From NCBI GenBank assembly GCA_002269645.1, contig NIVC01001817.1:170167-234166 (forward strand): 64,000 nucleotides of DNA, read 5' to 3'. The position numbers and the translations under genes are program-made. How positions within the stretch are numbered: the first letter of the stretch is position 1; each line of letters opens with the position of its first letter. The stretch comes from Macrostomum lignano. Taxonomy: Eukaryota. Under the pieces are notes generated by a model. That model had not been told where the DNA came from and searched no databases. It saw only the letters and a program-made list of their open reading frames with translations. Positions 1 through 64,000 of the stretch are shown in pieces.

Positions 1-691
1 TCAGATCAACTAGCAGTTATGTATATGTATTGATAATGAAGATCTTGTCTAACCTTTATGCCTATTGACAATTGCCAAAAGTTATGATTTTCTAAAGAAA
101 TAGTTGAATATGCAAAACTAATTTTACTATTTTGTCATTTTTGTTAATGCAAGTATTTTCATTTTTTGGGTTGTTTTTTTTCAATATTAAATAATTCAAT
201 TTTTGAATTTACCTTGATTAGACCTTTTGCCACCTAGCCAAGTAGGCTAGGTTTGGGTGTTAGGTGTGTTTATATATAAGTATAAATATAGGTAGCAACC
301 ATATATATGCAATACCTGGCTGATCTAGCTAGCTAGTGAGAGTAAAGTTAAGTTGCAAAAATGCCTACTTATAAATAGACAAAGTACTAATTAGATGACA
401 AAGCATTTAGTTTTAATAATATAGTAATAGTGACTAATGTCATTTATCCAAAATTATATTATTGCAAAGTTTTTTCATAGGTAAGTTACATTTTTGGTCA
501 AAAAATAAATCACATGGTTATTATAAATCAGTATAAATCAATAATATAAATCAATTTGTCAATAGACATAAATATAAAAAATTGTTTAGAAATAAGAGAA
601 TTTGTTTATAGGCCTACTTAAATGCTAAAGTCTAGTCTAGTAATCTAGTCTAGTAATGATACTAGTTTAGCAATATTGGTCACTTAGTTTA

Positions 692-816
692 GCTTATTTA
701 GAATTGGTTCATGCGATTTTATATATAAGGCCTCAAGCACTTTTAGTCTATACTCATTTGTACTCAAAAGTGCTTGAGGCCCTGTACATAAAATCACGTA
801 AACAAATTCTAAATAA
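692..816. repeat. Long imperfect palindrome (hairpin-type element), interrupted near its right end by a MITE
   Basis: Left arm gcttatttagaattggttcatgcgattttatatataaggcctcaagcactttt (692-744) is the near reverse complement of aaaagtgcttgaggccctgtacataaaatcacgtaaacaaattctaaataa (766-816). The right arm resumes as ataagc at 1603. Confidence 0.8.
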
Positions 817-1602
817 GGCTCATTCCATATAAGCATGGTTGTAACATGACAGGCTATTTTTACTTATAAAATGAAATATAATAATAGAATATACTAAACC
901 AATATTTTAAATGAAAGATAATTTTGTCAAAAATATTTTTATAGTTTCATGTAGATATCATCATTAGTATAGATGCTATTAAACCTTGAATGGCACTTAT
1001 GGTCGTAACAACAGGATTTTTGACATATAGAAACTAAAAGGTAAAAGTCTTATAACATTTTTATTTTTGATATTTTGCAATACATTTTTTAAAATTTGAC
1101 TAAGAACATCTTTAGTAATCATACTCTTTTTGTAGAATATATAAACTCAAAAAGGCAACAAAGATACAAAAGAAAAGGCAGCCTTATGGTCGTAACATTA
1201 TGGTTGTAACATATTTTTTTTCTGTCAATTCAGTAACTTTGAGGTACCAATATATTAAAAATATAATAGATTATTTGGTCACCAATACTTTTATCTGATG
1301 ATGCAAGTACTATACTTTTATCTATAGTTTGTTTCAACCTTCCAAAGCTTTCTATTTGTTTTTAAAAGGTACACAAACTTAATGATGTCTTTTGCTTAGA
1401 AAAATGTCTAAATTTTTACAAAAATGACTTTTTGCCACTTGATAGCATACTAATCTAACATTTTATCATTCATTTATTCTTAGATTGTAGATATTACACA
1501 TAAAAAACATTTGGTAAAAAAATTGGCTGATAAGGCAATGGCAAGCAAAAATATTGACTTTTTTCTATTTTCCAAAAATGTCCATCTTATATGGAATGAG
1601 CC
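817..1602. mobile_element. Non-autonomous DNA transposon (MITE), 17-bp TIRs, 4-bp ATAA target duplication
   Basis: GGCTCATTCCATATAAG at 817-833 and its exact reverse complement CTTATATGGAATGAGCC at 1586-1602. ATAA flanks both ends (813-816, 1603-1606). Internal repeated motif atggt(t/c)gtaaca. No ORF. Confidence 0.8.
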
Positions 1603-1661
1603 ATAAGCAACTTTCCAATCATGGTTCTAGTGCCCTATGTGTATTCTAGGTATATACTTGT

Positions 1662-1678
1662 GCTTCTCTCTCTCTTTC

Positions 1679-1766
<88 letters not shown>

Positions 1767-1771
1767 TTCTC

Positions 1772-1849
<78 letters not shown>

Positions 1850-1858
1850 TTCTCTTTA
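1662..1858. repeat. (CT)n microsatellite
   Basis: Direct reading; it accounts for the LSLSLS/RERERE ORFs. Confidence 0.97.
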
Positions 1859-2822
1859 TCTTTCCCCCTCATTGCAACTCAGTGAGTTCTCTGTTGGACT
1901 ATGCAATCTATTGTTAATTTATATACAATTTCTGACTTTTATTGACCCATTCTTGTCTAAATTGCTAAATATAAGTAAATAAACAAATAAATTATAACTA
2001 AATTTTAAAAGCATGAGGATGCCTGATGCAAGGCAAAATATGTTGCATAACAAAAAATGATAGCGCTCACATTTTTAATTTTGCTTATCATCAGACTTGC
2101 AAGTTGCAACTTTACTACAAAAATATTAGCTATTGAAGTACTAATAGACATAGGCAATAACATAATAGGTACAAGTTAAAAATGCATTTCTATTATCTAT
2201 TATTAATTTTAGGTAAACGGTAGGAGTAACTATGACTATAGTATTAGTGCTTAATGCCTCATCATCTAATTATTACTTATTAGACAGTTAAAATGTCTTT
2301 TAAGTTTGAATTTTTGTGACCTACCTTGGCCAGACCTCTTACTCTCCATGTGACCCAATTGGAGGGTCAGCCAGGTGTTGGGCATGTATTTTCTGATAGT
2401 CTCTTTGCTACAGAGAATCTTTGGTAGCCTGTTGATTACAAAAAAATTCTACAACCAAGTTTACTATTAGACTAGCTTTAAGACCCTAGCCATTAGAAAG
2501 ATAGTTGTATACAAAATTTAAATAGTTATATCCATGCTGCTATGTATACTGCTGGAAGTAGTCTCTAGACACACCAGTACTATGATTCATTTTATCCCCA
2601 CCATCCAATCCTAGACTGCTTTATAATTTTTTTCAACAGCTAACCAATAGAAAAGCCAGCTTAGCTCATTCTTTGATAAAAAAGAATGTACAGTTTGTCA
2701 GTATAAAGTGTACACGCTGTCATCTATGTATATGCTTAACTCCGTTTCACTCATTCAGAGATTTCAATCTCAACCATCGTCCCAAACGATACAACAAAAT
2801 TGTTCTATATCCTATTTGTACA

Positions 2823-5800
2823 ATGGACAAAAATGGACCAGACCAGTCTCAACCATTGCGCCGGGCTCCAGTGCCATCAATTGAACTGACTCAGGCTGCC
2901 AACACTCACCCTGGCGAGGACAGCCCTCTAGTCTCTAAACTATCAGTTGAAGAGAAAGATAAAACCTACGAACAATATCAGGAGATTAAGAAAGAGCAGA
3001 CTGGCAATTTGAATGGCGTGTTAGCCGTATCGGCATTCGGTATCTCATTGGGTCTGTCTCTGCCGCATGGATTCAACACTGGCGTGCTCAATCCGCAAGA
3101 GCTGCACGTTAAAGAGTTTCTTAACGATAGCTACGTTGAACGATATGGCGATGTGCCAACTAGAGCTTCGTTGGAATTGATGTGGTCGCTTGTTGTATCG
3201 ATCTATCTTATAGGCGGCATGGCTGGTTCGCTGTCGTTTGGTTTGATTTCGGATAGACTTGGCAGGCGAGTGATGCTATGTTTTGTGCCATCTTTATTAA
3301 TTAGCTTACAATTCCAATGGACTCCTGTTCGACATGCTCAGGCCTTGTGGCTAACCCTGATGGGTGTGAATCGTGGTGGGACTTTTTTGACTCAGCTGCA
3401 GGGGATCCGGGCATCCGGATGCGGCGAGGAGGCGTTGTCGCCAATTTCGCTAACCCCTGGCGACCACAGGCAGCTAGTGCTGCGGTGTCAAGCAGGGAGA
3501 TCCGGTGGTCCCCCTCCGGACAGTCCAGGTGGTAGATGGTCGCTCGTCCGGTAGTTTTTAGGTAGCGGACGAGCTAGCAGAGATTATAGGGCCTGAAAAT
3601 ATTGGGGAGGTCCAGATTTGGGCCGAGGTAGGTGTGCCTGTTCTGATTAAATACGGGGCATTCGCAGATAAAGTGCTCCGCATTCTCGACACCGGAGAGG
3701 CAGAAAGGGCATTCCTCGCTACGGTTTTTTCCCTGGAAGTGATGAAGCCTGGCAAAACAGCCATGTCCCAAGAGGGCCATGATCACCACCCTGATGTCCC
3801 TGCGGCTGAGTCCAAGCTGGGCCCTGCGGAGGGCGGAGGAAGGACAGGGGACAGTCGCTCGGGATTGCCAGCAGTCGGGGGCGTTAGCCCACCCCTCCCT
3901 GTCGTTGTGGGATAGTCAGATGCTTTTACCGTTAAGCTGCTCTGCCCCATCACTCGCCTGTGTTCAAAGCTTATTTTTACGCCTAAATCGGTTTTTTGAC
4001 GGATAAAATCTGCAGATGACATTTTACCCTTTTTTATTGCTAGCAGAGTTTTCTACAAGTCAAACAGTAATTCAAATTCATATTGCAGCGCTAATGAAAT
4101 CTGTTTAATTATAATAAGGCTTCAGTTCTGCAGGTTTCGGAAAAGATTAATCTCCTGCTTTTTTGAGGATTAGTCAAGGATGTCTAATTTATTTCCTGTT
4201 GCTAGGCCAGCGCAGGGATTCGATCTAATTACTGATGAAGCTCTCTCTTCGTCGCCTAGGCCTTTTCCGTTGCAATTATATCTCCGAATCCTCACTCTGT
4301 GCTAGCCCTAATGAACTCTCAATTAATTAATGATAATTGAACAATTTAAACAGGAAAAAGGCTGCCTACGTGTTTCTAGCATTTGTGGCACTAAGTTCTG
4401 TATTCTATGCCCTGTGCAAGGTAGCCAATTCAATGGAGATGCTATTCTTGGCTAGACTGATCTCCGGGTTCGGGTGCGGTAAGTCCTATTATTATAATAC
4501 TGAGCTGATTGACAGCTCTGTGCGTGAAGCGTGCATGTCAAATCTATATAGTTTTCTGTATAAGGGGAAAAATCCCCCTTTCACAGAATAGAGCTTTGAA
4601 TGAATGCCTCTTTCTTATATGGCTTCCTTTTTGAACATAAAAATCTCGCCCATTTATTATAATCGTCATTAATATATTTATTTTTGAAACCGTTGGCACT
4701 CGTTTTTCTTTTGTGCGTTTAAGTGGCGCGGGTGTGTCTGATGCACTGTCTACTTTATCTCTGTCTGTCTGCCTTTGTAGCCTTGCCTCTCGAGATTTTG
4801 TTCACCCTATAGTCGCTGTAAACGCTTCGCTGCGCAACGTCCACGGGGTAATAATGTCTACATCGGGAGGCCGGGAGGCCACACCATCTTTATGTTAATA
4901 TATATATATTGTCCTATTCTACTCTGTGTCTTGACTGAAGCGATTCTTTAGCGCACAGAACAAAAGCTTTTTTCTTTAACTAACTGCCCCACCCCATCTT
5001 TTATTCTCATCTTTCATTCTCTCTCTCTTTCTCCATGTGCATTTCTCTGTGGGCCCATTGCACTCTTAACCAGAAAGAATCTAGTCAGTCATTATACAAT
5101 GGCTTAGGTTAGGTAATACAACCTTATTATTATAGCCTCTGGTTTTGAGGCTTCTTTTTTCTATCTATCTGCTTGCATACATGTATATGCGCTAAGCAAG
5201 TTAAGGATATAGTAGAGTGAACTACAGTTTGGCAAAAATGTGGGAATAGAAACTAGTTTGGGATAATGATGGTGCGGGATTTTCTCGCTTTCGTCGACAG
5301 CACGTGACTGTGTGCACTTGTGTGTGTCCGTGGGCCCGTGTTAGAGGACTCCCTAATCCTCTCTCTCCCTTCTGGTTGGGCTTTGCCCCCCCCTCTTCCC
5401 ACTTTTTCTCTAGGCCACGCCTTTTCCTTTCGTCTATCGTGTCCTCTCCCTGTCCTCGCACACCCTCTTTGCCCGTCCCCACTCGGTCGGCTTCGGTCGA
5501 TGCGTTCAGCTAAAAAAAGCATGCGGAGGCGGCGCAGGTCTTCTATGTGCGAAGACTTAGGGGAAGCTGTAGTTCGTTCAGGCACGCTTTCTACACTCGA
5601 AAGCAGATTTGTTTGAAACCGATACCCTAACTGGGTGTTATATTTCTATCTATCTAAATGCATTTGAATCAGTTTTCCTGCATTCGCTTTTGTAAGAGTT
5701 AGAGTCGCAGGGTTGCGTGCGTTAGTAAAGTTATACTCGAATCTGACTTTCTCATCGCTTAGTGAAAACATATAGATAAGCTAGTAACATTCAAGTCGGA

Positions 5801-8030
5801 CAAAATCAATGCGAGTTTGTTGTTGGATCAATTTTAAAATAAATCATTTTTTGGCTTCTTCGTTTTAGGCGCAGTAATGAACTAGAAGTCCTATCTGATA
5901 AACTGTGTTTCTTTCTAACACGATTTTGCTACTGGCATCGTTTGGAAGCCTTTAAAAAGTTCTGGAATGTACTATTATTAACTGCCTTGACAAGAAAACC
6001 GAGAGCCAAACTACATTAAGCTCGTAATTGAGTGTTGCTATAGATGCCTAGAAGCTGATAAGAGCATTTCGTAGGATAATGGGATAGATCGCTGCTAGTT
6101 TGATTTGGTCCGGTTTGAACGGAGTCTATGCTAGCGAGAAATAACGAGGTCTGCCATAGAAGCCGAGTCCCATAAGCGTGGCCAAAGCCTAAATAGAAAC
6201 ATCTCATTTTTAGCATACTAATAGTATTGCTTTTGTCAGCCTAACTGAGAATAAAGCCACCCAAAATGAGAACCCTGCCTACGCTGACTGCGAAGGGCCT
6301 AGCTGCGTGCAGCCTTAGTCTATGGGCCATAGACAATAGGACAAGCAAAGTGATAAAAAGCCATCCAATGTGAGAATCGATTGGTCTATGCGTCGTATTC
6401 TTTTATTTTTATACCTTCTGAGCTTCTGAGCCATATGACTAGCCAATCCTAGCTTATCCTTTATAGTCTATGGCTCATAGGCTAGGCTGGACGCAGCTAG
6501 GCCCTTCGTATTCAGCGTAGGCAGGATTCTCACATTGGATGGCTTTTTATCACTTTGCTAATCCTTTATAGTCTATGGCCCATAGACTAAGGCTGCACGC
6601 AGCCAGGCCCTTCGCAGTCAGCGTAGGCAGGATTCTCACTTTGGATGGCTTTATTCTCAGTTAGGCTGACAAAACCAATACATTAATACCCATGCTTTAA
6701 GGGCGTTAATGGGAAAATCGGAGGGCGCCATTTATTCGAGTTTTTTTATTAACTTAGCGCGACGAATCGTTAGAAAAGAAAAGCATCTTGTCTCTGTGAA
6801 AAGCTCAAACCGTTTCTTCTATTTTGGCTCATCGTTCCATATTGCATGACAAATTAAGTTGTCTATGGCTTACTGTCTCGACTTGATTCAAGCGCTGGGC
6901 CATAGAACCCCATGGGCCGTTCCGTTTTAGATGTCCCCAGTTCCATATAGCATGACAAAAGGAATAGCTCTTTTACACTGTAGATTCTGATTTAAGTGTG
7001 ACCGTGCGAAAACAAATAAATGAAATAAACAGCTAGACCATAGACTATTGCACCAGTGCAAGTGAGATGTAAACACTATTCTGTAGTCTATGGCCGGGTC
7101 CAAGCTGAGATTGATTAGTGCCCACTGCTTTCAATCGAGCAGCAGCCTCTGGCTTATAACTGCACTAGGCCATAGACGATACTACTCGTAAAGCCAATCA
7201 ATTTATTGCCCTGAGTACCCAGCTGCACTCTCCCACAGACTGCAAGCAAAGCAAGCTTTTTATGACTCTATTACTGGTTAGAATACAATCAAGTAAAGAA
7301 TTACAAAGCAAAATACTCTGGCCACAGAACTATGATTAGCTTTATTGGTCTTGTCAAGTGCAGTTCTATGCCAGCAAATGGGGATTTTTAATTTAATCGG
7401 TTCAATCATTAACTTCAGTGACAAATGGGCAGATACTAATGTCGTGCTATTTTGGAAAAGTAATCCATCAAAATGGTAAAAATTTCACTAAAAAAGAACC
7501 CTATGACAGTTTTCGACGATGGGGTTTATTGTGTAATTTCCTACACTTACGAGTAACTGCTTTGTCTGCCCTTCCTGTACCATTAAGATAACAATCCAAG
7601 TTACATACACTTAATTAGCAATGCTTGATTCTAGTTAGCTTAGTTTACTGATGAAAAATTCCATCTATTTTGGAGGAATGATTTATCTTTTAGCCATGTC
7701 TTTTTGTACTTTAATAACAATATATTTGTAATACGCCATCTATATTTTCTCACAGCATGCCGTTTCGTCTGTTAGTTGCTTGTCCGTCTGTACTTTTGTG
7801 TGGATTGGAAGGAGTTTGTGGGTCTTATTTCTCCGCCTGACTGTCTGATCTGCTGTCGTTAAGTTTTCTGCCTTTAGCCAAATGCCGTCGCCCGTCTTGT
7901 CCTAGCTTATTGGCTTTCTAACGGGAGTTTACTTGTACAGCTACAATGTTGTAGTTTCTGTTTTTAGTCTGCCTGTCTGTCTGTATGTGTCTGTGTGTGT
8001 GTGTGTATGTCTGTTTGTGTCTGTCTTTCC

Positions 8031-8061
<31 letters not shown>

Positions 8062-8062
8062 G

Positions 8063-8107
<45 letters not shown>

Positions 8108-8127
8108 GCCTGTCCTGTCTGTCTGCC

Positions 8128-8160
<33 letters not shown>

Positions 8161-8229
8161 GCCTGTCCTGTCTGTCTGTCTGTCTGTCTGTCTGCCTGCC
8201 TGTCTGTCTGTCTGTCTTTTTGTCTTGCC

Positions 8230-8284
<55 letters not shown>

Positions 8285-11200
8285 GTCTGTCTATGTCTGT
8301 CTATGTCTGCCTATCTGTCTGTCTGTCTGTCTGTCTGCCTGTGTGTCTGTCTGTGTCCTACCTGCCTGTTTTCACTCGCCCATGTCCGTCTGAATGATCA
8401 GAGTTATTTATTAAATTATTGCTTTTCAAAATCTAATTGCCCCCTGCTTTCAAGTAAAAAATCTACAGGTTTTTTCCTTACTACAGGTTCCTCAATTTGC
8501 TAATTTATAGGTTCTCACAGCGCATGAAATACTTCGAATATATTTCTACTACTGAAGCTGACCCATCTATATTATAAATTCCCCTATAATTTATGACCTA
8601 ATTACCAGGCGCGGGCTCCGGCCTATCTCCTCTATTCTTAACCGAAATCGCTCCTGTGAACATTCGCGGCGCTATGGGCGTCCTGCACCAGCTTATGCTC
8701 ACTGTTGGCATCCTGGTATCGCAGCTGCTTGGCCTCAGCCAACTGCTAGGCCAATCCGACACCTGGCCTTACCTGTGCGCCCTTGTCTCCGCTCCCTGCC
8801 TATTCTGCCTGGCCGTAGTGCCATTCATACCGGACTCGCCGCGCTACTTAGTGGTACAATTAAATGACGAAATTGCCGCGGAGAAAGCGTTGAAGAAGCT
8901 TCGCAAAAATGAGCACGTCTCCGCTGCTATGCTAGAATTGCGGATGGATCGCAGGCGCGCTGAACTGCAACCTCCTTGGACTATCGGCATGATTCTGAAG
9001 GAGAAGAACTTCCGTTTACCCCTGCTGCTAGTGGTTGGGGTTAATCTTGCCCAGCAGTTGTCCGGCATTAACGTAGCTTTCTACTATAGTCACAATGTGT
9101 TGAAACGGTCCGGCATTCCTCTTGATGCTATTCAATACGCTGTTATTGCTATTGGCGCGATCAATGTGGCTATGACTGGTGTGTCGGTAAGTAGCATTTG
9201 CTCATTATTTTCTCATATCAGTTTTTTTCTCTATCAATGTTTGGCATGCTCTGATTGGTGCTATGTAGAAATGTAGAAAAGTGAAGCCGAGTATGACCAA
9301 AATCTTCAAATCCTTAATTAGTATCACCTCCCTATTTCCCTAATCCTAAATGGGGACTAAATTCTACTTTCTCTAATCCCTATTGGGACTGAATTCCAAT
9401 TTATCTAATTCATAATTGGGACTAAATCCCACTTTCTCTAATCCCTTAGTTTGGGCTGAATCCAACTTTCTCTAATCCCCTAATTGGGACTGAATCCCAC
9501 TTTCTTTAATCCATTATTGGGACTAAATCTCACTTTCTCTAATCCCCTAATTGGGGTTGTATCTCACTTTCTCTAATGCCCTAATTAGGGCTGTATCCCT
9601 TTTTCTCTAATCCTCTAATTGGGGCTGTATCTCACTTTCTCTAATCCCCTAACTGGGGCTGTATCCCTCTTTCTCTAATCCTCTAATTGGGGCTGTATCT
9701 CACTTTCTCTAATCCCCTAATTGGGGCTGTATCCCTCTTTCTCTAATCCCCTAATTGGGGCTGTATCTCACTTTCTCTAATCCCCTAATTGGGGCTGTAT
9801 CCCTCTTTCTCTAATCCCCTAATTGGGGTTGTATCTCACTTTCTCTAATCCCCTAATTAGGGCTGTATCCCTCTTTCTCTAATCCCCTAATAGGGGCTGT
9901 ATCTCACTTTCTCTAATCCCCTAATTGGGACTAAATCTCACTTTTTCTAACCCTCAACCAATACTAAACACGTGTCCCTCTAATCAAAACTAAATTGTAC
10001 CTTCCTCGATCCCTATTTTGTTTTAAATGTGTAATTTTTCTAATCTTTAATTAAATAATTTAATTACGGCTTGGATGCTTTCTTTTAACTCGTTAATATC
10101 TAGCTAGCTACCTATTGTATTCTTATGTGTGCTTTAATCCCACTTGGCAACATGCTAAACATTATATAAACTTTTTATTATATTTGTTGTACTGTTTGTC
10201 AACTAAGTGTGTCACTAAGTGTTATACTGTAAGTTCTTAACGTTTTCTTTCAGAAATTTAGAGTTTGTTGTGTCCCTTAATCGTTGGTAAGACCATAAAC
10301 GGTTTGTATCGGTTTAATTTTGCGTTCATTCATAAATTAAGAACATTAAGTAATTATTGATTAAGTAATAAATTATTAAAGCTATAATTATTGATTCGCA
10401 ATGGAACATGATGATTTACTAATTAATTAATTATGTACTTTTTCATAGGCAACTTCACCTCAAATAAGGAGATTCTCAAGTATAAAAGTGCATTTATTCA
10501 TTCAGTTCATACAGTTTCATAGTTTTATTGTCTGTCGCAATATTTGCAGCTAGAATTACCACCAATTTTACAGCTTGCTTGAGGGCCATTGGACACAGCG
10601 CAAGAAAAAAAGAATAGAACAGTTTTGCGTCAGTGTAAATTTCAAGTATTCAGCTCTAATAGATACAAAAGATGCAGCTCATATCTGTGTATGTGCCCTG
10701 TTGCGGAGTATTTATAGTTATACAAGTGTGAGATATACAGCCTATGGCGCAGTGGGTCAATTGTGTATAGAGCAATACTGGGGCTATTTTTCTGTGCAAA
10801 ATGGTTACTGATAAATAACTCTTGTCTTTCTGGACACTGAGGCTAAGACTGGGCTAAGTTTGTGGCAATCTTTTTTTTCTCCAAGCTGCTGACCTCATTT
10901 GATTGACAGGACTCGCACAATTTCTTTTTCTGTTGTGTAAGCATTGTGTTTTTGTCAGCTGTTTTTTAAGAAAGAGAAAAAAACAAAAAATAAAGGTGAA
11001 AATCTAATGGTAATTTATCATCCTACTTTTAGTAGTGCAATGATTGCAATGATCGTGTTTTTTTTGAATTTTGAAATTATTCTTAAGCGCTAATGATTAA
11101 TGATGCGAAAATATGTTTTTTAAATCGAGTCATCTTCAGTGCTTAAAAACCGTTTTTAAGGTACCATTTTTGTTAAAATATTGTTTATCAGAGTGCATTA

Positions 11201-12977
11201 AATTTGAGTGCATCTAAAGTAAAACAAATTCTAAAAAAAAAAAAATACGAATTAGTAAACGAATTTCACAAAGTACAAAGTAATAAAACACATATTGGAT
11301 AGTAAAGCGATAAGTTAAATACAAACAATTAGTAACCAGTTGGAAGTAATAAAAAGTACTATCATATTATCGAAGTATAAAAATTGAATTCTAATCTACT
11401 GCAGGTTGCACTAGTTGAAAAGTTTGGTCGCAAGCTACTACTATTAGTATCGCACGTTGGCATGTTCATCGCCGCCTGCCTACTGACCGTGGCCCTAAAT
11501 GCTATGACTCACTTCGATGCGGATTGGATGGCCTACGTTGCCGTGATATCATTGGTTAGTTTTGTTGTCATGTTCGCTAGCGGCCTGGGCTGCATTCCGC
11601 AGTTTCTCGGCTCCGAGCTGTTCCTGACTGGGCCAAGGCCTGCCGCCATGGCTCTGGCCGCTTTTGGCAATTGGCTGGGAAATCTCTTTGTGGGATTGCT
11701 GTTCCCATTTATGGCCGTGAGTGTTCACATATTGCATAGCTCCCTTGTGTCTTTTATTGCATTCACACCATATAACTAGAATTCACATACATGCTTCACA
11801 CATACTGTATCGTGTTCGCATATTGCATAGTTTCCCCTGTGTCTTTTATTGCATTCACATCATATGACTAGAATTCACATACAGGCTTCTCACATACTGT
11901 ATAGTGTTCACATATTGCATAGCTCCCTTGTGTCTTTTATTGCATTCACATCATATAACTAGAATTCACATACATGCTTCACACATACTGTATCGTGTTC
12001 GCATATTGCATAGTTTCCCCTGTGTCTTTTATTGCATTCACATCATATGACTAGAATTCACATACAGGCTTCTCACATACTGTATAGTGTTCACATATTG
12101 CATAGCTCCCTTGTGTCTTTTATTGCATTCACATCATATAACTAGAATTCACATACATGCTTCACACATACTGTATCGTGTTCGCATATTGCATAGTTTC
12201 CCCTGTGTCTTTTATTGCATTCACATCATATGACTAGAATTCACTTACATGCTTCACACATACTGTATAGTGTTCGCATATTGCATAGTTTCCCTTGTGT
12301 CTTTTATTGCATTCGCATCATATGACTAGAATTCACATACAGGCTTCTCACATACTGTATAGTGTTCGCATATTGCATAGTTTCCCTTGTGTCTTTTATT
12401 GCATTCGCATCATATGACTAGAATTCACATACATGCTTCTCACATACTGTATCGTGTTCACATACATCATATATAGTGTTCACGTCTATCATATAGTATA
12501 GTATATATAGTATATGATCTATATTATAGTATAGTATAGTATATATAATATACGTTCACATCTATTCTATATAGTGTTCACAGTTCACAAATTCTACTTT
12601 CACTTTTCCTGTTCCAGCCTTCACGTAGTTAATGTATTAACAAAATACCTAAATGCAATACCGCTACCTCACAGGTATTCATGGGCAACTGGTGTTTCGT
12701 ACCGTTCCTACTATGCTTGGCCGCCTCATTCGTGTTTCTATTTATCAAACTACCCGAGACCAAAGGTCGCACACCCGACGACATGGCCGCTCTGTTTGGC
12801 ACGGACTATGGCATGCCGAAAATAACCAGTCGCAGTTCAAACATGCTAGAAGTGGTCAGCGATCACCTCGTGCACATGCACAACGACGAGGACACCAATA
12901 ATAGAATGCCAGTGCCGGACAAAGCTATTAAAGAGTACATCGCGTCCCAGAATAGCGTGAGAAAGGTGGAAGTTTAA
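2823..12977 (+). CDS. SLC2A/GLUT-family facilitated sugar transporter (MFS), 5 exons, 586 aa
   Basis: join(2823-3265,4354-4478,8609-9186,11405-11716,12675-12977) = 1761 nt with consistent phases. Motifs [56 protein letters not shown] and PETKGRT match GLUT1-type transporters. N-glycosylation sequon NDS in loop 1. Intron 1 is probably GC-AG. Confidence 0.93.
3310..3918 (-). mobile_element. 5'-truncated non-LTR retrotransposon (I-group, LOA/R1-like): ORF2 C-terminus and 3' UTR, in GLUT intron 1
   Basis: The minus frame reads ...[14 protein letters not shown]...[66 protein letters not shown]...[13 protein letters not shown]. This is the GH..F / CxxC-x7-H-x4-C zinc knuckle and terminal motif typical of these LINEs. 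In-frame stops indicate decay. Confidence 0.78.
6224..6681. mobile_element. Foldback-type element with ~155-bp modular inverted arms, in GLUT intron 2
   Basis: Left arm gtattgcttttgtcagcctaactgagaataaagcc...gtgagaatc (6224-6378) is mirrored by gattctcac...ggctgacaaaaccaatac (~6525-6681). Internal ~105-bp sub-repeats contain the palindrome gtctatgg(g/c)ccatagac. Confidence 0.8.
7968..8365. repeat. (TGTC)n microsatellite
   Basis: Direct reading; it accounts for the CLSV ORFs. Confidence 0.97.
9335..9950. repeat. ~34-bp minisatellite (ctttctctaatcccctaattggggctgtatctca) in GLUT intron 3
   Basis: Period 34 (e.g. ctttctct at 9669 and 9703); the unit contains the near-palindrome cccctaattgggg. 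Confidence 0.93.
11719..12480. repeat. 88/89-bp minisatellite starting at the donor site of GLUT intron 4
   Basis: Unit gtgttc(a/g)catattgcatag...cacatactgtat repeated about 8.5 times, with alternating variants. Confidence 0.93.
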
Positions 12978-13070
12978 AATCTGATTTTCTGCCCTTAGGA
13001 TCGGATTAAGAGATCACCCGATCATAATTTTTTATACAGTGGAACTACTCAAGGGGAAATTTGTTAATAC

Positions 13071-13620
13071 CTGATCTAAGTACAGTGAGATTAGATATAT
13101 CTGATCTAAATATACTGAGAATAGATATCTCTGATCCAAATACAGTGAGATTAGATATCTCTGATCTAAATACAGTGAGATTAGTTATATCTGATCTAAC
13201 TAAAATGAGATTATATATCTCTAATCTAAATATAGTGAGAATAGAAATCTCTGATCTAAATACAGTGAGAATAGATATCACTGAACTAAATACAGTGAGA
13301 ATATATATCACTGATCTAAATACAGTGAGATTAGATATATCTGATCTAAATACAGTGAGATTAGATATCTCTGATCTAAATATACTGAGAATAGATATCT
13401 CTGATCCAAATACAGTGAGATTAGATATCTCTGATCTAAATACAGTGAGATTAGTTATATCTGATCTAACTAAAATGAGATTATATATCTCTAATCTAAA
13501 TATAGTGAGAATAGAAATCTCTGATCTAAATACAGTGAGAATAGATATCACTGAACTAAATACAGTGAGAATATATATCACTGATCTAAATACAGTGAGA
13601 TTAGATATATCTGATCTAAG
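13071..13620. repeat. 30-bp minisatellite with a 270-bp higher-order repeat, just downstream of the GLUT stop codon
   Basis: 18 units of ctgatctaaatacagtgagattagatatat; the variant series at 13101-13340 recurs exactly at 13371-13610. Confidence 0.93.
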
Positions 13621-15394
13621 ACAAAAAAGAAATTCTAATTTTTCATACTTACAATGATACGAACAGTAATCTTGTGTTATTACTGGTTGGTAACTTTTTA
13701 CCTCGGATGTTGAAAAGTGGTAACAATCTTATGTTTTTAATTAGTTACAGGTAATCTCAGTATATCAGATTGCCACGAAATGCACGAATCTTTTTGTTTT
13801 AATTGCAGTGAAGATATGGATTGAGAGTTTGTCCACTTTTATTTGCGCACGTTGACGTTTGTTTTTAGCGCTGTAGTATTTTTATTACTATTGTTGAGTA
13901 TGTAGTTTTATCAACTGTTTTTTGTTATCATAATTATCTTTTATGTGAATAAAAAACCGGAAAACCATTTTCTTCTTTTTAAAACATTTTCAATCAACTA
14001 AACAACGGTTTCAGATTTACGTAAAAGCACAATACATCTAAATTTTACGTCCATATCTAGTCACTCGTAGTAATGTAGTTGGTTATTAAAAGTACACATT
14101 AATTATACTTTTACTGTAATATTATGTATTATTTGTAAATATTTTGTATTTTGTATCTTAGGCGAGGTGAACAGAAAAAAATGTTAATTTGGTGTGTTAA
14201 GCGTACCGTGTTTTTTGTTATTATTTTTCAAACCATTTGAATCTCTGTATCAGGTGTTTTCAACTATACAATTTGTTTATATAATGCTAATATTCATAAT
14301 TGATTACTAATCATTTGGCGTGTTATTTTATTGTGTTTGAAATATTGTGTTAATCAATTAATTTTTGTGTCATATTTTCCCTATCACAATCTCTCTCTGT
14401 TTCACACAAATTTGAGTTCCCTAATAAACTATATTATGTTAACGCAATATATATTTACTACTAATCAAGTTGGCACTGTTGCTTTATTTTTGTCAGGATC
14501 TTAGTAGTATATTATACTTTATGTTGTTCAGAGTTTTCAGGTTTTTTTGTAATGCATTGTATATTGTATGAAGTTATTGGCTCAATTTTGCATATTAATA
14601 ATCAAGTTACTGTGTTGTTTCTATTACACTATACCAATAGTAATTCTGATGATGCTCTGAATGGTACACACAATCATACATATTATTTTGAAGTATAAAT
14701 ACTTTTAGGAATTGGTTTTGTTGAATTGAATATAGGTTTCAATGTAGCAGTAGATGCAATGATTCTTGCCGTATAAGTTATTGACTTTGTCATGATACCG
14801 TTATTATGTTTAAATCATATTTAGAAACATCTCTGTATATAGATATAGATAGATCATACTCGTATATATAGTCTTTCCGTTCCGTCTCGATTATACAAAT
14901 TAAAATACTCGTATTGAAAACCAAGTATGCTCATTGCACCCATTCTTATATCTGTGAAACCCAAATACTCGTATTGTATAAATATTTTTAAAATCTGAAT
15001 AAATATCCCAAAACAGCTGTTTCCTGTAGATTTAATTTTTTATTTAGTAGAAACCCGCGCATTCGACTTAGTTGGTATTATAACTGTTAGACTATGCACC
15101 AGCTGTGTTGCAGTTTATAGAACTGTTGCTATGCATAATTGCATGTTGTTGTTGAATAGTTAGTTAAAGAGGATAAATAAAAAGATGGCCTAGATTTTGT
15201 GCACAACTAGCTGTTTAGTTAAATCTAGATTTATCTTGGACTTTGTTATTTTTAAAATAAAAATATTTATTTTAGGATAGGACGAGTTTAAAAAAGCCAA
15301 ATCTAGTGTGTGTGCATAACTAAAAAGAGAGAAAGGGGATGGCGCCCCAGCCGGCGTTCATCTTGCCAGCTTGTTATGTTAACACTGACTTCGA

Positions 15395-15620
15395 CCTCTC
15401 TCCTCACTGCTCACTCATTGGCTGAGCTCGATTAAGCCTGCCCTCTATATTGAGTTTCGTCCGTCTGACTTTGACCTCTCTCCGTACTGCTCTCTCATTG
15501 GCTGAGCCAGATTGGGCCTGCCCTATAGACTGAGTTTCGTCCGTCTGACTTTGACCTCTCTCCTCACTGCTCTCTCATTGGCTGAGCTAGATTGGGCCTC
15601 CCCCAGACTGTCTTGCGTTC
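15395..15620. repeat. Three tandem ~78-bp repeats, each containing ATTGG (reverse CCAAT)
   Basis: gact(t/c)tgacctctctcc...ctcattggctgagc... occurs three times. Confidence 0.8.
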
Positions 15621-16077
15621 ACTTGTGTACGTGTTAAAAGCTCATTCACACCCAATATGCTCCTGACCCCGCAAACACCGAGGAAGGCAAGGCAATTTTA
15701 GCTTCCTCGTTAAATTGAAGTGACACTGCGCAGACAAAATACTTAAAATAGTAAATGCTCTACTTTTATCTTAAATTTAATTAGCAGTGACATCTAGTTT
15801 TTCGAGAATTTGTGATTTCTTCTTATAGTGGATTTCCAACAATTTTTCTCAAGTGTAAACAATCAATAAAAGGGATAATTATTTGAATAGTTCTGGACTT
15901 TATAAGCAGAAAATACTGACATTAGCGAATTAAATATTTTCTAGAAATTATTAACTTCCAGTGTTTCTCATCGTTTAATTTTAACTACTATTTATACTCC
16001 TAGCGTCCAAATTAGAGTCACGAGTTTAGAAAAATCCATTTAACTTCATGCTGACAAACTGGGCCTTGCATTATCAA

Positions 16078-16246
16078 ATGTCGAATTCTTCAGGACAGCC
16101 ACAGCAACCACCGCACAATGAATTCGCGGAGCCGCAGTTTTCCGATTTAGATATGATGATTACCAGGAAATTGGTCAGCTTGGTTGAATGGAGTAAGTTT
16201 GATCTGTCTTTCTATTTATCTGTCTATCTATCTGTCTGTCTGTCTT

Positions 16247-16281
<35 letters not shown>

Positions 16282-16330
16282 GTCTATCTGTCTATCTGTC
16301 TATCTATCTATCTATCTATCTGTCTATCTG

Positions 16331-16381
<51 letters not shown>

Positions 16382-16390
16382 GTCTATCTG

Positions 16391-16477
<87 letters not shown>

Positions 16478-16763
16478 TTCTATCTATCTGTCAATCAATC
16501 AATCTATCTATCTATCTATCTATCTATATCTATCTATCTATCTAGCTTTATAATCTATCTATCTATCTATCTATCTATCTGTCTGTCTGTCTCTTTCTAT
16601 CTATCTGTCAATCAATCAATCTATCTATCGATCTATCTATCTATCTACCTATCTTTATAATCTATCTGTCTATCTATCTATCTATCTGTCTGTCTGTCTG
16701 TCTTTTTATCTATCTGTCAATCAATCAATCTATCAATCTATCTATCTATCTGTCAATCAATCA

Positions 16764-16855
<92 letters not shown>

Positions 16856-16921
16856 CTCTGTCTGTCTTTCTATCTATCTATCCGTCAATCAATCTATATA
16901 TATATATATATATCCATCTAA

Positions 16922-16955
<34 letters not shown>

Positions 16956-17370
16956 GTCTGTCTTTCTATCTATTTATCTGTCAATCAATCAATCAATCAA
17001 TCTATCTATCTATCTTTATAATCTATCTGTCTATCTATCTATATGTGCTCACAGGTTTTCCGAGTTCTATTAATTTGAGAAAGTGCTCAAATTATCTGCA
17101 GGCCATCCCTCACCAGAGGTCAGCGCTCCGATGTAGCTCTTCATTTTTATTAATGTTGTTAAAATAATTATCAAAAATTAAATTTATACAGGTAATCCGA
17201 TCTGCCTGGTCCTGCTACCTCTGCTGATAGTTGGCATCTTTCTATCTGTGACAGTTGATATATTCCTAATGTGCCTCAGCGCACCTCCACAGCAGCAGCT
17301 GCCTACCAGTTGTCATAATAGTCATCAGGCATCTAATGACAATGCATGCCAGACAGATAAAGCTGATTGA
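16078..17370 (+). CDS. Candidate small single-pass membrane protein (~97 aa), unknown family
   Basis: join(16078-16192,17192-17370) with a strong donor gga|gtaagt and acceptor tatacag|gt in matching phase 1. Product [74 protein letters not shown]...KAD*. I recognise no homolog. Confidence 0.45.
16201..17043. repeat. Compound (TATC)n/(TGTC)n/(TCAA)n microsatellite
   Basis: Direct reading; it accounts for the LSIY ORFs. Confidence 0.97.
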
Positions 17371-17804
17371 ATTTGTGCAGTAATACACAGAAGTCAATCT
17401 GGCTTGATCTAGTCTTCGTCTAAGTACTTTTTTAATTTTATAGAAAGCGTATATATAAAAATTTTTTTCCACATTTTACAAATATACATCCTATCTCATT
17501 CGCAATGTTTTTTTGCATTCCGTATTTTGTGCGACTCAACTTTTCTTGTGTATTTTATACTTTGTAATTTTTCAATGCTTAAAATCTGTTCTGTGGAAAT
17601 GCGTTTTAAATTGTAGATCATAATATATGTAGAAACAAAAAATTTTATTTCAGTAAAATACATTGTCAAAAAGCAAGCACATTATAAGCTTTTTAACTCA
17701 GTATTTTGACTAAGTTTGTGTTATTATTTTGTTTTTGAACACCCTGACTTCTAAATTAGCAGATTATCTTGATTGCTACTACTATGCCTATGATAGCTGC
17801 GGGA

Positions 17805-18400
17805 GAGACACTCCCTGAGTCATAGACACCCATTCCTGGCTCATTGACACTCATATTTGAGTCGTAGAAATTCATCCCCGACTTATGGACACTCATCTCC
17901 GATTTATAGACAGTGGACACTCATCCCTGGGCCATGGACACTTATCTCCGACTTATGAACAGTTGACACTCATCCCTGGGTCATGGACACTCATCTTCGA
18001 GTTATGAACAGTAGACACTCATCCCTGGGTCAGGGACACTCATCTCCGATTTATAGACAGTGGACACTCATCCCTGGGTCAGGGACACTCATCTTCGAGT
18101 TATGGACAGTAGACACTCATCCCTGGGTCAGGGACACACATCTTCGAGTTATGGACAGTAGACACTCATCCCTGGGTTAGGGACACTCATTTACAAGTTA
18201 TGGACAGTGGACACTCATGCGAGTCGTAGACCTCCCCAAATCACAGACACTCATACCCGTGTCGTAGGCACTTATCCCCGAGCCATGCACACTCAACTCC
18301 GAGTCTTTGACACTCGTCCCTGAGTAATGGACAGTATCCCTCAATCATGGACAACTCATCTCCGAGTCATGGACACTCGTCCCTGAGTCATGAACAGTCA
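17805..18400. repeat. Degenerate ~49-bp dimeric minisatellite built on gacactcatc, immediately upstream of COPS3
   Basis: gggacac(t/a)catcttcgagttatggacagtagacactcatccctgggtca has period 49 (18082, 18131) and decays at both ends. Confidence 0.85.
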
Positions 18401-18487
18401 TTCCCAAGTTACTATAGAAATAATTTTATAACTAACTACTATACCTTAATGAGTAGTAATAAAGCTTGTCATTTGATGCCGTCAGCC

Positions 18488-20843
18488 ATGTCCCTAGAGG
18501 AATGGATCGTGTCAATGCGTCAGTTGCTAACAGCTCAACCAGTTGATGTTGCATCAGTTTGCAATCAAGTAAACGCTTCGTTAGAATTGCTAACTGGTCA
18601 GCCCATCGAACAATTGAACACCGCTTTGGAGACATTCGATGTTCAGCATCATAGCGCCGCTGTTCTGTGCATCATTCGCGCCAAGCTGCACATAGCGCAA
18701 CTGCCTCAGCCAGCAGTTGACACCTTAGTTGAACAGACTCGTCAGTTCTTATCCTCATTTAATGGCGAACAGATCCGACTGCTGCCTGTACCGTTTAACG
18801 ATTTGTGTCATCGATTTGTAAAGCTGCTTGTGTCGCGTCAGGATGCTCTTGTTGGTGTTGGCCCAATGCTGAGAGCTGTCTTGACTGTGCAACGACACGA
18901 TGCGGAACTTACTGGCATTCATTGCGACCTGTGCGAGTTGTGTTTGACTGCCAAGTGAGGATGGTGTCTTTAGTACTGCGGTTTCACTCTTCATTAGCGA
19001 CATCCTCATCAGGTGTCACTCTCTTCATTAGCGACATCATCATGTGTCAATAACTCTTCATTAGCGACATCTTCATTAAGTCCCTCTTCATTAGCGACAT
19101 CCTCATCAGGTGTCGCTCTTCATTAGCGACATCATCATGTGTCAATAACTCTTCATTAGCGACATCCTCATCAGGTGTCACTGTCTCTTCATTAGCGACA
19201 TATTCATCATGTGTCATTAACTCTTCATTAGCGACATCTTCATCATGTGTCATTAACTCTTCATTAGCGACATCTTCATCATGTGTCATTAACTCTTCAT
19301 TAGCGACATCTTCATCATGTGTCACTCTTCATTAGCGACATCTTCATCAGGTGTCCCTCTTCAATAGCGACATCTTCATTAAGTGTCCCTCTTCATTAGC
19401 GACATCCTCATCAGGTGTCGCTCTTCATTAGCGACATCCTCATCAGGTGTCACTCTTCATTAGCGACATCCTCATCAGGTGTCACTCTTCATTAGCGACA
19501 TCCTTATCAAGTATCACTTATCTTAATTGTACATGTTATTTTTAATATTACAATAGATACATACATGTGTGTCACTTTTCTGTACACTAACAATCACCCT
19601 TACAGATGCCTGAAACCGGCACTCCAAGTTCTGGACGTCGATATTAACGACGTTCGGTCTACTGTCGATTGTCGGGAATACCTGCTCTATTATTACTACG
19701 GCGGAATGATCTATCTAGGACTAAAGCATTACGATAGAGCATTCCTGATGCTAGAGAATGCCATTTCCCTGCAAGCCAGTCTTGTTAGCTCTATAATGCT
19801 GGAGGCCTACAAGAAATGGCTCCTAGTTGGCCTTCTGTGCGTTGGTCGAAAGCCGCAGCCGCCAAAGTTTACTTCTACTAATCAAATTGTTCGAATGCAA
19901 TATGTTGGCAACTGTCAGGTTAGACTGTCAGATGGTTGTTTTTAACTCTGCTCATATTTACCAAAATGTATTGGTTACTACCTAAGTTAGTGTATCAACT
20001 ACCCCAGTCCCCTGTGTACTACCTCAGTTCACTATCTACTACCACAGTCCCCTGTCTACTACCCCAGTCCACTATCTACTACCCCAGTTCACTATCTACT
20101 ACCCCAGTCCCCTGTCTACTACCCCAGTCCCCTGTCTACTACCCCAACCCCTATCTACCACCCCAATCCCCTATCTACTACCCTAATCCCCTATCTACTA
20201 CCCTAATCCCCTATCTACTACCCCAATCCCCTATCTACTACCCCAATCCATTATCTACTACCCTAATCCCTATCTACTACCCCAATCCACTATCTTCTAC
20301 CCCTGCCGGCAGGCCTACATGGAGCTTGTGGACGCGTTCGACAAGAAGTCGCCATCGGAGCTGCGCGATCTGGCCAACCGGCACGAGTCCCAATACCGGG
20401 CGGACCGCAACTGGGGCCTTGTTAAACAGGTGCTAACTAGCCGGATCAAGCAGAACATTCTGCACCTGACCAAGACTTTCATCACTCTGTCATTGTCGGA
20501 TTTGGCCAGCAGAGCCGCCGCCGCCTCTCCAGCTGAAGCCGAGCTCTACCTGTTGGAGCTGATCGAAGAGAAGAAAATCTTTGCTAGCATCGATCAGGCC
20601 CGTCAGGTGGTCACCTTTCGCGACAATCCCGAACAGTACGCCTCAGCTGACATGCTAGACTGCGTGGAGTCTGAGACTAAACAGGTGATGACTATTGACC
20701 GGGTGCTTGGCCAGATGCTTGACAAGATTCGAACCTCGCACGCCTACGCAGCTAAGGTGGCGGCCAGGGAGGGTCAGCAGCAGCGTAGCGGCGGTGGCGG
20801 CGGCGGCGGCGGCGGCGGCGGCATGATTGGCTCGATGTACTGA
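18488..20843 (+). CDS. COPS3: COP9 signalosome complex subunit 3, 3 exons, ~436 aa
   Basis: join(18488-18954,19606-19918,20313-20843); alternative ATG at 18476. Colinear with human CSN3: DVQHHSAAVL, IHCDLCELCLTAKCLKPAL, YYYYGGMIYLGLK, IMLEAYKKW, LTKTFITLSLSDLASR, IFASIDQ..VTFRDNPEQY (PCI domain). Confidence 0.95.
18985..19505. repeat. 32-36-bp minisatellite (ctcttcattagcgacatcctcatcaggtgtca) in COPS3 intron 1
   Basis: Direct tandem repeat; it accounts for the THDEDVANEELM minus-strand ORF. Confidence 0.93.
19990..20303. repeat. C-rich ~20-bp minisatellite (ctaccccaatcccctatcta) abutting the COPS3 exon 3 acceptor
   Basis: Direct tandem repeat running to within ~10 nt of cag|GCC at 20312/20313. 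Confidence 0.9.
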
Positions 20844-21012
20844 TTATCGTTTTTTACTAATTTATTTTCAATTGTTTAGGGCAAATGTGTCTTCTCATTT
20901 TAAATTAATGCCAGCTTGAAACGATGAGTTTAGAATCGAAGACTATGAGATTAAATTCACAAATTTACTGGTGCCTCGCAGGCTAGGGTATAATTTACAC
21001 CCTCAAAAGTCT

Positions 21013-21463
21013 TCAGTTGCTGGGCCAGCCTTCCAGATCCTCAGTTGCTGGGCCAGCCTTCCAGATCCTCAGTTGCTGGGCCAGCCTTCCAGATCCTCAG
21101 TTGCTGGGCCAGCCTCCCAGATCCTCAGTTGCTGGGCCAGCCTTCCAGATCCTCAGTTGCTGGGCCAGCCTTCCAGATCCTCAGTTGCTGGGCCAGCCTC
21201 CCAGATCCTCAGTTGCTGGGCCAGCCTCCCAGATCCTCAGTTGCTGGGCCAGCCTCCCAGATCCTCAGTTGCTGGGCCAGCCTTCCAGATCCTCAGTTGC
21301 TGGGCCAGCCTCCCAGAGTGTCAGTTGCTGGGCCAGCCTCCCAGAGTGTCAGTTGCTAGGCCAGCCTCCCAGATCCTCAGTTGCTGGGCCAGCCTTCCAG
21401 ATCCTCAGTTGCTGGGCCAGCCTCCCAGAGTGTCAGTTGCTGGGCCAGCCTCCCAGATCTTCA
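21013..21463. repeat. 28-bp minisatellite (tcagttgctgggccagcct(t/c)ccagatcc), array 1
   Basis: Period 28 (21013, 21041), about 16 units. Confidence 0.95.
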
Positions 21464-22059
21464 CTTGCATGAATACTATTGGTAGTTACTGGTTGTCGAA
21501 CAATCAAGATGAAGTTGAAATTTTCAATAAGTTTCGACTTTCTCCAGTTGTGACTATCTAGATAAGCCTAATTGTTAAACTGTCTTTTTACTTGGTGTTA
21601 CTGGCAGTTTATTAAACGTCTTGGCTGCTTATATTGTGAGAGATTGCGCTCTAATTATACCCGATTATGCATGTGTTACGTTTACGTTATGCGTTTTACA
21701 GTGTTTATTAATATTACCTGTTGATTTTGCCTTGCTTTTAATTTCTATAATATGTATACTGTTCTTAGTATATCAGAATTTCATAGATAGTTTAATAGTA
21801 CAATACTTAAGGATTAAAAAGTAAACTTTTTAAATTAAGTACAGTGCTATCCTGCATTGAATGCATGCTTAGCTTCGTTATTTATTAACGCACTCCAAGT
21901 TATCGCCTACTGCGCATCAAATCGACCGCAATGCCTGGGTCACGTGATCGACCGCCGCCGCCTCCGGATTTTACGTGGACTAAAAATTTTATTTATGGAA
22001 TTGAATGGCGTAAGTCTGTTTTGATTACTGTTGACTTATTTCGCACTTCGAATAATTTC

Positions 22060-22525
22060 CCCGAAGCAGTTCAAAGAAGCGTCCCTAAAAGTGCAAAAAA
22101 TCGGATTAGGGTTAGGGTTAGGGCCACTAAAAAGCAAAAAAAGGCCGCTAAAAGTGCAAAGAAGCGACACTTAAAATGCGAAGAATCGTCACTAAAAGTA
22201 CAAAGAATCGTCACTAAAAGTGCAAAGAAGCGCCCCTTAAAGGGCAACGAAGCGTCCCTAAAAGAGCAAAAAAGTGCCCCTAAAAGTGCAAAAAAATCGC
22301 CCCTAAAAGTGCAAAAAAGTGCCCCTAAAAGTGCAAAAAAATCGCCCCTAAAAGTGCAAAAAAGTGCCCCTAAAAGTGCAAAAAAGCGCCCCTAAAAGTG
22401 CAAAGAACCACCCCTAAAAGAACAAAGAAGCGCCACTTCAAATGCAAACAATCTTCCCTAAAAAGCAAAGTACCGTTCCTTTAAATACAAAGTTCGACCC
22501 TAAAAGTGCACAGAATCGGCCTAAA
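22060..22525. mobile_element. Truncated sub-repeat-rich element (cccctaaaagtgcaaa units) with an internal (TTAGGG)3
   Basis: Repeated ccctaaaagtgca(a/c)a(g/a)aa units, with attagggttagggttaggg at ~22106-22124. The 'SAPKSAKKSPLKVQK' ORF is its translation. A matching second TIR was not found. Confidence 0.55.
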
Positions 22526-22712
22526 CTATTCCGTTAATATGGTTTCCTAGATACACCTTTATAAAAGGTTGATTCGATCCTTTTAGTAGATTTATTTTCT
22601 GTTGCATTCAGTATCTTTTTAACCAATTTGTTTTAATATAATAGTTCGTACACATAATTTTTTGTTTGCATCTCAATTTCCTCCACTTGTCACCCAAATT
22701 TCAGGAAATCCA

Positions 22713-22916
22713 ATGATTCTGGCTCTGTTTCCTCTGCTCCTAGTAGCAATTGTACTATTGGCTCTATGCGAAAGCTTCCTACGCGGCCTGTTTCCATTTA
22801 ATCCGGATAAACTATTTAACACGGGCTATCATCAGCAGCCTCATTATCATCATGGGCCGCAGGGTCAGGGCCAGTTGCTCAGCCATGCGTCTCCAGGGGC
22901 TCGAGATGGCTGCTGA
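22713..22916 (+). CDS. Candidate 67-aa secreted peptide (signal peptide + His/Gln/Gly-rich mature region)
   Basis: MILALFPLLLVAIVLLALCES|FLRGLFPFNPDKLFNTGYHQQPHYHHGPQGQGQLLSHASPGARDGC*. It is a GC-richer island in AT-rich flanks, with acceptor-like tttcag just upstream of the ATG. Confidence 0.5.
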   Translation: MILALFPLLLVAIVLLALCESFLRGLFPFNPDKLFNTGYHQQPHYHHGPQGQGQLLSHASPGARDGC

Positions 22917-23089
22917 TTATTATTCGCCAATTCACCATGTTTAACTAGTATTATGTATTAGCTAAGCCTTAGCAACTCGCTTCTGTTATAGTCAAAGTCT
23001 GTTATGCTCTGCTTTATCTATGAGGTTTTGCCACTGCTGTGATAACTTATAAGCTAGTTTCAGCGGCTGAGATATACTGCTATTGCCGT

Positions 23090-24600
23090 CAGCCTCCCAG
23101 ATCCTCAGTTGCTGGGCCAGCCTCCCAGATCCTCAGTTGCTGGGCCAGCCTCCCAGATCCTCAGTATCTGGGCCAGACTCCCAGATCCTCAGTTTCTGAG
23201 TTAGACTTCCAGACTCTCAGTTGCTGGGCCAGACTCCCAGATCCTCAGTTTTTGAGTCAGACTCCCAGATCCTCAGTTTCTGAGTCAGACTCCCAGATCC
23301 GCAGTTTCTGAGTCAGACTCCAGATCCTCAGTTTCTGAGTCAGACTCCCAGATCCTCAGTTTCTGAGTCAGACTCCCAGATCCTCAGTTTCTGAGTCAGA
23401 CTCCAGATCCTCAGTTGCTGGGCCAGACTCCCAGATCCTCAGTTTCTGAGTCAGACTCCAGATCCTCAGTTTCTGAGTCAGACTCCAGATCCTCAGTTGC
23501 TGGGTCAGACTCCCAGATCCTCAGTTTCTGAGTCAGACTCCAGATCCTCAGTTTCTGAGTCAGACTCCCAGATCCTCAGTTTCTGAGTCAGACTCCAGAT
23601 CCTCAGTTGCTGGGCCAGACTCCCAGATCCTCAGTTTCTGAGTCAGACTCCAGATCCTCAGTTTCTGAGTCAGACTCCAGATCCTCAGTTTTTGAGTCAG
23701 ACTCCCAGATCCTCAGTTTCTGAGTCAGACTCCAGATCCTCAGTTTCTGAGTCAGACTCCCAGATTCTCAGTTTCTGAGTCAGACTCCAGATCCTCAGTT
23801 TCTGAGTCAGACTCCCAGATCCTCAGTTTCTGAGTCAGACTCCCAGATCCTCAGTTTCTGAGTCAGACTCCAGATCCTCAGTTGCTGGGCCAGACTCCCA
23901 GATCCTCAGTTTCTGAGTCAGACTCCAGATCCTCAGTTTCTGAGTCAGACTCCAGATCCTCAGTTGCTGGGCCAGACTCCCAGATCCTCAGTTTCTGAGT
24001 CAGACTCCAGATCCTCAGTTTCTGAGTCAGACTCCCAGATCCTCAGTTTCTGAGTCAGACTCCAGATCCTCAGTTGCTGGGCCAGACTCCCAGATCCTCA
24101 GTTTCTGAGTCAGACTCCAGATCCTCAGTTTCTGAGTCAGACTCCAGATCCTCAGTTTTTGAGTCAGACTCCCAGATCCTCAGTTTCTGAGTCAGACTCC
24201 CAGATTCTCAGTTTCTGAGTCAGACTCCAGATCCTCAGTTTCTGAGTCAGACTCCAGATCCTCAGTTGCTGGGCCAGACTCCCAGATCCTCAGTTTCTGA
24301 GTCAGACTCCAGATCCTCAGTTTCTGAGTCAGACTCCAGATCCTCAGTTTTTGAGTCAGACTCCCAGATCCTCAGTTTCTGAGTCAGACTCCCAGATTCT
24401 CAGTTTCTGAGTCAGACTCCCAGATCCTCAGTTTCTGAGTCAGACTCCAGATCCTCAGTTGCTGGGCCAGACTCCCAGATCCTCAGTTTCTGAGTCAGAC
24501 TCCAGATCCTCAGTTTCTGAGTCAGACTCCAGATCCTCAGTTTCTGAGTCAGACTCCAGATCCTCAGTTTCTGGGTCAGACTTCCAGATCCTCGTTTCCT
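23090..24600. repeat. 27/28-bp minisatellite array 2 (ccagatcctcagtttctgagtcagactc), derived from the array-1 unit
   Basis: It starts with array-1-type units (gctgggccagcct) and shifts to ttctgagtcagact units, with hybrid units interspersed. Confidence 0.95.
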
Positions 24601-25368
24601 CGTTTCCTTGAGTCAGACTCAAACTTCAGTATCTTCAATACCAATTAGGTCAAGTTATATTGAACCAAAGAAATTAAATTTTATCCGACATAGTTCCCGT
24701 TTGTCTTTAACTTATTACTAACAAAAGGTGTTTTCCTAAGAAAATGCGTGTTGAGTTCATTTCCTTCATTTATTTATGAACTTGTTAATCTATATTTTTT
24801 CATTTACTGTACACCGGAGCCCTCTGTTCGTAATAATCTATCTGGCGTGTTTTAATTCCACTAGTTGGTCCCGCGCTTGTATGACAACACGCATAGGTAT
24901 TCGTATACTTAAAGATTCTCATTTTCAGTGTATACTTTATTTCGAATAGTCTGTATTTGTGCAGCACTAAACATTGTGAGAATTGTATTGATTTTATTTC
25001 CTTTAGTCATTAATATTACTACATGTATGTCTAATTTTGCATGTACACAGAGGCAACAGATAAAACCGCTTCTCAGCTATACGAATATATACTCTTGTTT
25101 CCTCATATTTTCATTCATTTTGTTAAATATTATTGATTTCATTCATTTATAGAGAGAGCGGTATAGAGCTGTCTAATAGTTTTTAGTGCTGTTTTGTCTT
25201 GAAGTCAATTTTTTAAAATACATTCATTGAGACTTCTTCCTCCACTAAATGGTTCTTGTTTGTATAATTATTTGTTTAGCATATGTCAGGTAGATGTCAT
25301 TGAGTTAGTTTTTGTCTTGGAGCAACTTAGAGAGACTTGAAACTTATATCAACACAATGCATGTCGCC

Positions 25369-28300
25369 ATGGAGCTGCACGGAGCGGCGGCAGCCCCAAA
25401 CGAATCTGCGGTATTATTGAGTAGCCAATCTCAAACTGCAGAGAACTTGCAACATCACTCTGAGCAGTCGCCTGATCGGGGCAGCGAACCAGAGCAAGCC
25501 GTTCAGGAAGATGATGAAGGCAACTCTGAAGTTAACGAAGATTCAGAAGAGACAGGGCAACACGAGGCTGAGACCTCCTTAGATGAGTCGGGAAGTCAGC
25601 CGCATGAGGACACAATGCCAGCAGAGCAAGAGGAAGAGGTTGAGGAAGAAGAAGCAGATCACGAAGATGAGGAGGAGGCAGAGCACGAGGATGAAGAAGA
25701 GGTAGAGCAGGAGGATGAAGAGGAGGCAGAGCAGGATGAAGAGGAGGCAGAACAGGAGGATGAAGAAGAGGCAGAGCACGCGGATGAGGAGGAGGCAGAT
25801 CAAGAAGATGCAGAAGAGGCAGGCAATGATACAAAAGACGAATCAACCGATTCAAGCTCGTCAGACAGCGATAGCGGCCCCTCAACCGATGGTGAATCGG
25901 CGAATTTGCGTCACAAATGCGAACAGTGCAACAAATCTTTTGTCTCCAAACGAAATTTAACAGTACACAAACGGGTGCACAGCGGAGAAAAGCCGTTCCA
26001 GTGCAACATTTGTCAGAAACGGTTCACACAGAGGGCTCACATGAGAAGGCACATCGAAGCGGTGCACAAGGACGAATCTGAGCAGCAGAGCGACTCAGGC
26101 GATGCCCGTCGCCGCCGCCGCGGTGGCGGCAGAAAAAAGTCGTCAACTGACGTAAAGAAACACGAATGCGAGCAGTGCGGTAAAAAGTTCCGATGGAAAG
26201 CGGCGTTGGAGGTTCACTTCCGGGTGCACAGCGGCGAGAAGCCCTACCAATGCGAGGAGTGTCCAAAAAAATTTGCCCGGCCCAGTCACCTGCAGGGTCA
26301 CGTGGCCGCGGTGCACAAGAAGGAGAAGCCGCACAAATGCCAGCACTGCGACAAAGCATTTGCCGATCCGAGCGCTCTGAGAGTTCATACTCGAACTCAT
26401 ACGGGCGAAAAACCATACGAGTGTAAAGTGTGCCACAAGAAGTTTAATCTGTCCAGTCAGCTGAGGGTGCACTTCAGGCTGCACACGGGAGAGAAACCGT
26501 TTCAATGCAACGTTTGCGGCAAGCGGTTTAGCCAGTCTAGCACTCTGTTCTCTCATTTGAAGAGTAAAACTGGTAAGAAATCCCATTGTTTGTGTGAAGT
26601 TTTACTTACTACGGTTCAGAAAGGGTTTTGTATTTGGTGCTAGGCCTAAGAGTGTTGTGGCCTTGTGGTTAAAAGCGTTGGACTTACGACTGAAAGGTTG
26701 AGGGTTCGATCCTCGACTCATTTTCGAACAATTTGTGTCCTTGAGCAAGGCGCTTAACTCTGCATTGCTTCGGTTGTCCTAGCTGTTAAATGGGTGCCAG
26801 CATTAGCTGGGGTAATTGAGGTTGAGTGTGGCGACCCCCCAGTCCTTGGACTGAACAGCCGTACGCAGCCTTCACAGATGCGTCGCGCAATCGCTGCGGC
26901 TGAGCTGTCGGTTGCACACCTGGCTGAATAATATAGAAGGGCGTTCTCCGGCTGGTGACTAGGGGAGGGGGCGCTGTATGTGCGATAAAGTATGTGCCTT
27001 GAGAAGTTGAGAAAGACTGTGTATAGAGGGTCTTCTACGAGTAATTAATCGCTGTGCTACTACTATCGGTGTAAATCTTATTTCAGTCCACGTGCGCCGC
27101 AACGAGCCTACAGTACAAATCTATTACGCTCCTGTCGCGCCTCCGCAAGCAAATTTCTCCGCCGTGCAAAATGTACCGCCACAGCCGCCGCCGCCGCCAC
27201 CGCCGCCACAACCGCCGCTGCAGGCGCAGTACATGCCAAATTTGCAGCCTAGCGGAGCTAACAACTGCGAATTGATGCCAGATTTATTGGAGACACTATA
27301 CGTGTCTGAAATGATGTCAGCCGGCGCGATGCCGCCTAGCCATCAACAGCAGCCGGTTAATAATTTTGTAATCAGCGGCGGCGCTGCTGACCAGCAGATG
27401 TCGGCGGTGATGCAGAACGGACCGCCGCCGCAGGCTAATCTGGCTAGCAGTAGCTACAGTGCGGGCGCGCCTGTAATCATAACTCGCTACCGATGCGCTC
27501 ACTGCATTAAGACCTTCTCTAGCCAGGCAGACCTGGAGAAGCACCAGCGAGTGCACAGTGCCGACCGGCCCTACCACTGCAACATGTGCGACAAGCGGTT
27601 CCTGAAGTCCAGCCATCTGCGAATCCACATTGCCGGGGTGCACAACAAGGAGCGACCGTTCACCTGTCAGTACTGCGGCGGAGGCTTCGCCGACCGCGGC
27701 ACGCTCAACGTGCACATTCGCAAGCACACGGACGAACGGCCCTACCAGTGCAAGATGTGCGGTAAACGGTTCAAAAGCTCCAGCCAGGTCAGCACCCATT
27801 CGAGGATTCACACGGGCGAAAAACCGTTTAAGTGTCATCTGTGCGGTATGCAGTTCCGCATGTCTGGCCATCTGAACTATCATCTGAGGCGGCATAGCAA
27901 GGGTGAGTAGCTGTTTTTTGATATTTTGTAGCACTGCACCAAAGCTGCAGACAAAGCTGTTTGGCCTTATAAATCCGGGAATCCGATCTTACAAAAAAAG
28001 GAAATTTAGTCCTGTTAGCTTTTGTGAACTAGAAATCTTATCCGTTAGCCGTATTTGCCAAACTTTTTTCAGGACTAGCTGTCCAGCAGTACCAGCCGTC
28101 GCCAGAAGTTATGCCCGGTCCTAATCCGACACCGCAAGACTTGCATCAGCAACACCAACAGCATCAGCAGCACCAACAGCACCAGCAACACCAACCGCAT
28201 CAGCAACATCAACAGCACCAACAGCATCAGCAACATCAGCAGCACCAACAGCACCAGAACCAGCAGCATCAGCATCAGCAGCATCATCATCAGTTACCCT

Positions 28301-30095
28301 CCGAGCTGGAAATCAGTAACTTTGTGCTCAATAGCATGCCTATGGCGCCTATGCAGCAGCAGCAGCAAAATATACCAAACATGAATGTTCCTAGCACTAG
28401 CGGCAGCAACTTCAATGATGCTGCTGCTGCTGCTGTTGCTCCGCCACCTGCCGCCGTTGAGTCCCGTTTCCGTTGCCTCAGCTGCATCAAGTCGTTTGCA
28501 AACCAGGCAGACCTGGAGAAGCACCAGCGAGTGCACAGTGCCAACAGGCCCTACCACTGCAACATGTGCGACAAGCGGTTCCTGAAGTCCAGCCATCTTC
28601 GAATCCACATTGCCGGGGTGCACAACAAGGAGCGACCGTTCACTTGTCAGTACTGCGGCGGAGGCTTCGCCGACCGCGGCACGCTCAACGTGCACATTCG
28701 CAAGCACACGGACGAACGGCCCTACCAGTGCAAGGTGTGCTTGAAACGGTTCAAAAGCTCCAGCCAGGTCAGCACCCATTCGAGAATTCACACGGGCGAA
28801 AAACCGTTCAAGTGCAACGTGTGCGGTATGCAGTTCCGCATGTCTGGCCATCTCACCTATCATCTGAGGCGGCACAACAAGCGTGAGTAGCTTTATAATT
28901 GTCAACGTTATCACACAGTCAACTTAGGTTCCACAGGATCGATTTCGTGTTTGTGCCTGCGTACGTATCCGTGTGCTTTGATTTTACGTTCAGAAGCTGG
29001 TTGAGATTGTAGGCCCAGTTGAAATACCTGCTGTTACAATAGTGATTACGTGTTGGTTTCGTTCCAGCGCCTGTACAGCCGCCAGAAGTAGCTCAGGGCA
29101 TGCTTCAGCATGCGGCCGACAATGCGCCCTCAATAGGTCAGCAGCAGTTGCAAGGTGCTGGTCAAGCCCAGCCTGACTCCTCTCTGAACGATGGCGATTC
29201 ACCAGCGGGTCATCATTCAGCTCATGCCGCCGCGTCAAGCAGCTATAAGCCGAAGAAGAAGAACTCAAAACAGACTGACTCTGAAGATGAAGACGATTCC
29301 GTTGATCTTGACAACGATTCGGACTCCGACAGGCCAGTCAAGCGTCGGCGTCACCGATGCGATGAATGCGGCAAGAGCTTTGCTACTAAGCAAACTTTGA
29401 AAGTGCACCGTCGAGTTCACAGCGAGGATAGCAAGCCGTACGAATGCGACACTTGTGACAAACGTTTCTCCCAGTCTGGCCATCTCAAGCGCCACATGGA
29501 GGTGGTGCATAAGAAGACTCTAACTTCGACGTCTTCTAGAAAGAAATCTAGCTCAGGTAAAGCTGGCAAATCGGTGAAAAAGAAGCACCGCTGCGAGCAC
29601 TGCGGCAAGACGTTCCCGTGGAGGACAGCGTTGGAGGTTCACCTCCGGGTGCACAGCGGCGAGAAGCCCTACCAATGCGAGGAGTGTCCAAAGAAATTTG
29701 CCAGGCCCAGTCACCTGCAGGGTCACGTGGCCGCAGTGCACAAGAAGGAGAGGCCGCACAAATGCCAGCACTGCGACAAAGCATTTGCCGATCCGAGCGC
29801 TCTGAGAGTTCATACTCGAACTCATACGGGTGAAAAACCCTACCAGTGTAAAGTGTGCGGCAAACGATTTAATCTGTCTGGCCAGCTGACCAGCCACAAT
29901 AGGCTGCACACTGGCGAACGGCCTTTTCAATGCAACGTTTGCGGCAAACGGTTCGGCCATTCCGGCAGCCTGTCCACTCACGCCAGGGTGCACACCGGTG
30001 AACGGCCCTACCAGTGCCAGGTGTGCGGCAAACGGTTCACCCAGAATAGCGGACTGACCACGCACTCTAAAGTGCATTTGAAGCAGCAGAATTGA
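25369..30095 (+). CDS. Multi-array C2H2 zinc-finger protein, gene 1 (4 exons, ~1285 aa, 25 fingers: 7+5+5+8)
   Basis: join(25369-26572,27087-27902,28073-28882,29068-30095) = 3858 nt. All introns are GT-AG, phase 1, in frame with the ORF track. TGEKP-type linkers; acidic E/D-rich N-terminus starting MELH (start could be 25357). I see no KRAB/BTB/ZAD/SCAN domain. The exons could alternatively be annotated as separate ORFs. Confidence 0.82.
26650..26925 (+). mobile_element. tRNA-headed CORE-type SINE in ZF gene 1 intron 1
   Basis: A box tggccttgtgg and B box ggttcgatcc, followed by tgtgtccttgagcaaggcgcttaactct...gctgttaaatggg, which aligns with the CORE/MIR central domain. Two more copies lie in the window. 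Confidence 0.82.
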
Positions 30096-30784
30096 ATTAA
30101 TAACTAATGCCTTCTGTGGCTCATTGCGCTATTCTTCTATTACTTATCAGTTTGTAACTATTGCTAGGTGGTACTTAAGTACATTTTAATTTGAGTTGTT
30201 GTTTATCATGGTTATAAAAAATGCACCTAAGCCCTTAGCTATGATATACTGTACTTGCTGTATGCCTTGTTTTGTTCGTATTGCTACACTTGATCTGCTT
30301 TATTTTCTCTCTGTTTATATACACTCGTATATAGGCACAGTTTTTGCTATTTCCCATTGTCTATTATCTTCTACCTACGAAGTAAGCAGCATCTTTGTTT
30401 TGCTTTTTTTATTGATACGTTTTATTGTCGACTCATCCCCAATGTTTATTTTTTTAATCACGTCGCTTATATCTCATCGCACTTAGGTTGCGATGCACTT
30501 TTATTTATAATTATCTCTGCTTGTTAACGGAGAAAGGTTTAGTATAAGCAGCTTAGCAAAAATATTTATTATATACTGCTGACTCGCAAAAGTTGCATGC
30601 CTGTTTATACATTCATTACGATACGGTTTTGCTTGTCACTGTAAGCAGTGAAAATTATACTAATTTTTTTTTGTCCTGCTACAATTTTGCGTATATTTTT
30701 TCCATTATTTACTCTGTATATGCACGAGTATTTAATTTTGTTCTGGCTAGCGCGATATAAATAAAACTCTAAAATTAAAAAGCT

Positions 30785-30965
30785 TCTATAGTCTATGGCC
30801 GGGCGAAAGTGGGGGGGGGGTCGTTCCACCCCTCCTCGCTTCTTTCACTGCACTTGTCTATGGCCGCGACAGACCGGCTTCGGCCACGCTTATGGGAATG
30901 AATGAAGGAATACTCTGGATTGCTCATCTGAAATAGTCTATGGTCGAGTTCTTTCCTCCAAACTT
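30785..30965. mobile_element. Fragment of the gtctatggcc-motif element family also found at ~6140-7330
   Basis: ggcttcggccacgcttatggga is the reverse complement of tcccataagcgtggccaaagcc (~6168); three gtctatgg(c/t) motifs. Confidence 0.65.
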
Positions 30966-32055
30966 GGAATTTACCCCCCCCCCCTAGGAATCTATTGGCT
31001 GATGAAAGTTAAAAATAATCCCCCGTAGGACTTGATTGGATGCTGAATCAGTCCATCAAATACATCTTTGGATTTCCCTCAAATTTTCAGCAGCTAGACA
31101 TGCTTGTAGGTAGAAACGTCTAAATAAAGCATCACGCTGTTGCCTGCGGACGTCTCACCGGCCCTGATCATTAATGGAGACTGGAATGGGCGACCGGTCT
31201 GAGCCCTAACTGGTTTTGTTTTTGATTTAGTAGCGAGGGTTGAAATTACGTCTCCTATTGCTGTATTCTTTCATCCATGCTTATGGGTCTCAAAGACAAA
31301 GAACTTTAAAAGATGGTTCAGGCCATTCTCGAGGGATTGCAACTTTCTTTTTCTTTAAATTCGATTATCTTTTTGTGTATTTTTCCTTTGCATGCCTGAT
31401 GTAGCTATGCGCTTGTTATGCGAAGCAATTTTTTAATAAAACTATAGTTTTTTTAGTTAAACTTTTATGCTTAAGATGTCCTTAACTCTTCTGGGAGCTA
31501 TCTATTGTTACTATCATAATTTTTTACTTCACTTTTAACTTATTTTCATTGGCTATTTGTTTTATTGAATAGACTTGCTTGCTTGCGTGTTGTCTACGAG
31601 TAAAACTAAGTGGGTTTTTTCTCTGCAAAGCGTCTTTTCTCTAAAAAATTCTATAAAAAGCTGTATTCTCGTATACACACCCTCTGGTTTTTTTGTTATA
31701 GTTTGCGTGCTTCTAGTGCAAAAACAACTTATTTAACTATAATCGACTATTTTGCGTTAGTAATTTGTACGTACTTCATAGTTATAGTATTGCACCTTGC
31801 GTGAATTAGCAGGAATTAATTCAAACTGTCTGCTATAATTACACTTTATTGCTCGTATATATATGACTGCATATTGTAGTGCAAAAATATACATTATGGA
31901 CAAATAAATGCGTCATTTCGTTACTTATTTTTCAGTTTTATTCTAATAGAAACTCCGAAACAAAAGTAGGAATTTTCTCGCATATGAGTATAAAGCCCTC
32001 TAATGACTGAAGCGACTACTTACGCCATTGCGTCACTAGTAAATCAAAATTTGAA

Positions 32056-32326
32056 CCTCTGTAGCTGGCGCCCCCTCTTTAGCTGTCGCCCCCTCTGTAG
32101 CTGGCGCCCCCTCTTTAGCTGGCGCCCCCTCTGTAGCTGGCGCCCCCTCTGTAGCTGGCGCCCCCTCTGTAGATGGCACCCCCTCTGTAGCTGACGCCCC
32201 CTCTGTAGTTGGCTCCCGATCTGTAGCTGGCGCCCCCTCTGTAGCTGGCGCCCCCTCTGTAGCTGGCGCCCCCCTCTGTAGCTGGCGCCCCCTCTGTAGC
32301 TGGCGCCCCCTCTGTAGCTGGCGCCC
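32056..32326. repeat. 18/19-bp minisatellite (ctgtagctggcgccccct) ~280 bp upstream of ZF gene 2
   Basis: Direct tandem repeat, about 15 units. Confidence 0.95.
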
Positions 32327-32602
32327 TCCTCGGATAAAATTTCAAACACTTCCTGACCGAGTTTGGCATCCCCCACCGTCACGCAGCATTTCCAAGATGA
32401 GGCCCGCATTAGTTTTTGGAGGGAAGTCATCCTTTTAAATTTTAAGGCTGAGGAATACCTTCACACACCGGAACTTCTACTTTCCGCTTTCCGATCTTCA
32501 ACTTTCCTCAAACTTTCTATTCACGTGATGTCAAAAGCTACCCGTATTTAAAGGACGACAACAACAGCTGCAGTTTATTTATTTATTTGCATTCATGCTC
32601 TG

Positions 32603-35600
32603 ATGGAGCTGCATGAAACTGCGGCAGCGGAATCTCTGCCAGCGAATCCCAATCCCAAGTCGGCATTAGTTTATCAAAATTCTGTAAACTCCGAGTCGAA
32701 CTGCGAAGTCGAATGTAGTTCAGAAGTAGGTCAAGCCGACGATAGAAGCTCCTCCGAAGCTAGCGAAGAGGCTGAACAATCCAAGTCCTCTGTGAACGAG
32801 TCTGCAAATCAGTCGCCGGAAGAGGTCACAATAGAACAGGAAGATAATGATGAGAGTGAGGCAAGCGGCTCTGAGCACAGTAAATCTGACGAAAGCTCAG
32901 TGGATATTAAAAGAAAAAAAAGGGTTAAGCGACCGAAGCCGCGTCACCAGTGCGAGCAGTGCGGCAAGTTCTTTGCTTCGAAGAAGAATTTAAAAGTCCA
33001 CTATCGCGTGCATAGCGGCGAGCGGCCATATCAGTGCGAGTATTGCCAGAAACGATTCACTCAGATGGGTCATCTGAAGTCTCACACTGAAGCTAAGCAC
33101 GCTGATAAACTTCAGGAATCTGGCGCTGCTGGAGATGCTAATACAAAAGCTAAAAAGCTCTACCAATGCGTAGAGTGCGACAAAACTTTTCCTTGGAAGA
33201 ATGCATTAGATATTCATTTTCGAGTTCACTCCGGCGAACGGCCGTTTAAATGCATCGAGTGCCCGAAGAAGTTCACTCGGCTAAGTCACCTGCAGGGTCA
33301 CGTGGCCGCCGTGCACAAGAAGGAGAAGCCGCACAAATGCCAGCACTGCGACAAAGCATTTGCCGATTCTTGCTCCCTTCGAGTTCACACTAGAACGCAC
33401 ACGGGCGACAAGCCCTACCAGTGCAAAGTGTGCGACAAGAAATTCAGTCTGTCTAGTCAACTGACTCGTCACTCGAGGCTGCACACTGGCGAAAAACCCT
33501 ACCAGTGCAATAGATGCGAAAAACGATTTAATCAGCCAAGCAGTCTAGCCAGTCACTTGAGAACGCATACTGGCGAAAAACCTTACCAGTGCACACTGTG
33601 CGGCAAAGGCTTCACTCAGTCTGGCAGCCTTGCTAATCATTTAAGGAGTCACACTGGTGAGTCGACTGTTAAATTTGAGTGTTGCGTTGTGTTGGAGAAA
33701 CACCAAGTCAGATGAACGCAAAGGTTATTAATGAACTGGAATTTACGAAACACTGATGACAAACAGTAGAGAACTCTGCAAAGATACACCTGACACCTTT
33801 GAAATGATATGCTCAGCAACATTGAAAAGTCGCCACTCTTTGCTCCAGTGAGCAGGTCTTTCGACCAGCGCCTCCCGTCCAAGCTTCGATCCATCCAATC
33901 TTCGCCCTCCGCTCTTCCCAAATATTGTTGAGTAAATTTATTAGTTCAGAATTTAAGTGCACCCTGTCACAGTTTAGATTAGCAAACTATCTAAATATTG
34001 ACCTGCGAGACATTGAGAACTGCGTGACCCAATTCGCTGCTTTTTTTCACCTGACAGCGTACTTTGTTGTTTTTGTTGTTGTGACCCAAGATCACTAACG
34101 AGAACAGGACCTGCCGAAAGTGCCATGTAGAGGTAGAAAGTTCACGTCCTGTTTAAGTGTAGTTGGAACTTCTATAGTGCTTCCCGTGATAAATTTGAAT
34201 AGGAGGTCCCAGATAAAGTTAGGAATTTAAAAAATCTTACAGCAGATGATTAAATATTTCGCCTACTGACTCAAGAAAATATATACGTAATGGAAATTGA
34301 GGCAAAATCCATCAAAGACATGACCCTAGCCACAATGCAAATGTCATGAAGCTTCATTCCGAATACAAGCTTAAATACTATGTTTGCGCAAGATACTTTA
34401 TTTTGACTCTCTATGTCGGGAATTGTAGCCTAGTAGTTGAAGCTTTGAAGCCCAACAGCTTCCTATTTCTAAACAAATCCGAAAACCTCGAGCCGTACTT
34501 CCTACCATTAACTATTTAAACTACTGACCGCTACTAATAGTAGGGTAATTGAAAAAACTTGACTTCTTCGACAAATTCCATGAAAAATCTTTGTTGTTGT
34601 CGGATTGACTCCTGATGCCAATCCAATTTCAACTTATGCTTGTATAATATTTCAGAAAACGTGCAGCACAATGAAGCGACAGCTGCGTCAGCATTTTACG
34701 TCCCCAACGCGCAGCCGCATCAGTCGAGTTTTCCTATGCCGAACGCTCCTCCCCCGCCGCCGCTGCCGCCGCCACACTTCATACCGGATCTGCAACCAAG
34801 TGCAGCAAATCATAGCGATCTTGTGCCAGACCTGCTAGAGACTTTGTACGTGTCCGAGATGATGCCAGCAGGTGCGATTAATAGTTTCGTACTCAGCGGC
34901 GAGTTAATGAGCTCCGTTGCTATGCCGAATGGACCGAGCTCCGGAGCTGGAGCTTCTACGATTGAATCGCGTCTCCGATGCGGCCACTGCGTCAAGACGT
35001 TCTCTAACGAGGCCGACCTGGAGAAGCACCAGCGAGTGCACAGCGCCGAACGGCCGTTCCCCTGCGAACTGTGCGACAAGCGTTTCATGCGGGCCAGCCA
35101 CCTGAGAATCCACATCAACGGGGTGCACAAGAAGGAGAAGCCGTTCTGCTGCCAGTACTGCGGCAGAGGCTTCGCCGACCGCGGCACGTTGAACGTCCAC
35201 ATCCGGAGTCACACCGGGGAGCGTCCGTTCCCGTGCAAGGTGTGCGGCAAGAGGTTCCGAAACTCCAGCCATCTCAGCAATCACTCCAGACTGCACACTG
35301 GTGAAAAACCGTTCAACTGCGACGTGTGCGGCAAGCAGTTCCGACTGTCCGGTCATCTTGCCTATCATTCGAGGCAGCACAAACGTAGGTTCACCATTTA
35401 TTTTCATTGTTCTAATCTATATCGTTTCTTTGAAACTGTACTTAGTTTTTATCGACAGCATTATTATACAGATTGGCTCGTACTTTTTGTTTAGTTCAAA
35501 CAGAGTGAAATATTTTATACATCCAGGTCAGGACGCCGCTCCTAACGAAGGCACAGAGCACACTGAGGAGCAGGCCCTAAATCTTCCCAATAATGAGGCG

Positions 35601-37229
35601 CATTATTCTGGAGACTTGGAAGACAATTCGCACGAAGACGACTGCGATTCAGATCCTGGTTGCGTAGAGGAGCGGCACTGTTTGGCGCACGATGCCAACC
35701 AGCCGGGCCCATCCAATGCGGTCTCTATTGAGCAATCGGGTGTTCCAATGCCCAGCCAGCAAGAGATTAACACTTTCGTGCTCAACGGCATGCCCGCAAT
35801 GACAGTGGCGTCAGCTCAGAACGGGTTGGTGGTTGCTAATCCAGCTGATAGCATCAGCAATGCCAGCTTCAATGCTGTCCCGCCAGCTGTAGTGGAGCCT
35901 CGCTACCGATGCGGCCACTGCGTCAAGACGTTCTCTAACGAGGCCGACCTGGAGAAGCACCAGCGAGTGCACAGCGCCGAACGGCCGTTCCCCTGCGAAC
36001 TGTGCGACAAGCGGTTTATGCGGGCCAGCCACCTGAGAATCCACATCAACGGGGTGCACAAGAAGGAGAAGCCGTTCTGCTGCCAGTACTGCGGCAGAGG
36101 CTTCGCCGACCGCGGCACGTTGAACGTCCACATCCGGAGTCACACCGGGGAGCGTCCGTTCCCGTGCAAGGTGTGCGGCAAGAGGTTCCGAAACTCCAGC
36201 CATCTCAGCAAGCATTGGCGAATTCACACCGGAGAAAAACCTTTTAAATGCGACGTGTGCGGCAAGCAGTTCCGACTGTCCAGCCATCTCACCTACCATT
36301 CAATTCGGCACAAATGTAAGACGCTTGTATTGTAGCTCAGATTACATTTTTAACTCCAATTTGTGCTTAGATATAGTGTAGCGTTCATTTTTTTAGTTCC
36401 TACCAAGCGACGTTACGCGGCCGCTAATCAAGCTCAGCCGACTCAACAGCAGCAATCAGGTGCTGGCCCGTCCCGGCTTGCTCCACTGCCCGACGAAGAA
36501 TCGACCAGGAACTCGTTGGAAGATGGCGAACAGGAAGAGACGCAACCAACGGAGGTACATTCGACAGCGAAGTCTAGCAGGAAGAAGGCTTCAAGCCGGC
36601 CTAAGAAGGCTAAAGATAATTCCTCGACAGCAAAGAAGCGCTACCCATGCGAGCACTGCGAGAAAAGCTTCATGTGGAAGAGCGATCTAAGACGTCATAT
36701 CAGAGTGCACAGCGGCGAGCGGCCGTTCGAGTGCGATACCTGCCAGAAAGGCTTCACCAGGCTGAGCCATCTGCAGGGTCACATCGCGGCTGTGCACCGG
36801 AAGGAGACGCCGCACAAGTGCCAGCACTGCGACAAATCATTCGCCGACGCGTGCGGTCTAAGGGCGCACGTACGGACGCACACGGGTGAAAAGCCCTACC
36901 AGTGTAACGTGTGCAACAAGCGGTTCGCTCTGTCTGGTCAATTGAGCACTCACACTAGAGTGCACACTGGTGAGCGGCCTTATCAGTGCAAAGTGTGCGA
37001 CAAACGATTCATTAGCTCAGGTCAGCTCACCTGTCATTCAAGACTGCACACCGGTGAGCGACCCTACGAATGCAACGAGTGCGGTAGGAAATTCAGCCAA
37101 TCGTACAGTCTGAACTATCACAAGATGGTGCACTCGGGTGAAAAACCCTTCCAATGCGAAGTGTGCGGCATGCGGTTCATCAGATCGGACAGTCTGCTAA
37201 TGCACTCCACCACTGTACACGCCAAGTGA
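32603..37229 (+). CDS. Multi-array C2H2 zinc-finger protein, gene 2 (4 exons, 1134 aa, 25 fingers: 8+5+5+7), paralog of gene 1
   Basis: join(32603-33656,34656-35384,35527-36315,36397-37229) = 3405 nt; all introns GT-AG, phase 1. It starts MELH like gene 1 and shares spacer motifs with it ([13 protein letters not shown]; FVLxG). Confidence 0.82.
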
Positions 37230-38508
37230 ACTGTGACATTTCAAGTGTTTGATAGTAACCGTTTTTTGTTGATACTGATTGATTCTTCAACATAGTTCAA
37301 ATCATACTTCATAATCCATATACTAAAAATGTTTGACGTTCTACAGTCACCAATGGTAATCTCTTAGGAACGAAGACTAGCAATCTAGTGCCCCATTCGG
37401 GGCGCGCAATGAGCAAGGAGCAAAAATCTATACCTATAAAATCTAAACTTTATTCATAAGAAAACAATTATAAAAGCACATTTTCTTGAGAACCAATTCC
37501 TAGATAGTTTTATAAATAAACTTGCTCGAGTAAAACTGTCACGGGCAAAGATGTTTGCTAGGAATCTCTTTTTTCTAAAATTAACACAAAACGCAACAGA
37601 ATATAGCATTCACATAGATAACAGACATAATAAAGAGAAAACATCCTCAAGACAGCAAGCATCCCCCCAGATAGCAAGCATCCTTAGAGTAATCTCTTAG
37701 GAAAAAAGATGTTTTAAAGCAAAAATCGTACCCCGTGAGCTTTGGCATCAAAGCATCTGAGCAGCCCCTATGAGCCTTGACAATGTAATTTATGCACAAA
37801 AACTCGTCTATTTAGCGATAAATAAATTCTATACAATAATTACTTTTGTTTATAAGTGCCACCATTTCATTTTAAGCTATTATAAGTAGGTACTAATGCG
37901 TTTTTTAACTCATCTGACACATAGCTTACATGTACTCAAACATGCGTAATCTTATTGTAGATAATAATAAAATTTATAATTAATCCTGTTTTATGATTTT
38001 TCATATTGCTGGTTTATTTCTCCTACGATTTGAATTTTTTTTCACATGTGTTTTTGCTTTAAAAGTTAATGGATAGCAATACAAGTAGTATATACCCTGT
38101 TTTGTTCTATTTTTTGGTATTTCAACAGCCACTCGATGATCTGTTATTGTGTAATATATTTTATTTTACAAGCATGTTACTAGTAGATCCTAATTGAAAA
38201 ATATTGTTGTATTTGCTTCTCATCTAATAAATAGTTGTAATTTCATTTGTGCTTAATAAATTTTTCTATTATTGTTGTTTCATCCATGTTGTCTTGAATG
38301 GATTCAATTTGATTCGATGGTAGTTTATGTAGGAATGTCTTGCTATTTAAAAAAATGATCTAGTGTTTATAGTTCTGAAAGGTACTCAAAAGGTCAAACC
38401 ACTTAATTGGTTCTGTGTGTACGGGAGACAAAACTTTAAAGGAATCACAGACTATTTTGAGAAAACTTAGATAAGTTCGTATCTATAGAAGTGTAATATA
38501 GTATAATG

Positions 38509-38784
38509 ATGGACAGATGTGCAACCGACAGCTCAGCCGCAGCTATTGCGCGGCGCATCTGAAGGCTGCGTATGGCTGTTCAGTCCAAGGACTGGGGGGG
38601 AGGTCGCCACACACACCCTCAATTACCCCAGCTAATGCTGGCACCCATTTTACAGCTGGGTGAAGTGAAGCAATGCAGAGTTAAGTGTCTTGCTCATGGA
38701 CACAACTTGTTGCAGTGGGATCGGGAATCGAACCCCGACGTTATAGTCGTGAGTCCGAAGCTCTAACGACTAGGCTACAACCCC
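38509..38784 (-). mobile_element. CORE-type SINE, full-length copy with a decayed target duplication
   Basis: Reverse-complement homolog of 26650-26925; tagaagtgtaa lies at 38486 and 38789 on either side. Confidence 0.85.
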
Positions 38785-39043
38785 CTCTTAGAAGTGTAAA
38801 ACTAGTGTAAAAGAGTTATTACGAGTATTCTTTAATTTAATATATCTTGACACTCGATAAATCGTATTAATCTACTGTGTTTAAGTAATCTGTTTCGATT
38901 TTGGAAATTATTTCTTTTTCGAATCCATTTAATTAATTACAAAGCTTATCGGATTCAGGGATTATCGCTACGGGATTTACGGCGGATAATTTGTAAAATT
39001 GAATTTGTTTGCATAAATTTGATGAAAAGTGGCACAAGGAATT

Positions 39044-39226
39044 TACATAGTGGCTCTCGAGCCACGCGTCACGACCTCTGGTTGGGTTCAATTCCGTGAG
39101 CCTCCACAATCATTGAGGGCTTGTGTGTACCCGAAAAATCAAGAGAGCCAGAAAGTGTACATGTCTGACGATTAGACAGGCAGGGCCGCTGTACACCCTC
39201 TGTGAGTGTACAACCCTAACCCTAAC
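39044..39226 (+). mobile_element. Possible second SINE type: degenerate Pol III A/B boxes + LINE-like 3' stem-loop tail, followed by (CCCTAA)2
   Basis: catagtgg ... gggttcaattcc (39084-39095), then gtgtacatgtctgacgattagacaggcagggccgctgtacaccctctgtgag, which matches the tail family at 51075-51455 and 53345-53460. Confidence 0.45.
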
Positions 39227-40529
39227 CGTGCGTACAGTATTGGGCGCTTGTATGTGCAAAGGAGTCAGCGGAATGTTGATTAGCGATAAATCCAGCAGAT
39301 ATTTCTCCAGAAAGTTCAAAATCGATTCACCTAATCTGTTTTTATTATATAGGATTCTTATTAACAAATTTAAGCTAAAATTTTTAGTATAATGGATGTA
39401 CAACTAGTTAGAACGAACGTTTTGCAATATCGACCCTTATGTAGCCATAAAGACTATCATAATACGGATGCTGAACGTCGTGCATGCAGCAAAAACTGCT
39501 CGAAGGATGAACTTCCGGTTTTCTGTCGACTTGGCTCGCCGAATCAACAAGTGTGTGTTTGCCCATGCAGACAGCAGTATGGCGTTCTGTCAGCCTGTTA
39601 CATAGCCACGAGCTCTGAATAATAAGTGAAATTGATCGCTCCCTTCCGTTGTGTCCCCACAGTTTTTTTTTCTGTTTTAGTTCTACTCCCAGCTGAGCTA
39701 AGCTTGAGCTGCTGGTGAGTGTGTGTCTCTGTGTTTTACAGATGCCTGCATGACCCGCGATACTGCAACTGAGTCCGTCACTAACTGAACAGTTGATAGT
39801 ATAGGGTATGCTAGCTATAGCGATGTTGGAGGTTGGAGACAGTTGTAACTATTTTAATTTGTCAAAGGAGTTCCCGGCTTATCAGCGGCGGGGGGGACAA
39901 CACGTGCAGTGCGACGCCATTAGAATTTTCAATGAGCGAAGCGACTGCTCGGGAATTCTCCGACGAGTTTGTTTCTCTGACAAGAATTCCTTTGAGACTT
40001 CTATTTCAGCCCTAGTGACGCCTTTGTAAAGCCATGTGCAAAGCTTTGCTTGCATACACTTATGCTGCTGTAAGTCCTGCATCCAATTTGCGATCCAATG
40101 AACGATCTATACAGAAGCATGAGAGCTCTTCAGCTTCTCATATATAGTTCTGAATGCAAATTGTGCTCCTGTCAGTGGCAAAAAAATGAAAATCTGATTG
40201 TAAGATGCCACGAATAAATCTTAATGGATTGCTTTTGCCTGTTGCCGATCGCTATATTAGTTTAGCGAACATATAAACATGTTGCAACGGGAATAGTTCC
40301 ACAATTTACAGTATATGTCGTATTACACCGTTAGATCAACAGGCGTCTTTTTTGACAGTATACTCGTACAATTGAGATTGTATTTTATTACTCGAGTAGA
40401 AGGATGGGAAACTACATACGTACGTTTCTTGGAAAATTTTAGAAGTCAGTTTTTATCGAAATTACACTAGAGAGAATAGAGTTTTCATTGTTTCAGCAAA
40501 AAATTGTAATTGATTTTGATAGCGACAAT

Positions 40530-41684
40530 ATAATAATAATAATAATTGATTACACCTGCCCCAATGGACAGATGTGCAACCGACGGGGGCCCATCACAAG
40601 CTCGAAAAATCACATCGTCGAAAAGCATCCACCATCACAAGCTCGAAAAGTCATAAGCTCGAAAAATCATATCGTCGAAAAGTTTAGCAACCACCATCAC
40701 AAGCTCGAAAAATCACATCGTCGAAAACTGATTTAGCAGCCACCATCACAAGCTCGAAAACTCACAAGCTCGAAAAATCATATCGTCGAAAAGTTTAGCA
40801 GCCACCATCACAAGCTCGAAAAATCACATCGTCGAAAACTGATTTAGCAGCCACCATCACAAGCTCGAAAAGTCATAAGCTCGAAAAATCATATCGTCGA
40901 AAAGTTTAGCAACCACCATCACAAGCTCGAAAAGTCATAAGCTCGAAAAATCATATCGTCGAAAAGTTTAGCAACCACCATCACAAGCTCGAAAAGTCAT
41001 AAGCTCGAAAAATCATTTTTTTCGAAAAATCGAAAAGTCTAGCAACCACCATCATAAGCTCGAAAAGTCACATCGTCGAAAAGGTTAGCAACCACCATCA
41101 CAAGCTTAAATAGGGTTAGGGTTAGAGCTTGTGCCTTAGGGTTAGGGCTTAGGGTTAGGGTCGGGGTTAGAACTAGTGCCTTTAAGTTAGGGTTTAGGGT
41201 TAGGTTAGGGTTGGGGTTAGGGTTATGGTTCAGGGTTAGGCTAGGGTACTGGTGCCTTAGGGTTAGGGTTAGTGCCTTGGGGTTAGGGTTAGGGTTAGAG
41301 CTTGTGCCTTTTCGAGCTTGTGATGGTGGTTGCTAAACTTTTCGACGATGTGATTTTTCGAGCTTGTGACTTTTCGAGCTTGTGATGGAGCCCTGTTTCG
41401 ACGATGTGATTTTTCGAGCTTGTGATGGCGACCCCAACCGACAGCTCAGCCGCAGCTATTGCGCGGCGCATCTGAAGGCTGCGTTCGGCTGTTCAGTCCA
41501 AGGACTTGAGGGGTCGCCACACACACCCTCAATTATACTGGTGCCCATTTTACAGCTGGGTGAACTGAAGCAATGCAGAGTTGAGTCTTGCTCAAGGACA
41601 CAAATCGTTCCGAGTGGGTCAAGAATCGAACCCCCGACCTTTCAGTCGTGAGTCCGACACTCTGACCACTAGGCTACAACCCCC
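40530..41684 (-). mobile_element. CORE-type SINE split by a foldback insertion (SINE parts 40530-40584 and 41436-41684)
   Basis: The 3' end with a (TTA)n tail is at 40530-40584; the SINE resumes at aaccgacagctcagccgc (41436) and runs through CORE, B box and A box to 41684. Confidence 0.85.
40585..41435. mobile_element. Non-autonomous foldback DNA transposon with ~40-bp TIRs, subterminal repeats, an internal TTAGGG-like tract and a 7-8-bp TSD
   Basis: Left gggggcccatcacaagctcgaaaaatcacatcgtcgaaa; right end reverse complement ggggtcgccatcacaagctcgaaaaatcacatcgtcgaaa. (c)aaccgac is duplicated on both sides. Degenerate (TTAGGG)n at ~41111-41300. Confidence 0.88.
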
Positions 41685-44224
41685 TGGGTCTGATTGGGTC
41701 TGATAGCGAGCAGACCCAATATTCATGTTTTTATATGGCTTGTCTTTCTTGTGAAGAATCGGTTTTGTTACAGAATAAAAAAAATGACAAAAGATATAAA
41801 ACGAATGAATTAATTAACTTGTGCTATCTTTTTATCTGTGCTATGATTTTAGGCACAGGAAATGTACGAGTACGTAGAAGATGATATTTACATTATAGAA
41901 TCTTAACTTTCTAAACAAAAAGTTAATTTACGAATATCAATATGGAACTATAAGAAAGCCAATTCATATCAAAATATGAACATTATGGGTCTGCCTGCTA
42001 TCAAAAGCAATTTCAACTTTTTTGTGCTGGAATCGGCCTGCGCGTCTCTCGGTCGAACAGCTCGCCATCAACCACGAGGCCAATTTTTTTGGTTTGATTG
42101 CGCAACTTATAGTTATTTTTTCGTCGCTTTGTATAACACATCAGTCGGGAGTACGAGATTTTCCCGCAGGGCAAAGCTCGCTGTGTGACAATCTCATAGA
42201 CCCCATCAACCATTATCCGATTTAATGGCTCATCATTTGATAATAGCTCTTTTTCTGACCGCATCCTTTTCAAGTTGCGAGTGCATATCCGTCGCCTCTC
42301 GCGCTAGCACCCAATCGTATAGTGGCGCTCTTGGCTTAATCTGCCCCTCCCCCACCGAAATGGGGTATGCAGATGCAACCCACCCCGCTGACTAAAAGGG
42401 TCGATTCACGTTGTCTGTCATCCATCAGTCTGCCATCAGTCATTGTTTGTTTGTCCTACCTTATTTTGAGCAAGTACCTTTCCCTTTCAAGGTACTTTCT
42501 CCTTTTTAATTTGTAATGTCTGTGATATAGATTTGATATAGGGGGAAGCGATTGGAGGTCCATACGACGTACCTAGGAAGAGCCCACACAGGGCTCATGG
42601 TGCCTTCTCATTGGCTGGAAGAGCAGCATGCCACTACGCCCCCAATCCCCATAGCAGCTCCACTCACCCAAGGTACTATGCACTGAGTCGGGATGGGGGG
42701 GATTTTCGTTGTTCTTGTTTCCAACCAGCCCCCCCCCCCCGCCGTCCCTGCGCCACCCCACCATCCGTGCTCATACTCCTCAATCGCGCTCAATGGGAGA
42801 CGGGGAGACTTGGGTGGCAACGGCACCACCCCCAACACTCTCCCACTCCACGGGCCATAAATAGCCTTGACAGGACTTGCTGGGGTCTGTTGATGGCGCT
42901 CGTTTGCAATACGGCCTGTGTCATACGGTGAGCGCCTGCGCTCCCAGACTCCTCTGTTCTTTAACTGAGCTAGACAGTTTCAAAATACGTCAACAGTTGA
43001 TAGAGGAACCAACCAAGGAACCGTTGAGGTGAGACAATTACTTAACCGTGTGTTACTAAATTTTTTCATTATTTAAGAATCAGCATGCAGCTTCTCGACT
43101 TTTCTCTTCCCCTGTCCGCCTCGCAGAGTTGCCGATGCTTGTCAATCAATTCTGAAATTGCTGTTCCGCCCGCTAATTAGGGAAACCGGGGTAGTTAGCG
43201 GCTGGTAGGTAGGCGACTCCTGAGTGGGACCGTTTTTTGCTGCAGTTCAACGGATTCATAATCGCCTGCCGAAAAAATTGTTGTCCTCAAATATGATGAG
43301 GTGTGCTTGAGTTGAAACGAACACATTACGAAGCACAACAAAAAAGATTCTAATTAGAAATTTGCTGGATTGTTTCGATCTGATTGTATAGGCAGGAGGA
43401 GGCTTAACGGGATTTGGAAGCACCTGCAGACAGAATCCACTGACCCATAGGAATCCATGGTAAAATTATTGTAGACATATCTTTATATTGTAAGGTTGAG
43501 TCCTTCGAGCTCTTCTTATCTAGAAAAGAATTTCCAGAAACGATCCAATACCGAAGTGAATTACTAAATAATTCAAACTGTTCTAATGAACATATTTGCT
43601 TACAGCTCTTTCTGTTTGTCTTCTGTCTGTTTTAAAAGCTTTTTAGTGTCAATTTTCTGGTAACCCATGCAGCCCGCGGGGTTGAACATCAACAGCATTA
43701 TTGTTAGTACATTTGGATTAGACTATGGCATCTAGCAGAATGCTCAGCAAGGGGTATGTGCTGCTTAAGCTCCTCAGGGGGCTTACAGAGAATATTATAT
43801 CAGCTTGGAAGTTCTAATAGCTTACAGGACTGTCTGCTTCTGATAGAGGCTGTTTTGTCGGGCCGAGGTGGAAGGACATGGTGAGGCTGGAGTGGGTTGG
43901 ATGCTTAGGATTGGGGTTTTTTGGTTGAGTAAATAGTGCTGGCACCAGCTATCCTCAGTTTCAGGCGTGCCACTGTAACTGCCTGCTGATATTGTCAGCG
44001 CTTTGCAAAAGCGACGAAAATGATGTGGAGGCAGTGAGGAGACTGAGAGGGAAATAGAATAGTTAGACACCAGTTGCACTCAACCATGCAGCCTGTCATT
44101 ACTAATTGGATATTAGTTAAGAAAATTAGTTTTGTTTATTATTGAAAATATTAATATTGCCTTTGTAAGTTTAAGCTTCTCTTTTAGACCGCTACAGGTA
44201 TTAAAATGTAAATGGTTCTGTCAG

Positions 44225-45792
44225 TAGATAGATAGAGTTGCCGGTGAATAGATAAAGTTGCCGGTGGATAGATAAAGCTGCCAGTGGAAAGATAGAGCTG
44301 TCGGTAGATAGATAGAGCTGCCGGTGGATAGATAGAGCTGCCGGTGGATAAATAGAGCTGTCAGTGGATAGATGGAGCTGTCAGTGGATAGATAGAGCTG
44401 TCAGTGGATAGATAGAGCTGCCAGTGGATAGATAGAGCTGCCGGTGGATAGATAGAGCTGCCGGTGGATAGATAGAGCTGCCGGTGGATAAATAGAGCTG
44501 TCAGTGGATAGATGGAGCTGTCAGTGGATAGATAGAGCTGTCAGTGGATAGATAGAGCTGCCAGTGGATAGATAGAGCTGCCAGTGGATAGATAGAGCTG
44601 ACGGTGGATAGATAGAGCTGCCAGTGGATAGATAGAGCTGCCAGTGGATAGATAGAGCTGCCAGTGGATAGATACAGCTGCCAGTGGATAGATAGAGCTG
44701 CCAGTGGATAGATAGAGCTGCCAGTGGATAGATAGAGCTGCCAGTGGATAGATAGAGCTGCCAGTGGATAGATAGAGCTGCCAGTGGATAGATAGAGCTG
44801 CCAGTGGATAGATAGAGCTGCCAGTGGATAGATAGAGCTGCCAGTGGATAGATAGAGCTGCCAGTGGATAGATAGAGCTGCCAGTGGATAGATAGAGCTG
44901 CCAGTGGATAGATAGAGCTGCCAGTGGATAGATAGAGCTGCCGGTGGATAGATAGAGCTGCCGGTAGATAGATAGAGTTTCCAGTGGATAGATAGAGCTG
45001 CCAGTGGATAGATAGAGCTGCCAGTGGATAGATAGAGCTGCCAGTGGATAGATAGAGCTGCCAGTGGATAGATAGAGCTGACGGTGGATAGATAGAGCTG
45101 CCAGTGGATAGATAGAGCTGCCAGTGGATAGATAGAGCTGCCAGTGGATAGATAGAGCTGCCAGTGGATAGATACAGCTGCCAGTGGATAGATAGAGCTG
45201 CCAGTGGATAGATAGAGCTGCCAGTGGATAGATAGAGCTGCCAGTGGATAGATAGAGCTGCCAGTGGATAGATAGAGCTGCCAGTGGATAGATAGAGCTG
45301 CCAGTGGATAGATAGAGCTGCCAGTGGATAGATAGAGCTGCCGGTGGATAGATAGAGCTGCCGGTAGATAGATAGAGCTTCCAGTGGATAGATAGAGCTG
45401 CCAGTGGATAGATAGAGCTGCCAGTGGATAGATAGAGCTGCCAGTGGATAGATAGAGCTGCCAGTGGATAGATAGAGCTGACGGTGGATAGATAGAGCTG
45501 CCAGTGGATAGATAGAGCTGCCAGTGGATAGATAGAGCTGCCAGTGGATAGATAGAGCTGCCAGTGGATAGATACAGCTGCCAGTGGATAGATAGAGCTG
45601 CCAGTGGATAGATAGAGCTGCCAGTGGATAGATAGAGCTGCCAGTGGATAGATAGAGCTGCCAGTGGATAGATAGAGCTGCCAGTGGATAGATAGAGCTG
45701 CCAGTGGATAGATAGAGCTGCCAGTGGATAGATAGAGCTGCCAGTGGATAGATAGAGCTGCCAGTGGATAGATAGAGCTGCCAGTGGATAGG
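44225..45792. repeat. Highly homogeneous 20-bp satellite (ccagtggatagatagagctg), ~78 units, ending ~300 bp upstream of the otoferlin ATG
   Basis: Exact 20-bp period; it accounts for the 464-aa minus-strand ORF. Confidence 0.97.
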
Positions 45793-46091
45793 TGGAGTCA
45801 AGTCGCCTTTCGTTGTCCCATCCTCTGAATTTAAATTAATTGTCTCGGCAAGTCGCATTTCTAATTTCAATTCTGCTGCACCTCTTCCGTACTGTTTACG
45901 TTTATTGTACATCACCTGCGCACTTTGGAATTATTTTTAGCAACCCCAGACATAAGCGCGGCTCTTCCCAACAACGAAACGTTCGCATCGTTCCCTCGGC
46001 TCAAAGTGGCAGATTTTACTAATACAAGATTTCACTTTCACTTGAGTAGTTGCCATTTCTCCTCCGCTTCATTTCAGGGTGAAACGGCTGA

Positions 46092-49000
46092 ATGGCTCTT
46101 ATACTCAACGTGAGACTGCTTGAGGGCCTCGATGGCAAAGGCGAGAGGCTGTTGAAGGCAACATTTCGCGGTGAGTTTTGGTGCGACTCCTGCACTTTCA
46201 TACTCCCTTCCACTCAGGTGGAGGGATGTCAATAGCTCCCTCAAAGCCTCTCTTTCTCGTTGAACTCTTAAAAACACTAAGAGACGTCCGCGTCACCGCT
46301 TAATTGGAATTGAGAAACGAATGTGCTGCCATCAGAATGAGCATGCAGTAGCACTCGACTGGAAACTGCCAATCCAATCCTGTTTGAGATGGGCTCAGTT
46401 TTCCTGCTTCCCATTTCTCAGGCTAGATTTAGGATTCTAATAAAAAACTAGAACTGTTTAGGAGCTTTACTCTGGACTCTTCACATCCGCTCAAGCCCCA
46501 TGGCTCCCGATTAGGCCTCATGACACACTGTTAGGACCCCCTGAAAACTGACTAGGTCACCCTGACAACTGACTAGGTCACCCTGACAACTGACTAGGTC
46601 ACCCTGACAACTGACTAGGTCACCCTGACAACTGATTAGGTCACCCTGACAACTGACTAGGTCACCCTGACAACTGACTAGGTCACCCTGACAACTGACT
46701 AGGTCACCCTGACAACTGACTAGGTCACCCTGACAACTGACTAGGTCACCCTGACAACTGACTAGGTCACCCTGACAACTGACTAGGTCACCCTGACAAC
46801 TAATTAGGTCACTCTGGCAACTAATTAGGTCACCCTGACAACTGACTAGGTCACCCTGACAACTGACTAGGTCACCCTGACAACTGATTAGGTCACTCTG
46901 AAAACTGATTAGGTCACCCTGACAACTGACTAGGTCACCCTGACAACTGACTAGGTCACCCTGACAACTGACTAGGTCACCCTGACAACTGACTAGGTCA
47001 CCCTGACAACTGATTAGGTCACCCTGACAACTGACTAGGTCACCCTGACAACTGACTAGGTCACCCTGACAACTGACTAGGTCACCCTGACAACTGACTA
47101 GGTCACCCTGACAACTGACTAGGTCACCCTGACAACTGACTAGGTCACCCTGACAACTGACTAGGTCACCCTGACAACTAATTAGGTCACTCTGGCAACT
47201 AATTAGGTCACCCTGACAACTGACTAGGTCACCCTGACAACTGACTAGGTCACCCTGACAACTGATTAGGTCACTCTGACAACTGATTAGGTCACCCTGA
47301 CAACTGATTAGGTCACCCTGACAACTGACTAGGTCACCCTGACAACTGACTAGGTCACCCTGACAACTAATTAGGTCACTCTGGCAACTAATTAGGTCAC
47401 TCTGGCAACTGATTAGGTCACTCTGGCAACTAATTAGGTCACTCTGGCAACTGATTAGGTCACTCTGGCAACTGATTAGGTCACTCTGACAACTGAATAG
47501 GTCACTCTGACAACTGATTTAACTAGGTCACTTTGACAAAGGTGGTTCCTACAGGGCGCAGGATGTAAATCAACCAAGAGCTCCATCAGCTTCTGACCTT
47601 GGGCTCTAGAGGTTAATTAGAGTTTAGCAAAGGCTGACTAATTTACTCCAATGAAGCACTGCCAGTGAGCCGCAAATCTAGAACCAGAAAGTCCAGGAAC
47701 AACATATTAAGTACAAACTAAAGTAGTGCCTGTTTGTTCTCCTCCTTGCACTCTGCCCACATCTACCCAGATCCGTCGATCCGCATACGGAATGCATTTA
47801 TTGCCCTCTCAGAGTTCTGAGTCCCCCTACCCGCATAGGCCGAGAAGCATCTCGGGCACAGTTTCCCACTACTAAATCCTGGATCTGCGAGTAAATAATG
47901 CAGAGTTTGAGCCCACGCTAAGCAATCGCCCGCTTCGTTGAGATTTAACGCGCTAGCAAATCCAGTCGGATTGAGCAGCGGGCGAGGGACTCAAGCTGCG
48001 AGTAGATTCTTTAGAAGAAAGTGATATCCAAATTTGGTCTATGAGCTAGAAATAAATAGCGGGTAATGTTTCTTGAGAAAAAAGCAGATGAAAGAAAATA
48101 CTGTGTTCCGATTCCACTGCTGGCACAGTTCTGAAAGAGAAAATCTTTGTTAAGCTAGAGAATAATGCAGTCTAATAAGATGATTTTTTTCTAAAATTTT
48201 ATTTAGTATACAGCTCTATAGTCTGCAGCCACTCTACTAGACTTTTTCTATAAGTCCCTCTTCAAAGAGTCGTTTCCTTGACATTCAGTACTCTTTTTGT
48301 GTGTGTGCCATCGAAACCTACGCCCCATCGTCCCAATATTCAAATATCAAGTGCGCCCAGTCACGGAAGCAAACTCTAATAAGATGAAAGATATTTAGGG
48401 ACAGGCATACATCATCTCTTTGGCGCATTCGATGTTTGAGATAATCTGTCAGAAATGCGCGCATCTAGTCGTGAGCTGTGCGCGTCATGTTAGTCTTCTC
48501 CATGACACTGTTTGCTTTCTGGGGGACAGTGTCTCTTGGGAGTTGGTCAAAAAGATGCGAGGGTAGAGGCCTAGCTAGTAATAGGGAGATAGAGGAGTCT
48601 GATGAGGCCGGGTCTGTTGGGAAGGGAGATTCTGCCTGGCTAATGGGGATGCACAGCGGCTGAGTTGTGCTGGCTGCGGGAGATCAGAGGGGTTGAGGCG
48701 CTGCCAACGCAGCAGCAAACTCCCAGTCGCGTTTCTAGCCAGAGTGAAGACGAGAGGAAGAGGGGCACTTGGAAGGAGAGAGAGGCTGGAGGGTAGAGGC
48801 CAAGGGTGCAAAGAGAAGAACTTAATGGAAGCTTAATGAATGGATGCAGTTTAAGAGTTATAATAGGCTAGCAGCAAACAGGTGTAACGTTAAGGGGCAT
48901 CGAAATGTGGGGCAGGCAGGAAGTTCCCTTGCTCTCTCTCCGTACGAAAGAGATTTAAGGTCATGTTTCCTTACTCTTATGAGCACCAATAGGGAATCAA

Positions 49001-52000
49001 TATTCAATATTCGGCTGTCTTATCAACCGGCGGGAGTAACTAAGATCGGGTTTCGGTACTTCAGCTTCTCAGCCGCTGTTAATAAGCAAAGCAGGGTGTT
49101 TTTTCGAGTATTAGCACTCGAGCAGTACCGTTCTGTAATCCTGGTGATACTGCAGTCAAAACTCGTATCTCGCCCTTTTATAATCAGAGCAATGATCCCA
49201 TATCTTTTCGCCACCCTTTCGTCAGCATTGCAACCAGACGCTTTATTTTGGCCACGGGTGAAATTCTATCGCACATAGTTTAGGATTGCAATATCAGCGA
49301 TATAAATTATCGATCGTGGCTGGAGCGCGTTGCATTCTAGGGGGTGGGTGAGTATCAACAGCCGCAACTAGCCCTGCCAGCGTCCTTACCTCCCCTGTCA
49401 AAGCTTCGCGATCAGCTCCCGCCTGGAGGTCCGCTGCCTGCTCATCGCGACAAAAGCCCTGTCTAGCTCCCATTGGTTGATGTGTTAGGAAAAATGCTTT
49501 AATTTCTACCATTTTCTGCATATATCATCGTTTTTTTCTCTATCAATGAATCGGCTATTGCTATTCCACAACCCCAGTGGCCGCACCCGTGCGTGAGCGG
49601 GGGGGGGACTGACGAGCAGGGGTGAGAGGCAATCTAGAATCGACATGAATTGGAGACTGAGGGCTTGCTGGATTCATCTCTCAACCCCCTCTTCCTTGCC
49701 TAATTCATGGCAGAGGGTCGTCCCCCGGCGCCCAGCATCCACGCTCTGCCAGACCAAACCCACCAAAACCATCTCGCTAATGGGATAACAAATTTGCCAC
49801 TGAGTAATTAACTGTCCACTCCCTCTGCTCCATCCCAACTAAACTACGCTTTAGTGGCAGGGTCAGAGGCAGAGCTAAGATACAGTATAGGAAATCGGTT
49901 CCATATAAAAATACTTTGACAGCCGACTAGCTAAACTTGCAACATCCGGGAAGCTTTGATCTGGTGTAATTTTCCGCGAAAATACGAGTCTTTGATGTCA
50001 CTGCCTCGAGAATATTAACCCACTGGCATATCGACGAATCCAATTCCAATACCCGTGTATTCCACATCTTCATAAACCGATAAGCTGTATTAGCTACTAA
50101 AAGTTGCTCATTGAATCGACAAAAACGAACAAGTTTTACGCTGCTACCACAGGGTCTCCCTAAAACACGCCCCGCACCGCCCCGAACCGCTACACATTAT
50201 AACAATTTGGACTATAACTAAGGCATTTTCAAAGTGTGTTTTCTGTTAAGCTTCAAACTTTTATTAAATTTAGTTTTCTCACTTTTAAATATGAAATTCG
50301 GAGAATAATAGGTGATATTAATAATAATAATATTAAAATATGAATAATATACTTAATAACAAAAAAGAAGAATATTAAAAATAATAATATTATTAGTAAT
50401 AATAATTGAAGTTATTTATTCCATGACTCTTATAACAAATAGTTTTCTCTGCAATTAAATACTGCATTGACAAAAATGTTATAATGTGTAGCGGTTCGGG
50501 GCGGTGCGGGGCGTGTTTTAGGGAGACCCGCTACCACAGCCTACGAACGTTGTCTGTTTAAAAAACGTTTATGAAAGAAAGTGCAGCATCAACTCACAGA
50601 AACGCTTGCTGCTGCTTTCGGAGTTGGCGCAATCGGAGCAGTTGAGATTATTAGTCAAGTTTTCGCGAAATCGCACCCTCTGGTCCATGTCCGACAGGCA
50701 CGCGAAAATAACAACGGAAGAAGGCCGCTGTTTAGAGATAATGAGGGCAGAGCAGCAGTGAGCAGTTAGAAGCCGAAGCGTTGAAATTGCTGTCCCTCCC
50801 AATGGGACATAAAAGCGTTTGATGCCACTCTGTGAGGGAGCAAAATTATAGGAGCAGCACACAGCCACGCATTTCCAACTCTAAAATGCTCTGTGCGACA
50901 CAGTCCTCGGCGTTCCAGCTTTTAACTGAAATAGTCGAACTGAAAAACAAATAATTACACCCTCGACCAGCATTGAACCTCATCTGGGACCAATGCATTT
51001 TGCAGTTTGACTGCAGAGCAGCTCAGTATCAGACTGTCAGCGCCACGATCCCCCGTTGAGGTTGTCCACGAATAGTTGACCGGAGGGAGGGGTTGTGTTG
51101 CGATTCGCACCCATGAGGGCCAACCCCCAAGCCACAGAGGGTGTACATGCCTGACGATTAGAAAGTCAGGGAGGGAGGGGTTGTGTTGCGATTCACACCC
51201 ATGAGGGCCAACCCCCAAGCCACAGAGAGTGTACATGTCTGACGATTAGAAAGTCAGGGAGGGAGGGGTTGTGTTGCGATTCACACCCATGAGGGCCAAC
51301 CCCCAAGCCACAGAGAGTGTACATGTCTGACGATTAGAAAGCCAGGGAGGGAGGGGTTGTGTTGCGATTCGCACCCATGAGGGCCAACCCCCAAGCCACA
51401 GAGAGTGTACATGTCTGACGATTAGAAAGCCAGGGCCGCTGTACACTCTGTGTGAGCGTGTGTATGAACGCGTGCTTGCGTACAGTTTACAGTGTGTACA
51501 GTATGTGTTCAGGAGTCAACGGAACGGGGATTGCCTCCGCACTGTTTGTGGTGCCAAAGGCGTTGCGTTGGTTAAGGTGTCTACAATCCCATCGCAAATA
51601 TCTATCTCCGTTGCAGATAATGTGCAAACCTCCAACGCTGCTTCCGGCCGAGACTCTGTCTATTTTGGCCAACAATTTAAATGGCCCGTGGGCCGACGCA
51701 TCGAGATCACGGATGTGCTGGAGATTCGAGTCTACAATTTCTCGAAATATCTTGCCAACAAGTGAGAAAATTTAGTTGAGACAGGCATTTGAAAAAGCCC
51801 AGACCCCAACAGTCGAATTTGGGAATTTGTTTTAAGGGTTGGAGACGCTTTGTGTACTTTCTCTAAGCGTATCTAAGTGTACTTTGCAATCCAATATACT
51901 AAAAACTCTCGCCCTCGCCTCGTCCTATTTCCTAGAATGATCGGCTCGCTGACCATCAGCCTACAGCAGTTGGTGCACGAGAGCAGCCTGAAACTGCGCG

Positions 52001-55000
52001 AACAGCTCATCGATGCTAATCACTCCACTATGCGGGTAAGAGAGCTAAATTGCTCAAGTGGCGTGTTGGAATTCTTCCAGCTTACAGTGCACACAACGCA
52101 AATGATGCATGAACGGTTACAGAGTGCTCCTCCCCAGATAGAGGGCTCCGGCTGCGAATAAAGAAATGCACACTGGCTGAAACTGCATACTGGTCTTGTC
52201 ATCCTATCTCTTTCTTTTCCAATCTTCTCTGCCCTCGCTTCCTCCTTTCTTCATTCTTTTCCAATTCCTGTTCGGTCCGTCTGGAAATTCTCCCGGCGCC
52301 GTCGCTCTCCCAGCCTGAGGGGCGAGCAGGGAAAAATCTGGGGGAAGCTGGGGCCGCGTCCCGGCGCCGGAGGAAAGCTCTCGGGAAATGAGAGCCACTT
52401 CCCTTTCGTCTGCTGGTTGCCCCTCCCCCTCTTTACTTTCTCTCCCCATTTTTTATCCATGCTCGGCTCGGCTCCCATCGCTTGAAAGCTCTAAATGTCT
52501 CTGCCAGCCCGCTCTTCGCTGTCTTCTTATCATTCTTCTTCTTTTAGTTTTCTGCCGCGGGTAGAAAACAAGAGAGAAATATATTCAGAAGCCAAATGAA
52601 TTCTTTTCTGAGCGCCAGGAAGACAAATCAGTCTGTAATTTTTAACCCCTCCCGGCAGTCTCACCCTGGAAGACATTCTCCTAATCTCAGGAGGCTCCTT
52701 GACAGCATTTAGTCCGCTTGTTGCTTTCTCTCCGTTTAATATATGCTCTTTCAAAAGGCTTGCAGCCTTGACTTCCGTTGCTGCCGGCTTGTCATCTTTT
52801 CTTGGCTTCATAAGTCTCCAGTTGGAACCATTTCTCTGTCGGTAGTCTAATGCGATCAAACCGTGTGTTGGCTTCGGTTTGGGGGGAAGCCGAGCTTGGG
52901 AAAGAATCGAGCGATGTGTTTCTCGACTGATATCTCCTCCCCTCAGGGGAGTGGCGGAATCTGATATGGGATAACGCTTGTCAGACCAGATTGCCATGAA
53001 TGGCCATGCAGCTAAAGGATTGACAAGTGCGCTTATACATGATCTATTTGAATGCACCCGTTTGACTTGCCTTTGCCGATCTCCGGACAAAAGTCCGTCT
53101 GCGTTTTGAATTCTTTTTTTGAGTCCTATTTTTCTTGATTATTTAACTTCACAGGCAACGCTGGACTTTGAGATCAATTACTATTCGCCCGACTCGCAAA
53201 TTGGCGACTGGAGACAGGACGAATTCGACTATCCGGTGCCCCCGATGCGCCCCGGAGCGGCCGGAGAGGATCAAGAGGACAATGCCAGGTGAGGAAAAGG
53301 ATGCAGATCTATTCATATTCATTTGGGACTTTTGTGTGCACGAGAATTGGTCGATGGGTTGTCGTGATTCACAGCCATGATGGCCAACCTCCCAAGCCAC
53401 AGAGAGTGCACACTCCTGACGATTAGAAAGTCAGGGCCGCTGTACACCCTCTGTGAGCGTGTTTTTGATTGCGTGCCTGTGTACAGTTTTGGCGCGCGCG
53501 AAACACTTGTATCTTTGGTTGGCAATTTTACTTATAAACGAATCACAATGGACAAGCGTTAATTTGAAAAATACCGTCTAGCAGAGACATTGATTTCTGT
53601 AGCCACTATAAAATCGATATCATACTATTACCTTCGTTATTTCAGCATCCATTTCTCAGCAATCAATGCGCATCAGTTAGATGACTTGCCAAACCAACTC
53701 AATCTTTTGTTACACTTCCAGTCGGATCAGCTTCTCGGACGCGCAGTCTCTGATAAAGGAGAATCGAAACATGCTGGCGCTGGCCCAAGGCGACGAGGCC
53801 GGCTCCCTCATGACTGGCGAGGATGACGTCTCGTTGGGTAACGCGATGCGAAAGTAAGCGCTCTCCGGCGTTTTAATCCGTACTGAGTGCCTGAACGCCC
53901 CTGTAGCTGACACTCTTTCGCCGTCGACCTCTCCTCTCCCCCCAAGGCAGACCCAATAAATCAATCCTGTCTCCGGCAGAAACTCATCGACTGTCGAGAT
54001 CTTATTCCCTCTCTGCTGCTTAGTGGGCAACCCTCTGAATATCTCTCAAGTTCTTTCTCTCTGGCTTTTATCTGCGCTCCTATTAGTTAGCACCACTTGA
54101 TTCTCTTTAACTCTTTGAGCAAAGTGTACTGCTGCAAAGATTTTATCTTGAAAGATTTAGCTGTCTCCACTTGAAGGTGATCCACTACTCTACTCGCAAA
54201 TAGACTTTATAACAGTAAATTTTATTTTAATGACCTTTTACCTATGAGATGAGGCATTAAAGATATACGTTTTTATTAGCTTCTCGAGCGACCGTTCCGT
54301 ATGACCTTTACCACAGGACTTACCAGAGAAAGTTCAGATAAAGAACCTATACCATGCTTACCGTATTTAATTTACTTTGAATACCGCAGCAAACTTGGGC
54401 TGTGATTAGAGAATAAATTTAACTGAGAGTTCTTGCCTCATGGCGAGTTGCTGCACCTGTTGCACTGAGGGTTCAATGCAGAACTTTTTTCTCTGTTCTG
54501 TTTAAGCTCCCCCTGTCCGCCTCCTAGAATAGCAAATAACTCACTGAATGCGCACAGTTGTGAATGCATTTTGTTCTTCTCTGTATTTTCCTCAACTTTT
54601 TTGCTTGAGCCATTGTTTCACAGCTGTTGCTCAAGTACAGCGAGTGGCCTACGGGCTGTAAAGCATAGAAGCCATGGCTTTTCATACATAGAACTTTTTT
54701 CCCAATCCCATTAGGAGAAAGAGAAGATTTTTCAACTCAAAATTATTCTAGGCAGGACGATGGATCTCCAAATTTTAATGAGGAGTTCGATTTTAGCTCA
54801 ATTTTTCGCGGATGACACGTTAGGGCCGGGAAAAGTGTACTCATCCTTAACAAAGAAACAAACACAAAGATCATTTTGGTAAAGGGTTTTATAGCCTTTA
54901 ATAATCTAATTGCTTTAAGTATTTATTACTAGACTAGCACTTTTTATTTGGCCTCAAATGAACTCATTACTACAATCTTCTGATGAATGCCAGTACAAGA

Positions 55001-58000
55001 GCAAACTCAACCAGTGCGTATCTGCTTTTGCTTTAGTGCAGCGCAGTTTAGACTGAGGAACTTCAGAGCTCGCCCTGACGTGTATCTCCCATTCCTTCTT
55101 TCTCCCCCCGCTCTCGTTCCCCCCTCGCCACTCCTGGTGAGTCAATATTTGAGTAGCCAGGTTGCACTTACTGGTTTATAGGTCTGGAAAAAAGGAACTG
55201 ATTCTCCTATGCTGCATGGCAGGAGTGTTTAGTCCGGCATAACAAGTTGCATAGTATTATTGCTTTATCTGTCTCTGACTCACCGTATCTTCGCACGAAT
55301 CTCATATCCTCTTGATGTTTTTTGTTTGCCAAATAAGCTCCAGTTAGTGTTCAGACACTGGGGGCTTTTAGCGCTGCTGCAGATGAAGGCGGCATCTTTC
55401 CACTGAACCCTGAACACTCACACGGATGTAAAACGGCCCTGGCTTTCTCATTGTAATGCTTTATTGAAATTTACGTCCATTAACCTGAAACTAACGTAGT
55501 CATCGTTTTTTATTTAAGTAAATTTACCTTTAGCCTTTTCCATTATAATACTATTTTATAACAAAAAGATAGGGCCTTGACTTTTATCCAGAAGACCGAC
55601 AGCGCGAATGTCTCTATTAAATCAGAAAAAAAATTATTTTAACATTAAAAATTTGAGATTTAAGATTTAGCGTTTCGAAATGCCTTCTCCTTTTTCACAG
55701 TTAATTCCATTTACTTGATTAAACATTCCGCCCTGAGAAAGCTTTTGAAGTGCTCTAGAATGAACATGTCCCTAAATAATGCAGCACAACACTAGGATTA
55801 ATTCAGTCTTCATGGACAAAACTGTCAATAAACTTCGCTTATTCCGCCCTGTTAGAACACTCGGAGTTCCCGTGGTCCTCGATCCAACTCTGCACAAGAT
55901 GGAAGACTACCAGCTGTCTGTGACCATCATCGAAGCCAAGCAGCTCTCGGGCGCCAACATCAATCCTTGCATCGAAGTTCGAGTTGGCGATCGAGTTAAA
56001 CGAACCGAGATTCAAATGTCAACTAATTCGCCGTATTACAATCAGTACTTTCCGTTCGAGTTCCACATGTCAAAATCGGAGCTGTTCGATCAGGTTATTC
56101 ACATCCGGGTGAGTTACATGCAAATTATTGTTGAATTTCTGCTTTTAGAGGAATATTGAGAAACCCAGACCGCTCTGCAGGCTTCAGTTCCGCGAGGTCC
56201 CTTAGGAATTTTGATGGCGGAAGCTCTAGCGAAGGTCCCGCAACCGGAGGCTGCACGCCGTGGCCGCGCGGGGAGAGGATTATTTTTTGATAGGCGAGAC
56301 GCAGACGGACCTCAAAAGCTTTTGCCAGACTTTAGTGGCCTGGCGTGCGTCTCCCTTGGGACCGGATTAATAATTCATAAGGGAGGGAGCCGCCGCTTGC
56401 CAAGGCAAGCTTAAGCTTGCGAGATGCGGCGCTGCCGTGGTGGCAGAATTGGATACACCGCGTCGAGACTGGGTGGTTGGGTTGGAGAGAGCAAAGAGAC
56501 TGCAAGACAGGGATAGGGAAACGGAAAAAAATATATGAAGGAGCCAAAAGTTTTATTATTAACGGGCATGCAAGGCAAACAGTTCAAGAGCGCATCGCTA
56601 AAGCGGTCGGCAGCTTTGAGAGATGCTGGTTTTCCGTTGGCTTCATGGATTTTACGAACTATAGCAAACTATATCCTCCTTTATATGTCACCAAGGTATC
56701 TTTATGTATCATAAAGCTACGCAATCGATCACAAAATATCTCTCAATCATCAAATGTAACCAAACCATCCCCGATTATAAAAAAACGTCGTCGAACGTCA
56801 TCAAATCCTCCTCAGTCTTGGACTGTTTTGGAATGTCTTTGACTTAGGATAGTTCTTTTAACTGTTGCTGCACTACAGCAAGCAATAAAATTAAAGTGGT
56901 CCAGCTAGCTTGAACTTTCAACAAAGCATTGCTATCTTTAACTCCGAAACTACACCAACTTCAAGTTGAGAGAAAAACTTCACATTAACTTTCCTAGTTG
57001 GTCGTAAACATTTCAGGCGCTGAACAAAGGCACAATGATGATCTCTAGGCTGTTTTCTGGCGATCTAATTGGCGAATTTCGACTCGACGTTCGCACCGTC
57101 TACAATGCGCAAGGTAGGGGCATACTGATTTATTACTTATGAACTGGGGTAATTATGAAACCCGTCTTGAAACAGTGATTACAGTTCATAAAACAAAAAT
57201 CAGGATTAAAAAGTGCTTATACCAGCAAATAAACTTGAGTTTGTTTGTTAACAATTGACTGGAAAAATTACTGGGCGTATTCTTTTTGCAACTAGAAGTT
57301 CTCATGTACTGACTCAATTTTAAGATATATGTAATAAGTTAATAGTTCATAAATTATGAACCTTCCTACGCATAAAATTATCATTCAGGAATAGCGAAAC
57401 TGAAGCCCTATTTATGCAGCCATAGGATACAAACAGCTCATTTGCAATATATCGCCTTAAAATTCTCTTCTGCTTATGAATAATTATCCCGTGTTAATAT
57501 ATAGATCTGCTTTTAGTACCCAGTTTCCTTAAATTACTGTCACGAAGTCTGCTCTAAAAATTGATTTATGAAGCAAAAAGTAAGAGTTGCAACTCGAAAA
57601 CACGTCTCAACTTCGAAGCTTATATGTTAGAAGCTTCGAAGACCTGACTACTTTCAGGAAGTTCCAACCATGGCTTTGCAATCTGGGCTTAAAAATTTTA
57701 TGTTTGAAATCCCATTTGACGTTTCAAATCGTTTAGGGATTAAACAGCAACTAATGGTCACTCCTTACACGTAGCAGTCGGCCTTCACATTGCTTATTAA
57801 AATCTGTGCAATAGTGTTGAATTACACACGGAGTGTAGGCTTTGCAACGCTTGTCGCCCGTAACTCTGCTCGGCCTTCTACACGCATTACCGCAACTTGG
57901 TCACCCACTGCTTCATTCCCCGATTCGTCATTATGACCGACTTCGTTCAAAATGTGAAAAAAGTTCTTAAACAGATATATCTCGCGATTGCTTTATTATC

Positions 58001-61000
58001 TCATACACATATCAATAAATGTTATATAGGTTCTGACGTAAAAATATTGTGTATTTAGTTTATTTGCGTCGCAGCTATTTGCAATCAAAGCGAAAATAAA
58101 ACTTTGCATCAATTTCCAGACCACATGTTCTTCCACAAGTGGGCCTGCCTCATCGATCCCAAAGACATTCTGGGCGGTCCGAAAGGCTATGTTAAATGCG
58201 ACATCAACGTGATTGGGAAGGGCGAACAGATGAAGGTATGCGAAAAAGTCTTTTATTTTAACTGCTGCGTTTCATTGATTAAGAACTTAGATTATAGCAG
58301 CATCCATTGGATAATCCATTTATACTACTAGCAGTTGCATTATGCTTTTTCTTAGAATTTTCCAAAAATAGCCGTTCGTCACGCACCATAGTATCTAGCA
58401 ATCCGTTATTATTATTCGGAATTCACCTGTTTTACCGAAACTACTTACAAGCGTCTTGCTACTTGCTAAATGGGGGCATATTTTCTTTACACCCACGTTT
58501 TCCTGTTTAGAAGTCGGGTTAGTTCTTTGAGTCAGAATTTTGCTTTACTCTGTCGAGTATTGTACGTCGTATTCGTTTGGAATCGAAAAAAAACTAGAAA
58601 GCCAACGAAGCGTTCATTTTGGCTTTCGACGTTGCAGCGATAGTTACTTTCCTTGTTTGTAAACTTTTGATATCCGCGTGTACTAAACAGTAAAGTAATA
58701 TAATTTTTTGCCTATTGTAGGACCCAAAGAAGGTAGTCTCTAGATACAAAAAACGTTTTGTTATATTCTTGTAGCAATTGGAACAGTTGCGGTTTATTAC
58801 ATTCGAATAATAATAACTATTGCTTTACTGCTTCTTTGTAATCTTGAGGTAGAAGTTTCTTTTTTATGCAATTGCGTAGCAGGATATGTATTTTATTACT
58901 ACTAGTATCAGTCAAAAGACCATTTGATATCTGGATGAAGTAAGCATAATATTCCAAGCATCCATTTTTTTAATTAAGAGTTCATAACAGTCGACTTTTT
59001 GGCAACATGGTTAACATTGGCTTGACTATAAAGCTCTTTGGTGGATCAAACATTGGTTTGAATCTACAGTTATTGTGATTTTTGTCACAGCAGCCATGCA
59101 GTAAACTGTTGATGCTATTTTACATACCTTGAAGCGCAACAGCAAACAAAAAATCGAAGTTAACAGCTAGATATTTAAAGCGGTTTTTTACGATATTCAT
59201 ATTTTAATTCTAAACAGTAAAAGGCAAATAAAATACGTTCAAACTACTAAGTACGAGCGTAGTTAGTAGTTAACTACAAAGCATGATCTTTTGACGTTTG
59301 AAAGTGTTTTATTATGATTTCTACGAAATGGGCACCACAATGAATTACACGTATATTAGTACAAATCGCACGCATCGTAAAAAGTAATCAATGCTATTTA
59401 AAGGGTCTGGGTTTCATTTTCGGAAGCATATTTTCGCTTGAATCTTTGTAACACTGCACATTCTTTAGCTACTACTTAAGGTTCAAGTTCAGTAGCGACT
59501 ATAGAAAATGGCGACTATAAGTTTTTATACAATCTGTACAGGCAAAATGTTGCACTGCTAGAACTTATGTAACCTGCTTTTTGCTTTCCCCAAAAACATT
59601 GTCATTGCATAATTTGTTGCATAAAATCTGCTGCCATCGATTTCTTTTCGCTTTCAGTCGCGACCGAAGGTACGTTGATTTTTGTAAACCAAAGCCTATT
59701 TTCGACCAGGCGGAATCCATAACAGAAATATTTTTTTTAGAATTTGCGATCTTTCATTTGAACTCTTGAGACTTCCAGAGTACTTATTACTGTGCTTATC
59801 TCTTATTTCTAATCTTCGCATGCCTTCAATAGAGCACAATTTAAACCTCTACATATATAGGTAAAACTGTAAACTGCATTCACATTCTGCTTACACATTA
59901 TTCTTTTTATCCTTAATTTTATTATTATTATTTTGGTATGACGATGTACATCAATTTATTTCGATTTCTACACAAAAACAGAAAGCAAAATTTGAACAGC
60001 TCAATATTTGATTATTATTCGCTACCTCACGCTGAGCTAAATTCCACCTAATTACCGTTCCCGTGTCCTGACTAACTGGCAATTTTATACTGATGGGGCT
60101 TCTTAGCTTCCTAGCTTCTGCCTAAAATATTTAACTTGTTAACTTGTCTTATTCGACAATTGTTTTAATCGCACTGGTTAGGATCAGTCCCTTAATTCGA
60201 TTGGAAGGCCGATAATTTTACTTTATTGCAGCGCGATTTAATAAAAAGCTGTTAAACTAATACTCCGAAGTATTTTAAACATTTGCGTATATATATTCAC
60301 TATCAATATTTTAGGAAAAACTAAACAAAAAGAAAATCAAACTAAGGCAGCCAATAAAATTAAAAGTTTTCTTGGGTCTCTTCGTTGTTTTCCCTAGAGG
60401 GGTTTCCCTTCAGAAAGTTTCTCCAAGTTGCAGGACGTTTCCCAGCAGGAGGTTCTCCCGCAGTGAGTTTCTCCCGCAGTGAGGTTCTCCCGCAGTGAGG
60501 CTCTCCCGCAGTGAGGTTCTCCCGCAGTGAGGTTCTCCCGCAGTGAGGCTCTCCCGCAGTGAGGCTCTCCCGCATTGAGGTTCTCCCGCAGTGAGGTTCT
60601 CCCGCAGTGAGGCTCTCCCGCAGTGAGGCTCTCCCGCATTGAGGTTCTCCCGCAGTGAGGTTCTCCCGCAGTGAGGCTCTCCCGCAGTGAGGCTCTCCCG
60701 CATTGAGGTTCTCCGCAGTGAGGTTCTCCCGCAGTGAGGCTCTCCCGCAGTGAGGCTCTCCCGCATTGAGGTTCTCCCGCAGTGAGGTTCTCCCGCAGTG
60801 AGGTTCTCCTGCAGTGAGGCTCTCCCGCATCGAGGTTCTCCCGCAGTGAGGCTCTCCCGCATCGAGGTTCTCCCGCAGTGAGGTTCTCCCGCAGTGAGGC
60901 TCTCCCGCATCGAGGTTCTCCCGCAGTGAGGTTCTCCCGCAGTGAGGTTCTCCCGCAGTGAGGTTCTCCCGCTGCAAAGTTTCCTAGCAGGAGAATTTTC

Positions 61001-64000
61001 CACTGTAAGATTCCCGCAGCGAAGTTCTTCCTCCGAGTTTTTTCTCGCCGAGGTTTTGCTATAAATATTTGTCAGTTTCTTGCATTCCCCCCCCGTTTTT
61101 CTTATCAAGTCTTACGCGTCTACAGTATATTGTAGTTCTCTTGAAATACGTGAACGTGATGAATACGTGACCAACCCACCAGTTTGGTCATGGTACCAAC
61201 TGATCTATAGCGCATACTTCAGTATTTCCCATTTTTTGTTTCTAGTTTAGCTTTTTTCTCTTACTCTCTCAGATCTCGCAGATCCAGACCAGAGAACAAC
61301 AGATTGCATTAGTTTTTAAGTTGAAATTTCACAACAAGAAATGTGTTGGACTGTTTGCGTTGAACACTTCCAGGATTATTAGCATTTTGTATGTCAGCAT
61401 CGTTATCTTCCTTCTTGTGAAAGTATTTCATTCGTCAGTATAGTTCTAGTTCTCATACTGATTACAAACTCAACAACATTTTTCGTTTGCCTGAAACTTG
61501 GTAAAAAAAACTCGCTAACTTTGAAAAAAATATTTGCAAAGCTAAAAAGACCAACCTTGGTGCATTCCAGACTCAGACCAGAAAGTCGAAATCCAATGAT
61601 GAAGAAGACATTGAAGCGTGAGTGTCTCTTCATCTATTTATGTATTTCAAATTCATAATTATAGCTACAGTTTTGTACACCCACACCGTCGGTGCCTACT
61701 TATGCAGCAACCTGTTGCTGCCCAGCGGTGTCCCAATCAAGCGCCAGAACGCTGAAATCTCCGTTAGAATCTATCGGGCCGAAGATCTGCCCAAGATGAA
61801 CACCGATTTCATGGCCACTATCAAGCAGGCAATCACGGGCGACTCAAAGCCACTAGCTGATCCCTACGTTCAGGTTTCCTTTGCTGGACATTCGGTGAGC
61901 TTTTCCGAATTTTAATTAGACAGCTAGATTGTAAACTAGTTTTTTTGGAGTGTTTTGACTAATTTTATAATAAAATTTATAACTAACTTATCTTACATGC
62001 ATGTAAAGCGTTTTAGCGAAATTTAAGAGTACTATTTAAATTAGGATTTAAAACAAAACAGACAGACAGTAAGTAGGGCGCAGAGCCCAAAATGGGTTTT
62101 GAGGGTGTTTCGAGCGCAAGTAAGAAAAGGAGGGGTGGAGTGCGCGACTAAGGAAAGAGGGGAGATTGAAGAGCCAATCAGAGGCGGCGAGGGAGAGAGA
62201 TAAGAATTCACAACGTTGAACGGGACTGAGGGAGAGAAAACAGAGTAAACAGACGAGTGCAGATGAACCAAGAACTGACATAACAAACGTACGAGTGCGT
62301 AGCTTAACATTGACATAAGTTTAACGGGAATGATGCAGAATTTGGGCTTCAAAAGTCAAATTAACTTATTTACTCCGTACAAATGCATTGTTTATAACAA
62401 ACCTGCAGAGTGTTTTTGCGGACGTATCAAAATTGCCGTCTAAATTATTGCAGGGCAAGACGAAGTCGAAAAAGAACACGTACGATCCACAGTGGAATGA
62501 GGCGATCGTGTTCACTGAAATGTTTCCGCCGCTGTGCAACCGGGTTCGAATCTCCGTCTACGACTGGGACACCGTCTACAACGAGTGCATCGCGACGCAC
62601 TTCATTGACCTCAATCAGATTATGAACGACGCCGAGAGCGGTGAGTTTAAAAATTAGCAATTTACTACTATCAAATTTTGTGTCTTCGAAGTAAGAGCCC
62701 CTGTCTGAGACTAAGTTTGTACCGCGCTAGGTTTGTGGTGGCTTTGAGTAATAAAGAAACTGGGTTTTTCATTTTTTAAAAATATAACATTTGAAAATGC
62801 AAGTTTTCCCTGAAATCAAAGCTTTTTATTGTAATCTGCTACTGAGGCAAAAAATTCTATTAATATTATAAGATTTATTGTATCGTCTGAGCGTAGCAAA
62901 TGTGTGGTGATTTATGCATGTGCAAAGAACGACCTTTGGACCTTGCAAATGAAAATGTTTGGTGGGCTGTCGCTGGATTCGCAACCATGAAGGCCAACCC
63001 CTTAATATCATAGCCAAGTCAACTTAATATCATATTTCCAGGCTTCATGCCTACATTTGGACCGTCATGGATAAATCTTTACGGCACTCCGCGTAACTAC
63101 AGCTACGAAAACATGATCCACCCCAAGGAGGAGTTGAACCTCGGCCTTGGCGAAGGTGTCGCCTACAGGGGCCGCCTGTTGATGGCCATAAAGACAGAAG
63201 TCAAGACGGATAATTCTGGCCTGACTTCTGGGCTAGGGTCGCTTCGACTCATCCGGTACCAGATGTGAGTCGTCATGCATTGTGTGACTAAAGTACATTT
63301 AACGAATCGAGCAGAGTTGCACTTTTCACCAAATTCAAGCTTTTTGCAAGCAAAATTAGAACTTTTACAACCAACAGAAACTGATTTAAAGATAATTAGT
63401 AAAGACACTTTGCGTCCAGAAACAGATTTTTTATGCCGTCCGACCGAGTTCTACATACAGTATACGAGCGTAGTATCGATTCTTCCCTATGAACGGTTGT
63501 GCCCAGTCGCACAACTCGACTTTCTAACTTATGCTTGAATCTCTCTTCATCATATCTTTTGTAATTTTTTTCTTCCAACTCCCTACTGTGGTTTAGACTG
63601 TTGTGAAGGCGACCATCGACGGTCCAGTCTCACTATGGCTTTTGCTGGTGAAATCAAAATTAGCCATAGATAAGCTATATCGTAAAACTGCCCAGGCGCG
63701 CAAAAAATAAAAAAAGTAATCTGCGGTTCTTCTTCCTCGATCACAGACTGTCGCCGGCAAGAAGGAAGACTTTCTATTGGTTGGCGTCATCTACGAAGCC
63801 GGCGCTATCGATGCAGAAATCGGCAAGAAAGCCAAGCCGCTGGCGTTTGAGCTCTCCATCGGTGAGTTCGGATTCATGAAGTTGGATCAATTCAAAGTGC
63901 AGAGGTGGGTGTGGTACGAGTAGAACATTTCTTATTTCACATTTTTTATTACAGGCACCTATGGAAATCGAATTGATGGAAACTTTAACGAAGCGTTTGA
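46092..64000 (+). CDS. OTOF: Otoferlin (type II ferlin), 5' part: C2A, C2B, FerI, C2C and start of the following region; runs off the window
   Basis: Exons 46092-46170 ([26 protein letters not shown]), 51617-51761 ([20 protein letters not shown]), 51936-52035, 53155-53288, 53722-53853, 55856-56108 ([25 protein letters not shown]), 57017-57113, 58120-58235 ([19 protein letters not shown]), 61571-61617, 61708-61894 ([26 protein letters not shown]), 62454-62640, 63042-63264 ([23 protein letters not shown]), 63747-63861, 63955->64000. Colinear with human OTOF. Phases agree except at exon 12/13. Confidence 0.93.
46541..47540. repeat. 21-bp satellite (ctgacaactgactaggtcacc), ~47 units, in OTOF intron 1
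   Basis: Period 21 (46561, 46582); variant blocks taattaggtcactctggcaa. Confidence 0.97.
50152..50529. mobile_element. Mutator-like MITE, 378 bp, 53-bp perfect TIRs, 9-bp TSD GCTACCACA
   Basis: gggtctccctaaaacacgccccgcaccgccccgaaccgctacacattataaca at both ends in inverted orientation; gctaccaca at 50143-50151 and 50530-50538. A 9-bp TSD with G-rich termini is typical of MULEs. Confidence 0.92.
51075..51455 (+). mobile_element. Four tandem 88-bp copies of a retroelement 3'-tail sequence, the last with the terminal stem
   Basis: ttgtgttgcgatt occurs at 51093, 51181, 51269 and 51357. The unit is homologous to 53345-53460 and 39100-39210, and partly to the LINE 3' UTR at 3320-3370. Confidence 0.75.
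53345..53460 (+). mobile_element. Single copy of the same retroelement 3'-tail family in OTOF intron 4
   Basis: gattcacagccatgatggccaacctcccaagccacagagagtgcacactcctgacgattagaaagtcagggccgctgtacaccctctgtgag. Confidence 0.75.
60440..60970. repeat. 16-bp minisatellite (gagg(t/c)tctcccgcagt) in OTOF intron 8
   Basis: Period 16 (60481, 60497); it accounts for the three overlapping minus-strand ORFs. Confidence 0.95.

What the first reader, a model, noticed from the sequence alone, without database searches (positions are those of the whole stretch)
25369..37229. Two tandem 25-finger ZF genes whose finger arrays are homogenised within each gene while spacers stay orthologous between genes
Seen: both genes have an A-B-B'-A' exon layout. 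Spacers pair by position across genes: exon 2 has [27 protein letters not shown] vs [27 protein letters not shown], and exon 3 has ELEISNFVLNSMP..PPAAVESRFRC vs [24 protein letters not shown]. Finger blocks instead pair within genes. Gene 1 exons 2/3 are near-identical in DNA (LKSSHL..IAGVH..KSSSQVST), and the identity extends into the intron as gtgagtagct. Gene 2 exons 2/3 are near-identical with a different set (MRASHL..INGVH..RNSSHLS). A-type exons 1/4 share ARPSHL/ADPSAL in gene 1 but TRLSHL in gene 2. Inference: the layout predates the gene duplication, and intragenic gene conversion now copies recognition-helix changes between the arrays of one gene. This would give each paralog a repeated, gene-specific binding code, akin to concerted evolution of PRDM9/KRAB-ZF arrays but acting between exons. 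These may be lineage-specific repeat- or TE-binding factors with no recognisable effector domain.
Basis: partly seen in the sequence, partly recalled or inferred. Interest (0 to 1): 0.78.

Follow-up and report, generated by a model that had tools for sequence, protein, structure and literature searches.

The report
Flatworm zinc-finger genes with self-copying exons
Two neighbouring 25-finger zinc-finger genes, apparently from the flatworm Macrostomum lignano, keep overwriting one finger-coding exon with its sister exon in the same gene, a clean but mechanistically ordinary case of gene conversion between duplicated exons.

Summary
Both genes splice cleanly into four coding exons (GT-AG, all introns phase 1), giving 1289 and 1134 aa with 25 C2H2 fingers each; one finger in gene 1 is degenerate. 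All eight exons carry the same gap-free 5-finger, 402-nt module in the order A-B-B'-A'.

The B finger blocks group within genes: 93-94% nt identity against 78-80% between genes, dS 0.17-0.20 against 0.67-0.78, quartet sites 58:0:1, bootstraps 99-100. The spacers group by position between genes (alignment z = 21.6 and 10.1, against -0.1 and 1.1 within genes).

Identity is mosaic. Gene 2 has 306 nt with 2 mismatches, then about 82% identity. Gene 1 has a 390-nt tract, plus a 231-nt tract between exons 1 and 4. Permutation p is <1e-4 and 0.0008. The best explanation is recurrent non-allelic gene conversion limited to the slowly evolving finger DNA.

The "gene-specific binding code" is overstated. 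Contact residues are nearly the same in all four B blocks and only finger 4 differs between genes; dN/dS is about 0.2. Gene 2's outer exons are not homogenised.

The only database relative carrying the spacers is one Macrostomum lignano protein. Pfam finds no effector domain. This is a new member of a known kind, of moderate interest.

The parts
25357..26572 (+). Gene 1 exon 1 (A module). The ATG is at 25357, or at 25369 by homology with gene 2's MELH start. Contains an acidic low-complexity N-terminus, 6 intact fingers and 1 degenerate finger.
27087..27902 (+). Gene 1 exon 2 (B module): Pro-rich spacer with the [13 protein letters not shown] motif, then 5 fingers. Phase 1-1, 816 nt.
28073..28882 (+). 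Gene 1 exon 3 (B' module): poly-Q/H spacer with the EISNFVLNSMP motif, then 5 fingers. Phase 1-1, 810 nt.
29068..30095 (+). Gene 1 exon 4 (A' module): spacer, 8 fingers and the stop codon.
32603..33656 (+). Gene 2 exon 1 (A module): 8 fingers.
34656..35384 (+). Gene 2 exon 2 (B module): spacer with [13 protein letters not shown], then 5 fingers. Phase 1-1, 729 nt.
35527..36315 (+). Gene 2 exon 3 (B' module): acidic spacer with [11 protein letters not shown], then 5 fingers. Phase 1-1, 789 nt.
36397..37229 (+). Gene 2 exon 4 (A' module): spacer, 7 fingers and the stop codon.
27523..27912 (+). Gene 1 B/B' conversion tract, copy 1. Its partner is 28503-28892, 980 nt downstream. 390 nt with 19 mismatches; the core 27567-27754 has 2 mismatches. 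It starts 30 nt into finger 1 and ends about 10 nt into the intron.
28503..28892 (+). Gene 1 B/B' conversion tract, copy 2.
34975..35280 (+). Gene 2 B/B' conversion tract, copy 1. Its partner is 35906-36211, 931 nt downstream. 306 nt with 2 mismatches. The rest of the block (finger-4 helix to finger 5) is only 82% identical.
35906..36211 (+). Gene 2 B/B' conversion tract, copy 2.
26203..26433 (+). Gene 1 A/A' conversion tract, copy 1. Its partner is 29628-29858, 3425 nt downstream. 231 nt with 8 mismatches, covering fingers 3-5 of the module.
29628..29858 (+). Gene 1 A/A' conversion tract, copy 2.
27236..27328 (+). Conserved exon-2 spacer motif in gene 1 ([31 protein letters not shown]). Acidic-hydrophobic; a candidate effector or interaction motif.
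   Evidence: 69% nt identity to 34784-34876, dN 0.12, synonymous sites saturated; 5 of 22 identical codons.
34784..34876 (+). The same spacer motif in gene 2 ([31 protein letters not shown]).
28303..28341 (+). Exon-3 spacer motif in gene 1 (ELEISNFVLNSMP). Its positional counterpart in gene 2 is 35757-35795.
35757..35795 (+). Exon-3 spacer motif in gene 2 ([13 protein letters not shown]).
26506..26568 (+). Degenerate 7th finger of gene 1. The second His is replaced by Lys (CNVCGKRFSQSSTLFSHLKSK).

Best explanation
These are two real tandem paralogous genes of a lineage-restricted C2H2 poly-zinc-finger family. The source is Macrostomum lignano or a very close relative.

Each gene is built from four exon-encoded copies of one 5-finger module, whose second finger has an H-x4-H spacing. 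The modules are ordered A-B-B'-A', and each is preceded by a fast-evolving spacer. This four-module layout existed before the gene duplicated. That duplication is old: synonymous sites in the spacers are saturated.

Since then, repeated non-allelic (ectopic) gene conversion has overwritten one finger block with its sister block in the same gene. In both genes this happened between B and B', about 0.95 kb apart. In gene 1 it also happened between A and A', 3.4 kb apart.

Why the pattern is mosaic (inferred). Conversion needs sequence similarity. It therefore persists in the slowly evolving, GC-rich finger DNA and stops at the diverged spacers and introns. The result is fingers that group by gene and spacers that group by position, with tracts of different ages (99.3%, 98.9%, 96.5%, 95%).

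Selection (shown). The finger blocks are under purifying selection (dN/dS about 0.2) and DNA-contact residues are nearly the same in all four B blocks.

Function (inferred). The proteins are probably sequence-specific DNA binders that carry two near-identical reading heads. The conserved acidic-hydrophobic spacer motif [13 protein letters not shown] is the best candidate for an effector or cofactor contact. The DNA targets are unknown.
For: Gene structure: in-frame GT-AG splicing with all introns phase 1. All eight modules align gap-free over 402 nt.

Incongruent histories: the finger-block tree gives (g1e2,g1e3) 100, (g2e2,g2e3) 99 and (g1e1,g1e4) 97. Quartet sites in the B block are 58 within-gene, 0 positional, 1 other. 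Spacers pair across genes with z = 21.6 and 10.1, against -0.1 and 1.1 within genes.

Synonymous homogenisation: dS is 0.17-0.20 within genes against 0.67-0.78 between genes. Four-fold-site identity is 0.88-0.93 against 0.50-0.59.

Mosaic tracts with sharp edges inside exons: gene 2 has 2 mismatches in the first 285 nt of the block, then 21 in 117. Gene 1 has 12 in the first 36 nt, then 17 in 366. Sawyer-type permutation gives p<1e-4 for g2e2/g2e3 and p=0.0008 for g1e1/g1e4.

Positional signal outside the tract: quartet sites in A fingers 6-7 are 9 within-gene, 11 positional and 5 other, against 18:3:1 in fingers 3-5.

GC3 is 0.79-0.90 in converted B fingers 1-3, against 0.54-0.61 in the spacers. 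This fits GC-biased conversion.

Independent assembly: UniRef A0A1I8JPS6 (M. lignano) is a frameshifted genomic prediction. It carries both gene-1 blocks with their diagnostic differences, SADRPYH in the exon-2 copy and CKVCLKRF and CNVCGMQF in the exon-3 copy.

Pfam finds only C2H2 families. The closest solved structures are canonical DNA-binding arrays: ZNF568, PRDM9, CTCF and Aart.
Against: No transcript evidence was obtainable, so the four-exon models rest on splice signals and frame alone.

No orthologue from another species could be found. Concerted evolution could therefore not be shown across species, and tract ages and directions are not calibrated.

The permutation test for g1e2/g1e3 alone is only p=0.08.

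A single segmental replacement by unequal exchange cannot be formally separated from conversion for any one tract.

The GC3 excess could reflect codon usage in finger-coding DNA rather than biased conversion.

DNA binding, the reading of the spacer motif as an effector contact, and any target are inference.
Confidence: 0.85

Rival explanations
1. Homogenisation is maintained by selection, not merely tolerated. The protein needs two identical reading heads, for example to bind directly repeated DNA such as the minisatellites that fill this genome. Conversion events that restore B = B' would then be favoured.
For: Both paralogues independently show their most perfect identity over the same sub-region, fingers 2-3. 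Contact residues are conserved in all four B blocks. The window is packed with minisatellites.
Against: Identity at synonymous sites is not needed for protein identity, and purifying selection alone would keep the contact residues. A similarity-dependent neutral process predicts the same hotspot in the most conserved, GC-rich part. No target data exist.
Confidence: 0.2
2. The pattern comes from independent recent duplications in each gene rather than conversion. On this view the ancestral gene had a single B exon and each paralogue duplicated it separately.
For: The within-gene grouping of B blocks is what independent duplication would give.
Against: Exon-3 spacers match each other across genes (z = 10.1) and not the exon-2 spacer of their own gene (z = -0.1 and 1.1). 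Identity starts and stops inside the exons and does not include the introns or the upstream spacer. Tracts have several different ages within one block.
Confidence: 0.05
3. B and B' are alternative cassette exons rather than constitutive ones. Isoforms would carry the same DNA-binding head behind different spacers: the [13 protein letters not shown] motif in one, a poly-Q/H or acidic spacer in the other.
For: Both exons are symmetric (phase 1-1, lengths divisible by 3), so skipping either one keeps the frame. The fingers are kept alike while the spacers differ completely.
Against: There are no RNA data. The intervening introns of 170 and 142 nt are, from general knowledge, too long for steric mutual exclusion. 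All splice sites look ordinary.
Confidence: 0.12
4. The near-identical blocks are an assembly or polishing artefact, with reads from one copy used to correct the other.
For: M. lignano assemblies are repeat-rich, and the older assembly behind A0A1I8JPS6 is full of indel errors.
Against: The copies sit in unique spacers and introns and still differ at 19-29 sites. They would have had to start at about 78% identity, too low for read mis-mapping. An independent gene prediction carries both copies with the same diagnostic residues. The same pattern occurs three times, at different ages.
Confidence: 0.03

Closest known systems
Non-allelic gene conversion between duplicate exons of one gene, for example exons 26a/26b of salamander Nav1.4 (PMC8476164, detected with GENECONV)
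   Same: Two tandem duplicate exons of one gene exchange sequence. Multiple substitutions are homogenised between them, and detection rests on permutation of polymorphic sites, as.
   Different: Here it occurs in a poly-zinc-finger gene and in parallel in two paralogues. It also occurs between non-adjacent exons 3.4 kb apart. Only part of each exon (the finger array) is converted, while the 5' spacer of the same exon stays positionally orthologous.
Concerted evolution of the PRDM9 zinc-finger array (PMC2779102)
   Same: C2H2 finger-coding DNA is homogenised within a gene by gene conversion or duplication, so fingers resemble each other more within a gene or species than orthologous fingers do.
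   Different: PRDM9 has a single-exon minisatellite of 84-bp units with finger-to-finger homogenisation, changes in copy number, and dN/dS far above 1 at positions -1, 3 and 6. Here different fingers of one block are only about 50-56% identical. The unit is an in-register block of about 230-390 nt in separate exons. dN/dS is about 0.2 and contact residues are conserved. There is no KRAB or PR/SET domain.
[quoted passage not shown]
   Same: Repeat units in one protein stay alike through recombination. That survey describes the phenomenon as rare and lineage-specific.
   Different: That survey links concerted evolution to high repeat indel rates. Here the module number (4) and the finger number per B module (5) are stable between the paralogues.
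Dscam duplicated exon arrays (PMC3236188)
   Same: Tandem duplicated, frame-symmetric exons that each encode a domain.
   Different: Dscam exons are mutually exclusive and show no gene conversion. Here conversion is strong and exon usage is unknown.

Membership tests
C2H2 (Krueppel-type) poly-zinc-finger proteins | Tandem C-x2-C-x12-H-x3-4-H fingers joined by TGEKP-like linkers; match to Pfam zf-C2H2 and zf-H2C2_2 | tested here: met
   25 fingers per gene. PF00096 E = 7e-113 and 8.6e-115; PF13465 E = 1.4e-132 and 1.7e-145. Best solved-structure matches are ZNF568, PRDM9, CTCF and Aart.
KRAB / SCAN / BTB / ZAD zinc-finger subfamilies | An N-terminal KRAB, SCAN, BTB or ZAD effector domain | tested here: not met
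   Pfam reports only C2H2-type families for both proteins at E <= 0.01.
PRDM9-type concerted evolution | PR/SET domain | tested here: not met
   No PR/SET match.
PRDM9-type concerted evolution | Minisatellite-like array in which different fingers of one array are near-identical | tested here: not met
   Different fingers within a block average 49-56% nt identity, maximum 80%.
PRDM9-type concerted evolution | Diversifying selection at contact positions -1, 3 and 6 | tested here: inconclusive
   Contacts are nearly identical between the paralogues except in finger 4, and block-wide dN/dS is 0.19-0.26. No orthologues were available for a site test.
Non-allelic (ectopic) gene conversion between intragenic duplicates | Adjacent segments of the same duplicates give conflicting phylogenies | tested here: met
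   Fingers group within genes (58:0:1 quartet sites; bootstraps 99-100). Spacers of the same exons group across genes.
Non-allelic (ectopic) gene conversion between intragenic duplicates | Runs of identity longer than chance, by permutation of polymorphic sites (Sawyer/GENECONV logic) | tested here: met
   g2e2/g2e3: run of 46 polymorphic sites, p<1e-4. g1e1/g1e4: run of 23, p=0.0008. g1e2/g1e3: p=0.08.
Non-allelic (ectopic) gene conversion between intragenic duplicates | Homogenisation includes synonymous sites | tested here: met
   Four-fold-site identity is 0.88-0.93 within genes against 0.50-0.59 between genes. dS figures are.
Non-allelic (ectopic) gene conversion between intragenic duplicates | Copies are real in the genome (not an assembly artefact) and events are visible as polymorphism | not testable with these tools
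   Only indirect support: an independent M. lignano prediction carries both blocks. No reads or population data were available.
Alternatively spliced tandem duplicated exons | Frame-symmetric duplicate exons | tested here: met
   Exons 2 and 3 are phase 1-1 with lengths 816/810 and 729/789 nt.
Alternatively spliced tandem duplicated exons | Transcripts that include one exon or the other | not testable with these tools
   No transcript data were reachable. Protein searches returned no spliced product.

The most novel reading that the evidence does not exclude
The identity of B and B' could be functional. One form: each protein carries two identical multi-finger heads so that it reads directly repeated DNA, such as the minisatellites that saturate this genome. 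Another form: exons 2 and 3 are alternative cassettes that put one DNA-binding head behind different effector spacers. In either case, conversion restricted to the finger half of the exon would be the device that keeps the heads matched while the spacers diversify.
Probability: 0.12. Interest if true: 0.6.

Novelty: new member of a known kind. Interest (0 to 1): 0.35.

Why it matters
This is an unusually clean natural example of how similarity-dependent gene conversion partitions a single exon. The finger half evolves in concert within a gene, while the spacer half evolves divergently and keeps its positional orthology.

It has a practical consequence for annotation and orthology assignment. 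Trees built from the finger arrays of such genes will mis-assign exon and gene relationships.

It also marks a lineage-restricted, effector-less poly-zinc-finger family in a regeneration model (Macrostomum lignano, where RNAi and transgenesis are available according to general knowledge). In that system the idea of two identical reading heads could be tested.

It does not reveal a new mechanism.

Tried and rejected
1. A full-length gene-2 protein search was swamped by generic poly-zinc-finger proteins and yielded no orthologue.

2. A profile of the exon-2 spacer plus two fingers again hit only through the fingers (31% coverage).

3. Spacer-only profiles were run against 1.84 billion representatives and against the 5.8-billion-protein set. 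Only P0135 (M. lignano A0A1I8JPS6) carries the spacers. The one other hit, P0136, matches only through a proline-rich stretch. Cross-species tests of concerted evolution were therefore impossible.

5. P0135 is not a transcript. It reads through intron 1 and contains frameshifts, so it does not confirm splicing.

6. Possible between-gene exchange. An 83-nt stretch in fingers 4-5 is nearly identical in g1e1, g1e4 and g2e1, but the permutation test is not significant (p = 0.125). Between-gene dS of the B blocks (about 0.7) is lower than in the spacer motif, where it is saturated. This could be older between-gene conversion or codon bias, and it is left open.

7. tblastn found no further family member elsewhere in the window.

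8. The Rfam scan of the window was empty.

9. I did not attempt recognition-code prediction of DNA targets against the local satellites. It is too unreliable to count as evidence.
Full report
WHAT IS THERE

The 24-38 kb part of the window holds two head-to-tail genes on the + strand. Reading the ORFs and the sequence at their edges gives four exons per gene with canonical AG/GT boundaries. Joining them yields one open frame each, of 1289 aa and 1134 aa, with the only stop at the end.

Gene 1 exons are 25357-26572, 27087-27902, 28073-28882 and 29068-30095. By homology with gene 2's MELH start, its ATG may instead be at 25369. Gene 2 exons are 32603-33656, 34656-35384, 35527-36315 and 36397-37229.

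All six introns are phase 1, and exons 2 and 3 have lengths divisible by three. This is the classic signature of exon duplication.

A motif scan finds 25 C2H2 fingers in each protein, distributed 7+5+5+8 and 8+5+5+7. The 7th finger of gene 1 has lost its final His.

Pfam reports only C2H2-type families, with no KRAB, SCAN, BTB, ZAD or SET domain. The closest solved structures are canonical DNA-binding arrays: ZNF568, PRDM9, CTCF and Aart. tblastn finds no further family member in the window.

ORGANISM AND RELATIVES

The full-length query, and a query of spacer plus fingers, were swamped by generic finger matches.

Spacer-only profiles found only one protein carrying the spacers. It is P0135 = UniRef A0A1I8JPS6, from Macrostomum lignano. 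The one other hit (P0136) matches only through a proline-rich stretch.

P0135 aligns to gene 1 with frameshifts and reads through part of intron 1. It is therefore a gene prediction on an error-rich genomic assembly of the same locus, not a transcript.

P0135 establishes three things. The window comes from this flatworm or a very close relative. The spacers are lineage-restricted. An independent assembly contains both gene-1 B blocks with their diagnostic residues: SADRPYH in the exon-2 copy, and CKVCLKRF and CNVCGMQF in the exon-3 copy.

Another M. lignano poly-zinc-finger protein, P0013, shares the finger pair that contains the H-x4-H finger (HISAVH-KEKPHKC). It has four near-identical repeats of spacer plus fingers. 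The family therefore appears to be expanded in this species.

THE OBSERVATION CHECKS OUT

Every exon contains the same 5-finger module, in which finger 2 has an H-x4-H spacing. All eight modules align without gaps over 402 nt. They split into an A type (exons 1 and 4) and a B type (exons 2 and 3), with bootstraps of 98-100.

B blocks (% nt identity from self-BLAST; dS over the 402-nt finger block):

| Comparison | % nt identity | dS |
|---|---|---|
| g1e2 / g1e3 | 93.2% (424 nt) | 0.196 |
| g2e2 / g2e3 | 94.2% (413 nt) | 0.170 |
| any between-gene pair | 78-80% | 0.67-0.78 |

- Four-fold-site identity is 0.88-0.93 within genes and 0.50-0.59 between genes.
- Of 59 quartet-informative sites, 58 support the within-gene pairing, 0 the positional pairing and 1 the third option.
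- NJ bootstraps are 100 and 99.

Spacers of the same exons behave in the opposite way. BLOSUM62 local-alignment scores, measured against 300 composition-preserving shuffles:

| Spacer pair | z score |
|---|---|
| g1e2 - g2e2 | 21.6 |
| g1e3 - g2e3 | 10.1 |
| g1e4 - g2e4 | 3.7 |
| the two N-termini | 3.4 |
| g1e2 - g1e3 (within gene) | -0.1 |
| g2e2 - g2e3 (within gene) | 1.1 |

The shared exon-2 motif, P(N/D)LQPS.AN...[17 protein letters not shown], is 69% identical at the DNA level. Its dN is 0.12 and its synonymous sites are saturated, with 5 of 22 identical codons among identical residues. The gene duplication is therefore old, and the motif is held by selection on the protein.

THE IDENTITY IS MOSAIC

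Base-by-base comparison gives the following tracts.

- **Gene 2, B/B':** 34975-35280 matches 35906-36211, 306 nt with 2 mismatches. The remainder of the block (finger-4 helix to finger 5) is 82% identical, close to the 77% between-gene level.
- **Gene 1, B/B':** the first 36 nt of finger 1 are as diverged within the gene (67%) as between genes (74%). Then 27523-27912 matches 28503-28892, 390 nt with 19 mismatches. The core 27567-27754 has 2 mismatches. The tract ends about 10 nt into the intron.
- **Gene 1, A/A':** 26203-26433 matches 29628-29858, 231 nt with 8 mismatches, across 3.4 kb. Beyond it identity falls to about 67% (45 mismatches in 138 nt).
- **Positional signal in the A blocks:** quartet sites switch from 18:3:1 (within-gene: positional: other) in fingers 3-5 to 9:11:5 in fingers 6-7. 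The positional orthology e1-e1 and e4-e4 therefore shows through where no conversion has occurred.
- **Gene 2, A/A':** the blocks are 69% identical with no tract. Their shared TRLSHL uses different codons.

A Sawyer-type permutation of polymorphic sites gives p<1e-4 for g2e2/g2e3, p=0.0008 for g1e1/g1e4 and p=0.08 for g1e2/g1e3.

GC3 is 0.79-0.90 in B fingers 1-3, against 0.54-0.61 in the spacers and 0.30-0.48 GC in the introns. This is compatible with GC-biased conversion but does not prove it.

WHAT IT MOST LIKELY IS

**Shown.**
- The four-module layout predates the gene duplication.
- Finger blocks have since been copied between sister exons of the same gene, several times.
- The copying includes synonymous sites and stops inside exons.

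**Inferred.** The mechanism is non-allelic gene conversion during repair. It sustains itself where purifying selection keeps the DNA similar, and it is blocked by the diverged spacers and introns. Nothing here requires selection for homogeneity.

The alternatives fare as follows.
- Independent duplication of B in each gene is contradicted by the exon-3 spacers, which match each other across genes and do not match the exon-2 spacer of their own gene.
- An assembly artefact is unlikely. The copies lie in unique context and still differ at 19-29 sites. They would have had to start near 78% identity. They also recur in the independent prediction P0135.
- Nucleotide-level selection cannot make synonymous sites gene-specific.

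The contact residues (-1, 2, 3, 6) of the four B blocks are as follows.

| Finger | Contact residues |
|---|---|
| 1 | SADK / NADK / NADK / NADK |
| 2 | KSHI (gene 1) / RSHI (gene 2) |
| 3 | DGTV in all four |
| 4 | SSQT (gene 1) / NSHN and NSHK (gene 2) |
| 5 | MGHY (gene 1) / LGHY and LSHY (gene 2) |

Only finger 4 gives a real gene-specific code.

Block-wide dN/dS is 0.19-0.26. Different fingers within one block are only 49-56% identical.

This is therefore not the PRDM9 or KRAB-ZNF regime of finger-by-finger minisatellite turnover with diversifying selection (PMC2779102). It is closer to gene conversion between duplicate exons, as described for Nav1.4 exons 26a/26b (PMC8476164). It is also an instance of the rare, lineage-specific concerted evolution of domain repeats surveyed in PMC5100051. 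Dscam shows that tandem duplicate exons can also escape conversion entirely (PMC3236188).

Binding to repeats or transposons remains untested.

OPEN POINTS

- **Possible between-gene exchange.** Between-gene synonymous divergence of the finger blocks (66-69% identical codons among identical residues in the B blocks, 52-61% in the A blocks) is lower than in the spacer motif (23%). An 83-nt stretch of fingers 4-5 is almost identical in g1e1, g1e4 and g2e1. Either rarer between-gene conversion or codon bias could explain both. The permutation test for that stretch is not significant (p = 0.125).
- **Parallel hotspot.** Both paralogues have their most perfect identity over fingers 2-3. This could be a similarity-driven or GC-driven hotspot, or it could reflect selection for matched heads.
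- **Exon usage.** Because exons 2 and 3 are frame-symmetric, they could be cassette exons. No RNA data were reachable.

VERDICT

The core evolutionary inference is supported. The functional gloss is weakly supported.

This is a well-resolved new example of a known process in a lineage-restricted flatworm zinc-finger gene pair. Interest is moderate (0.35).

Noticed in passing
window 26284-26366 / 29709-29791 / 33284-33366: An 83-nt stretch in fingers 4-5 of the A module is almost identical in g1e1, g1e4 and gene 2's exon 1 (1-2 mismatches), although the flanks are about 70-74% identical between genes. This may be a between-gene conversion tract. It is not significant by permutation (p = 0.125) because the region has few polymorphic sites.
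   Followed up: partly
window 25628-25822 and 28143-28289: Gene 1 carries two coding low-complexity expansions that gene 2 lacks. One is an acidic 24-nt repeat (EEEAEQED...) in exon 1. The other is an 18/36-nt CAG/CAC repeat giving a poly-(Q/H) run in the exon-3 spacer. The spacers therefore evolve partly by slippage.
   Followed up: no
window 21013-21468 and 23088-24598: A 28-nt minisatellite (about 16 copies) and a 28/55-nt minisatellite (about 55 copies of the 28-nt unit) have related units sharing CTCCCAGATCCTCAGTT. The second ends about 750 nt upstream of gene 1's start codon.
   Followed up: no
window 32056-32331: An 18-nt minisatellite (about 15 copies, 91% matches) lies about 270 nt upstream of gene 2's ATG.
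   Followed up: no
window 44218-45791, 46532-47517, 60440-60972: Large minisatellites: 20 nt x 79, 21 nt x 47 and 16 nt x 33. The long 'ORFs' at 44521-45915 (-) and 60360-61108 (-) are just translations of these repeats. In all, TRF reports 33 rows for the window, some overlapping.
   Followed up: no
window 2673-11779 (+): Exons of a sugar-transporter (MFS, PF00083) gene, with microsatellites (GTCT, TC) and minisatellites in the stretches between the matching ORFs.
   Followed up: partly
window 18347-20843 (+): A COP9 signalosome subunit 3-like gene (PF22788 N-terminal helical repeats plus a PCI domain). Minisatellites lie in the stretches between its matching ORFs.
   Followed up: partly
window 55779-56159 (+): An ORF with a C2 domain (PF00168). 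Together with 61622-61915 it may belong to a multi-C2 (ferlin-like) gene. This reading is by eye only, and the second ORF had no Pfam hit.
   Followed up: partly
protein P0013 (Macrostomum lignano, UniRef; not in the window): Another M. lignano poly-zinc-finger prediction contains four near-identical repeats of spacer plus fingers. It shares the finger pair that contains the H-x4-H finger (HISAVH-KEKPHKC) with the genes studied here. This suggests a family expanded in this species. In P0013 the spacers are homogeneous too.
   Followed up: no
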